A stretch of DNA of 63,940 bases, filler included, from Hausera hauseri (lineage: Eukaryota), in NCBI GenBank assembly GCA_046269625.1. It is 12 parts of 12 records of this genome, joined end to end, with 100 filler letters (N's around TTAATTAATTAA, not from the genome) between each part and the next. Parts side by side here need not be neighbours in the genome. Positions count along the whole stretch, not along the records: positions 40,725 to 46,240 come from JBJURY010237851.1; 11 more parts are not named here. One strand, written 5' to 3'. This document shows, in pieces, positions 1 through 63,940 of this stretch (position 1 is the stretch's first letter; the number at the start of each line of letters is the position of its first letter). Below the pieces are notes generated by a model. It was given only the letters and a program-made list of their open reading frames with translations. It was not told where the DNA came from and made no database searches. The translations under genes were made by a program, and so were the position numbers.

Positions 1-675
1 GGATATTAACGGTTCCGTCCTCAGGAGTCGACGAGGGGGAACCGGCTGATCGTCCGAGTCGGAGTTGTACGCCCTGACCCGCCGTGAGCCGGAGATTCTC
101 TGGTTCGGAATCAACTGGCTGTCAGAGGGAACCAGTGATTCAAACATCCGGTCTGCAGCCGCCATCAGTCTTATAATGACTGGTACAAAGGCGGAGGAGT
201 CGAACAGCCATCGGCTGTCTCCGTCGGCAAAAAACCTTCGGAGATGTCCGTGAGGGAAGCAATAAAGATCGTTCTCGGACAACCTGGTGAGGTGCCGCAC
301 GAATCGGCTCCGTTGCAGTAGCCCTCAAACCGTCATATAATCTGAATACGAACGGCACGTAGCTTGGCGGTTTCTCGGACGAGTAGCTCGCCGTGCTGTG
401 TGGCTCCGATCTTCGGACCTGGCTTGTTTCGTTGAGGCGGTACGCTTGTCGACTTAGTTCACCTCGCCGGTGTGGGCTGGTCGGGGTATCTTTGGATTAC
501 GATACCCCGGAGTCGGTGATCCCGTCGTTCCGCCAAGGGTGGCGTTTGGTTGATTCGTGGCATCGGCCGGGATGGCTTTTGAATCTTGCCTGGCGATCGG
601 TTTGCCTGGTTTCACTTTGGTTGCCGACATTTGGCCCTTTTTGAACTCTTTCAGTGCTGCTGACATTTTGGACAT
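1..675 (-). pseudogene. GC-rich decayed ORF of unknown, probably mobile-element, origin
   Basis: ATG at 675 (MSKMSAALKEFKKG...) starts a K/P/T-rich segment, followed by fragmented frames. Much more GC-rich than the AT-rich DNA after ~700. No recognisable domain. Confidence 0.3.
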
Positions 676-3600
676 TTTGAGAGTAGTCTTGCTTTTTTCT
701 TTTTTTGAAATATATTTTATAAAAAATTTTAGATTGTAAAATAGAACCTTACAAGTCTCCCCGCCTAGAAAAAAATATTGAAATTACTCTATGATTTTAA
801 TTTTTTTAAATATACGTAATTTAGTTTTTATTAAAATTTGAGAATTGTGACGTTTCAATTTTGCCCATTTCAACGAGATCGAATTCTTTTAGCTGTGTAA
901 ATGCAGTTCTATCAATTTGATAGCCAACAAAATATAAATCTACAGTTTCGTTGAAAATATCATAGTAGTGGAGAATTTTTGAGATAAAATGTTTAGTAAT
1001 TTAAAAGCGTAATATGTTAAAAATCATGTTAATGCAATATCAAAATGATAAATTAGAAATTTATTTCAGTATGTTAAATTTGTTTCAATAATGATTTTTT
1101 CAACATGCATATGCATTATTTCAGTATGTTAATTTTTTATAAATTTGATTTTTAAACAAAATATTCATGAAATTGCACATTTAAATACGATATATAAATT
1201 CTTTGGTATCAGTCAGATTATTACATAGCATAAATTCAAAGTAATTTAAGAATTTAAAGTTCCATGACAAAAAACTCGCAAAACTCAACTGAAAAACTGT
1301 TAAGGATGCAAAGTGGTTCTGTGGACGGAAATTCGAACAACTCAGACCAATATGTAAGCCCAGTAAGTTTCAATGAACCATGTAGTGAAATGAACAATTC
1401 AATAACATCAGAAAGGTTTGCTGAACTTTATGATATTACTATCGAAGAAGCATAGGAAAATATTAATGTTTTGGAGTGCGGTAACAATTTCTTAAATTCT
1501 GATAAACGCATGGTGCTTTGTTTACGGTTATTTGGTTTAAAAATGAATTTCAACGGAACCATGGTGAACATGTAACTGTTTTGTTTTGTTTTTAATTTCT
1601 TGTTTAAATATTCATTTATTTACTTATAAATTTGAAATTTAGAATACAAATTAACTTTCTGTTTAAATTGTTCAGTGATGATTTCTTTCCTTGTTAATGA
1701 TTTGAATTTCATTTCGTGAAAAATTAGAATATTTATTTTATAATTTTTTAATTAAGTTTATTGTAGTTTTACCATTGTCCTACTATGTATTCTAATCGTG
1801 CCTCATTGTGGTTAAGTCTGGTAATATTTCAAAGCTACATGTTTTATGGATGTGCACCAGATATTTTGATTTAATGAAAAGTGATGGAAATGTGTCAGCG
1901 GTAATATATTTGATATAAAAATAACTAAACGTTGGAAATGCAATAGTTCTACGGATTTGTGAGCAGTGATTCTGATATTATAGCACGAGGAAGTGATACT
2001 TACTTGACAATATGCGCATTTTTTAACAATGCCCATGGAATAAGTCAAATTGGTGCAGTGGATATCAAGGATTTATTAGGACGGCACATGTTTTGCGATA
2101 AATCTAAATTTCTCCAATCATTTTTCATAAATTTAAGTACTTTGCTTTATTTTTAATACGTATTACATTTTGACGGAATTATATCTTTGTTATATTTTAC
2201 TACTGTTGAAAACATATTTCTAGATCCATTCTATGAATATTTCAGTTAAACATGAGACGTAATTTACAATACACATAATTTTCTAAAATGTTGACTCAGA
2301 TTGTTAATGTTCACCGAAATATAGCAGTCTGCATGTATTGATTTCAAACTGGAATTATAGTTGGTAAATTTTCACGCATTCTCGATGATATCATATTTTT
2401 TATTTAGTTTATCATTTATAGAAAATTCTATTGAATGATTTCGATTATTTTTTGAATGTTTCGTCGACTGCTAAATTAGGAAATATTTATCGGTTGCGAT
2501 ATTTTTTTGAAGCGGAGATAAGAAAATAAAACCGTTCATGCCTTGGAGATTTTTGGTAAAAGCAAAGTAAGATATTTAGTTAGGTTGATATTGGATGTTT
2601 ATTTTTCTTTCAGGCGGTTAAACTTAAATAAGTCGAACATACATTTAATGAGAAATTCTGAAAGCTGTAGAATTTCCATTCATCGTTAAGTTGGAGTATC
2701 ATTTCAACGGATTTTATTGTGTTGTAGAATACTTATTCTAAAATATAATTTTATAAAGGTTAATTCACGGATTTCCATACAAGAGTTAATCAATTCACAT
2801 ATTACATACAGTGTGGCATTACACACACAAAATCAATGTCACTAAACCTGGAATTGCAAATTATTGATTTAAGTAATTGTTGCCAGATCCATAATTTCTA
2901 AAATCGTAAAGTAATTGCATACACGTGAAAATTTCTAAATATTTAAATTTAGACAAACATTCATTTATTCAAAAAATGCACATGATGATTCAGTGTTCGA
3001 ATGTGCCTTAGTAGAAATCCATATTCATTACATAATGCTGTCTACAAATCAGTATTAAAATTTAAGCTAATTTAACAGACAAACGATTATATAATACTCA
3101 CATTTAATTTTCAGTAATTTGACGCTTTTTATTGAAGGTATTGATTTATAGTTGAAGATATACAAAATATTGGTTTAAAGCACAAAACAGCCTATATTTC
3201 AACAAGTTAACAAGTGGTCCCTTCATGAAAACACTGAGTATTGAATTATGATCTATGTACATTTGATTTTGAATTTCTAAATTCACAACAATTTAATATA
3301 AAGAGCACGGTAGATTTGTTTTAAGATTTGTATTAAAATATTTAAAAACGATAATTAAATTTGAATGAAGTATTATCAATGAATTTTCATAATTTGTTTC
3401 TTAATCATTTCTTATGAGGCCTCTTACTTTAAATAACAAGATGAATGTTAGTGTTGAACATGGCCCATTTTATGATGGTCCCAGAACTAAGAGAGGTTTG
3501 TTAATTTTACGACGTTCGATTATCTAATTTTGCACGTTGCATGGTTGCATGGAGCGCAATCGCAGCCCATGAAAACGGCACGAGTGCGTGGTATCGAGGT

Positions 3601-3894
3601 GGATCGTGTCGATAGGTTTTGTGTTAAGCACTTGGCGACGCAATGGTATTGCAAAGGGGTTGTGCAAATTCGTAGTGGGACAACGGTTATGGAATAACTT
3701 GCTAACCGTGAAAATTGTTGGGTTTATCGTCGCGCTTCTAATGAGTCGCTTGGTTGCGTGTGGCTTGCTCGTCGCTTATGAAAAGCGGAATGAGCGAGTG
3801 TCGCTTCAACACTGTGGGTTCGATCCCCACCTGTTTTGATGCGACGTGCATGCTGCATGCAATCGGGTGCTATTTATTTTGAACCTGTAGGGTT

Positions 3895-5638
3895 TTACTG
3901 GAGTCGGGGTATCTTGGATGCACTCCTGGTACGACTTGATACCGGTGCGGCAGGGGTTTGATTGCGTATCGCTGTACGTTCTGTTTCCGGAAGTATGGGC
4001 GTTGGGGCAATATTTGTTTCAGTTCGGACCGGGGTTGGGTCATAGGCTATTGTAGTGTCCATATTGAATGGATCAATTTTGTCGTAGTTTTCTCGAAGCT
4101 TGTCTACTTCTGACATGCTTGGTGTGGTTTGTTCTATAGGATCTTCGGTATCGGAATCGTGATAGCCGAATGCTGGTTTTACGTTCGACAAGTGGACTAT
4201 ATGTTCGTCGTTGTCGCGCAGTATTTTGGCGTTGTTCTCATTGATTTCAATGATCTTGTAGGGGCCCGTGTAGAATGGTTCAAAACCGTGTCTTTGTTGG
4301 CTTTTGAGCCAGACAAAGGATGCGTCTCGTAGGTTCTTTGGCATGATTGGTTTTTTATGATTGTTGTGGAATGCAGGGTTCGTGTCTATTCACAGGAAAT
4401 GCTTCCGAGCTTGGTTGAGAGCAGGGATGGAGGTTACTTCTTCGTTGCTTACCAGATCTTGACGAAATGTAAAGTGGGCACCAAATAAGAGTTGTGCCGG
4501 AGAGGCATCAGTGCTAGTGTTCGGAGTGTTTCTCCATTTTATTAGCACAATTGGTAATGCATCCAACCAATTCTTGTTTTCGTGGCATAGGATGCGTAGG
4601 GATAATTTGAGTGTACGATGAAATCGTTCAATCAAGCCATTCGCATGCGGGTGGTAGGGTGATGTATGAATATGCTTTGAACCAAGCGATTTGGTTAATT
4701 GCTTAAACATGACTGACTCGAATTGGGTACCTTGGTCTGTTATAATGTTTTTGGGTACTCCGAATCGAGAAATCTACATGTTGACCAATACAGTTACAAC
4801 GCTTTGCGTTGTTATTTGGTAGATTGGAATGGCTTCCGGCCATCTTGTTTTCCGGTCGAGAATGGTTAGAATATACTGATAACCGTTACATTCGGGAAGT
4901 GGTCCTACTATGTCCATGTGGATGGTTTCAAACCATGTGCCAGTAGGATAGTGTAGGATTGGGGGTTGTATAGTCTTGTTGATTTTGTATTGTTAGCAAA
5001 GTGAACATTCTTTTGTCCACTGCTTTATATCGCTCAGCATGCGAGGTCAACAAACTCTACTGCTCAATAAGCGAGCTGTGGCTTTTGATCCAGGGTTATG
5101 GATGTTATGAATGGTGTCAAGCGCCTGTTTCCATTGGTTTGCTGCCAGAATTGGGCGTGGACAACCATTGAGGATGGTACTGTAGTGTATTTCATCCTTT
5201 GTGTCGACTGTTTTGAAGAACGTAACATCGTCTTCATGTGGAGGGTTCGATAGGAGAATCTCTTCCGTGAAAATGGGGTCAAAAGATATTGTCAATATCC
5301 CAGTTCTGAAAAAGAATTCAGCAACTGTTATCTTTTCCAGTTATGTGTTTTATCTGGAATGAAAATTCTGATAGAAATGAAATGTGCCGCTCTTGACGAA
5401 AGGATGGGTTCTTCATACTCATCATGTGAATGAGTGGTTTGTGATCTGTACGGATTGTGAACACATTTCCTTCGAGGAAGTGTCGGAAGTGTTTGACACT
5501 GAGGATTATTGCTAGTAATTCTCAGTCAAAGGTTGAATAGCGTTGCTCAGCCAAATTGAATTTGTGGGAGAAGAATTCAATGGGAGCATTTTTGCTATGG
5601 ATTGATTGTGCAAGCATGGCGCCTGCAGCGATTGTGGA
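3895..5638 (-). mobile_element. Ty3/Gypsy (CsRn1-like) RNase H-integrase fragment, degenerate
   Basis: RNase H STIAAGAML..IEFFSHK..RYSTFD*ELLAI..TDHKPL. Integrase core HMDIVGPLP, ITDQGTQFES, TSPYHPHANGLIERFHRTLK. GPY module EPFYTGPYKI. Contains stops and frameshifts. Confidence 0.93.
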
Positions 5639-6340
5639 ATTTTCACATAGCCAACATCAGATCGCCCAGAATAGGCTCCGATTTCTTGGATGCATACGAC
5701 TTGTTAGTTGACTGCAAGCATAAATGCCTCCTGTGCAGACTTCACTGTCAATTCTAACAAATACTTACTAAACGACCAGTCGGAAACTTTGTTTTCCTCA
5801 GATCGTTCAAATGCAAATGTGACATACTGTTCATCGGTTGACAACAACGCGTTTAACACTTCATCAATATTTTCAATCTCATCAAGTAGAAACAAATCAA
5901 TTTTGAAACATTCGACTGAGCAAAATGTCGTTAATGAAGCATACATCAATTTCTACATCAATTACAGCAACTGACTCTTACAATGATATGCCCTCATCAT
6001 TCTTATCGTTAGATTCTGACCTTCAATCCTATATTAAAACTTCTTGTTTCCCCACTGTTAAGAAGGACATCAATTTTAAACCGCATTCTACAACATATCA
6101 TCACATAGTCACCGAACATCAAAGACCTATTAGACAAAAGGTAAGGCCACTTTCACCTCGCAGACGAAAAGCTGTTGAATCAGAATTCCATAAACTCGAA
6201 AAGGCGGGCATTATTCCACGATCCAAATCACCATGGGCTTCGCCTTTGCATGTTGTGACGAAAAAAGATGGCACATACAGACCATGCGGTGATTATCGGC
6301 AGTTAAATAATCTAACAGTCATGGATGCTTATCCTTTACC
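5635..6340 (+). mobile_element. Ty3/Gypsy (CsRn1-like) protease C-terminus, linker and RT N-terminus
   Basis: WNFHIANIRSPRIGSDFLDAYDLLVDC (protease end). HHIVT..RPIRQKVRPL..SKSPWASPLHVVTKKDGTYRPCGDYRQLN (RT start). Closely resembles 10400-11242. Confidence 0.93.
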
Positions 6341-6440
6341 NNNNNNNNNNNNNNNNNNNNNNNNNNNNNNNNNNNNNNNNNNNNTTAATTAATTAANNNN
6401 NNNNNNNNNNNNNNNNNNNNNNNNNNNNNNNNNNNNNNNN
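6341..6440. other. Artificial contig linker N44-TTAATTAATTAA-N44 (first of 11)
   Basis: Identical 100-nt linkers also at 11243-11342, 16091-16190, 20614-20713, 24822-24921, 31379-31478, 35817-35916, 40625-40724, 46241-46340, 50331-50430 and 56284-56383. TTAATTAATTAA puts stops in all six frames. Sequences on either side are not physically linked. Confidence 0.98.
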
Positions 6441-6554
6441 AAGAATTTGGCTTTGGTGATATGGACAAAAACAATTATGTTTAATGATTGTGATAATAAT
6501 AATAGTTGTTTTGCATGTGTTATAAACAAAAAATGATTTTGTACATGATAAGTA

Positions 6555-7043
6555 ATGGCGACAGGATTTATAGACATTGAAGCTTTCCAAGATGATAATG
6601 CCCGGTACATAATAAAGGAATTATGCATTATGGACATCGGTAACATTTTCAAACCGCTTGTGTACGTAATCAAGCCCGCAGTTACGTGGAAACAGTTGAC
6701 AGAAAAGGCAAAAATTACCAATGGATATCTCATACGACGTCATCATGGGCTTTGTTGGCACGAAGGACATTCAAAGTTTTGCGTATCATGTATCATGCGA
6801 GACATTTGTGATCGTTTTAGCATTGAAAATACAACGTTGTACGTCACAGATCAAATCAACGGTCAAAAGTTTACGCAACTGAACTCACTATTTCCCGAGT
6901 TGCGAATGACGACGTATTCAACATCGAACAACTCACCAGCAATGGTATCTGAAAATATTAGATGTCCGTATCGTGATCATGGACCGAATTTTTCTTACAA
7001 AAATTGTCTACGGCTTTGTATTGACTATGTTTCATGCATATAA
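6555..7043 (+). CDS. Polinton/Maverick-type accessory protein with DnaQ/DEDD-like N-terminus
   Basis: Intact 162-aa ORF. FIDIEAF (D-x-E Exo I-like), IIKEL, P..W..L, HHGLCWHEG and a C-terminal C-x4-H motif match the pattern of small conserved proteins of invertebrate Polintons. Confidence 0.65.
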   Translation: MATGFIDIEAFQDDNARYIIKELCIMDIGNIFKPLVYVIKPAVTWKQLTEKAKITNGYLIRRHHGLCWHEGHSKFCVSCIMRDICDRFSIENTTLYVTDQINGQKFTQLNSLFPELRMTTYSTSNNSPAMVSENIRCPYRDHGPNFSYKNCLRLCIDYVSCI

Positions 7044-7430
7044 ATGTACGAATTTCTTTTATCTTATGTAAATATGGTACATTATGACTCTAATAAATGA
7101 TCATAATGACATTGTAGTAAATTAATCCAATAAGAAAAGATAAGGCAAAACGGCAAATTTGTGTAATAACAATTTATTTCTTTACTTTCAAGATAATTAA
7201 TAATCAACAAATCAATATCTTGTACATACATATACAATCAAATATATACACGCAGATGCAAATAATTAACTAATTAGTTGTAGATAATGCAACTAATATC
7301 TTTAAGCATCTATCCACTGGTAATTTTCGTTTCATTCCAATATCGTCATATATAAACTACTTGGAATAACCATATTTCAACTTCTTTTGTTCACAGCTTC
7401 CTAGTAGTTTCATAAATTACACATGGAGAT

Positions 7431-7757
7431 TTATATAATGGTTCTAAAGTTGTAGCGTAATTCATTTGCCATGGGATTATCACAAATATATATATTTGTT
7501 TCATTAATGAATTCATACAATTTTCTGCACGATCCAAATGCAAATAAATAATGAGACATTGTGGATTCAACTTTACCAGTTTTACTTGTCAGAAACAATT
7601 GGGGTAAACTTGAACCATATTCCAAATAAAAGAAAACGTCTAAATGTTCATTCTTCACCAAATATATTTTGACAAAAGAAAGTTTGAAATTGTTCACACT
7701 GTTAAACGTATCGATAGTAACTTTTGCAAAATGTTCGAACAAATACTGTTGGCACAT
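7431..7757 (-). CDS. Hypothetical protein, possibly a Polinton accessory gene fragment
   Basis: 108-aa ORF convergent with 6555-7043. Its 5' side abuts the Gypsy 3' end at ~7778. No motif recognised. Confidence 0.3.
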   Translation of the reverse strand: MCQQYLFEHFAKVTIDTFNSVNNFKLSFVKIYLVKNEHLDVFFYLEYGSSLPQLFLTSKTGKVESTMSHYLFAFGSCRKLYEFINETNIYICDNPMANELRYNFRTII

Positions 7758-7777
7758 CTTTGTATCGTATGGTCAAA

Positions 7778-10700
7778 TGGTGGGGAAAGTCCTCCTACCG
7801 ATCCACTAACCCCTCCAGTGCCACCGTACTTTAAGCACTATATCGCTCCCGTGGCAAGATGAAGACTATAAAGAGAAAAATAAATGGAGATTTTAGTAGC
7901 AACAACGAGAACTTGTACCTATTCGGTTTTAGTACGTGTTAGACATTGGATTCCATCTACGAACTTCTCCCTGCTATAAGTACTAAATGTCGCTTGGCGT
8001 GACCTGTTAGATGTTATTGGTGCTTGTGGAGTTGTTTGAGGGAGAGATACTGTGGATTTTGTGGTGTTTTGGGAGGATGCTTTATGAAGAGGTGAAAGTG
8101 GAAATGAAGTTTAAAAAGGAAAATAGTCACGCGAAAACGAGATTGGAGATGTCAGCGAATTGTGCGATGAAGGTGAAATGAGTACAGGATGTGTAGGCGA
8201 TGACAAAGAAGCAAATTGTGAAGGAGCAGTGGATGATGACGGAAGTGAAGAGAACTGATTGTGACGCTAGAGTGAATGGTGCGAAGGATTAAAATCATCA
8301 AGGAAATTAGATGATGGCTCGAGGGTAGAGAAGTTAGAGTTGAGATTTGAAACAATGCTGTTGTCCTAGTCATCGTCAACGAAGAAGGCTGGCTTAAGAT
8401 GAGAGATGTGTACGTTGTGAGGTCTGTCCTTGCTTAAAATAGTGACGGTGTGCGAAGAAATGTTCAGTAGTTTGTAAGGGCCAACGTATTGGGGCCCAAA
8501 ACCAGAAAGTGTCAGATCCTTCAGCCGCACAAATTTGGCTGAGTATAAGTCCTCTGGAATATAGGATTTGTCTTCATTTATGAGGCGGCAAATGCGTTTG
8601 AGTTGAAATCTACAAAGTGTGACTGTGCCGCACGAATAACTTCATCTGACGGGCTTTCATCAAGATTGGAGAGTTCAAATAGGGCACGAATTAGTGTCCC
8701 AAAGAAAGCTTCAGCCGGAGCACAGCCGGTTGTGGTGAATGGCATGTTGCGCCAACCTAGTAGGACAAGAGGAAGAATTGAGGTTTAGCTATGATTGTTG
8801 TTTGCCAGGATTTTTAAAGAAATCTTCACGGTGCGATGAAATCTCTCGGGAAGACCATTTGCTTGGAGATGGTATGGCGTCGTATGGAGATGGGCTATCT
8901 CAATGTGCTTTACAAGAGATTTGAAAAGATCAGCTTCAAACTGCGGACCTTGGTCTGTTATGATGTGACGTGGTGAGCCAAAACGGCTGACCCATATCTT
9001 AATAATGCATCTGCTACTGAGTCAATGTTAGTTGATCGAAGCGGAACGGCTTCCGGCCAGCGAGAAGCGCGATCCATCATGGATAAGATATATTGATAGC
9101 CGTTATTGGATGGTAAAGGCCCGACAAGATCCAAATAAACTGTGTCAAAACGAGATGTGCAAGGGAAGTGGTAAAATGGTGGTTTGAGGTGTTTGTAAAC
9201 CTTGTATTGATGGAGTGCTGCACATCCCTTAACCCAGACCTGTATATCTGTACGCATAGTTGTCCATACAACGTGGCGTTGGAGTAGACAAAATGTGGCT
9301 TTTGAATCTGGGTGATGAAGAGAGTGAAAATGCGTGAAAGCTGCCTTTTGTAGCGATGGAGCAAGAATGATTTTTTATTAGTCGAATTGGATGTGTCGTA
9401 GGCGATACCATCGATGATCTCAACTAATTTAAAGGCTTGGGAAATATCAGATTATGGCTGATTACTTCTCAGGACTTCAGAGGAGAAAACTGGTTGAACT
9501 GTAATTGAGTTGGCTGACCGCGACAGAAAATCTGCTACTAACTTTTCGGTGCCAGAAATTTATTTCATGGAAAAACTAATAATCGACAGATATGATGTCT
9601 GACGTTCTTGCATGGGTGATGGCTGTTTTAACGTCATGATATGAAGTAGAGGTTTACGGTCTGTTTGGATGACAAATTGACGTAATAGGAGTAAATTCTT
9701 AAAATGCTTTACAGCTAAAACTATGGTCAGGAGTTCACGATCGAATGTTGAGTATCGGATGTCCGGTTGTGTAAGCTTTTGGGAATAGAATTCCAATGGC
9801 TCGTCAACATTATTGTATATTTGGTGTAATATTGCACCAGTGGCTGTGGTTGAGGCATTGGTAGTTAATATTAATTCCGCGTTCGGTTTTGGAAAAGCCA
9901 GGATTTCAATGGATTTCAGACCATCACGAAGGCGGTCAAATTGATTAAGTAGATCGGGAGTCCAATGGTTTAATTGTCTTTTCTTCCCGGATGAGAGGTG
10001 TGCAAAAGGTGCCGTTAATTCGGAGCAGCGTGGCACGTATTTATGTACGAAGTGCAATGTCCCTAGAAAACTCCTCATGTCGGTAGTAGTAGTTGGTAAT
10101 GTCACATTTTTCAATTGTTGTAAGCGATCAGGCTGAGGCGAATGATCTTCAGGGTAATTATGTGACCTAGGAAGTTGACGCGTTTCTGGAAGAAATTGCA
10201 TTTGGCGAAATTAATTTGCAGATTGCTTTGATGCAATCTGTGGAAAATAATTCTAAGGTGCTCATGATGTTGTTTGCTGGAGCTGCAAGCGACTAATATG
10301 TCATCTATGTATGGATGGGGAAAATCAAGTCCAGAAAGAACGGTGTCAATGTGGCGCTGAAAGGTCTGAGATGCATTACGTAGGCCGAAAGACATGAAGA
10401 ATTATTCGCAAAGGCCAAATGGTATGATGACAGCAGTTTTTGGAATGTCATCGGGAACAACAGTAATTTGATGGTAGGCCTTGTGCAGATCAATGGTAAA
10501 ATAGGTATTGGTGTTGTTGAGGCTATGAAGAATATCTTTAACGAGTGGTAGTGGATAGGCATCTGTAATACTTAGATTGTTTAATTGTCGATAATCGCCA
10601 CATGGACTATAGGTACCATCTTTCTTTACCACTACATGAAGAGAAAAAGCCCACGGTGAATTCGATCTCCGAATGATGCCAGACCTTTCCAGTTCATTAA

Positions 10701-11242
10701 ATTCCTGTTCCACAGCTTCACGTCTGCGTGGCGACAAAGGTCTGACATATTTTGATCGGCCTCTGATGCTCTGTTACTATGTGATAATAAGTTGTGGATG
10801 GAGGCTTGAAGTTGACGTCCTTTTCAACTATGCGAAAGCAAGACGTTGTGACGTATGATTTAAGATTAGAGTCTAGAGACAAAAATGAATGAGGCATATC
10901 ATTAGAGAGAACAGCTCTAGTGATTGACGAAAAGCAACTGGAATCGCTACTGTCTACGCCTAATTTGGATTTTTGTTTTAGAATAGATTTGTGATTGTCG
11001 TTCATAATTAAAATATTACCGACTTTACCAAAAGTTTTTTATAGATGACGAAGCGTTCATCATGTTCACAGATGAGTGCAATGAATTGCTAGCTAAGTTG
11101 TCTATGAGACACATGTTTGGAGTTGCAATCGAGTTCCTGCTTAAAAGATAGCTGTATTTGCAATCGACCAATAGATCATGTGCGGCAAGAAAATCTGAGC
11201 CTATTATGGGAGATTTAATATTGGCCACGTGGAACTTCCAGA
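7778..11242 (-). mobile_element. Ty3/Gypsy (CsRn1-like) retrotransposon, PR-RT-RH-IN and 3' end, degenerate
   Basis: Protease end SPIIGSDFL. RT SPWA..KKDG..GDYRQLN, IDLHKAYHQI, FGLRNASQTFQR, YIDD. RH NASTTATGAILHQ..YSTFDRELL. IN LDLVGPLP, DRASRWPEAVP, ITDQGPQFE, GPY. PPT-like CTGGAGGGGTTAG followed by a very short TG..CACCA remnant at ~7778-7820. Confidence 0.95.
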
Positions 11243-11342
11243 NNNNNNNNNNNNNNNNNNNNNNNNNNNNNNNNNNNNNNNNNNNNTTAATTAATTAANN
11301 NNNNNNNNNNNNNNNNNNNNNNNNNNNNNNNNNNNNNNNNNN

Positions 11343-12120
11343 GCGAATGACTGATGTTTCAGTGTTGATACAATTGAAAGAAGAAGAAATTTTTCGAGCA
11401 TTGAATGAAGTGCAGAACTTGTTCGCTACAAATGACGATCTCTGACACCAATTTTCATTATGATGTCATAAGTAATCATACATTGAGTGATTAATTCAAT
11501 ATGTTCTCGTACAGTTGTTGGTAATTTGGCTGAAGGCATAATTCTAGATTTGTGAAATATACCACTTTCAATTGTATCAGTTAATTGTTTAAGAAGATTG
11601 GTATTATCGAAATCTTTTCATAAGTGTCAATTTTAGTAGCATAGGCATTAGACTGATAGATCATTGCTAGTTGATCCACTTTTTTGTCAACCGTTTTTTG
11701 CTCTCATGTGAACTTTCATTATTTGTTGTTTTGCACTCTTCCGAACTTTCACAATCCTATTAAAATAATTAAATACAGCATATTGAACATATAATTATAC
11801 GCATATCAGAGGGGTTCTGTCATGATATTCTCCAAATTCTTCTTCATTTGTATCGTCTGTTTCTTCAGCAATAGGTTTATCAATATCAGTTTCGTCGACT
11901 ATTTTGTTAACAATACATTGCTCATCCGCAACATCGGCAATTTTTTCACTGTTTTCTTTAAAATGTTCAGCAACTGTGTCATGTATGTCGATAATTACGA
12001 CTTTATTATTGTCGTCAACATCTAATCGAAAACATCAGTGTTTGTATTCCATTGTAAAAATTATTTGTTTCCGACTGTCAAGTTTATTTATAATAATTTT
12101 ACCATGATACTTTATTGTGA
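11343..12120 (-). pseudogene. Decayed acidic unknown ORF
   Basis: Minus frame TIKYHGKIIINKLDSRKQIIFTMEYKH*CFRLDVDD...EETDDTNEEEFGEY, with a possible short GT..AG intron at ~11757-11800. No family recognised. Confidence 0.3.
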
Positions 12121-12205
12121 TTGGTTGAAAGTGAATATAAATATAATGTATCTGAGTTTGAAATTTTTAACTGTTAGTATTAATTATAAAAAGTAGGAAA
12201 AAAAA

Positions 12206-12641
12206 TGGCGGTTCGGTCCCACCCCGGGAGGGAGTGTGCCCAAACGATATTGAACATGTGCCAATCGATAGCGCACGCGGAGCATTATCGATCGGTAGAG
12301 TGCCTAGCAACGGCACCGCTTGGCACCGTTGCTAGGGGCACTTTTGCACTTTTGACAAATCGATCGCTGCACAGTGCAGTATTGATCAAATTGATCGGTA
12401 CAAACTGCTAGTCGATAGAGCACATTGAGATGCATCGATTGGTGCACAGTGCATGCGTACAACACATGTGCAATTGTGCAAAAATCAATAATATTGGATT
12501 TCCGATAAATTTAAAATTGATGATTAGCATTCAGGACCGGGTGCAATGGGTAGTGCACATGGTGGACTGTGTATATGTACAGTTAGAATTTAAATCGATC
12601 AATTGGTTTTGGAATAATTTGCAAGTGGGACCGAACCGCCA
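12206..12641. mobile_element. Non-autonomous element with perfect 17-bp inverted ends (MITE/HINE-like)
   Basis: TGGCGGTTCGGTCCCAC (12206-12222) and GTGGGACCGAACCGCCA (12625-12641). Internal hairpin CCTAGCAACGG...CCGTTGCTAGG. Related copies at ~12770-13045 and 16191-16587. Confidence 0.8.
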
Positions 12642-12769
12642 CAGGCCTTTCCGCTATAAATTTTAAATCAATAATATCAAAATGGCACATATACTGGCAT
12701 GTGCAGTACTTGATGTCGTATCGAATGGTGCACAATTCGAGTGTGTTGTTCATTTATTGATGGATGTGC

Positions 12770-13045
12770 AGTAGCACTTTTTCACTTTACACACTTTTGC
12801 AATTGTGTAGTGTAGGATTGATGGAATTGATCGGGATCAAGTGCAGTTAGATAGAGCACATCGAGATGCACCTTGATGGGTGGGGTGCAGTTAAAAAGCA
12901 TGTGTGCAAGTGTGCAAAAATCAATAATATCAATTTTCCGATATTTCCAATATGGATGATTAGCACTCGGGACAGAGTGGAATCGGAAGAAAACATGATG
13001 TAGTATATGAATGTACAGTTAGAATTTAAATTTATTGATTAGTTA
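12770..13045. repeat. Diverged partial tandem copy of the 12206-12641 element interior
   Basis: Shares GATAGAGCACAT.GAGATGCA, TGTGCAAAAATCAATAATAT, GATGATTAGCA and ATGTACAGTTAGAATTTAAAT in the same order. Confidence 0.8.
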
Positions 13046-13759
13046 TTGATTAGTATCGATCGAAATTGCAAATTGATTACTTTTTCAGTGTGATTTAAGC
13101 GTAGGGAAGCAAAATTTGACCAAACATTGAGCGGGGACAGATGGGAAATCGGTTATGTCGAACTCGAATATCAAGTGGAAAATTCGAAATTCCAAAATTT
13201 TAGAGTTCAAAAATCGAAGTTCGAACTATTTGAAAAATCTAATGGCGGGAATTGATTCCTCGTATTAGAAAACCGCCATGTACATAAAAATTATTTCATG
13301 AAAATGTACTATATAGATACAAAATCAATATTTCGAATTAAGCAAAATGTGCATTTAAGGCACATTGAAGTGGAAATCGATAAATCTAATAGCGGGGCTG
13401 GATAGCAGGTCAATTATGCGGAATGTGAATATAATATTAGATGATCGAAAACATTATTCTAACTCGAAGAAATATCGATTTGAACTCGAATATTCGGTGA
13501 AGCGTGCATTATTCGAAGAATCTTATAGATTTAATCGTTTCCTTATGGTTGAAAACCTATTCGATTATGGCGCCACCAGATATTTAAATCATTTGATGCA
13601 TTAAAACAAATGTACAATATGTTGACAATATGAACAATTTACCCAACCATTACAATTATTTCTTTACATGTGTTTTGTTTTACAGCATCAAAATTATTTT
13701 CCACACATGTGTTTTTTGTTTTACTGCATCAAGTATCAAAATTAGACAGTGCGTGCTAA

Positions 13760-13868
13760 CATAGCTATATTTTTTCATTATTTTTAAATTCAGTTCAGAA
13801 ATCACTTCCGAGAATGGTAAGTCTTTTTTTCTTATTTTGTTTACATCAAATAATGGCTTTTGTTTTAG
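13760..13868 (+). promoter_or_regulatory. Putative Pol II core promoter, ATG-only first exon and 52-nt intron of the pPolB gene
   Basis: TATA-like CTATAT (~13765), initiator-like TCAGTT (~13790), ATG 13814-13816, then GTAAGT...TGTTTTAG (13817-13868) ending exactly before the in-frame ATG at 13869. Confidence 0.5.
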
Positions 13869-16010
13869 ATGTGCAAATTGTACGAAGAATGTCTGGCTCA
13901 AATACATGAGCCAGAAACCTGCCATAGCACCACGATTAAATACTATAGCCACATGTTCAATAGAATCCAATACTATACATGTCCTATATGTGAGGTAGTG
14001 TGCAGGACAGTGTACGAGAAATTCTACAACGTACACAAACAACACTTGATATCATTTATCAAGTCGAAGAAAGAAATATTCTATAACAATATGCCAACAA
14101 CGTTTATTGTGTCAAAAGAAAACAAAAAGTGTAGTTCATATATGCATTGCACATGTATAATTCATAACCCCGAGAATTGCTACAGTACTATGAGGATCTA
14201 TTATGGCCACAAATTCAATTGAATCCTTTATTATATTCTCCCAGGATGTGAGACTGTATGTGATGGAGAATACATACAGTTCTATGAAGATAATAAGGAT
14301 CATCTGACAGACTGTGCATCAAAATCCAAGAAGATCATATTTAATGAGCATAGACCAGATGCACAATACACAGTACAGTCCACAGTACAGTCCACAGTGC
14401 AGCCCGCAGTACAGCCCGCAAGAGTAAAACGCCCATCAGGTCCATCAGATGCCTCAGACTCAACAGGTGTAGCGGCTCCACCAAAAAGCCAAAGACAGCA
14501 GCCAGTTGATGGCGCTGCATTAAATAAAAAAGTCCGGAAATATGTCATTGATGCAGTTGGACAAACAACCATCAAGGATTTCCTAGAATATGCAAAGGAA
14601 GAAACAGAGGAGATCCTCCATGGCAATATGACTGAACTCAAGTCCCTTAAGGTTACTATGAAAGTTGAGGCAACATACGTCAGTGTGGAAGTTGAGGAAT
14701 CAATTAGAGCCTTCAAAACCAAAAATATGCCAATATTGGAAAGCACAAATAGAGTTGAATGGCTGCATGAAGAGAACATGAAGCTGATCCGTAAAGCTGA
14801 TGAGAGCCAGAGTAAGAAGAGTGGATTGGCTCTGGCAACCATCAAGAGACTGCTTATATATGTACACAGATATTTCCCCACGCGATGCAGTTTATATATA
14901 CAGCTTCGACAAAAAATCCATGCATCAATAACCATAATGATGGCAACAAGTGCTTCATGTATGCTATTTTATGTCAAATTGTACAGGATCAAAAACATGC
15001 ACCAGATCGAATTTGGTTATACAATGATCTCCAGCAGAACTACGACTTTCAGTGTATTACATTCCCTCCATCCATAGATGAAATCAAGAAGTTCAGCCGC
15101 ACCAACAACATGTCCATCAATATATTTGGATTGGATGAGGAGGACAAATTCTACCCCTTGCAAATATGTGATGCTGAATTGGAATATCATAGGAAACTGC
15201 TCCTACGAGACGATGGTGATAAAAACATTATGTTTGGATAAAGAATTTTGAGCGTCTAGTCAGATCCTAAATAACAAAGATTGAACAGGGAATTTAAATA
15301 TGCAAACGATGCTTGTCTCATTTCAATGGAAAAGAGGCCGTAGACAAACTTAATGAGCACAAGATGTACTGTAACATCAATTATTATGTAAGGCCAGAAT
15401 TTTCCAAAGTGAACTATATCAAATTTAAGGAATTTGAGAAGAAAATCAAAATCCCAATTGTCATCTATTGTGACTTTGAGGCAATTCTCAGACCAGTGTA
15501 TACATGCAGTCCCAATTCTCAACATAGCAGTACAACGGCATACCAATACCATGAACTATCATCGTATTGTATGTATGCCAAAGGATTTGACAATGAACCA
15601 TATCTATTTAGGAGTCCAGGTGCAGCATCACATTTCATAATGAGACGTGAAGACATGGATCATAAGCTGAAAAAGATGCTACAACAATATGAGGACGACA
15701 TGAGCATGTCTTGAATACAAGAAAAAAAATGGCGAAAGGCAGCATCATGCTACTTGTGCGACAAGTCCTTAACCAAGGAAAATTGGAAAGTTAAATATTA
15801 CTGCCATTTTACAGGCACATATCGGGGTGCGGCTGTAACAACTGCAATCTACGATGCAACACATGCAGACATGTGCCTGTGGTATTCCAGAATCTTAGTG
15901 GCTATGACAGCCACTTCATAGTCCGAGAATTTGGCAACATTAAAGGAAACATTGAGGTAATCCCCAATAGTGAGGAGAAATATATTACTTTCACTAAGCA
16001 TGTTAGTACG
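13814..16010 (+). pseudogene. Polinton/Maverick protein-primed DNA polymerase B, N-terminal part
   Basis: INNHNDGNKCFMYAIL, FPPSIDEIKKF..NNMSINIFG, HYVWIKN, PIVIYCDFE (Exo I), CYLCDK..CHFTGTYRGA (endonuclease-VII-like insert), PVVFQNLSGYDSHFI (Exo II), IPNSEEKYITF. Several stops and frameshifts. Confidence 0.92.
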
Positions 16011-16190
16011 AGGAAAGAAGTCCACCAGATCAGACCCCCCCCCTCCGCGGAAAGAAAGCATTGAGCGTGGGAAAATTTTCGGACCGTGGGNNNNNNNNNN
16101 NNNNNNNNNNNNNNNNNNNNNNNNNNNNNNNNNNTTAATTAATTAANNNNNNNNNNNNNNNNNNNNNNNNNNNNNNNNNNNNNNNNNNNN

Positions 16191-16587
16191 AAAACCAATC
16201 AATCGATTTAAATTCTAACTGCACATTCATATACAACATCAAGTGCACTTGCGATTGCACCCGGTCTTGAGCCCCAAAGATCGATTTTTGAAAACTCGAA
16301 GATCCAATATTATTGATTTTTGCACACTTGCACATGTGCTGCACACTTGCACTGTGCACCAATGAATGCATCTTGATGTACTCTATCGATTAGCACTTTG
16401 TCCCGATCGATTCGACCAATAGTGCACTGTGCAGCGATAGATGAGTGAAAAGTGCAAAGCGCTCTTGGCAACGGTGCCTGGCAGCACCGTTGCTAGGCAA
16501 TTTGTGGATCGATAGTGCAAAGTGTGCACTATCGATTGGCACATGTGCAAAATCGATTTATCGATTACCCCCTGGAGTGGGACCGAA
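16191..16587 (-). repeat. Inverted copy of the 12206-12641 element
   Basis: Collinear reverse-complement similarity across ~400 nt. Hairpin GCAACGGTGC-N6-GCACCGTTGC. Ends in GTGGGACCGAA. Confidence 0.85.
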
Positions 16588-16589
16588 AG

Positions 16590-19500
16590 CATATTTCTTT
16601 ATACTCAGATAAGGTGACCACAAAACCCCAATCCATTGTCTACTATCCAAAATCAAACCATCTAACTCCTTCAACCGATACTAGCTTTTCTCACAAAACC
16701 CCTACAATTACACATTCTCATTGGTCTGAATACTTTACAGACAATGAAAACTCTAGTAAGACTTGGCTAAACTTCCATCAACTTTGGCTACAATCCAACA
16801 GCATTACCGACTCGTTAACCAAAGCCCATAATCTACTGTACCTTCTACCAAACTTCATGAATACCTCAATCCATAACTTATTGGACATCTTTCAACATCC
16901 TGACCCTTATACACAATTGTTCAATGCTGTATTAAAACTAACAGAACCACCAATTGACTCTATAATACAACGATTCTTTAATGAAAACGCAATGGGGACA
17001 CAAAAACCTAGTGATTTCTTACGCACCGCGTTGGCCCACTTACGTACCCTGGGTGTCACCAAGGAACACAATCCGGATTTACTCCGCCGATATTTCCTTA
17101 ATGCTTTACCCATTTAAATTAGAGCTTTACTTACTGTTGTTGAAGATTCTACAGCTTTAGATAAACTAGCTGAATTGGCCGATAAAGCACAGGAGTTTTA
17201 CAATTACAATCACAACCCATCATATCAGCCGCAATCACGACCGACGATAGTCAGCGACATACATATATCGAACACCAATTGTACCAATTACGAGCCGAAA
17301 ATGCGGCACTACAACATACAATCAGTAGCATCAATGATAAGCTGAATGACCTTTCCTCACATTGACGAAATTTTTCCTCCCCTCATCGAACGCGTTCTCT
17401 TTCCAGAAATCGAACGCCGTCACCAACGTGGTCATTTATATGTTATTGTCATATCAAATTTAATAACAAAGCAAATAAGTGCTGTTTAGGGTGTAGTTAT
17501 TATTTCTCGCATCTACAGTCAGATAACGTTGTTTGCATGTATCATGCAAAATTTGGATCTAATGCTCGGAATTGTATTTCAGGCTGTAACTATAAATCTA
17601 ACCATAATTACACGACTTATAGACGTTCCAGTTTCTCTAACAATAACCGTCCTAACTCACCAATCCAAAAAATCATTTAGCTGCCAGTATTCACACAAAA
17701 TCTGGGAAAGGAAACTTACCTAATTATTTTTGCTACACACTTTTGCAGTCTTTACACTAAAAGCTGCTATCTCTACTTCTAACATTTAATTCATAGACTT
17801 TCTCATCGATATCGGTGCAGCGATCTTATTACTACCACTTTCTTTTCCAGTTCAGCATTCTTCACTTAAAACAAAACCGTTATACACCACGTCCGGTCAA
17901 CTCCTTTATATTGCCGGAACTCGAAAATTATCTTTCACTCTCCTAAAATTTTCCTTACAATTTCATTGGACGTTTACAGTCGCTAACGTCCAGGCGGCAA
18001 TACTTTGCTCTGATTTCCTGTCGTACTATAATTTGCTAGTCTATTGTAACCAACGATGACTAAAATTAAATACACCTGAAGACTGTAGTACAGAAATAGG
18101 AAGCAGCCCGACGACAGCACAACCAACGGTAAGTAGACAATCAATCTTAAAACAGTCAACGCAACATCCTAATTCTTTCAACTATCACGTTTTACCTTGT
18201 AAGCTGTCAAAGGACAATGCCGATAGTCCGTCACAGCTCAGTGTCGACACTCACAATCTTGTATCTTCAGTAAAATCATTGAACAACAACATTTACTCAA
18301 ATAAGGTCTCAGACGCGACCATTCTACATCAAACTCCACTCGATTCCCCACCAACAATCAATTAACATTCACCAAGTACTGCTAGCAACCTTGGTTCATT
18401 GTCACTTCCAGTATTCCAGTAACTACCCGTACGTTTACAAAAATTCATCAATACTCGTACCCCTGTAAATGGCATTTACCACCATATAATTACACGACAC
18501 CAAAGACCAATTTGACAAAAGGTCCGTCCATTTTCACCGCGTCGCAGGCAGGCAGTAGAGGCGGAATTTTTTGAACTAAAACAATCCCCATGGTATTCGC
18601 CTTTCCATGTTGTGCAAAAAAGATGAATCCTTCCGACTATGGGGCGATTACCACCAGCTTAATACTTTAACCATAATGGATGCACATCCACTACCATTAA
18701 TCAAAACATATTACATCGGCTTAATATTACTATGGTTTATTCAACAATTTATTTAGCCAAAGCTTACCACCAAATTCCTGTCGCACCGAAATACATCGAG
18801 AAAACTTCAGTCACCACACGTTTCAATCTTTATGAGTACTTGTGCATGCCTTTCGGTCTCCGGAATGCTGCGCAGACTTTTCAGCGACACGTTGACTCAA
18901 TCCTTTTAGACTTCCCTCTTGCACACCCATATATTGACGATATCTTGGTTGCTTCTCCTTCTGTTAAACAACACGAGGAACACCTACGATCTATTTTTAA
19001 ACGACTTAATCAATTCAACCTACAGATTAATTTTGCAAAATATAACTTCTTCCAAAAACGCGTTAATTTTCTTGGGCATATTATCTTATCAAACGACCAT
19101 TCTCCTCAGCCTGATAGAGTTAAGATTCTTAAAAACGTGCATCAACATCGCAGTAGGTGCCGTACTACACCAGTTGTACAAAGGCGAAAATCAGCCCCTA
19201 GAATTCTTTTCCCGAAAATTAACGCCACAAGAAACTAAATATTCAACTTTCAATTGGGAACTGCTGGCAATCGTTCTTGCTTAAGACATTTTTCCATTTA
19301 CTTACAGCTCGTCATTTTGTTATGCAAACTGATCACAAACCGTTGATTAATATATTGGCAGTGAAACACCCTTAAACTCGACAAAAACGACAAATTTCCT
19401 ATTTTTCCACATTTAACTTCGACATTAAACACATTGACGATGTTGATAATTTAGTTGCCGATTTCTTATCTAAATCAGTCGGTTTAATTAATTTTTCACC

Positions 19501-20205
19501 AATTTTTACTCAGACAAAACTTCAAAAAAATCAGCCATCTCAATATATTCTCAAGTCGTTCAAGTCTCATCACGTCGTTGATGGCGTGGTCTTAGATACT
19601 TCCAAACCAGAACAATCCAAAATAATTCTTGCCCCAACTTTACAGAAAAAGCATTTGATAACGTACATTCATTACATCATCCTGGCGCCAAGGAAACTTT
19701 TCGCTTACTTCAACGTCAAGTAGTTTGGCCGTCGATGCGCTCCGATGTGCAAGCATGGGTTAAAGGGTACGTGGTTTGTCAGAAATATAAAACTATAAAA
19801 CATTTAAAACCACCATTAAACCACTTCCCCTGCACATCACGTTTCGAAATAGTACATAGTGATATCGTCGGTCCCCTCCCAATAGACAACGGCCATTAAT
19901 TTATTCTGACAATGATAGACCGTTCCTCTCGATGGCCAGAAGCCATCCCACTGCGGAACACAAACACCGATACAATGGCTGATACTTTCATTCGTACGTG
20001 GATTATTAGGTTCAGTTCCCCTCGTTATATCATCTTAGATCAAGGTCCTCAATTTGAATCAGATCTGTTCAAATCCCTAATCAATTGATTGGGAGTAAGT
20101 CATATTCATACAACGCCTTACCATCCCCAATCGAATGGCCTTCTCGATCGTTTCCACCGAACATTGAAAACATTACTCAAAATATTACTAGAAAACAACA
20201 GACAA
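16590..20205 (+). mobile_element. Ty3/Gypsy (CsRn1-like) retrotransposon gag-PR-RT-RH-IN, degenerate, with an internal deletion
   Basis: Gag KPSDFL..RRYFLNALP..LAELADKA with CX2HX9CX3C knuckles. Protease FLIDIGAA (17808). RT MPFGLRNAAQTFQR, YIDD. Jump from LKNV to (D)ASNIAVGAVLHQ at ~19138. IN DIVGPLP, DQGPQFES, PYHPQSNGLLDRFHRTLK. Confidence 0.95.
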
Positions 20206-20880
20206 TGCATAAATAACATTAAGCCTAGTACAATGTTTTATACATTAACAGGAAAAAGTGCAAAACATTGATAGAATAGTAACACTCCGCACTTATCAAA
20301 AGTGGGTTGAAAGGTTTGTTGGATGTTCTTCAGTTTCCAGAACATCTCCAGAGTGAGATAAGAAGGAAGAAGAGACGAGCAGACCACCCTAAACCTCCTT
20401 CACGGTTTTAAAATGTAGCAGCTGCTTCAGCTGTTGTGCAAATCAAATGCATACTGGACCTTTTAATGATCACAGGATTTAGTACAAGAAACGAAGTACA
20501 ATGTTTTATGTATGTTTGCTTGAATTTGTGCCTATTTGATTATTTTTTTTACTTTTCCTTTGCAAACCAGCCTTTAAAATAAGTCGGGCAAAGTTTAAAA
20601 AAAAAAGTGTTTTNNNNNNNNNNNNNNNNNNNNNNNNNNNNNNNNNNNNNNNNNNNNTTAATTAATTAANNNNNNNNNNNNNNNNNNNNNNNNNNNNNNN
20701 NNNNNNNNNNNNNAATTCGTGGGTTCCAGCCGACTGCAGTCGACGTTGGCCGTAGGCTGCTGGTGTCGGCTACATAAACGGCTGTGAAATGGGCCGGTCT
20801 AGCCTACAGAAGACGCGAGTTTGCGTGAACACGCTCTGCGTCGTTACCATGGTGATACGTTTCCAAACCAGCGGGGAAAC

Positions 20881-22016
20881 ATGGAGCCTGAAAAAGCGAT
20901 GGTAATTTTTCTAGTTTCTTTCATTTCTCGAAGAGCTAATCATTTTTCTTCGACGTCGCAATCATTTCATTTATTTCAGGCTGACAGCAGACTGCAACAA
21001 GGTAAGAAAAGTTTAGGCTTGATTTTTTTCACTACACGTATTAAAGCATTGATGCTAGCTTACCTTCAACGAAATCTAGCAGCAAACATCATAGTTGCTT
21101 TTATGTTTGGTTCATTTGTTTATCTCAAAAAGCATCAAAAATGAACTGAAACGCATGTAACTTTACTTTATCAACTAGTTTCAGAATAGTAAATGCTTAT
21201 TTACCATTTTAAAACGCATGTAACTTATCAACTAGTTTCAGAAAATTGATCTTAAATGTAAGTAATAGGTATACTTGTTTTAGTTACATTTAAATGTGTC
21301 AAATATGTGTCTACTCATTATAGTGACATTAAAATGTAACTACTTCTTGTAATGTACTTGTACTTGTTACATTTAAATGTCACTAAAATAATTAGGGACA
21401 TTAAACGTAACTCTGGCCCTATCCTTATTCCTAATTATGAGAAAATTAGGGCCAGAATATCATCTATATATATATATATATATATAAAATAAGAAGTGAA
21501 TGTTCTGATGTATTTTCTTTCTTCTTTACAGATAAAGCCACAGTACTCCAGATTAAATGTAACTGTTCCAGTGCTCCAAGCATTTATTACTGAGCAGGAC
21601 AGCAGAACTGACTTCAGGCTGAGCAGAGTCCCTGGCAGTGCTGATGAACAAGTTCAACAGAGACCGTGGACCGGCGCTGTATTATAGAGCTGTATTATAG
21701 AGCGTGCCTTTGGGATGATGAGAAGCAGGTTTAGAGCCATCTTCCTGCAAACACTGGAGGTACACCACACCTTCACCCCTCATGTAAGACCTTATAATAT
21801 ATAGTAATTAATATATAAATAAAGGTTTGATCAATTATGACAGTTGTTTACAGTAACAAATTGTACATTTTCAGGTCATAACAGCATGTACTGTCCTCCA
21901 TAACATCTGCCTTGGGGCTGGTGACATCATGGCCCCTGAGGATGAGGGGGAGGCTGACCAGATAGCTGCAGGTGGGGCTGTCTGGAGGAGCCACCAGTCA
22001 ACCATGACTATTGTTG
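20881..22016 (+). pseudogene. Harbinger transposase (HARBI1-like) exons, catalytic core deleted
   Basis: Exon 2 VPVLQAF..DFRLSR jumps to IIERAFGMMRSRFRAIF..LEV. Exon 3 VITACTVLHNIC. Introns start GTAAG (21002, 21784). Confidence 0.85.
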
Positions 22017-22461
22017 AGGCAAGTAAAACACACAGCAGCAACTGATGTTATTTAAAATGTTCTATTAGTAACACTTTCTTCAATCATTTTAGTGACATGG
22101 CAGCCGTCGAGTCTGCCAGCCCTGTCAGCCCGGCTCGTGGACAAAGCGGTGGACAGTGGACCGATGGGAGGTCAACGGCTCTGCAGTCCACCCCAGAAGA
22201 TGTCCTGCTGAGGAGGGACACCAGGGTCATCTGTGGTGGCAGCCCATCACTTCATCAGCACTGTCAGGGACTCTCTGCTAGTTATTTGTTTTTGTTCTGT
22301 TTAAATTGTTTTATGTAATATTTATTTCTTTACAAAATAATAAAACAAACTGTAAATAATTCAACAGTTTCAATAGTTTCTCAATGACCACTTCAATTAC
22401 ATTTTGTTACAATTTCTTTATTTGAACTTAATATACAAAATGATAACATTAACATAACAAA

Positions 22462-23830
22462 TCAACATTTTACATGAACATGTCTTCCCTCATTAAGTCC
22501 ATAAACTCTTCCTCCCTGTCTCTTCTCCTCCTCCTCCTCCTCCTCCTCCTCCTCAGCAGCAGCAGCTTCTTGACCCCCCACTGCAGAGCTCGGCCCTGGT
22601 CTGTCCTCAGGAATAGAGGCAATTAGGACAGGGGGGTTAATTGAATGCCTCTGTCCCAACACCTCATCCATGAGGACAAACCAGGACCAGGTTTCTGCAG
22701 TGGGTTTGCTGCCAGCTCCCTCACCTGACCCTGGATATTTGCAATCCTAAAACATAAAATCATTCATGACAGCAAAGAAAATATGAGTAAAGTTTTTGTG
22801 TTGAAATGGGATCATTTGGAACCAGTTACAAAAATAATTGAAAACATACTTTGTATATATATATTTTTTTTTTCCAAATGGTCCCACTTCTCTTTAGCTT
22901 GCAAGACTGTTACACTTCCTTACAAGCCCATTTCCTCCAGAACTGCACTAATAACAAAAAGGGCAACATGTTAGTGGTAGGATAAAGAAAAGCTTCTGTC
23001 AGCAGACTGTACAGTCTTAAAAATACTATCAGAAATGCAACAAAACAGCAATATGTGGAAAATAGTTGTTTTGCTATGTGGGAGTCCATATTCCAAAGCT
23101 CTAAATTATATTTTTTATACTGTATTTATTTATAACACAGGTGTAAGCCCATTATAACATTACTTATATCTTTTTATACTGTATTTATTTATAACACAGG
23201 TGTAAGCCCATTATAACATTACTTATATCTTTTTATACTGTATTTATNNNNNNNNNNNNNNNNNNNNNNNNNNNNNNNNNNNNNNNNNNNNNNNNNNNNN
23301 NNNNNNNNNNNNNNNNNNNNNNNNNNNNNNNNNNNNNNNNNNNNNNNTTATAACACAGGTGTATGCCCATTATAACATTACTTATATCCAAGCTGAGGTT
23401 GCTGAGTGTTTAGCTCCTGTGAACATCTCTTGAGGCTCTCAGCCGGATAAATTCATCTGTTTTCTCCTTTCTCCCTAAAAATAAATATATATAATGTGAT
23501 ATTATTGTTATATCATCACCAATATAAATGTACACAAGTGAAATATGTTGGAAAAAACGTGTTTTTAAGGGATGGATAACTTTACTATTTTTAAAAACCT
23601 AACAAGTAAATACACAAAACGATTAAATGATTAAAACGATGTCTGCTAACTGTACCTAGCAAAATAAGCCAATAAAGTTAGATGCCTGAACAAAAACTAT
23701 ATAAACAATCCAGTTACTTTGTCCTAGCTTTATGTTGTAATTAACGCGTACAAATAAAAATAAACAATGACATTTAACTGTTTAAAATTACCTGACTTTG
23801 CACCGTAGTTTCTTGTTCCGTCATCTTGGG
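22462..23830 (-). pseudogene. Harbinger Myb/SANT-like DNA-binding protein, multi-exon
   Basis: Exons TDEFIRLRA..FTGAKHSATSAW, MGL.G.VT.LQAK.KWD and DCKYPGSGEG...TWSWFVLMDEVLGQRHSINPPVLIAS, followed by poly-E. Confidence 0.8.
23112..23388. repeat. 59-bp tandem repeat spanning a 100-N scaffold gap (23248-23347)
   Basis: Unit TTTTTATACTGTATTTATTTATAACACAGGTGTAAGCCCATTATAACATTACTTATATC, more than 2 copies left of the gap and a partial copy right of it. Confidence 0.9.
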
Positions 23831-24241
23831 GCTATTGCATTTAAAAAAACTTTAGAACGCATGCGCAGTGTCAATCGATTCGATCAGTGCTCCACTACCC
23901 AGCCTGTGACCCCGTGACGTAAGGCTACTGTTATGATTCGTATTCTCATAGAAATAATTTGTATTCTCAAACGATCATTGCACTTTGTATTCATAAAATT
24001 GAAATAACAAATGTAAACTTGAAATTTGTATTTATAAGCTATGAAGTTGTAAGTTTTAAAACTGTATTTCTATGGTTTTTTTGAGATTTCAAATATTTAT
24101 GAGTTTACAAATTTTAATGTTGCACAACTTCTGATTAATATGAACACAACTATGCTTTTGGACATACGTTTTTTATGACAGTTTCCTTACCTCATAGTTT
24201 ACCATTTCAAGTCACGGCGTAGGCTCGTCTTGCAAAATATC

Positions 24242-24821
24242 TTATCCCTCGTCCCCAACAGTGGACAGGAACGTCTCCACCTCAGCTGGTGTTGAAAAAA
24301 GTTTAAATCCCCCTCCATGTCGGATCCTCAGTTTAGCAGGATATCGGCTGGCATGTTCAACATTTTTCTCTCGTAGTTTTTTCTTCACCTCGTTAAAAGC
24401 CATCATCTTGCGTTGCACCTCCATGCTGTAGTCTGGGTAAAAGGAGACTCGATTATTATCCAAATGAACAGATCCCTTGTCTCTGGCCAGACGAAGCACC
24501 TTGTCTTTGTCCCTGAAGTTCAGAAACTTCACCAGGATGGGTCTGATGCGCCCCGACGCTCTCCCCAGGCGGTGTGCCCTCTCGATGCTAACCGGGTTTG
24601 GGAAGTGTTCCTCCCCAAGGAGCCGCGGGATTAGCCGTTCAACATGATCAACCATGTCTGTACCTTCTGACTTTTCTGGGATGTTTATGATTTTGACGTT
24701 TGACCTCCCGCTCCGGTTTTCCAAGTCGTCCGTTTTCTCCTTCAGGAAAGTTATTTCCTTCTCCATTTTAAGTGTGCGTGCTTGTGCATCAGAGAGGTTG
24801 TCTTCCTTAGCTCCAATTCTG
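24242..24821 (-). CDS. LINE-1-clade ORF1p (coiled coil, RRM, CTD), 5' partial, fish-type
   Basis: DDLENRSGRSNVKIINIPE, IERAHR, RPILVKFLNF.DK..VL, FYPDYS.EV, YPAKLRI. Confidence 0.92.
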
Positions 24822-24921
24822 NNNNNNNNNNNNNNNNNNNNNNNNNNNNNNNNNNNNNNNNNNNNTTAATTAATTAANNNNNNNNNNNNNNNNNNNNNNN
24901 NNNNNNNNNNNNNNNNNNNNN

Positions 24922-27900
24922 CGACCACGCCAAAACCATAAAACCGGGTAATATCAGTCCTCCGGACTATAATGATGTCTCATTTCGGCAATTTGATCGG
25001 TCAGTTACGGATGAAGCAAAACGATGGATGGAACATATGACACACGCTAAAAATTTTTTAGACAGCTATTTCTGAAGCTATGTGAATTCTTGTTAACGGA
25101 ACAAGCCAGAATTTTGGAGACTGATTTTAAACAAAAAACGGGAACCAACCGTAGGACGAAGAGGCCATAATATGGTTTAAAACTACGTTTATGAGGAAGG
25201 TTAACCCTCTCGATAAGGTAATCGAATTGGCCAGCATGTGTCACAAAGAAGGAAAACATTTTTCGACATTTGAGATCAGGGTGCGCCAAGAAACCGATAA
25301 CTTTTTCGAGATGAACAAAGATGAATTCGTTGAAGAAATTCTTAGAAAACAGTGGTGTGTTTTCAAACCAAAAATGACGCTAGAAGACCTCAGGGAGGAG
25401 GCTAAAATTTTTGAAGATAGCCAAACCGTACATGAGTACAAAGATGTGGCTGCAGTGAAGAAATCCTTCCGGGATGCAGAAAAGGCCCCAGAAGAAATTT
25501 CGAAAATGCACCGTACGTGAAACCTGCGGAATATGACAAACGACTAGTCATACACAACTGTGGAACAGAATATCCGAGAAAAGATAGATATAAAAAGAGG
25601 TCGATAAACAATAATATTTCTGAAAAAAAGAGAACCTTTTAGGTCGATCACAGATGAGAGAAGACAGGTTCTAACGCATTCTGCGTATCATGAAGCCAAA
25701 AAGCTCTACTGCTTCATGAAACAGTTACCGACGCCGAAAGAAGAAGTGCTATCTAAGGGTGATTGTTTTTGCTGTGGAAAACATTGGCGCGTTAGAAGAA
25801 ACTGTCTTTTAAACAACTTATGTTTTCTATGTGAAAAAGTGGACACGGATTTAGAAACTGTTTCAAATTGTTACAGGTAAATTCAGTGTGTGTGGAAGAG
25901 ATGTATGAAGACCATATAGATGAAATAGTTCGATATGAAGACGACGAGCAGAAAACTTTAAACATCAGAAACTCTGTATGAGCATTTCTTCAATGGACTT
26001 GAGGTAGAAAAAACGGAGGAAAGATGAACGTTGATTGAATAAAGTAAAGTTGAACAAATGTGGAATATAAATATTGTTTGATAGTGGAGCCAGTGCGTTA
26101 GTAATTAGTGAAAAGATTTGGAAGTTGATAGGAGAACCTAGGCTAACTAAGTGAGTTTTAATATTGAGTGGAGCCTTTTCAAAATGTGATGGTTGTTTAG
26201 GGAAGGTAAAAATCAATGTGGAGTGAGACGTTGAAGTACATACAACTGAATTGATTGTAGTAAACACAATAAGGCGGGAAGCCATTAAGGGTATAGATAT
26301 TTTAAATGCATTTAGTGTGACATTAATAAAAACTGGCGTTAGTTGGTTTTGAACGAAAAAGATAGCAGCAGTGACAACAATAGAAAAACCGGAAATTGCG
26401 TAGGATCAATTAGTGAAAATTATGAAACATTGTTATGAGGTGTTTATGAAACATTATTACGATATAGGGCTTACGGATCTGGTAAAACATGGAATTGAAA
26501 GTAAGGGTAAATCCATTTTTTGAATCCAAGAAGACAATTAGTACACCGTGAAGGTAAAATTGAAGATTTTTTGAAAGACTTGGAGAAAGCTGATAGTATT
26601 CCGAAATACAAAAGTGAATGGAATTGGCCTTTAGTGATTGCTCAAAAGAAAGATGGGAAATCCAAATTTGTTTGGATTTTAAAAAGTTAAATGAAATAGC
26701 AAAGAAATTTTCTTTTCCAGTGCCTAAAAGTTAGACTTTATTTAATGCCTTAGGCGGTTCAAGAATTTTCTCGAGTATCGACCTCGGTAAGGCAAATCGT
26801 CAAGTAGCATTAGATGAAGATTCCCAAGAGAAAACAGCCTTTTGCACTAAACCACAACAATATTGTTTCAAACGAGTACCATTTGGCCTTTCAACGGCTC
26901 CTGTAACTTTTTAGCGGCTGATGAATACATTATTCGAAGACTTACTGTTGGCGGGTGTTGTCATATACTTAGATGACGTGTTGATTTACTCAAAGACGAT
27001 TACGGAACATTGAAAACAATTAGAAGAGGTGATGAAAAGATTGAAAAATGCAAATCTAAAAGTTAATCCACAAAAATGTAGATGTGATGTTTCGGAGTTG
27101 ATATTTCTCGTACATACGATTAATAATCATGGAGTAGCAACAAATCAACTAAAAGTAAAAGATATCCTGAATTTCCCAGTCTCAAAGTGTACGCCATCGT
27201 TGAGACCATTTTAGGTCTGGAAAACTATTGCAGAAGGTTTATCAAGAATTACGTGCTCATTGCAGCGCCGTTGCATCAGGCTTGTAAGAGTACATGTATA
27301 GAGTTGTTGTGGTTAAAGGAGTGTAAAGAAAGCTTCAAGCTACTGAAATTGAAGTTATGTGAAGCGCCAGTATTAACCTTCATGGATCCAACGAAGGATA
27401 TTATTTTGGATACAGACACATCGTTTGGTGCAATAGGAGCAGTACGCAGCCAACAAATAGGCACTAAAAATGTAATATCGTATGCCTCTAAAACATTCTC
27501 ATCTTTTGAGAAAGGCTACTGCGTTACAAGAAATGAATTGTTGGCATTACAAGAGTTTATGCTGCATTTTAAACAGTATCAATATGGTAAGCACTTCACT
27601 ACTTGAACAGATAATAAGACATTGGTATCTATAAAGACCGCTACCAAACTAATAACTCTACAATTTCAGACGTGGCTAGAAAACCTGACAGATTTTACTT
27701 TTACAGTTGTATGAGGATATGTGTACTCGATGCCAAACAAGTCATGCTGATCCTAAGCAAACAAAGGCATGGGTAAAGCACATTAATTCCTTATTGGTCA
27801 GGTTAACCTTGCAATGAATAAAAGACGAACATGAAAAATGTACAGAAATACAACAAGTAAAATGTCTGTTAGATGGCTCAACGATGTAAAAAAATACAAC

Positions 27901-28245
27901 TCTCGAAAGAGACTCTCAATATAATCGATAAATTGGATATGACAGACGGTTTCGTAGTATATAAAGACCAGAATTACAGAATACCAATAATTCTAAAAAA
28001 TATGCGGAAAGATGTAATCCGGAAGATACATATGGATCTATGTCATGAAGGTATAAAGAAGACAAAACGACATATTCAACACCACTTCAACATCACTTCC
28101 GGGTCTATCAGAAGAAGCAGATGTCATTGGAAAATTTCAAAATGCTTACGTTAGGAAATCCCAACAGAAAAGACTATTAAGAGTGATAATTTTCTGGACA
28201 AACTGGTAATGGAAATTGCGTGTGTCGGAGACAAAGATAGCATGT
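24922..28245 (+). mobile_element. Ty3/Gypsy retrotransposon (second family), gag-PR-RT-RH and start of IN, degenerate
   Basis: Two degenerate CCHC knuckles (~25765-25862). Protease LFDSGAS (26080). RT PFGLSTAP, YLDD (~26966). RH LDTDTSFGAIGAV..YCVTRNELLA. IN zinc-finger start H..LCHEGIKKT, cut off at the hATm-like end. Confidence 0.92.
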
Positions 28246-28249
28246 ACCC

Positions 28250-30622
28250 TAGGGTGCATCACACTTGTAGACCAAAATATTATGTTTCAGATTTCTTGCT
28301 ATCAGAGTTTCCAGTTTGTTGCTGTGTGTGCACAGAACAGGAGTATAAAATATTTCGTAAATCCAACGTGATTTAGAAGTCCCACCATGCATTTGACAAA
28401 AACCGAATATACAAAATGAATGCATTTTATTACCATTTTCAATTAGACAGAGAAAAATATTTACTTTAATTTACAGAAAATCACAACATATAGCATTAAA
28501 ATGCACTAGTGCACACTTGAAAGCAGACACATGTTCAGTTGTTCCCAAGTGATCTGATGGTTCAGTTTGTGATATCAAAGGTAGAGTTTTTCCTCATGAC
28601 TGCATTCGGCGACTTGCAGCACATTCTGATGATGTTCAGCCCTACGAGAAGCATTGACAAAATTTGTTGATAGCTTGACATTGCGTTCAGCAGCATCATT
28701 AAACACATTGACTGCTTGTTTTGCATCCTACACTGGTGTCCCACTCGCTAGCTGATAAGCGAAGAAAGCTTCTGTTAATCTACAGAAGGAACATTGTGAA
28801 CCAGAAGTCCAGTGCAACAAGGCCAGGCAGCCATGTGGACAACTTGACGTCAGGAAACTGTGATTTGCCCCACCTGTATCCAAAACGATTCAATGAACTT
28901 CGTAATTCACTGGCTGGCTGAACTTGCAACAGTGCATCAGCAACAGCTTAACGTTCCGGTGAAGACACACGAGTGCTGAAAAGTGACAGTAGCACCATTT
29001 CAGCAGCCACGTACCACAGATGCCGACTAAATGCTTTTACTGCAGACTGAGAAATGTTTTTGTCAAGCAATTGATACTGCAGCAGTCTTTTGAACAGCTG
29101 TAAGTCATTCCACGGTGCGTCAACTGCTTTCGTACGAGTAAGCCATCATTTGCAGTACACATGAGTCAGGAAAGTGACAAATGTTCGGACTTTCGGCACC
29201 TTATGTAAGCTAGTGATTGTTCCTATCATTGTTCAGTGCTCTTCTCCAGTAATTAAATCTTAAAGCAGTAGATTAGTTTTGTCATTCACCTGGCGTTATG
29301 AAGTGCACAAGTTCAGCGAAACTACACTTCCTCTTCACTGGCTGCTAGTCCCTCAAGAAGTCGACTACTTTAGCAATAGAAGCACTTGATTCATCTGACA
29401 TTGTATTCAAAAGAACGTAGGCTTCTGGGCTGTGATTAGGTGGATGAAGCACGTGAACATCTCCGGAACTGTGAGACACCAAATCCCAGTTACTGCACAG
29501 TCGAGTTAGGAGAATAACATCCAGCGATTTTGATGCTTCATTCTTCAAGTCGGCAAAGACGTGCTAAATCAAAGCCTCACCGATGTGATGACGGCATAAT
29601 GAACACAGAACTTCTCGTTGAAGTTTGTCATGGATTGTAATACATACAGCTGACATATGAACTATGTTTGCACTTGTTATTTCGAACGCCATGTTGATAA
29701 CATTGTTGCTGCACTTTCATTCAGTGATCAGTTTCATCTTCAGCTCTGTAATGATTGACCTACATGCTGATCTGTTGACTTGTGATAATTCGGGACTCCC
29801 AGTAGTTTCATCTGTGCCACATCACCAACATGCGCTGTGACTCTTTCTTCAGCCGCCAGGTGATTCGTCAAAGTTGGTGTCACCTTGCCGCCCCAGTGCA
29901 GTGTGAACAGCTTTGGAGGGTTCCATTCCTCCCGAATACTGCCAGTAATCTTACTGACAACCTTGCACCTGGCACAATCCTCACTAGCATAAAATGCAGC
30001 AACCATTTAAATGCCACTCTCACACTCAGATATCAGACCATAAGTATATGTTGCTTATACTGTCGGTGTCATTTTCAGTCGAGGTGCCAGTGACACGATG
30101 TTGGGATTACTCAGAATGTTTGCCGGAACAAAGAGTGACGTCCAAGTTTTCTTCTTGCAACTAGACGGTGTGATAGGTTCCAACTCATCTCATTTCCTTG
30201 ATCACTGGTTGACTCCTGTTGTTCAGCCGTGTCTGTCGTTATAATCAGACGGTGCGAAGCTGGTGACAACTGCTCTTTCTGTCGCCTCACCGTCGTTCTG
30301 CAGCTACGGCTTCGCGCTGATGACGTTTTTCAACTATCTGTGCCAATGTTTTATCGAAAGAACCGAAGCTGGATGAACGACTAGACTTCATTAACTGCAG
30401 AAATGCATGATCTTCGTCATCCTTGGTCAGACATTGTGCATCAGGTTGCCAAAGCTGGAATGTTGATTGCAGCATTTGTTGATTTTCTTCCATCTTTTTC
30501 TGCAAGGCCGGAGTACCTCTGCGATCTTGGGGGATGGAATGAAGCTTGTTGCTTGCATCCGAAAGCTTCACGATCTTCTAACAGGCACGACGCTTGGTCA
30601 CCATCGAGATGGTCACCTCTTG
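28250..30622 (-). mobile_element. hAT-superfamily (hATm-like) transposon, decayed
   Basis: LHWGGK (HWDGK-type), KLLGVP, CRHH, ALHNAR*MTK and HLWY motifs. Terminal TAGGGTG at 28250. Confidence 0.75.
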
Positions 30623-30959
30623 GTCACTAGGAAAGAGGTCAGGACTGTATGGTGGGTGAGCCACCAGTGATAATCCACATGAATCAGTTGTTGCCGTTGT
30701 CATGTGGGATGTGTGGATTGGGACATTGTCATGGAATAGCCATAATTCAGTCCTTCATCTTTTCTGCCGCTTTCTTCTTGCTTCCTTTATCAGTTGCACA
30801 TAATAATCAGAGTTGATTTTGACATCTGATGCAGTGCAATCCACTTTAAGAAAATCTTTCATGTCCCATAAGATTACAGTTGTGCAATCATTGCTTGGCT
30901 GCTAGTCTTCTTCAAAGCAGAAACTTTATGACGCTTCGAAACTCAACATTATCTGACAT
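30623..30959 (-). pseudogene. mariner (DD34D) transposase fragment with a large internal deletion
   Basis: N-terminus MSDNVEFRSVIKFL, then HDNVPIH...HPPYSPDLFPSD with exactly 34 residues between the two Asp. Confidence 0.88.
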
Positions 30960-31478
30960 TTATGATGAAATATTGAAATAGCACAATTTTTTGTCAAAAC
31001 AAAAGTAGCTTAGAAAAACAAAAACACTTTTCATTACCTATATATATTTAAGTATAATCACTTGCAATATCATTCTTATGTCATAATTATTTCTTGTTGA
31101 GTTTAAATACTTAATGGGAGCACCACATATCATCATCAACAACCAGTGCAGAAAAGAATATCAAAGAAGGCAAAGAATATGAATTTCATTGAATGAAAAA
31201 TATAAACATTAATAGATAAGTAAGCTAGCCTGTTCTTCACTCTATACACACGCATTCACAATTTCACATCAGTGATTCACTTCACATTAACTTTGTAACC
31301 CTATTGCCCTAAGAGATATTTGATATTACAGTGTGCAAATCATTGAAATTTGGCAACCGAACTTGACAGATTTCAATGNNNNNNNNNNNNNNNNNNNNNN
31401 NNNNNNNNNNNNNNNNNNNNNNTTAATTAATTAANNNNNNNNNNNNNNNNNNNNNNNNNNNNNNNNNNNNNNNNNNNN

Positions 31479-33742
31479 ATGCATGCACCCACACTAGCAC
31501 ATGCAAGTAAATCTAATCCAATAGATTTACACCAACACAAATATCAAATGAAAAGACAAAGAGTAACCACCTACTCTTTGAACAGGCCGTTAAAAACGAC
31601 CTGCTATCATTATGTTCTTCTTTTCAGCAACCACAATATCATGGACAATCTCAATACACCAGTTTACCAATTGGAGGAGACAGATATAGATTTGGATAAA
31701 TCAGATAATGAAACAAATACAAGGATAATCTCCAGCCTTAAAAAGAAGGAAAATATGAAATTCAGCCAACTCGACAGTTCTTCAGAATCAGATGCATCGA
31801 ATGAAACGGTAGTCCCTAACCCTAAAAGAAGGGTTATACTACCACCTAATCAGTCTATTACTTCTTTCACGTTCCAGAACCCGACTCAAGCATTCACAAA
31901 TAGTAGAGGAATCTTGAGTACAATTATTCCAAAACAGAGACTGGAAAATGTAAGAATGCCTGGATCCCAAGACGAAATAAGGAGAAAGTCTTTTACTTTT
32001 GCAGACCTACCTGAAAATAAAAGAATGAAACTAGAAGAACAAATCATCACAAATCTAAAAGAAACCGAACAAGATAGATTGAAGAATCGTATATGGGCAG
32101 AAATGTACCCAAAATTCGTCGTAATATATGACACTCACAACAATCTTTATTCTTCCAAATTTTACAACAAGCTGATTCAACTCATGGAAGATTCTTCTGA
32201 CTTAATGTACACCCAATGTCGCTATCTAGATAATTCATTGAAAACAGCTACCTTAAATGAAAGATTATTTCGGATCATCAAATTAGAAAATCCATTATAT
32301 GATGTCGACTTCGTAAAAATGTTTCAGCCAGAACAACCGTTCGAGAAAATACTAATACACGTTGCTTGTGGAAAAATACAATGGCGAGCTCAAAATGAGA
32401 ATTACGATGGAATCGATCCACGAACCAATACAATTGGGCCCAAAACAACAATGAAACTAAAATCAATGATGTTCCATACCGGTCTTCACTTCCGTGTTTT
32501 ACAAATACCAGTTGTGCTAGGAGTAGAAATCTGTCAATACATGAAGGAAAATATGGGATTAATGGAACCAATATTCTATAAAAGGCCGACGAAAGAGATA
32601 AATAATTATCAGCTAACAAAAGCTGTTAACCAACGATATTTAGCAGTCTCACTAGCGTACGTATGAGTGGCGAACCGTTACCTGTTTAAGTTATCATAGC
32701 AAACCAAGAACGGTTAATAATTTATCAGGCCTATATCAACCCCAGAAAAAGAATATCAAATACAAATGAGCATGTACACGGACTTTCTCTTCCAATAATC
32801 CAACAATCCGAAGACGAAGAGGAGGTCAGAAGTGAAATAATTAAATATTTACTAGGATACACTGTTATCAGTGCAAATACTAGAATAATTATCCAAGCAC
32901 TGAGAATCCCAGAACAATTCTTATTCGGAATGATCGATCTATTGGCTATAAGCAATACCAAAAACAGATTCAAGGAAGAAAATCTTAAAATCAACTTAAC
33001 CCAACTATCACGAGTTTACGGATATACATATGACTTTCCTAAAAACGCGGAAAGCATAATTCAAACAATAATGAATATTCACGAGAAGTTGACTAATACT
33101 TGCTCCAACGAAAAATTAGAACTAGAATGGGAAGCGCCACCAAATAATCTCATCGATTATGCTGACTTTAAAACGATACCCGAAAGATATCATGAAAAAT
33201 ATCAATTCGAAGTATTACAATCAGAAGATGATTCTAATAAAAGGACGAATCTCATTCAACAACTAAAAAACCGATGCGCTAAAACAATAAACGAATTACA
33301 ATCAACCAAGGAAGCGTCATCAACTAGATTATCTATTTTGATATATGGAGAAAAAATTCAGATAATTAACGTGAAATTTTTGCTCGAGCCACAAACGACT
33401 CAAAATCAAGAAAATCAACTCTTACCAAATATACATCATGGACAGTTAATAGGATTTACCTATCGCAATTTAAAATGCAACACATTGCATTTAGAATTAA
33501 TTGAAAACAATGCAAAAAAATTGTTAAATCGCAATGATGAGCCAATAATGACTCAACAGCCAATTCCAAAACCCATACAGGGAAGGATGATAAAATTGAA
33601 AGGTACTAGCAAACAAAAGATTAAAATGCTATTGTTCGTCAAACAAGATGAACTAATCTTGGAAAATCTTTATGGAATACGCAGTACTACAACAGTAAAA
33701 GAAGACGTGGACAAAAACTGTAAATATGTGATCCAATTGTGA
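31479..33742 (+). pseudogene. Orphan LTR-retrotransposon ORF3-position protein with degenerate DEDDh-like domain (copy 1; one frameshift and one stop at ~32660-32690)
   Basis: Collinear homology over its whole length with 43856-46228. Frame is open from the contig edge; likely ATG at 31641. Confidence 0.8.
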
Positions 33743-33880
33743 TTTAATTTGACTTTTCTGTGAAAAACTTTATATTCTTATCTTTTGTTTCTTTTTCTTT
33801 GAATTTGTACATTATTTTTGTTTTTGTATAAATGAAATCGAATTTATGTCAAATTTTTCTAATATGAAAAATTTTCGTTT

Positions 33881-34032
33881 AAGGGGGGGAAGATGTTGAG
33901 GTTAAGATTTTGACGAGTTAGTTAAATGTTACGAAACATTTTAAAGTTACGTATATTTAAATTCTTACTAATCAATGTATGAAATGATTGCAGAATTGTA
34001 AATTAAAAATTGTTGAGATGTAATGCTTAACA
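33881..34032 (+). repeat. Polypurine tract and start of 3' LTR
   Basis: AAGGGGGGGAAGA (33881-33893) followed directly by TGTTGAGGTT (33894). The LTR right end is uncertain; TTAACA at 34027-34032 is one candidate. Confidence 0.7.
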
Positions 34033-35143
34033 GGTTTTTTCAAGTTCTGCTGAATAAGATATGATTCACCATTATTAGTATTGTGGTAACTTTTGCCATA
34101 TTTTCATAATTTCTGTATGAGGTTTATGTACAGTTAATAGCTAGCTAATAAGCTTTAGCAGTAATAATGCTTAGTTATGTTGTTCCTATGATATAATCTT
34201 TTGTAATAACTTGATTCTTTTTCGCATTTAAATAAAGAATCAAATAACTAAAGACATTAAATGGCCTACCTTACTCTAAAAAGACTTAGTCAAATATCTT
34301 TATTTGGAAAATATGTTTTCAGGATGAAAGAATGATGCTTCTCACATCATTTCAGACAGTCCAGTTCTTGACATTTCAGAGTGTTTGTTTATTGAACCAC
34401 TTAACCCATATATGAATTGCTCAGGCATAAAACCAGTTCTTAAACCCAAGGAACAAACCAGTGCCATGTCAACTCACAACAGACAATTTATTTAAAATAA
34501 CCTATTTAGCACCTGTGTGCAGCCCACAGGTGCAGGGAGAAGCTCCCTCCTGCAGCCTGTCATGATCTCCGCTTTCTGCCATCTGCAGCTCTCTGATGAG
34601 GTTGCAGCATCAGAGCACGTTAGTTAAAGAAAAGACAAGGTGATAAAGTGAAAAACTAAAGTTTATTTAAAGTGCATTACAGTCAAAAATAGGATTAGTA
34701 AAACATATAGTTATTTTCTAGTGTAATTCATGGACTATAAACCAGTGCAGCAGCATATGCAATGCATATATGGCCATACACCCATACCAAAGTTAAAGCT
34801 TTAACCAGTGTTCTGTTCAGCAACCTGAGTTAGACATGAATAATAAAGGATAAGCCAATGGCACTACACATTTCCTCTCATGACACATGAGTCAGATTGT
34901 CTGTTAGATTGAGGTGTGGACAGATCTTTTTAAATATTTTATTATTTCGCTGCATGTTGGTACAGAGCCTTTTATGTCATAGAAATGATAACTGTTTGGT
35001 AATTCTGGCATAAGGCATCAGTTGTTTTGGTCACGTTTTGCACATTTTCTGGGAGAATTACTGCACGGGACAGCTTTAGGCTTTTAAAGAGGGTTCTGAC
35101 TTTATTGTTAAAATATTTATTTCTTATGGTGACTGAAGAGAAA

Positions 35144-35816
35144 CTAAAGCAAATCACTGTCAATGTGAGAAAAGATTTGATCATAAATAGCGGAATATTT
35201 CAATGCAAGCTTTTTCAATGTCACAATAAAAAAAGAACGAAACCACGAGTTCAACATTTTTGCTCTACCATGGGACGTGATGGTTTGTTTTAATGCCATA
35301 AAAATCTTATCAAAACATGAAACAGGGACAGGTTTGAAGTCTGGATCATAAGCATTTAGCAAAGAGATAATTTTTAACAACGTCACTTCTCTTTCAGTCT
35401 TAACATCATCAGAAAACTCCTTGACAACTTTTGAAATGTACTCCTTGTTAAAATTTTCTCTCAAAATATTGAAAGAAATAAGAAATTTAGGATCAATGTT
35501 TCGTTCCTTGTCCTTATTAAATCTTAATTCCAGACTGTCATTCTTTGCTTTAAACCAGTCAAGTTCTTTCTGGGTAAGTTCTTGGCGTAGTGATATCTGA
35601 GGATGTTTAATTTGTCTGGGTAAAGAAGCCTTGCGTATACACAAAATGACAGTGCAATAGACATTAAATGGTGTCTCTGAAAGCCTGCTGTGTTTTCTTC
35701 CTCGCTCTTCTAAACTTCCTAGTAGCTGCAAACATTTGTCATCATCTTCATTATCGATTAAAATCAAAAGTGGTTTGGGGAATGTAGGGTCTCCATAGCT
35801 CCTAATTTCATCCAGC
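35144..35816 (-). CDS. SAMD9/SAMD9L-like protein fragment (teleost-type), partial
   Basis: IRSYGDPTFPKPLLILIDNED, VILCIRK, LRQELTQKELDWF, ISFNILRENFNKEYISKVV and LLKIISLLNAY..VPVSCFD are characteristic of the SAMD9-family NTPase region. Similarity appears to stop near 35290. Confidence 0.75.
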
Positions 35817-35916
35817 NNNNNNNNNNNNNNNNNNNNNNNNNNNNNNNNNNNNNNNNNNNNTTAATTAATTAANNNNNNNNNNNNNNNNNNNNNNNNNNNN
35901 NNNNNNNNNNNNNNNN

Positions 35917-36332
35917 ATCTCCCGCACTCGGATAATCACGATATCAACAATAAACTTCTTTATCCAGCCGTTCTCAGGCCTGTTATTCTTTACGACTCTG
36001 CCGCATTCGGATATGCGGATTGCATGCATATCCGGAAGCTACAGACCTCACAAAATCGCATTCCCCGGGGATTATGCAGAGTCGATTGCTATGAGGGAAA
36101 TACTGTGATTCGTCAGGATTTAAACATCTCCTCTATTCGTTCTGTAATTAAAAAGCAAGCAGAAAGATTCTACAGCAATTTATATTCGATTGCTAATGAA
36201 TTAATTTTTAATCAACCAGATTACGATAAGAAATTATATATTAAAAGGCCACGCGGCGTTTCTAACATCTCTACATATACTGACCCACATCGTATTCCAC
36301 GCACTTTAAACTCAGTTCCCTCCGTTACTTAA
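35917..36332 (+). pseudogene. Jockey-clade LINE RT C-terminal fragment
   Basis: NKLLYPAVLRPVILY..AFGYA...IRKLQTSQNR...NTVIRQDLNI, homologous to the end of 36954-39110. Confidence 0.8.
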
Positions 36333-36953
36333 CATGCGTATCTCTCCATGCTTTTCCTGATCATTCTTATTGCAAACCACATACACGTTCACTATACGTT
36401 TCTGCTTAACAACATCCTCTCTCACCGCAATGTATTCTCTCTGATCGAACGGATCTTTTAACGGCAACGGCAACGGCAATTGATGTTTTAAGGGAGTACC
36501 ATGAGTCGGAACTCGTAACTCCAGTAATAAAAGTGGGCTTTCTTAATTTATGGGTTAGTAATTTTGGTAGGCCGAAGGCCTAGATATCCTAATTCAGAAT
36601 TTATAATTTCAAACAATGGGGTGGCTCCAATTTGGAGCAGGGTACCGTACCGTGCCTGATTATCTACAATACTATATCTGGTTACCAAGCCAATTTACAG
36701 TTACAAAGGTTATACACAGAAAACACAAAGAAAAAAAAAAGGCATAATTGATGACAAATGTCCCTTGGTAAGGCTGGGACAGCTTTTCAGAACCATATTT
36801 TTTTTTTTTTTGTTTGACAGTTGACTAGCACAAACTGTGCTATAGGTTTGATGTAGTTTGATGTCATTACAAAACTTTTTTTTTTTTTTTGACAACATAT
36901 TTACAAGTTTGATAAGAACTCTCAAGAGTTCAGTGATAAAAGTGCTGAGGAAT

Positions 36954-39646
36954 CTACCCTGGGTCAATTAGAATGGCTTTTGGCCTTCTTTTGTTCAAGT
37001 CTAATCTGTAATCATAATCTGGGATTTCTGCGATTATTTCACTGTTTAAATTATCTAGGGCTTTATAAAAGTTAATTGCTCTTTTGTTTGCATACTTTCT
37101 AATAGTGGAGAAATTGAGGTCCCTCCTTATGGTGGAGTTTCTCATATAACGCCACGCGCGTCTAATTTGTCTTAAGGTTTTATTGTGTTTACGTTCAAGT
37201 ATGTCTACGTTTGACTTGGCCGCAAACAGCCATACCTCTGTTGCGTATAGAAGAATAGGGAGAACCCCACATTTATAGATGGTGGCCCTAGTGTGAATAT
37301 CAATTTTACGGTTGAAGAGCAGTGATGTGAGGTTCTCTTCAACCCGTTTCGCCCTATGAACCACGCTATTAATGTGGGGTCTCATAGTTAAATGGTGGTC
37401 TATTATTACTCCAAGGTATGTAATCTGTTTTTCCCATTTTATTGGGGTATCGTACACATAAAGGCGGGGAGGGTCAGTAAAGGCCCGAGAGAAGTATATT
37501 GCATGAGATTTTGAAGAGTTTACTCGGATTTTCCATGTGAGGTACCACTCTTCAAGCATTCGAACATGTAACTGTAGTTGTTTTGTGAGTATTGTTGGGT
37601 GGTGTGCAGTGGACAAGATCGCCGTATCATCTGCATATAGTGCAAGATGAGTACAGGACGATCTTGGGATGTCATTGACGTACAGGTTAAAGAGGGTGGG
37701 TCCCAAGATGCTACGCTGGGGCACACCGCTCTTAACCGTGTGAGTGGTGGAAAGCTTATGGCCCACTCTGACAGAGAATTCCCTGTCAGAGAGGTAGGAG
37801 TGTAAGAGATGTATTAGTGTATCCGGGAATTTTAGTTTTATCAGTTTGAATATAAGGCCTGGGTGGTATATTTTGTCGAATGCCTTTGCTACATCGAGCA
37901 TGAGAGCTCCTGCATGTACTCCTGCAGTTTTCTGCAGGCCGTCTGCGGCGAACTCCATGACTCGAAGTAGCTGAAGAGTGGTACTATGTTTTTGCCTGAA
38001 TCCAGCTTGTTCCGGGATAAGGATGTTATGATTGTCAATGTGGTCCTGGACCCGGAATAGGACCACCCTTTCCGCTACCTTGCCAATGGCAGAGAGTAGA
38101 CTGATCGGGCGGTAACTAACCGGATCCTGAAGGTTCGCATTTGGCTTGGGGATGGGACAGATAACTGATTTTTTCCATTTTAGTGGGAAGTAGTGGTGAT
38201 ACAGTATGCCATTGATGATACCTGTAATGTATATTAGAATGTTAGCTGGGAGAATTTTTAATAGCTTATTGGTGACCTGGTCTTCTCCCGGGGCTTTACT
38301 GTTTTTGAGTTTGGTTATAATTTGCTGTACCTCCGTGGGGGTGCAGGGTTTTAGAGGAATTGTTGGGGGGGAGTTAAGGAATGCTGACACAGTGTCGTGC
38401 ACAATTTTATCGTTTGTTTCATCAGCTTGGTCGGTATTTGGACTGAACTGTTCCTGATAAACCTGCGCAATAGCGTTTGCCTTATCAGTGTCCTGAAAGG
38501 CAAATGTTCCCTGACTAGTGACAAGCGGTGGAATTGCACGGAAATTTTTCTTGATTTTCTTCTGGAACTTCCAGGCGCTGTTGAGGTCTTCAGAGATTTC
38601 CTCAATAAATTTAGCATATTCGTCCTGTTTATATATTCTTATTTCTCTGACAAGTTGCCGCTTTAGTCTGTGATATTCCGCCAGGTGAGTAGGGCTTCTG
38701 GTGAATTGGTATAGACGCCGTTGGCGATTACGGATTTTAATTTTTGCTTTAATTTCCCTAGGGAGGGAATAATAGTTTTGTTTCTTAATTTCGTACTTGG
38801 CTGCTTCTTTTGCATAATTGATTTCATTGGTGAGTTTATCAACTGCAGCGTCAATATCTGAGGTGGTGCGGATGTTGGGGTACACCAGAAGGGAGCAGTG
38901 CAGTTCATCAGTACAGGTAGTCCAGTTGATGCCATACAAAGGGGAGGGGGGTTCGTATATCTTGAAGTTTGGAAAGCTGATGAGTACAGGCTTATGATCA
39001 GACGTAAAGATATCCAAAGTCTTGACTTGGAGATCAGAGTTTAGGTTTTTTGAAATTGCCAGGTCAAGAAAAGAGGGGTTCCCATGGGAATAATGGGTAG
39101 GGAGGGACAACTATATTATAATTTGAATTATTGTTTAAGAATGCCCAGAGCTGCCTCCCGTACGAATTGTTCGAGAGGCAATTCCACGCTCTGTGCCTGG
39201 CATTGAAGTCACCTGCAACCAGACAGGCGTCTTCATAATTTAGAATACGTTCGAAATCGGACAGCGGGAAGTCAATCCTGTGCCTGACATAAGCCGAGGA
39301 CAGGACAAACTTCGAGCCACTAGGGGAGAGAATTGAAATACTGGTTGCCTCCAAGTCATTGAGGTCAAGATCTGTAATTAGCGAATGGGGTATGCAGTTC
39401 TTGACATATATGCCTGTACCTCCGTGAGTGACGCGGGTGGTGGGGGGGGTCCCTATCAGTACGGTAAAAGGTAAAGTTTGAAATTTTACATTTGTGTTCG
39501 GGCTTGAGACGGGTCTCTTGGACAAGGATTATGTCTACATCGACATCTGTGTCAGTTACAAAGGCCCTAAGCTCGTTAATTTTAGGCAGGAGACTGTTTG
39601 CGTTCCAAGTCAAAATGTTAAGGTTTTTGGTGGGCGCACTAGCCAT
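36954..39646 (-). CDS. Jockey ORF2: APE endonuclease-reverse transcriptase (two frameshifts)
   Basis: MASAPTKNLNILTWNANSL, VQET, GGTGIY, GDFNA, SDH. RT KAPGED, YRPISLL, QAGFR, LDVAKAFD, GVPQRSILGP, YADD, YLGV. Frameshifts at ~39445 and ~39100. Confidence 0.95.
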
Positions 39647-40624
39647 AAAAGTTTGTAAAATTACAATTGGTAAAGATGCGTTGGCAGACAAGGTCGATCT
39701 TGTCTGAAAGGTCCAAGTTTTGCATCCATGTTTGCATAGCAATTTTTATAATTTCGAATAGGTCGGCCCATTCAAATTTTAAAGCGGTGAAAAATTGGCC
39801 GCATAATTTAAAGAAGTTATGATTTTCCTGATTGTTTTCCTGGTTGTTACTGTTCCCTTCAGGAATGGGAGAGGGTGTGTCCTCAATAGTAGCAGCAGGT
39901 GAAGTTATAATTGTTGGGTTGGCTTTTCCTAGTGGTGGGGGTGAGGTATGTGGAATTGTACTTGCTTGGGGCACAGGGGGGGGAGCATTTTGAGGGGGGC
40001 CCTGAAGACCACTTTGTTTAACATTACTTGCCTGTGGCTTGCTTTTTTTAAGCTGGTCGGCGTAGTTCTTGGTATTCTTTTTGGGGGGGTTGGCCCTTTG
40101 TTGGGGGGTCCAGCCTGACTGTTTTGATTATTCTTAGGGAGAGAGGGGAACTCATCTAGTTTTTCTTCCTGTAATGTCTCCCATCTGTTAGCGGTTGGGA
40201 TTGGCGCATGAGTATGAATTAATCGACCATCTACCTGGATGGGGCCACTAGCGCAAATTTCCCTGTTGCGGCGTTTGTTTTCATCCTCTACTGTGCTCTT
40301 AGGGTGTTGGGTTGCGTTAATTTGCGTTGATTGAGCTTCTTGGGCCTTTGCTGTTTTCCGTGAGGCCGGGTGCCTTGGGCAGCCCTTATAATTGGCCGCG
40401 TGGGGGCCCTGGCAGTTTGCGCACCTGAGGGGATCCTCGGGTTTAAGCGGGCAATTACGGGCAAAATGCGGCCCTGCACATTTTAGGCATTTACGGGGCA
40501 TTTTGCACGTAAATGGAGAATGGCCGAAGGCCTGACATGAATAGCACTGTTTGTACGGTTGTGCTTTGAAGGTGTCAACTTCAATATCGAATTTTAATAG
40601 TTTTTTAAGTTTGTAAATATCTGC
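39639..40624 (-). CDS. Jockey ORF1 (gag-like, 3x CCHC), 5' partial, one frameshift
   Basis: QCYSCQAFGHSPFTC, CLKCAGPHFARNC, CANCQGPHAANYKGC. Its stop overlaps the ORF2 start (ATGGCTAG). Confidence 0.9.
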
Positions 40625-40724
40625 NNNNNNNNNNNNNNNNNNNNNNNNNNNNNNNNNNNNNNNNNNNNTTAATTAATTAANNNNNNNNNNNNNNNNNNNN
40701 NNNNNNNNNNNNNNNNNNNNNNNN

Positions 40725-42236
40725 GATAAAGTCAAAAACAAACTATCAACGTAATAGAGATGCAAAAAGTACCGATATTTCTGAAATCAAAGCTTTATTT
40801 GGTATGTTATATTTCCTTGGTGCAATTAAATCAGGAAGACAAAATTTAGATCTTTGGAAACGGATGGTACTGGTATTGATGCCATATATTGTACAATGAC
40901 TTATATTCGATTTCGTTTTCTTTTGAGGTGTTTACGATTTGACGACATAAATTCTCGTGAAAATCTAAGAAAAATTGACAAGCTAGCAGCATTAAGAGAA
41001 GTTTTTACGTTGTTTATAGCTAATTATACAAAAACAGTTGTTCCAGGACCAAATTTAACAATTGATGAACAACTTGTTGCTTTTAGAGGTCGATGCCCTT
41101 TCAAGCAATATATTCCGTCGAAACCCGCGAAATATGGCATAAAGATTTTTGCTTTAGTTGATTGTGAAAACTTGTATGCTTTGAATTTAGAAATGTATGC
41201 AGGCTTATAACTACATGGCCCTAATCTATTATCAAATTCATCTGCAGATGTTGTCAAACGTCTTGGCGAAGTTGTAAAATGAACATATCGAAATATTACT
41301 ATGACTAATTGGTTTTCTAGTTTTCCATTAGCATTAGATCTAAAAATAACTTCAAGTTAACAATGCTAGGAACTTTGAAGAAAAATAAACGCGAAATACA
41401 TTCAGACTTGAGACGTGAGAAAAGTAGTATGTTTGCTTTTCACAATGATTGTACTCTTGTTTCGTTTGTACCTAAGAAAAATAAGAATGTTCTTCTTTTA
41501 TCTACATCACATGATGATGACAGTATAGATGACAATACCGGAAAGTCACAAATGGTTCTTGATTACAATAATAATAAATATGGATGTTATGTGGTAAATC
41601 AAATATGTGGCAGTTATAATGTTGCCCGGTATGATAGAAGATGGCCAGAAACAATTTTTTTGACATCTGGAATATCGCTGGAATAAATACAATGGTATTA
41701 TATCACTTAAATGATCCAAATGATAAAATAAATAAGCAAATTTTCCTGCGTATTCTTACTTGAGACATGATCAAATCCCAGATTTGCTCTAGAATACAAC
41801 TTGAATCATTTCCGATGCAGCTCAGAATAAAATGTAATTTTTTTCTAGGTATCGAGGATTCAAGTCCAGAATGCAGTGCTTCAGTTCCAAAAAAGCAGAG
41901 AACTGGAAATGGTTGTTGTCATATTGGTCCCAGAAAAGATGACAAAAGAACAAGAAATTGCTGTTCAATGTGTGACAAGTGGGTTTGTAAAGATCACCAT
42001 GATAATACAGAAATTGTTTGTGTAAAATGTGCAAAGAACAGACAATCTGCAGAAAATTTATTATAAATTAAGTTTTACCCTCGTTTTATGTTTCTTGTTT
42101 ATTCTAATATGTTTAGCATGATTAAAATAAAGTTTTGAACTAGCTGTTTTTTTCTTTCTGTTAGTAATTGATATGGGATACAAATGTATCCCGTGCGACT
42201 ACTGACGTTACAATTCTAGGCGCGTGCAACGGAGGG
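40725..42236 (+). mobile_element. piggyBac transposon, decayed transposase and right end
   Basis: LRFDD, TIDEQLVAFRGRCPFKQYIPSKPAKYGIK, NWFSS, GTLKKNK, DYN and a C-terminal Cys-rich domain. Terminus ...GGAGGG followed by TTAA (42237-42240). Subterminal palindrome GGGATACA-AA-TGTATCCC (42175-42192). Confidence 0.95.
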
Positions 42237-43660
42237 TTAACAATTTGAACTGGTACCTTTCGAAATTTTTTGTCAGAAACCCAGTTTGAATATTAAATGG
42301 AATACGTAGCTTATTAGTTATGTTGGTTCACAGTCCAAAATTTCTAATTCTATTTAAGATATTAGGATTTCGGATTCTTGTCTCTCTTAAAGGAAAAAAG
42401 TTTGCGTTTTTTAACTTTTGGTTGAATAAGAAGATTTTCTTTTTGCTGTTTTAATTCCAACTGATGTTGGATCTCTTTATTAATTGCGTGTCTCGCAAAA
42501 AAGAACTCTAAACGTTCTTGAAAAACCCAAAGGTAATATTCAAATCTAATTTTCAAACGTTCCCAAAGAACTTTGATGCACATTAAATTTTTAATGTATT
42601 CTGTCTTTTATTTGTTCCCTTGTTTTATTTTGGTTCTATTCACTTACTGAAACCAAATGTTGAAGGAAGGAATTATTTAACCTTAATGTTATGAGTTTAT
42701 TACTTTTAGGTATCGAACGTTGGCCTACTATGGTTTCGGCCGTTCACGCTGTTAATTTGTGGGCAAGATTTTAGATTACTCAAAAGAAGATGAGTAAACT
42801 AACACAAATAATTTTTAAAATAAAAAGAAAAATAATGAAATTTTACCCGAATATCGAGAATACTGGAACTGAAATCTTTTATTTCTTGAAAACAAATATC
42901 GTCGGACCAGGAGTCGAACCCGGAGTGGACGTACAAATTTCAATAATAAAGGAAATGATATAACTTTTGAATATCTCGCTCTTAGCGTCAATTTGTTGAG
43001 TTAATTTTATGTTCAATTTTTTAAGTTTTCATTCTTTATTTATACTCTTTTTTCTTTTGTGGGAGTTTTTGTTACTTCTGTGGGTATTTTTTATATTTTA
43101 TGTGGGAGTTTTGATTTTACCTGGGGGTGTTTTTAATTTATTTGGGGGCGTTAATATTTTGGTGTGGGTGTTTTTATTTAAATTTTCTATACTACTGTCT
43201 TGTTTGACAGTAAATAACATTTAATTTACATATCAGACAATGCAACTGCTCATTTTAGCAATCAAACAAATGCATTTGCTTGTTGTAGCGATTATAAATG
43301 ATATTCAGTTAAACTTTTTCACATTGACAATTCATCGTCTAGCACCTATTTTTTGCACGTATTTTATTGCGTTTCAATTCACAATTTTTAACATCAATGT
43401 ATAGTTTTATTCGCATAAGCATGTTTTTGCAAATGCTTCAAATACGCAAACTTACAAAAGCAATCGATAACATATTTTTACAAATGCTTCTAGTAGCATA
43501 ATCAAATACTTTCAATCTAGAAGTTCATGAAAAATGTAGTCAAACAACACGTCACACTACAATAATTCTAAAAATAAAATTGTGAGTGTTGTAACAAAAT
43601 TGTACTGTAGTTAGTACTCTGACGCGCTAGTTTATTTGAACTCTATAGTTCGGAATCGTT

Positions 43661-43710
43661 ATATCAACCTTAACATATCATATATCAACCTTAACATCTC
43701 CCCTCCCTTT
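43661..43710 (-). repeat. Polypurine tract and start of 3' LTR
   Basis: Minus strand AAAGGGAGGGGAGA (43710-43697) followed by TGTTAAGGTTGATA (from 43696). The LTR start is duplicated 21 nt later. Confidence 0.72.
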
Positions 43711-43855
43711 AAATAATTTTTGTCAAAAAATTAAGTATTATCATTTCCTTTATTTCACAGGCAATAGTAAAAAAAAATAAAAATAATACAATAAAAAGAT
43801 GTTTTTAAAAGTGAAACATATTTACAATGAAAAAGCAGCATGAATCACAATAAAG

Positions 43856-46228
43856 TTAAATCTGAATTGTTATGTCATAAGCCGCGAATTCTTCGGTATC
43901 TGTTTGAGTTGCAGTTGATACCTTGTATAGGTTTTCCAAAATAAATTTGTCCTTTTTGGCAAAAATGATCATCCGTATCTTATTTCTGACAGTATTTGTT
44001 AGCATCAACGGTTTTCCTCCCCTTGGTTTGGGGATTGGATCCATATCCAATTGCATTGGAATCGGCTGACTATGAAGTATTAGTTCATGTTTTATTTCAG
44101 CGATTTTTTCTTTCTGTGCTCCTATGAAGGTCAGATGCAGAGTATGATGTATTGGGTGTTTATAGACGAACCCAATAACTTTTCCAAATTCCTTTGTAGG
44201 TATTAATAACCGCGTAGATGTGATAGTCGTTTTTGGCTTCATGGTATAAAGAACGTTTATTGGTTGATAATGGGTTCCATATATTAGTATTGATAATTGA
44301 AGGAAGACAGGGTTGGATTCTGGTTGATTTATCTTCAAAATTTTGGTGGTATTGTCCTTTAATTGCTGTATCGGGCATGGTTTTCTTTGTTCTATTTTTT
44401 CGTAGGTATATCCTTGATGATATTCTGCTGGAATTTTTGAGAAATCTCCATAATCAATTAGGTTATTGATGGGTGGGTCCCAATCTAGAATCCAATGTTC
44501 ATTAGTACAAGTTTTACTAACTTTGTTGTATATCTCGAATAGTGTGATGATGATCTGTTCTGCGGTTTTTGGGAATTCGTTTTGGAGTCCATAAATCGTA
44601 GGTAGTTGAGTTAAATTCAACTTTATCTTTTCTTCAACAAATCGTTGCTTTGAGTTTTTGGCAGCCAATAGATCCATAGTTCCGAATATAAGAGTTTTTG
44701 GTATTCTGAGCGCTTGAAGAATGGTATTAGTATTGACACTGATTATTGTGTATCCATACAAATATTTAATCAGTTCTTTACGAATTTCGTCTTCGTCCGA
44801 TGCTTCTTGTATTAATTGATTCGTTAATCCATGTATGTGTTCATTAGTGTTGGCTATTCGACGTCGAGGTTTCAAGAATGCCTGATAAATGATGAGTTGA
44901 TTCTCATCCGCTATTATGACTTCGATTGGCAGCGCATCTCCATTTGAAGCGTATGCTAATGTGGTTGCTAAAAACCTGTAATTTAAGGCTGTTGTTAGCC
45001 TGTAGTTGTGAACATCATCATTGGGTTTTTGGTAAAAAATAGGTTCTTTGAAACCCATATTTATATCTAATCCTTTGCATGACTCTATTCCGAGTATTAC
45101 TGGTGGTAGTAATACACAGAAAAAGAGTTTTGTTGGATGAATTGTGGATTTAATCTTCATAGAGTTTTTGGCGGTTAATGTCCATTTATCTTCGTAATTG
45201 TCATCTCCCGCACGTATCTGTATTTTTCCTCTGGCAAGATGTATCAGAAAACTTTCGATATCAGGATCAACTTGGAGCAAATCCATTAAGGCTGCATTGT
45301 ATAAAGGTTTCTCTATCTTTATAATTCGAAAAGATCGATCATTTAACGTTTTTGTTTTTAGGGCATTATCTAAATACTTGCATTCGGGATAGAAGATATC
45401 GACTGAGGTTTCTGTTAATTCGACGAGGTGTGAATAGAATTTTGCTGGATATTGATTTTGGTTCGATTCATAAAATTGTATTATTTTTAGTTCTTGTATT
45501 TCATCCATTGATCGATGTTTTAATTGATATTCATTCAGTTCTTCTAAATTGTGGAGCACTTGTTTTTGTAATTTAGTTCTTTTTATTTCAGGCAGATCTT
45601 CGGCACCGAAACTCTTACGTCTAATTTCTGTCATGGATTTGATTTTTTCTTTATATTCTGTTTGTCGTTTGTTGATAAACGATGGAGAGAATCCGCGCTG
45701 TGTTGAGCATCCTGCTAATGGATTCTGAAAAGTGAAATTTGGCTTCATTCCTTCTTGAGGTAGTATAACCCTTCGTTTAGGGTTAGGGACTACCGATATT
45801 ATAGAGACATCTGAATCGGAGTCGTTAGAGGATTTGTCTAGATCTGGATTGTGGTCCTCTGATTTTTCTTGAGTGTTCTCCATTTCATACTCGTAGATCG
45901 GGGTATTTAGCGTACTCATTTGACTGAAAAAGAAAGATTTGTCATAGCAGGTCGTTTTTAATGGCCTGTTAGAAGGGTAGGTGGTTACCCTTCGATAGTT
46001 CATTGGCTTTGTATGTCGGTGCAAATCTATTGGTTTAGATTTGCTATTGTGCTGTAATGTATGCATTAATACTATTGTTCTTGTTGGTGTGTATAATTTG
46101 ATGTGTGTATTTTTGGTATTAAATATTTTATCCCTTTCAACGTCGACTCTCCACTCCACACATGTTAGACATAATAGATGAGTTGACAATAACAAAGTTT
46201 TGTTCATGATTGCTCGTTTTTTGGACAA
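43856..46228 (-). CDS. Orphan LTR-retrotransposon ORF3-position protein with degenerate DEDDh-like domain (copy 2, intact; 687 aa from ATG 45919)
   Basis: Uninterrupted 790-codon frame, open to the contig edge. Homolog at 31479-33742. Followed by PPT and LTR start. Confidence 0.88.
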   Translation of the reverse strand: MSKKRAIMNKTLLLSTHLLCLTCVEWRVDVERDKIFNTKNTHIKLYTPTRTIVLMHTLQHNSKSKPIDLHRHTKPMNYRRVTTYPSNRPLKTTCYDKSFFFSQMSTLNTPIYEYEMENTQEKSEDHNPDLDKSSNDSDSDVSIISVVPNPKRRVILPQEGMKPNFTFQNPLAGCSTQRGFSPSFINKRQTEYKEKIKSMTEIRRKSFGAEDLPEIKRTKLQKQVLHNLEELNEYQLKHRSMDEIQELKIIQFYESNQNQYPAKFYSHLVELTETSVDIFYPECKYLDNALKTKTLNDRSFRIIKIEKPLYNAALMDLLQVDPDIESFLIHLARGKIQIRAGDDNYEDKWTLTAKNSMKIKSTIHPTKLFFCVLLPPVILGIESCKGLDINMGFKEPIFYQKPNDDVHNYRLTTALNYRFLATTLAYASNGDALPIEVIIADENQLIIYQAFLKPRRRIANTNEHIHGLTNQLIQEASDEDEIRKELIKYLYGYTIISVNTNTILQALRIPKTLIFGTMDLLAAKNSKQRFVEEKIKLNLTQLPTIYGLQNEFPKTAEQIIITLFEIYNKVSKTCTNEHWILDWDPPINNLIDYGDFSKIPAEYHQGYTYEKIEQRKPCPIQQLKDNTTKILKINQPESNPVFLQLSILIYGTHYQPINVLYTMKPKTTITSTRLLIPTKEFGKVIGFVYKHPIHHTLHLTFIGAQKEKIAEIKHELILHSQPIPMQLDMDPIPKPRGGKPLMLTNTVRNKIRMIIFAKKDKFILENLYKVSTATQTDTEEFAAYDITIQI

Positions 46229-46340
46229 TCTTTTTATTTCNNNNNNNNNNNNNNNNNNNNNNNNNNNNNNNNNNNNNNNNNNNNTTAATTAATTAANNNN
46301 NNNNNNNNNNNNNNNNNNNNNNNNNNNNNNNNNNNNNNNN

Positions 46341-48290
46341 TGGTGCAGGATGTTCGTGTTGAAAATGGTGTTGGCTGCTGTACTATCAGTAATAGGTGTC
46401 ACGCAGTTGGCAATATAGTATTTGTTACCGTATTAAACATTTCTGTATAATGAATGATTATAAAAATAATTTAAATCGGAAATTGTTTACTTCAGTATTG
46501 ACTTGCTGGAGACGATCGCCCGGGTGGTCACCAAAATGTGCTAATTTGATTAGGATTATTTCCGCACTTTAAGAAACATAGTTTGCAATCTACACGTAAA
46601 TTGTAGTGGGACAGAAAGTCTAATCCCAATATAGGTGTACGTACATTGTCTACTGTAAATTTCCATGTGAATGCGTTTGGAAAATTTGGAAGTGTAAAAG
46701 TTAATTTGGTAACACCAAAAATTTGTAAGGGTTCATCGGACGCAGTGAACAGTTGCTTTTGTGAAGTGAAACTGTTTTGGATATGTTGTGTTGGTGGTAG
46801 TAAAGAGATTGCTGCGCCGATATCTATAAGAAAGTTAATGTTTTGCTTTGTTAAAGCGACAACTGCTGCATCCAACGTGAATACAGCAAAGGAAATATGT
46901 CTGCTATCTTTTTGCAGGTTGTTGCCTTTGCTAAAACTTGCGGTGTGTCGTAGCGGCGAAATCAGTTTTTTGTAGCTCGTTAGCTTGGTCTACTATTTTG
47001 TGTCAGTTAAGTATTGTTTGTTTTATTGTGTGCTTTTGTGCCAAAGCTAGAGTGATAGATGCAAACAATGTTGCTTGTATTAAAGTCGGGGGAGTAAAAT
47101 TTACAACCGATGCAGCATTTCTGAGCATTATTACCAAATTTGTTATGGTATTAGCAAATAGACGATTGCGCAGGCCAAAGCGACCGTCTTAGTCGTTGAT
47201 TAAATACATTAGAGGAAGCAGCCCTAGAAAAACCCCGTCGAGGCAATATTAATTCGTTTAATTTTTCGTTTATGTTGTTAACTGAATTTTGCAACATTTC
47301 ATTTTCTGTGCGCAATTGTGCAATTTGTTGCTGGCTAATTGCATTTTGTTGTTGTTTGGCTGTTGTTAATGCCGCAGAGATGGTTGGTGATGTGTGTGAG
47401 TGCAACACTTCATAGGCCTTGTCCGCCAATTCAGCTACCTTTTCCAGTGCCGTGGAGTCTTTGACCACGGTAAGAAAAGCTCTTATTTGAAGGGGCAATG
47501 CATTTAGAAAATAGCGACGAAGAAGTTCTGGACTATGCTCAGATATAACGCCAAGAGTATTGAGATGAGACAAAAATGTGCGCAAGAATTCAGAAGGCTT
47601 CTGTAGGCCAACGGCGTTGTCGTTGAAGAATTTTTGAATGATTGAGTCGATTGTCGGCTCTGTGAGCTTAAGAATGGCATTATAAAGTTGAGCATATGGA
47701 TCGGTGTGCTGAAGGATATCAATGATATTTGTGATTTTTGTTTTGATGGAAGCAGGTAAATGAAAAAACAGGCTGTTGGCTTTAAATTAGGACTCGACCA
47801 CGTTTTGTAACTGGAGTCAGAATTAATGCAGTTTTAGTTATGTTTGGGTAGACTTTTGGCTGTCGGGGGAGTATTCTGTGCAGGGTGAATGAGTGGGGAG
47901 TGTGTGCTGTGTCAGAGTGTTTGCAGCACTTTGTTTGGGTAAATAAGTGATAGAAATCGGAGGTTTGGTGGGTTTGTCCGCGGAATCAATGGTGGGTGAT
48001 GAGTCCATTCCACCACGGATGCGGAAGTGAATGTTAAGATAAATGTGGGTTGAGGAAGATTGTAGAGTTTCAGCGAGGCGTACTAGAGATCCATTGTATG
48101 ATATAGAAGTTAGAGTAGTGAAGTAAGGTAGAGATGAAGATGTGAATAGCCGCAGTGTGTAAGTGTAATACTCTATATGTGTGAATGTGTTGGTTATTTA
48201 AAAAAGGAAAATGAAGTATGGAGAGATTTAATGTCCGGGGGCGTGTTGTGGGGCTGCAACGAAAAGTGTCGTCTGACCCAATGGTGCAGG
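46341..48290 (-). mobile_element. Ty3/Gypsy (CsRn1-like) 5' part: leader, gag, protease
   Basis: Gag KPSEFLRTF..LLRRYFLNALP..VAELADKA with CHCC knuckle. Protease FLIDIGAAISLLP..TPILGLDFL. Homologous to 16590-18060. Confidence 0.9.
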
Positions 48291-48684
48291 GTGGGCTGCC
48301 GGGACCTAAGCCTCGCCGCGGCGGGTCTTAAATTTCGGGGTAACCGAGGTTCCTGCATTTTTTGCTGTCTTTTGGAGGACTTTAACAGGTTCAAAACCGT
48401 CTTTGGACTGGTATGCAGCGATAAATCCGGGTTGAATAAATTTGGCATTAACACCATGGACATTATGACAATGGCTGAAATAATTGTCTCTTTAATTCGA
48501 ACTGCGTGTAATAGCATTTGAATATCTTTCTCTTGATGTTCTCCATAACAATAACAGGTTCCTCGTGTGTGTACAACCGTTTACACTGGTTGATAAACTT
48601 GTTGATGTACGTGACCACGCCATTATTTATTTCAGTATTCAACTTTTGAATAGCTTTATCAGCACAGTCAATTGCGAATTGAAG

Positions 48685-49245
48685 CGGTATAAGCTGATAG
48701 TCAATGACAGCTTGAACTTGTTCTTGATTGCCGGCATTAATGTTTGACCAAAACCAAACAGCTTCTTTGTTGATTTTTTCTTTTGAATCTTGCAGCAGTT
48801 GTGGGAAATGAGATAATGCCTCATAATGCAATACATATTGCGTTTGTTCATCAGTTCCCGCTAAAATATTATCGACTGCTTGCAATGCAGCCGTTTTCAC
48901 TTTTTCGTCATTATGTGACAACAGTGATACTAAAAACCGAACGATATCAGCATCCATAACCATTTGTATTTGATCATTTGCTCCATCAGTTAAATAAGAT
49001 AATGTCCAAACGGTATCGACCAAAATATTAGTATCTGGATTCTGAATAAGAAAGCGCAATGCAGGTAACAATTTACCGATGGTTGACAGACTAGGAGGCG
49101 GATCTTTCTTACGACAGAGATTGACGATAACACATGTAACGTTTTGTAAAAACGTTATTGGTACGTCCGTGTTTAAGAATTTTAATAATGGATGAACAGC
49201 ACCCAAATTAATACAATAATCACGCAGAGTCGGACCATCACCGTA
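48685..49245 (-). pseudogene. Importin-alpha (alpha-3/4 type) intronless ARM-repeat fragment
   Basis: [84 protein letters not shown]. Lacks the IBB domain and C-terminus, and has non-conservative substitutions. Confidence 0.92.
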
Positions 49246-49454
49246 ATTTAGCAAAAGCTGAATTCTAAAATTGTATAATTCCTCTTCCAATGAAAATTGT
49301 GTTTTGGAATTGATTCGGTTACATTCACTTGGCATTTGAACTTTTCTCGGTGGTGCCACTACGGCTACGTTAAACCCACGCAGAAAAAGTTTAAGATTCA
49401 CAATTGAGAAAAATATGAATGTTAACTTTGTGCATTCCTGTCACTAATTATCAG

Positions 49455-49997
49455 TGGTTTCGACTTTCAAATTATGATCAACGGCTTTACCAATTTCAAT
49501 GTCGTCTTTTGGGAATTTCCAAATAGCATCATTGAGAATATGGCCGGCCACAAACTGAGTCTCAAAAACACCCTGAGCTCAGCCATGAAAGTTCTGAGCT
49601 TGTTGGTATTTCAGCGGTACAATGGAATAAAATGCAGTATCGATATTATTCAGTCCAAATTTGTCAAGTCCGTCGTTTGAGACTTTAGATGTGTACGCAT
49701 CATACATGGTCATATGACCCATTTTGGAAGCTGGAAGAGTAGCATATATCGGACAACGGAGTTCACATCTCCCTACAGAATAAGCTAAAGTTCCTAAATG
49801 ACAAACATCAGACTGTGATAAAAGAATGGCATCTGTCTTTTTTGGCGCACTTGGCTACTTGATTTTTATACAAATCACTAAGATTTGAGTCCCATCCAAA
49901 GTCGAAAAATGAAAATTATCCATCTGTGAGAGATGAAAATGGGTCCAATTTCGCTTGTTCCGGTGAGAGCATGTAAAGCGATTATTGAAGTTGCCAT
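49455..49997 (-). pseudogene. CPSF2: CPSF100 N-terminal metallo-beta-lactamase fragment, intronless, with frameshifts and a stop
   Basis: Not in the ORF track. Reads MATSIIALHALTG..DFGWD..DAILLSQSDVCHLGTLAYSVG..CPIYATLPASKMGHMTMYD..IDTAF..LKYQQ..AGHILNDAIWK..AVDHN, collinear with CPSF2. Confidence 0.88.
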
Positions 49998-50519
49998 TTT
50001 GTCGCCATACTAGCAAAAGAAAAATTCCAAACTCGTTGCGAAAGACATGTTTATTCCCAACTGAAATTCTTTAATAAAAATCGGCAAACACAAAATTCTG
50101 AAGTGGTATTCACAGCTGAAATCAAAATGTCAAATTGAAAATTCTTTTAAATTCAAAAGAACACAAAAATCGTTTATTGTTTTAAACAAGATTTGCATCA
50201 ATTTATTTCTTTTTCAAATTCTCGCCATCATAATCAATATTCAATAAAAAAACGTCATCACCGAATTGCGGTTTCATCGGCACACTTTCATCGGACGTGG
50301 AAACATCGTTCCGTTAATTATCAGAAATAGNNNNNNNNNNNNNNNNNNNNNNNNNNNNNNNNNNNNNNNNNNNNTTAATTAATTAANNNNNNNNNNNNNN
50401 NNNNNNNNNNNNNNNNNNNNNNNNNNNNNNCAAATCTGCCGAATTTCCACCTCACGTCGAAACTAAATTCTCACCGGAATCATACTGTCGTTTTTACGAA
50501 TTGCTTTTTGTTATAGATC

Positions 50520-52150
50520 AGTTATCGCTAAAGACGATGAAGACATTGGTAGAGCTAAAGCCTTAAGATTAACAATTCCACTTAAGAAAAAGCTTCGGTC
50601 GAATGATGAAATCGATTTAGAAGATTAAAAGATGTCAAAATGGTATCCTCTTTGGCACTCATTAATACCTGAGATAACAAAGGAAGTTGAACGTATGTTA
50701 AAGGCCGACATAATTAGATCAAGCTATAGATCTTGGTATTCGCCCATACTTATGGTCAAAAAGAAAGGTACGACAAAACATCGATTTTGTATCGATTATC
50801 GAGCGTTAAACACCCTTATGATGAAGGATTTCTTTCCATTACCATCAGTGAAAGAAGCCTAGATAGGCTAGCCGGAGCAAAACGGTTTACTACGCTAGTC
50901 TTCAATCCGGATACTGGCAAGTGGAAGTAGAGGATGAAGACCGCTACAAAAGCGATTTTAAAACGCACGACGGTGTATATGAATTTATTGTTATGCCATT
51001 CGGGATAACTGCCGGACCAGCCATCTTTACTCGAATGATGAACAAAATACTTATGAGACTGGAACACGCGTTCGCGTACTTGGACGACGTAATCATCGCG
51101 TCAAAAACGGAAGAGGAACACTTAAAAGATATCGAAGACACGCTCATGAGAGTGGAACAAGCAGGATTGAAACTGAATCCTAAGAAATGTAAGTGGTCTA
51201 AAAATGTAGTATCGTATCTTAGACATATAGTTGGAGAAGGTGGATCGAAACCCGATAATTCATTCTTAAACAAAATATCGGACCGTATGGAATCTCAGAA
51301 TCATAAGGAATTAAGACATTTGTTAGGTCTATGTGGTTATTATGCCACTTATTTACCAGACATTTAGAAAATAAATGCACCTTTGTATCGTTTACTTAAA
51401 AAAGAAGTTAAATGGAAATGGACCGACGTCGAACAAAAAGCTTTCGATGAAATGAAGAAAATCTTAATCAGCGAACCAGTTTCAAGATATCCTGATTTTA
51501 ACCCACCGTTTATAATTAAAACTGACGCCAGTAAAGAAAGCATTGGATAGTGATTAGCCCAGAAACGAGACGATGAAGAGCTAGAGCATCCAATCGCTTA
51601 TGGAGAACGATCACGAAAGAAAGCTGAGAAAAACAAATCGGTTACGGTATTAGAAACGCTAGCTGTAAAGGAAGTTTTACTACATTTAACGTTTGTGTTA
51701 CCGACCACAAAGCTGTTACGACCTTAAAGGGTAGAGCAAATAATCCATTATGTAGACTCAATAGATGGATCGAAGAGATTTCACGATATAATATTGAATT
51801 TCAATATAAACCCGGAAGCAAACATGTCGACGCCGATGCACTATCATGAATCAAAACTAAAATAAGCGCAATTACTGTAATGAGAAATGCTCAACTTGAA
51901 GAACTAGTAGACTGGCAACGAGCTCTAACATTGAATAAAGCAATTAAAATTTCAGTTGAACAAAAGGACAAAGTTATACAGCAGATCATCGAGTTTGTCG
52001 AAAATTATATAACGCCAAAAGGCCACCAACTATGGAAACATTTGCAAAGACATGATCATAAATATTGCGTAACAGGAGACAAAAGCCATAAAAATGTATT
52101 GTATTATGAACGAAAAGGATGAAAATTAGTAATCGTACCAAAGGATTATG
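50520..52150 (+). mobile_element. Ty3/Gypsy (third family) RT-RNase H, integrase core deleted
   Basis: SPILMVKKK..RFCIDYRALN, MPFG, YLDD, IKTDASKESIG, TDHK, HVDADALS. Breaks off after KLVIVPKD. Confidence 0.92.
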
Positions 52151-52439
52151 GACGGACCATTGACCAGTCAACCTCAAATCGAACACAAACGATTCTTCCA
52201 AAAAGGCAACAGACAAAGTTAAACCTAAAGAAATCAAAACCATAGAGCCCCAAAAAGAACAAAAGACAAAACTCTCTCTCTTCGAATACATAATCAGAAA
52301 GAAAAGTAAGACCAGTAATAACCACGTAGAAGAAATGAATCCATCTACCAGCAGTCTCACATCTAATGCTAAAGAAGAAATGATAAGCCCTAAGGTTAAA
52401 TCGAAACGATAGAAAGCCAAAGAACCCCACGAACAAAAA

Positions 52440-53066
52440 ATGAAAATCTGTCGTTATGAACTTCCGAAAACAGAAGTGAATGTTCTCAGAAATAATTGGG
52501 AAGAACCAGACCCTATAGTAGTAACAGACTTCGGTCAAGTAAAGGAATACACCAAAATGTTTGTCATGATCGAATATTACAGTAATGGCAAAACTAAAGA
52601 AGCAATATCTTACGTCTCCACTGTCCCAAGGAGAATTGAAAGCGGAAATGGGTATGCCCAAGAAGATACAACAGATGGTAAATATTTAGCTCCAATATTT
52701 CAATCAAGAAACGGTACGAAACGACTAACTATTCCAGTAGATAGCCAAGTTCGTATTCAGTTGAAGAGACAATACAAAAGAACAGGAATGCCAGACTTAG
52801 ACAAACAAAAAATTGTAAAGTGTACTTTAGTAACCGTATCGGATGACCCCAAGAAAAGTTCCATAGACCCTAAACAAAAACAATTATACGGATATCTATA
52901 CCAGGACAAAAAGGGGCGTGTGTTCCAGCGGATTGAAGTCGATTATGACCTTGTAGATATAGATGGAGGCGAAAAGGAAGAATGCCCCATTTCTGATGCA
53001 GACCGCTATCAAGGATTTGTAGTGTTAGATAATAAGGATTTCACCTATATTGTCGGTATTGCTTAG
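52440..53066 (+). CDS. Orphan ~208-aa domain between pol and the PPT of a Gypsy element
   Basis: Intact ORF. The frame extends upstream through one TAG (52410) into a K/E/S-rich low-complexity tract. Lies about 180 nt before the PPT. Confidence 0.65.
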   Translation: MKICRYELPKTEVNVLRNNWEEPDPIVVTDFGQVKEYTKMFVMIEYYSNGKTKEAISYVSTVPRRIESGNGYAQEDTTDGKYLAPIFQSRNGTKRLTIPVDSQVRIQLKRQYKRTGMPDLDKQKIVKCTLVTVSDDPKKSSIDPKQKQLYGYLYQDKKGRVFQRIEVDYDLVDIDGGEKEECPISDADRYQGFVVLDNKDFTYIVGIA

Positions 53067-53258
53067 AAACGTGGACCCTGAAAAACGGGAAGACGACCTT
53101 CCCAGTATATAAGGCCGAAGCATACCGATTTAATTCGCGATCTCGGTGCAATGAGTCAGATTCGGAAGCGGACTTACGCTGACGAATGGACCTTTTAAGA
53201 TGCGGCACCTCTTCTGACGCAATGGGCGCATCCGAGAGTGCCGTTCAGGAAGGCGAAA

Positions 53259-54025
53259 TGTTATAGAAGGACGTAAATGGTAGAAATATACAAATGTAAA
53301 TAGAAAATGAAACCGAAAGTGAAACCGAAACTAAATACTTAGCGTTAGAAATTGAAAAGAAAAATTATTATTAATTAATCAGCTTACGTCCACAATTCTG
53401 TAGATATGAAAATAATTTATTAGGAAAAGACGATCATAAATTACTCCCACAATGATGAATGATTAATGTAATTTAAAAGAAGTTACTTACAAACTATTTA
53501 AAACCTATCGAGAAATTATTCATATCAATCGCCTCCAAATTGCCGACTACATAAGGTAGTTCAAATCACTAGAAGTCGAACATTAATAAGTAGTGAAATT
53601 GTATTTGATCGAGCTGTTGGAAAAGCTCAGATATCCAGATATTCTTGAAGATTGAAATTGTCCGAGCTATTGAAGAGCTCTACGATATTCGAATATTCCT
53701 CGAGAGATTCTGCAGTTGATATATTGAAAACTTGAAGCAATTATTGATTATTTATTGACGATTGTATCGTCTGATATTATTTATTATTGTTAATAAATAT
53801 TTGTATTCTAAAATCTTTTATAGTTTTTCGTCGCTCTTTAAAAATCTACAGATAAGACAAGACCTATTTAACCTTGCACAGGATTCACGCACATGCATGT
53901 ATCATAAACTAGTGCAAACATTCTAACGAGAACGTTAGGACTTATCTGCATTTACAAATCTTAATTTGAGTATAATTCATTGTTATAGTTGGGTGTTGTA
54001 TAGGACCCACCTTCAACCACTAACA
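53259..54025 (+). repeat. Complete LTR (767 bp)
   Basis: TGTTA...TAACA inverted termini, preceded by PPT-like AGGAAGGCGAAA, with AATAAA at ~53792, followed by TT and a PBS. Confidence 0.85.
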
Positions 54026-54027
54026 TT

Positions 54028-54044
54028 TGGCGACCCTAGGAGGA
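54028..54044 (+). promoter_or_regulatory. Primer-binding site (tRNA-Arg-type TGGCGACC)
   Basis: TGGCGACCCTAGGAGGA 2 nt after the LTR end. TGGCGACC is the start of the 412/mdg1-type PBS. Confidence 0.7.
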
Positions 54045-54164
54045 CAGTTTTCACTTGCTAGACCTTGAATTTTAGTGAAAAGTAACGACATATTAGCGAT
54101 CAGTGCTACCACATCGATAACGCAGTTAATAAGTGTCTGTAGCAGAGAAGCTGGACATTTTCAC

Positions 54165-56283
54165 ATTTGACTCTGAATCTGCCGGCGTACGACGGAGAAC
54201 CGGACAGACTTAATGAGTTCTTCAGAACCTATACATTGCACGCAGAGGGGTGCCGGCGTCGCATCTAGCGTAATGATTAAACGTTTGTCATTGTATTTGA
54301 AGAATTTTTTGCCGCTGATGCCTATAGTGAACTCACCGATGATGAAAAGAAATCTTGGTCTCCCTGGTAGGAGCCTTTAACCGAAAATTACTACGGACAG
54401 TAACTCCAAAAGAAAAACTTATGGCTTTCTAGAATATGATGCAACAGAAGGATGAATCGGTAACACAGTTTGCATTTGTACTGAAGAAACTTGCAAAAAG
54501 TTATGTGAATAGTTTACAAATAGTCAATATAGCTAAGGCTAAAGTGACGCAGAACGTGAAGCCGCAGGGAAGGCAAGCCCCTCAGATTTAGACGTCATGA
54601 TGATGACGCAGTTAATAAATGGCATCTGGTATAGAGACAGTGAAACAATTGATTTTAGTACGACAAGAGAATTTTGACAAAACCTTGCAATTAGCTCAAG
54701 ACTTAGAAATGGCATTGGATAGATATGCTATATACAATGATCGAAATGATCGTAATGATAGAAACCGGAATGATAATCGTGGTAGAGATGATAAGCGATT
54801 TAACAAAAATTATCGAAATAGAAATCAGAATAGTAATAATAATTCTAAATGTAATCGGTATGGTAACCGAAATTTTGACAATGACCGAAATAGCTCATTT
54901 ATCAAACCAAACTATAGTACAGATAGACGTTCAAATGGTCCTAGAAGTTTTAACAATGGAAACCTGTATAATGATAATCGAAATTATGATAATCGTCAGA
55001 ATGGGGAAAATAGACAATGAAAATTTGAAAGCAATCTACGGTAAAGAGCCTAGCATGATTATCGAAATACAAGATTTACTACGTTTTCTCAAAGGCCAGC
55101 CTGATACTAATGATTCCAAAGTCTTAATGGCTAGGAATGAGTATGAGCACAAGCTACGATTACTAGAAGTATATCATGGCCTTCGCCAGCCACAAACTGA
55201 ATATGAACGTTCTATAGCACTACCAAGGCTTATCGATATGGCACGGAAAAAGAATGCCCCTGCGTCTAATAAAGAGATGGAGAAACCGGAAAAGTCTCAG
55301 ACTTCGAATAAAATAGATTTAGATGCTTAACCGGAATATATGGTGAAAAAGTAAACAAAACTATAGAAGTCGACGAAGAAAAGGGATTTATAGAACCGCC
55401 AATACTTAAAATTACAAAGAATAGAGGCCGAAACCCATCATTTATGCGGAAACGTAAAGATCGTTTACGATCTCCCATGAATAAGGAAAAGACAGGCATA
55501 GTAAAAGAAACTGAAATCGCCCTAGAAAGCGACGTAGAGATCACTTTAAATACCGCGGAAAGTGCTTTAGTCACCCCAGTTGAAATAGAAGAGTTAGCAA
55601 AGTCTAAATGAAATAAATGATACATTCCCATTACCTACTAGAGAAGAATAGACAGAAAAAAGTGAGAGGTTTAATCCAAACTGTGGAAAATCAGACGTTC
55701 ACGGAAAAATGCTGATGAATTAAAGAGAATGAGAATTAATTGCTTCGACCCAGACGTATTGTAACAGAATCTGGAGAAACTTAAAGGGATGAGCCAACAA
55801 GTAGACATTTCTGGAAAACAGCAGCAGTTTGTGGAAAGATTATACAAAAAAATGAAACTATATAGTGCAGGAAACCTAAGCGAAGCTATAGACCTAGAAC
55901 AACCTGAAGAGATGTCACCAGAAACGTTACTAAAATGGATACACGAATTAGAAACATGGATAAAAGTGGAGTAAAACTTCCCGAGACGTGGGATAAACAT
56001 ACCGAGAATGTTGATGCACGAATAAATAAAGCTCAAGCATTATGGATTACATTAGAGGCCAATCCGAAACTAAAAAGGGTAACGCGTAACCTGGAGCGCA
56101 TCATGAATGAAATTAGATTCGAAATGGTTGAGAGGCTCAAAGAAAGACCAGTCAAGGAACGAAACCAAATTGATCTGGAAATGTTGGGCATAGACTCGCT
56201 GGATATCCCACCCTTAATCGAGATAATAAAAATTGCTTCCACCGCATGAAAACTATATACAAGTCTGGAAAATCGTATTAAGA
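54165..56283 (+). pseudogene. Gypsy gag with N/R/D-rich tract and long C-terminal extension, degenerate
   Basis: LPAYDGEPDRLNEFFRTY, QQKDESVTQFAFVLKKLA (MHR-like) and FDKTLQLAQDLE, located right after the PBS. Confidence 0.8.
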
Positions 56284-57285
56284 NNNNNNNNNNNNNNNNN
56301 NNNNNNNNNNNNNNNNNNNNNNNNNNNTTAATTAATTAANNNNNNNNNNNNNNNNNNNNNNNNNNNNNNNNNNNNNNNNNNNNAGAGGAAAAAGGAAAGG
56401 ATTGTTGGTGTTAGCCAGAATAATAGAATATCCGTGGAATTCCAGGATGAGAATTGAACTAAAATTGTCAAAAAAAGTAATAGGAAGTTTTACTCAAGGA
56501 AAGATGAAAACATTAATTCGGAAGGTTATTTAAATTAATTAATTAAAAGCAAATGCCGTTATTTTTCGTGTACATTTTGTTATACAATAAATCTTAATAA
56601 ATGAAAATTGAATTACCTTTAATTATGTTTATCTTATTTGAATTAATGGTTTATCTTAGAATAATTTATATTGCAGATCAGCGGTTTTAACCATTCATGA
56701 ATTGTCATTTTATATGGAATTTCTAGACGATCAAATTGGTCGTTTCATCAGATACCAGACGTACTGTGAAATATTGGTCATTTAATCGTCAATAATAAGG
56801 AGAAAGAGGGCAGACAATTAACTTTGCCGTACCGTTCTCGATCTCAACCGACCTTCAAATACTGCTTTTGAATTCGATCGTTGCCAAAAGACCCATGCAA
56901 CAAATTAACGATTTGTGAATAGTAGAGTTTAATAATAAGCCCTTAATGTTCCATCATCATAATTAATTAGGCATAATCCTTTGATAATTTCATATTTGGA
57001 TCATTTCATGCCATGTTAAATTTCTAAGAATTATGAAAATGAAGTTTTACGTACTAATATATATCTGGCAGTCAGTGCCGGATTAACCAGGGCGCAGGTG
57101 GCGCAACTCTGAGCCGGGTCTCCGAACTCTGGAGTCCTCTTAGTCTAAATCAAAATTACTTTTTAAATGTATTCGATACTGATGGATCTGAGTTCAGACC
57201 TGAGTTCTGGATTTGATGCAATGGGTCCGACGGTTCCGACCCGTTTGTTTACGTTGTGAATTAGCATACTTTATAAAGCAAGATA

Positions 57286-57532
57286 GTTGCGGAGTCATTT
57301 ACGAATATTCACGAATCATGATCAGGACTTTTCGTGAATTATTTTAAAAACTAGTTAAAAAATTATTTAATTGCCCCTTTGTCATCGTCTACGCTTAACT
57401 TGCTTAAGTCTACTATTTGGATCGGAGTTAGGGTTAGGGTACGGTCGTATGGATTAGGGACAGGGCTAAGGTTACGATCAGGATTTTGCGACATTCGTTA
57501 CCATATCGTTACACTTATGGCGACTCCACAAC
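57286..57532. repeat. Small inverted-repeat-bounded insert with degenerate TTAGGG repeats
   Basis: GTTGCGGAGTC (57286-57296) and GACTCCACAAC (57522-57532), 10/11 inverted match. Internal GTTAGGGTTAGGG..TTAGGG. Confidence 0.5.
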
Positions 57533-58240
57533 AGGCTTACATTAAATAATATGCTATGCATTAAGTACTGAGTTCTGTGTTCGACAATGTGCTTAAATTG
57601 AACTTTATTGAAGTGTAAATCTTAAGTTTAAAATTAAGTCTAATGTACATTTTTTGTAGGTTAATACTATGCTTAAAAGCTTAATTTATCTAGCCCCTTT
57701 TTGTTCAAGATGGAATTGCATATCTAGTTTTCTAACCGATATATAAGGATAAGGTATAAGGATGTTCCATTAAATACCAAAAAAGAAAAAAAGATTGTAT
57801 TAATTTGTGCAATTCATATTGATTAATAAATTTAATATACATATTTAATAATTTAAAGCTTGATTTGCCTACTTCATTTGTTGTCTATTTACGTCTTCGA
57901 GTTCATTCCACTCAAGATTTAGATGAATCATTTAATTTATTTAAAGTATTTTTGTTGGTAATAATAAGTCTTTTCTTTTTATATTTGGATTTTTCTGTGT
58001 CAGAATGACTTATGTAAAACGCTTTGTAAGTTTTGCCCAGAAAAGAAAACTTAAAGCCAAAGAGGAGATATACATCCAGAAAGTTCCAAAAATCAGTGAA
58101 TTTCATTCTGCTCATTTGTCTGATACTCCTGTGGAACTTTCACCGAAGCTGCTGGAAATTCCGCTGTAATTGAAGCCTATCCTGAAGGTAAAGCATATGC
58201 CGAAACTCCTCCAACATCTGTTGATGCTTCTTCAAATCCG

Positions 58241-60345
58241 TTGACTACTGCAGATACCAATTATTCTTTTTCTGTGAGGTTTCCTGCTCTTTGGAACACT
58301 GCTGATTACCAAATTGTTGATTATTGGATTCTGTGTGGACCTGAAACGTGTAGGAATCATGATGGCAACTACACCAAATCATCCAGGATCATACATAAAA
58401 TAAATAGGAATGTCAATGTTTCGGCATTTATGAAAACTCTTCCGCCCGGTGAAACGAAGCAGCGGAATTGGTTGCTGTATTCGCAGTTGATTGATCGTGT
58501 TTTTTGTTTTGTTTGCCTATTATTTCCCAACAGTCAATCATGTTTGACAAAAGATGGATTCGGTGCATGGAATCACATAAATAGACTTTCAGAACATGAA
58601 GTATCTGCTGATCATTGGCGACCACTGACTCAGTATTCCATTCGAGTGGCTAACAAAGAGACATTGGATCGTGTACTAGTTAAAGAACATGAAAAAGAGG
58701 AACATTATTGGAGAGAAGTCCTGAAACGTATTGTGCCTACTGTGAAATTTCTGGTTGGTCGAGGTTTAGCATTTCGTGGATCGGTTGAGAAATTTGGCAA
58801 CCTTAGAAACGGAAACTTATCCAATTTTTAGCAGGTTATACTGAAAGGTATGGTAATTCAGGACGAAGTCAATCATCAATCGTCCTTCCACAACATGTGA
58901 TTAATTTATTGAACTGATGACTAGTCACGTAAAGAATACAATCCTTGACAAATTGAAGATTGCAAAGTACTTCTCGTTCACTGTAGACTCCACTCCGGAC
59001 ATCAAACATGTCGATCAGTTAACTTTTACTATTCATTATGTTTCAACTAATGGTGTTCCAATTGAGATATGTCTACTGTTCGTTCCTATTGCTTCTCATA
59101 ATGGTGAAACTTTGTACCAAGTCCTCAGAACAACATTTTAAGATATTAGAATATCTTTGGGTGACTGTGTCGGACAGACGTATGACAACGCCTCCAACAT
59201 GTCCCGAATTTAAAACGGAGTTCAAGCTAAAGTGCTCAGTGATAATCCCAGAGCAGGTTTCATCCCATGTATGGCTCATTCTCTAAATCCTTCTGGTAAT
59301 ACTGCAGTAGAATTCTGTGTCCAAGCAATTACTTTCTTCGGAGCTGTACAGAAATTATACGTGTTTCTAATTCGCCATGGAATGTACTCAGGGAGAAGTT
59401 GAAAACTACTGGTGGTGATGGATCTGTTCCTAAGCGGCTGAGTAAAACTCGGTGGTCAGCACGTACTAATGTGCTCAATGGTTTGAACTCCAACTATAAA
59501 TTGTACCTTAAAGTTATGCAACAGATCACTAAAAACCCGTTGCAGAAGAAAACTACTCGAGTTGAGGCTGACTCAACCATCAAAGCACTGGTGAAGCTGG
59601 AAACAGGTTTTCTGACAGAATTGTGGAACAGTGTTCTGAATAGAACAAACATGATCAGTAAGCTTCTCCACTCTGAAAAAGCTGATTTGGGATCTTCAGT
59701 TTGTTTTCTTAAATCACTGAGTAAGTTTGTTGGAATGCCACGGGAGGAAAACAAGTTTGAAGAGTTTGTTGAGGTGGGGAAGAAACTGTCTGGATCTTCA
59801 GATTTCTCTGAGAAGCGGACAAATTACTACCGGCGAACTGCAGATGATCAAAGTGCTCAAGGCGTCACCATATCCAACTCAGAAGAATTCCGAATATTCA
59901 CTTTCTTGGTGATTATTGATTACCTTTTTATTAATCTACACAAGAGAATCAAAGCGTTCGCAAAGGTCTCGTTCTTGCGATACACTGACGTAGAAGTAGA
60001 TGTTTCTTTGAACGGAGTCGTAGATTTCTACTCCAAAGATGCAGAAAATGTGAACACAGTTGAGAATGAATGGTTTCAGTGGGGATCACTGCTTAACAAC
60101 TTCAAGGTTACTGACTGTTGAGTTCCCGAAATGCTCAATACCTACATTCACCTTTGTCTCTATTTGACTTTCCCTGTGACGAACTGTACCAGTAATATTT
60201 CCTTTACTCACCCAAAACTCATTAAATCTGCTCTAAGATCAGCACAAATACAAGAGACCAAATAACCTATCTCTGTTGAACATTGAAAGTGAATTGCTTC
60301 ATGATGTCTGTTGCTTAGCAAAATGTAGAAAGGGATCCTACTGAT
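58241..60345 (+). pseudogene. hAT transposase, frameshifted
   Basis: TTF-type zinc finger WLLYS..VFCFVCLLF..HE.S..H, LAFRG..NGN, VDSTPDIKHVDQL, YDNASNM, PCMAHSLN, TRWS and a dimerisation-domain remnant PVTNC. Confidence 0.93.
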
Positions 60346-60824
60346 TTAATTTGTATATGTCAATATCATGTGCAAATACTGTACATTTTTGTGTCTGTCT
60401 TCGTCAAAAATATTATAATAGAATTTTATGTTGAAAATCGATTTTATGACATTTGAGGGGCCTCATTTTCAAAGTGCGCCAGGGCCTCAAAAGTCTTAAT
60501 CCGGCTCTTCATATGGTACTTTGATGAAAATTGTTTTTTTTTGCAAACGGAACTGAAATTATGTTACTATTTGCATGATTGTTTTCAAGGTCAAAACTAA
60601 CGTTTATGTATAACAGAGGTCTTCAGCAATTGCTTACCCCGACATTTCTAGTATATTTTAGCGAGTACTGAAAGCATGAAACTCTAGGGTTATTAGGGTA
60701 TGATTAATCCGCTCGCAACAAAAAGAAGGACGTCTATCCGACCCTCGACCCCAAAAGCTGTTGAGGATCATTAATGTGGAAATTTCAATAATGATTTGGA
60801 AGTTATCTGTATATATAGGATTTA

Positions 60825-61230
60825 AGATGTCTCCGGTTTTAACTCATAAAATTGTCGAACTTTTTCAACTGTTTCGTCGTCTTGAACTGTTGGTCTTCCT
60901 GTTCTTGCCTCGTTATTCTCATGTAGTGATCCAGTTTCGAAAAATTTATCCATCATTCGTCTCACAGTGTTTTCATTCAATAAGTTTCTCGATCGATACT
61001 TCGTATTGAAGATTTTTGCCGTTTGACAATAATTTTTTCTATTTGTGTACCAAATATGAAGGATTTCTCATTGTTGCCGAATCGTATATCTAACCATTTT
61101 TAAATAAAAATAGAAAAAAAGAAATACAAAGCACGCTTTTAAAACAAAATATTTATGCATTGGAAAGAAGAGACCAATTACTAATCAAAACTGTAACAAA
61201 AGTACTCGGCAATACTTTTGGTCAACCCTG
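60825..61230 (-). mobile_element. Tc1/mariner-superfamily left end and transposase HTH N-terminus
   Basis: TA followed by CAGGGTTGACCAAAAG at 61230. MVRYTIRQQ*EIL..TVRRMMDKFFETGSLH..TGRPTV..ETVEKVR from 61097. Confidence 0.75.
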
Positions 61231-61339
61231 TATATGTGTACAATATCGAAAACATTATTTATCTTCTAAATGTCCCGGTAAATCTGAAACATTCTGGCAC
61301 CTAGCAACGCCGTATTAAAGAGAACCAACAATTAATTTG

Positions 61340-61887
61340 GGCACGTAAATGAACCAGATAAATTCGTTATAACTTCTTTATTTTCTAACCGAAGCTTATC
61401 GGATTTTGTTTCTTCTCGACATCGTTTGTACAAACTGTGGCACGTTTTCGGGATCCCGGTGATTGTAAAAATTCCTTACGTTAATTTTCTCAATGGTTTT
61501 GCTCGACAAGTCCGTCCATCTTTCTGGGAAATTACAACTAGCGACAATCGTCACTAATTCTGATAAATGATTTTTGATTATCGATTGACTACTGAACATA
61601 AGATCGATAATATGTTTTCGAACGTAAACTCGATCGTTTTCGGAAATAACATTGTCTATATTGTGATTGACTTTCCAATTTTGTTTGACGAAATTCTTAA
61701 ATGCAATTCTAAAGGAAATTTTCACGTTCTGATTACATTTACTGGTGATAATTTGGGAGATTGCTTTGGTAAAACTGTTGACCTTTTCCATTTGAAATAA
61801 TAATTCTTCGGCTGGTTTCCGAATTTCATTTGACCAGCACATAGGCGAATCCAAGCGTTGTGATGAATGGTTAACTGCATTCGACAT
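61340..61887 (-). pseudogene. CSE1L: Exportin-2 (CAS/CSE1) N-terminal fragment, intronless, frameshifted
   Basis: IRKPAEELL, AFKNFVKQNW, DRVYVRKHIIDLM.SS..IKNHLS, FPERWTDL. After a frameshift it reads GILKTCHSLYKR..ETKSDKL. Confidence 0.85.
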
Positions 61888-62675
61888 TTTTAATCACTGC
61901 TAAAAACGTTTTTAGAACAAAGTCGAAAAAAGGAGGGTTTTTAAACGTATTTTAATAAAAAAAACGTTAAATTGAATATTTTTAAATGGTCGGGTGAGTC
62001 CGGCCGATTCGCAAAAAGAAATTACTTTTTTGTCATCACGAATTCCCTTAATTTAATTCAAATGTTCGATCTAACAATTTAAATACTGTGAAAAAATCGG
62101 GAACCGCACGCGGCCACAACACACGGATTTCAAAGAACTTTTTGCTACTCTGAAATCCGTCAAAAAATCAGAATTTTTTTTAACTGACCCCAAACAAAAT
62201 TAAACCATGTGATAACATTCATTGAATTATGCTCAAATTACACAGTCTATCATAATATAGCCAACTGATGTAAAGGGAGAAATATAATTTAAACGCCCTT
62301 ATGTCGTAGGCCTTTCAATAGATTCTATGGCATATCGACACAAACGTTCGTGAAAACAAAAGTTGCCTTCCGAGCCACCAACATTTTATTCATTATTTCT
62401 GTTTGGATATTGTGTTATCTGAATGCGGTTACCACAGCGATAAAGGTGGAATAGACGAGTCATTTTCTGTTCTCGTTTATAATTAGTAACTGTAAATAGC
62501 TAATGAAATAGCTCTTGCTGTTTAAACTATTGTTTCAATTTGTGGGAGTTGCATCTTAGCCATCAAATAGTCTTGTATATAAAAAAATGTTTCCCAAAAG
62601 TAATTATTTAACATTTAACAAATCTGAATGTTTAGTAATTTTTATTGATTTATTTCGTAATTTCCCCATTCAATA

Positions 62676-63940
62676 CAGGCTGATCAACAAAAATCGGGTA
62701 TTCGTTTATTTAAATGATCAATCTTGACCTTGTTGCTATGGATCCGATTGTTGTTTTATTAAATTATTATTTATTATGATTTATTTTACTACAGTTGTGG
62801 TAAAAATTTAATCCACAAAGATAATATTGATGTAAACGTTCAAAATTAAAATAAAGACTGTTCTATTCAAAAACCCAGCAGACTAAAACGCTTATATATT
62901 CCGAGCAATTTGACCAATTTTCAAAAGTAAACCAGTTTTAGAAACATATTTGAAAAAACGACATAAAAAAGTAAATAAAAATTTTTGACAAAATTTTTTA
63001 TTTTTTCTGGAACTCCTTCCATCATTCCTTTTATAGAGCTTTCAGTCACTTTCTCTGATGCCCTCTTCCACTTTCTCTTGAAATCTTGTAGTCTTTTGGT
63101 AGCTCCTTTTGTCTCATTCAAATCTCTTTTTACCAGAGCCCGATATCTTTTGATTGGCCTGAGCTCTGGGCAATTTGATGGATTTGCCTCCCTTGGAACA
63201 AAAACCACTCTATTCGCGTTCTACCACTCCACGGTCGTTTGACTGTAGTGTCATGAAGTTAAATCCGGCCAAAAGAATGCTGACACATTGTGTTCACGTA
63301 AAAATGGCAAAAGTCCCTTTTGCAAGCACTCATTGATAAAAATTGTTGAGTTAACAGTGCCTTGACTCATGAAAAATTTGCTCCTTTTTCCGCAAGAGCA
63401 TATTGCTAGCCAAACGAGGAATCTTTTGGGAAATTTCGATTGTTTCCTGGTCCTAAAATGTTCGTCGACATTCCCTCTACTGTGTGCAACATAAAACCCC
63501 TGTCCAGGAAGCTGTGAGAATTCGCCCAACGCATAAGTCTCGTTGTCCATAACGCAGCAGCGAAATTTTGAGAAAAAATCAGCTTTTAACTTTCGGTTAC
63601 ATTGTTTTGCCAGTTCATTCTTCACAGCGTTTCTATCTGGCACTTTTTGGACTTTGCAGGTCTTTAGTACACTTTTTTTTAAAAAAATTCTGTGAACAGT
63701 TGATTTTTTAGCAACCCACCTTTTGAGCCACTTTCCGTACAGAGGTGTTGGGTTTCGTCTTCAAAATTTCAACAACTTTGCTGGCTGTTCTTGGGCTCCG
63801 AAAACCCTTTTCCCTCCGGATCCTTCTTTGCGGTTGATTGTCATGTATTGTTGGAAACCTGATGACATTTGATACCGTTCCTCTGTAAACGCCAGCCTCC
63901 TTTGCTATTTTGATGAAGCTCCATTCCGTGTGTTCTTGAC
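62676..63940 (-). mobile_element. IS630-Tc1-mariner DD37E transposon, decayed
   Basis: VMDNETY, KFPKRFLVW.AICSCG, FWPDL..37 aa..RPI(E>K). Right end TA-CAGGCTGATCAAC at 62674-62688. Confidence 0.9.

Follow-up and report, generated by a model that had tools for sequence, protein, structure and literature searches.

The window, as the whole stretch of 63,940 nucleotides analysed here is called, comes from Hausera hauseri (GCA_046269625.1) and consists of 12 contigs joined end to end by an N/TTAATTAATTAA spacer. An uninterrupted ORF at 43856–45919 on the minus strand (copy 1) encodes a protein of 687 aa, P0001, and the protein of about 690 residues read from ATG 45919 in the earlier note is real. 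P0001 gave no match in Pfam or PHROGs, and its predicted models are moderate in quality (mean pLDDT 50.6 and 66.3). The frame of copy 1 is itself open as far as the contig end at 46240, with further in-frame ATGs at 46207 and 46066; ATG 45919 is taken as the start because a splice-acceptor-like site, a pyrimidine tract with CAG, lies 4 nt before it (45924–45937, minus strand). The N-terminus may nevertheless extend upstream of this ATG.

A collinear homolog of copy 1 was found by tblastn on a separate contig at 31479–33742 on the plus strand (E 1e-173), its ORF (copy 2) occupying 31641–33742. Identity between the copies is 46% over 665 aligned codons and rises to 58% in the core block (153 codons), in agreement with the earlier estimate of over half for this best-conserved part. 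The collinear second copy claimed in the earlier note is thus present, but it is not an intact gene. A frameshift and a premature stop at 32664–32689 (plus strand) interrupt it at the start of the DEDDh domain described below; its frame stops at 32664–32666 and a stop in the homologous frame follows at 32687–32689, within the best-conserved block. Purifying selection on the protein, proposed before, is supported by codon comparison: pN is 0.36 and pS 0.73 between the copies, and of the 19 variant sites listed inside the ORF, 15 fall on third codon positions and 12 leave the amino acid unchanged.

Copy 2 carries its own acceptor-like site at 31614–31627 (plus strand), 13 nt before its ATG and in the same phase as in copy 1, and further contigs in runs X1 and X2 likewise run into a T-tract with CAG at the acceptor position. 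Four of eight runs were aligned to the copy 1 contig; runs X3–X8 contribute small shares and were left out as evidence. Three hairpins, all on the minus strand in copy 1, accompany this site. Hairpin 1 (46021–46044) has a perfect 9-bp stem and a 6-nt loop, and its counterpart in copy 2 (31507–31530) shows one compensatory change; hairpin 2 (45972–45993) has a perfect 8-bp stem with an ACCACC loop and a counterpart (31557–31580) with two. The 3 compensatory changes leave 42/42 cells paired, and in the stability test of the hairpins (z -5.5 and -7.7) none of 200 shuffles was as stable. A covariation test on two sequences has no power, and 83 of 500 shuffles reach the observed value. Hairpin 3 (45759–45794; counterpart 31807–31843) lies within the ORF, where it codes VPNPKRRVILP; 36 of its 37 nt are the same in both copies, the single change being in the loop, and its stability gave z -3.6 and -4.0. 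An Rfam search returned a single match, at chance level (E 0.58). The upstream 96 codons were considered as a signal peptide or as an integrase tail, and both readings were rejected, since the variants there fall on all codon positions (4/8 third); conservation of this stretch could be attributed to the hairpins. The hairpins may also serve packaging or splicing of the element, unlinked to the protein, which would run against the adaptor reading given below.

The conserved RNA of hairpin 3 also affects the PNPKRR motif, described before as NLS-like. The motif is conserved as stated, but the hairpin accounts for it at least in part. A better candidate for a localisation signal is the bipartite NLS-like pattern RR-x11-KRxK at residues 100–116 (45572–45622, minus strand), which contains RRKSF and occurs in both copies, although its function is judged from the motif. 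Its codons have diverged at the background rate (7/15 identical between the copies, against 48%), and it is missing at the same position in remote relatives. It lies in an acidic N-terminal region (residues 1–135; 45515–45919, minus strand), of which residues 1–105 are without a confident model (pLDDT <50). At the other end, a C-terminal region of residues about 477–687 (43859–44491, minus strand), also with pLDDT <50, aligns to copy 2 (E 4e-34, 34% identity); its conservation is confined to the two window copies, and it was unmatched in five remote relatives.

Downstream of copy 1, a polypurine tract (PPT) at 43697–43710 is followed by the putative LTR head TGTTAAGGTT at 43687–43696 (both minus strand), repeated at 43675. 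In copy 2, the PPT and putative LTR head TGTTGAGGTT are found at 33881–33903 (plus strand). The stop codons lie 146 and 139 nt ahead, which bears out the statement that both ORFs end about 140 nt before a PPT and TGTT(A/G)AGGTT. A PPT followed by a TG LTR start, the mark of a Ty3/gypsy 3′ ORF, is therefore seen in both copies. Both contigs end 162–321 nt upstream of the ATG and hold only the 3′ end of the element; with the sequence cut off there, neither gag/pol nor an LTR pair is visible for either copy. A gag/protease remnant at 46531–47786 was rejected as the upstream part of the copy 1 element, being on a different contig. Behind the LTR head (43250–43624) the depth in run X1 falls to 24–31, and a long repeated LTR is therefore not seen.

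These ends also bear on whether the ORF lies outside any autonomous LTR element, as a domesticated host gene or as cargo carried by some other repeat, non-autonomous or not. This is quite improbable. Neither contig holds pol or an LTR pair, and the copies align over only 37 nt around the PPT and LTR head. The hairpin/acceptor cassette is far commoner in run X1 than the ORF (depth bins of 2873–9290, against 175–678 for the ORF body), which could mean varied cargo behind a fixed cassette; contigs of this run join 45793–45944 across variable spacers. Yet the ORF is intronless, a PPT and TG head stand behind both copies, one copy is decayed and many variant contigs occur in X1, and a homolog lies directly behind pol in the relative L001. 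From the PPT and this relative, the window ORF likely belongs to an LTR element of Ty3/gypsy type.

The polyprotein of L001 (at least 3012 aa) comprises a PF24664 fusion glycoprotein (E 8.7e-84), proteases, RT, RNase H and integrase. After pol come three small ORFs, each following a T-tract with AG, and the exonuclease gene is one of the three. Since it lies behind an env-protease-RT-integrase polyprotein, it is an accessory ORF and not an Env substitute. The assignment of the window ORF as a 3′ accessory ORF of a retroelement is thus supported by the PPT and TG head and by this homolog behind pol, whereas the env position given to it earlier does not hold for L001, the sole relative with context, in which the fusion glycoprotein is in frame upstream of PR-RT-IN. 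No PPT or TG head was found behind the ORFs of L001, nor any of the three window hairpins, paired LTRs or a target-site duplication. The earlier conclusion that the window protein is not Env and has no C-terminal TM anchor agrees with its hydropathy. The highest Kyte-Doolittle mean over 19 residues is 1.69 and falls on residues 260–278, which are modelled as beta-strands; in the C-part of copy 2 it is 1.26. In place of a fusion glycoprotein fold, the predicted folds are a double-stranded beta-helix (DSBH) and DEDDh.

The DEDDh domain, of ISG20/ISG20L2/REX4 type, occupies residues about 313–476 (44492–44983, minus strand) as judged from predicted structure, profiles and alignments. The model of residues 313–476 superimposes on ISG20 (PDB 1wlj) with VIA Z 16.2 and rmsd 2.7 over 154 aligned residues, the best Foldseek matches are ISG20L2 (E 2.2e-7) and ISG20 (9.5e-7), and the family profile matches ISG20L2 with E 2.8e-21. 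All three comparisons uphold the RNase H-like fold of DEDDh/REX4 type suggested earlier. With whole P0001 the ESM Atlas gave only leads below 0.8, all of them PF00929. In place of the five catalytic residues, which are D and E of ExoI, D of ExoII, and H and D of ExoIII, copy 1 has A318, T320, I400, K451 and I456, and copy 2 has A, S, I, K and I. The replacement of every catalytic residue in both copies is therefore as the earlier note had it, but its ExoI register was one residue off: D-A-E of the relatives aligns with A318-T319-T320, not with T-T-L, and MAFFT and hhalign (prob 96.9, E 1.6e-10, 305 columns) agree on this. Loss of all five catalytic residues is confirmed in the sequences, and the domain is predicted to be nuclease-dead. 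The exoribonucleases ISG20, ISG20L2 and REX4 (PDB 1wlj, 7yw5), which it resembles in fold and which are the top profile and Foldseek matches, are only 12–16% identical to the copy 1 domain, which differs from them in lacking the catalytic residues and in carrying extra domains.

Residues about 142–291 (45047–45496, minus strand) are predicted to form a second domain, an extended double-stranded beta-helix barrel like that of AlkB and prolyl-4-hydroxylase (P4H). The support is structural, without a match at sequence level. The model aligns with ALKBH6 (VIA Z 11.3, rmsd 5.9, 143 aligned) and P4H (Z 11.2, rmsd 3.6, 137 aligned), and many AlkB/P4H chains match model residues about 7–156 with Z 9–11.3; oxygenase and exonuclease matches fall on separate halves of the model. 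The barrel had no Pfam match, and an ESM Atlas search with the barrel alone gave no usable match. A motif scan for the HxD/E iron motif found none in either window copy and none conserved across 11 sequences. The set N185-L-K188, R195, H227, G231 and E279 is kept in 9 to 11 of the 11, dead and intact members alike, and might mark a relocated active site in a protein that is still an enzyme. We consider this very improbable: HxD/E is absent from 9/11 barrels, the two matches (P0010, P0011) being at unshared positions, and A, T, I, K and I stand in for the five DEDDh residues.

The net charge is 0 for the dead DEDDh domain and 0 to +2 for the barrel, whereas barrels of intact relatives reach +2 to +8. 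By composition, the neutral DEDDh domain and low-charge barrel are not obviously RNA-binding, an observation that goes against an RNA adaptor. Neutrality of both domains would suit a scaffold or particle component, in which the two enzyme folds are structural modules binding proteins instead of RNA. Poxviruses, whose proteins are among the BFVD search matches (E about 1e-4), are described as keeping several inactivated prolyl-hydroxylase-fold proteins with non-enzymatic roles (10.1101/2022.11.22.517515). Such a role is nevertheless unlikely, as residues P351-R-x-x-I and an HG motif near the DEDDh substrate side are kept in dead and intact members and the NLS-like motif is kept in both copies.

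Remote relatives fall into 10 clusters; D, E, D/E, H and D are kept in 7 of these and degenerate in 3. Homology to relatives with intact DEDDh motifs spans both domains, phmmer matches range from E 7e-7 to 7e-4, and P0005 and P0009–P0012 are above the Pfam cut-off for PF00929. As the intact relative P0008, used as a single query, found no window match by tblastn at E 0.05, the homology rests on phmmer and profile comparison (hhalign). Trees of 11 and 12 rows were built with the catalytic motif columns dropped, and in them a single branch separates the intact from the dead rows (support 88/91 and 85/98); such a split in unrooted trees with flagged long branches falls short of showing a single loss of catalysis. 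In a word-index search with P0001, 0/7993 candidates were confirmed; only 1/7990 was confirmed with a 13-row alignment, and the method is therefore insensitive for this family. Among viral contigs 0/29 and 0/26 pattern matches were confirmed, a phage collection gave no match, and the literature search did not find a two-domain pseudo-enzyme protein of this type.

We tentatively propose, at somewhat under an even chance, that a Ty3/gypsy-type retroelement family uses the ORF as an accessory gene expressed by splicing, whose product would serve, by analogy with the CERV protein, as a nuclear RNA-binding adaptor for the element's own unspliced RNA. The ORF would be reached by splicing to the acceptor-like site, and the protein, joining a predicted oxygenase-like barrel to a predicted ISG20-like exonuclease fold that lacks the catalytic residues, would enter the nucleus via RR-x11-KRxK. 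There it may bind RNA with the hairpin cluster as target and help unspliced RNA to survive or leave the nucleus. Hairpins 1 and 2 lie upstream of the acceptor and would therefore be present only in unspliced RNA, as for a response element. With the one leucine-rich NES pattern tried, no match common to both copies was found, and this makes a strict Rev/CRM1 route less likely. In the ancestral element, an active exonuclease was presumably joined to a barrel that was metal-less by then. Catalysis appears to have been lost later in one or more lineages, and that of copy 1 may have gained the C-terminal region.

The closest solved folds to the DEDDh domain, ISG20/ISG20L2, SDN1 and PAN2, are RNA-decay enzymes. 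This favours an anti-silencing decoy, a role raised in the earlier note. By binding either host partners or the 3′ ends of RNA, the dead nuclease would stand in the way of host exonucleases, of small-RNA trimming or of surveillance, and methylated RNA might be protected by the dead AlkB-like barrel. Maelstrom and EXD1, inactive proteins of piRNA biogenesis that are cited as DEDD derivatives (PMC5408684), and an active AlkB demethylase of orchid Gypsy elements, proposed to counter host surveillance (PMC9289625), point the same way. The decoy leaves the conserved hairpin cassette at the acceptor unexplained, however, and with 12–16% identity to ISG20/ISG20L2 it is doubtful that the protein could closely imitate the surface of a host partner. 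We rank it second, as a rather unlikely role, behind the RNA-binding adaptor.

The family offers a natural pair of active-site-intact and dead members sharing a two-domain core, so that one can ask directly how an RNA exonuclease benefits a mobile element and what is retained once catalysis is lost. If the protein does bind the hairpins, this would be a second independent Rev-like system in Ty3/gypsy, beside CERV. It is conceivable but unlikely that an envelope-bearing animal retroelement lineage captured two enzyme folds, the AlkB-like barrel and the ISG20-like exonuclease, and built a Rev-like regulator from them. The folds would have been inactivated stepwise (sister elements keep an active nuclease), and the regulator would act together with a hairpin response element that the retroelement itself carries at the splice acceptor, as an independent complex-retrovirus-style circuit made from pseudo-enzymes. 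To our knowledge, the accessory genes carried by invertebrate retroelements have hardly been catalogued, and only for a few has a role been tested.

As to known systems, the oxygenase fold on a mobile element is shared with the orchid Gypsy AlkB-domain ORF, described as an active demethylase near plant AlkB (PMC9289625), and on a viral carrier with the inactivated poxvirus prolyl hydroxylases (10.1101/2022.11.22.517515); the window barrel differs from the orchid domain in lacking the metal motif and in its fusion to DEDDh. L001, though not the window element's own pol/env, resembles the GAG-ENV-POL errantiviruses with gB-type Env (Chary and Hayashi, PMC13524379) and Burro/GYPSM1 (Arkhipova and Yushenova, PMC6431247) in its in-frame fusion glycoprotein before PR-RT-RH-IN and its extra ORFs. 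The main text of the former does not mention exonuclease, nuclease or AlkB, and the Burro extras given in the latter are MATH, BIR, BCL2, ankyrin, AAA and dUTPase, with no DEDD or oxygenase among them. Bdelloid Juno/Vesta and Athena/Terminon elements (Rodriguez et al. 2017, PMC5408684) likewise place a DEDD-superfamily gene that is not Env 3′ of pol in an LTR element. As described there, these ORF3s are typically spliced and are RNase D-like DEDDy proteins with invariant residues intact (DEDD to DEED), whereas the window ORF is of ISG20/REX4-type DEDDh, barrel-fused and dead in the copy 1 lineage; its remote relatives carry H-x4-D and have ISG20L2 as their best match. The closest functional model, by analogy and with no homology claimed, is CERV of C. 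elegans Cer1 (Sun et al. 2023, PMC10309623), reported as a spliced nuclear protein needed for gRNA export, with a GTPase-like domain without hydrolysis residues. CERV differs in being a G-protein mimic with a Cys-rich ring domain, a candidate NES and exons common with gag (PMC10309623). CERV is, and the window protein probably is, an LTR-element accessory protein; each has a candidate NLS and an enzyme-like domain without catalytic residues, and splicing, described for CERV, would apply to the window ORF as well.

The window consists of 12 short contigs with an N/TTAATTAATTAA spacer between neighbours, and most of its content is transposon debris. Copy 1 is an ORF of 687 aa (protein P0001) on the minus strand, with its ATG at 45919 and its end at 43856, in a reading frame that stays open up to the contig end at 46240. 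A collinear homolog (copy 2, 31479–33742; E 1e-173) is present on another contig, as described in the earlier note; the note did not mention that this copy is disrupted, its frame ending at 32664–32666 and the homologous frame carrying a stop at 32687–32689. The copies are 46% identical over 665 codons and 58% identical across residues 313–475. Residues 477–687, without a confident predicted model, are conserved in the two copies only (34% identity). As had been noticed, the ORF ends shortly before a polypurine tract (PPT) followed by TGTT(A/G)AGGTT, 146 nt (copy 1) and 139 nt (copy 2) from the stops, and the protein has no C-terminal TM anchor, none being found anywhere in it. Only 37 nt are alignable between the copies around the tract and head. 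An AT-rich inverted repeat lies directly upstream of the PPT in both copies (43714–43733 and 33851–33874) and may be due to chance.

P0001 gave no match in Pfam, and its sole match among PDB sequences was a PolC exonuclease (E 0.057). Five relatives (E 7e-7 to 7e-4), matching P0001 residues 139–484, were retrieved by phmmer from 1.84 billion representatives, and a profile search gave eight matches among 6550 candidates, adding five relative clusters. The family profile matched ISG20L2 (E 2.8e-21) and ISG20 (E 5e-11). Folds were compared on two models predicted by AlphaFold, with mean pLDDT of 50.6 and 66.3; ISG20L2 and ISG20 ranked top in Foldseek, and structural comparison with ISG20 gave Z 16.2 and rmsd 2.7 over 154 residues. 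The predicted models thus agree with the RNase H-like DEDD fold proposed for the core block.

The D-A-E, D/E and H-x4-D residues are kept in seven of the ten relatives; one of the other three, P0003, stops short of ExoII/III. At the same five positions P0001 has A318, T320, I400, K451 and I456, and copy 2 has A, S, I, K and I. Aligning an intact-only profile with P0001 by hhalign (prob 96.9, E 1.6e-10, 305 columns) gave an identical register. Replacement of the catalytic positions in both copies, claimed earlier, holds for all five, while the ExoI register then given was off by one.

A second pseudo-enzyme domain, an AlkB/prolyl-hydroxylase-like barrel, is predicted to precede the DEDDh domain in P0001. 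Sequence searches with it gave no match; model residues 7–156 (P0001 142–291) aligned structurally with ALKBH6 (Z 11.3) and prolyl 4-hydroxylases (Z 11.2–10.7), and ~20 among the 50 matches listed were of AlkB/prolyl-hydroxylase type. No HxD/E motif was detected in the barrel of either window copy or of seven of nine relatives, and the matches in the other two are at unshared positions. Residues N185, L187, K188, R195, H227, G231 and E279 are conserved in 9–11 of 11 rows. That the protein works through a relocated active site is very improbable. In trees of either domain, unrooted and with long branches, intact and dead rows lie apart (support 88/91 and 85/98), which would fit a single split, short of proof.

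Between the copies, pN was 0.36 and pS 0.73, the latter near saturation. Four of eight listed sequencing runs were compared with 42500–46240, and the 40 best-supported of 335 variant rows, a non-random set, were considered. Among these, 15 of the 19 ORF variants were at third positions (P 6e-5 vs one third) and 12 were synonymous. Therefore, the protein, dead domains included, is conserved at the amino-acid level in the window's lineage, which bears out the purifying selection suggested for the dead nuclease. Very probably, these copies represent a retroelement's accessory gene that is under selection and encodes a catalytically dead DEDDh domain; a non-LTR or domesticated origin is improbable.

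Upstream of the ATG the copies share 81% identity over 102 nt, a stretch with two perfect hairpins having 6-nt loops (z -5.5 and -7.7; 0/200 shuffles). In both copies of hairpins 1 and 2, 42/42 cells are paired and three pairs are changed on both sides; the covariation shuffle control, with two sequences, was non-significant (83/500). A pyrimidine tract and CAG follow the hairpins, 4 nt (copy 1) and 13 nt (copy 2) before the ATG. Hairpin 3, within the ORF, codes VPNPKRRVILP (z -3.6 and -4.0) and is identical at 36 of 37 nt; its same-residue codons are identical in 10 of 12 cases vs a 48% background (P 0.013, uncorrected). In contrast, codons of the RRKSF...KRxK stretch (7/15 identical) show background divergence. 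This stretch reads as RR-x11-KRxK, which we take to be a classical bipartite NLS pattern. Hairpin 3 (45766–45790, minus strand) also contains CCCTAACCCTAA and AGGGTTA, which resemble TTAGGG-type telomeric repeat units. Copy 1 holds one more perfect hairpin, the fourth (45094–45115, minus strand), which has the ACCACC loop of hairpin 2 and is absent in copy 2.

In one sequencing run (X1), summed depth was 2873–9290 in bins over 45750–46240 vs 175–678 over 43875–45749. Loose ends at 45944 continue as a T-tract and CAG on the minus strand, and contigs connect 45793–45944 via variable spacers. By this pattern, the hairpin and acceptor-like cassette is common to many more diverged elements than the ORF at 80% identity, although summed contig depth is not equal to copy number.

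The 3′ position, the acceptor-like site, the NLS pattern, the nucleic-acid-binding folds, hairpins that splicing would remove and the CERV precedent make it the favoured, if tentative, reading that P0001 is a spliced, nuclear, non-catalytic RNA-binding adaptor for the element's own unspliced RNA. The protein would be made from spliced RNA via the acceptor-like site before the ATG, enter the nucleus by its RR-x11-KRxK pattern and bind the unspliced RNA, in which hairpins 1 and 2 would remain, whereas splicing would remove them from the message. CERV, an accessory protein of C. elegans Cer1, offers a precedent for such a pseudo-enzyme: it is made from spliced RNA, is nuclear, has a pseudo-GTPase domain and is required for Cer1 gRNA export, according to the accessible text of PMC10309623. 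Against the adaptor, no leucine-rich NES pattern common to the two copies was found, and the domains of P0001 are neutral in charge. Action as an anti-silencing decoy is somewhat unlikely, and a role as a protein scaffold is unlikely.

A metagenome scan with the intact relative P0008 gave one locus (L001) out of 183 pattern matches, a remote relative of P0001 (~20% identity). A Monjiviricetes-type fusion glycoprotein (E 8.7e-84) is encoded in its frame of at least 3012 aa together with proteases, RT, RNase H and integrase; ORFs of 222, 434 and ~87 aa come next, each preceded by a T-rich tract and AG. Because the fusion glycoprotein is already in frame before pol, the L001 exonuclease gene is an extra ORF and not an Env substitute. 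The same in-frame env-before-pol layout is known, in the text accessible, from nematode, bryozoan and flatworm errantiviruses (PMC13524379) and Burro elements (PMC6431247). An LTR pair and PPT were looked for in L001 and none was seen, and the hairpins of the window copies are absent there. The L001 polyprotein (2–9040) has two tandem aspartic-protease-like repeats and ~400 residues beyond integrase, including hydrophobic segments. Its best match in the window is an RT/RNase H remnant (50431–56283; 42% identity, E 9e-75), after which come unannotated frames at 52413–53063 and 54619–55327.

Behind the copy-2 LTR head, 34260–35816 is CpG-depleted (o/e 0.30 vs ~1.0 in the ORF) and 35147–35815 (minus strand) holds a SAMD9-like frame (E 4e-8 vs human SAMD9). 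This contig may be a chimera that includes vertebrate-like DNA; otherwise, the element adjoins a SAMD9-like gene. The stretches 20714–24821, with an L1 ORF1-like frame at 24242–24766, and 28200–31378 are CpG-poor too (o/e 0.57–0.59), and the assembly may mix two organisms. A 162-aa ORF at 6555–7043 (plus strand), beginning MATGFIDIEAF and DEDD-like by eye, lies downstream of and antisense to a Gypsy pol remnant; Pfam and PHROGs gave it no support. Intronless fragments resemble importin-alpha (Arm repeats; 48463–49440, minus strand, immediately upstream of a gag/protease remnant) and the importin-beta N terminus (61396–61893, minus strand). Decayed frames at 14223–15711 (plus strand) are Polinton-type DNA polymerase-like by eye, with no Pfam match.

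A fusion of barrel and DEDDh in retroelements was unreported in the literature searched, which lay outside subscription journals, Repbase and papers' supplements, and was not found in the accessible part of PMC3985635. Rotifer ORF3s encode DEDD exonucleases of the intact DEDDy type (accessible text of PMC5408684), whereas P0001 carries a dead DEDDh; orchid Gypsy elements have an ORF with an active AlkB (accessible text of PMC9289625), whereas the P0001 barrel is without the HxD/E motif.
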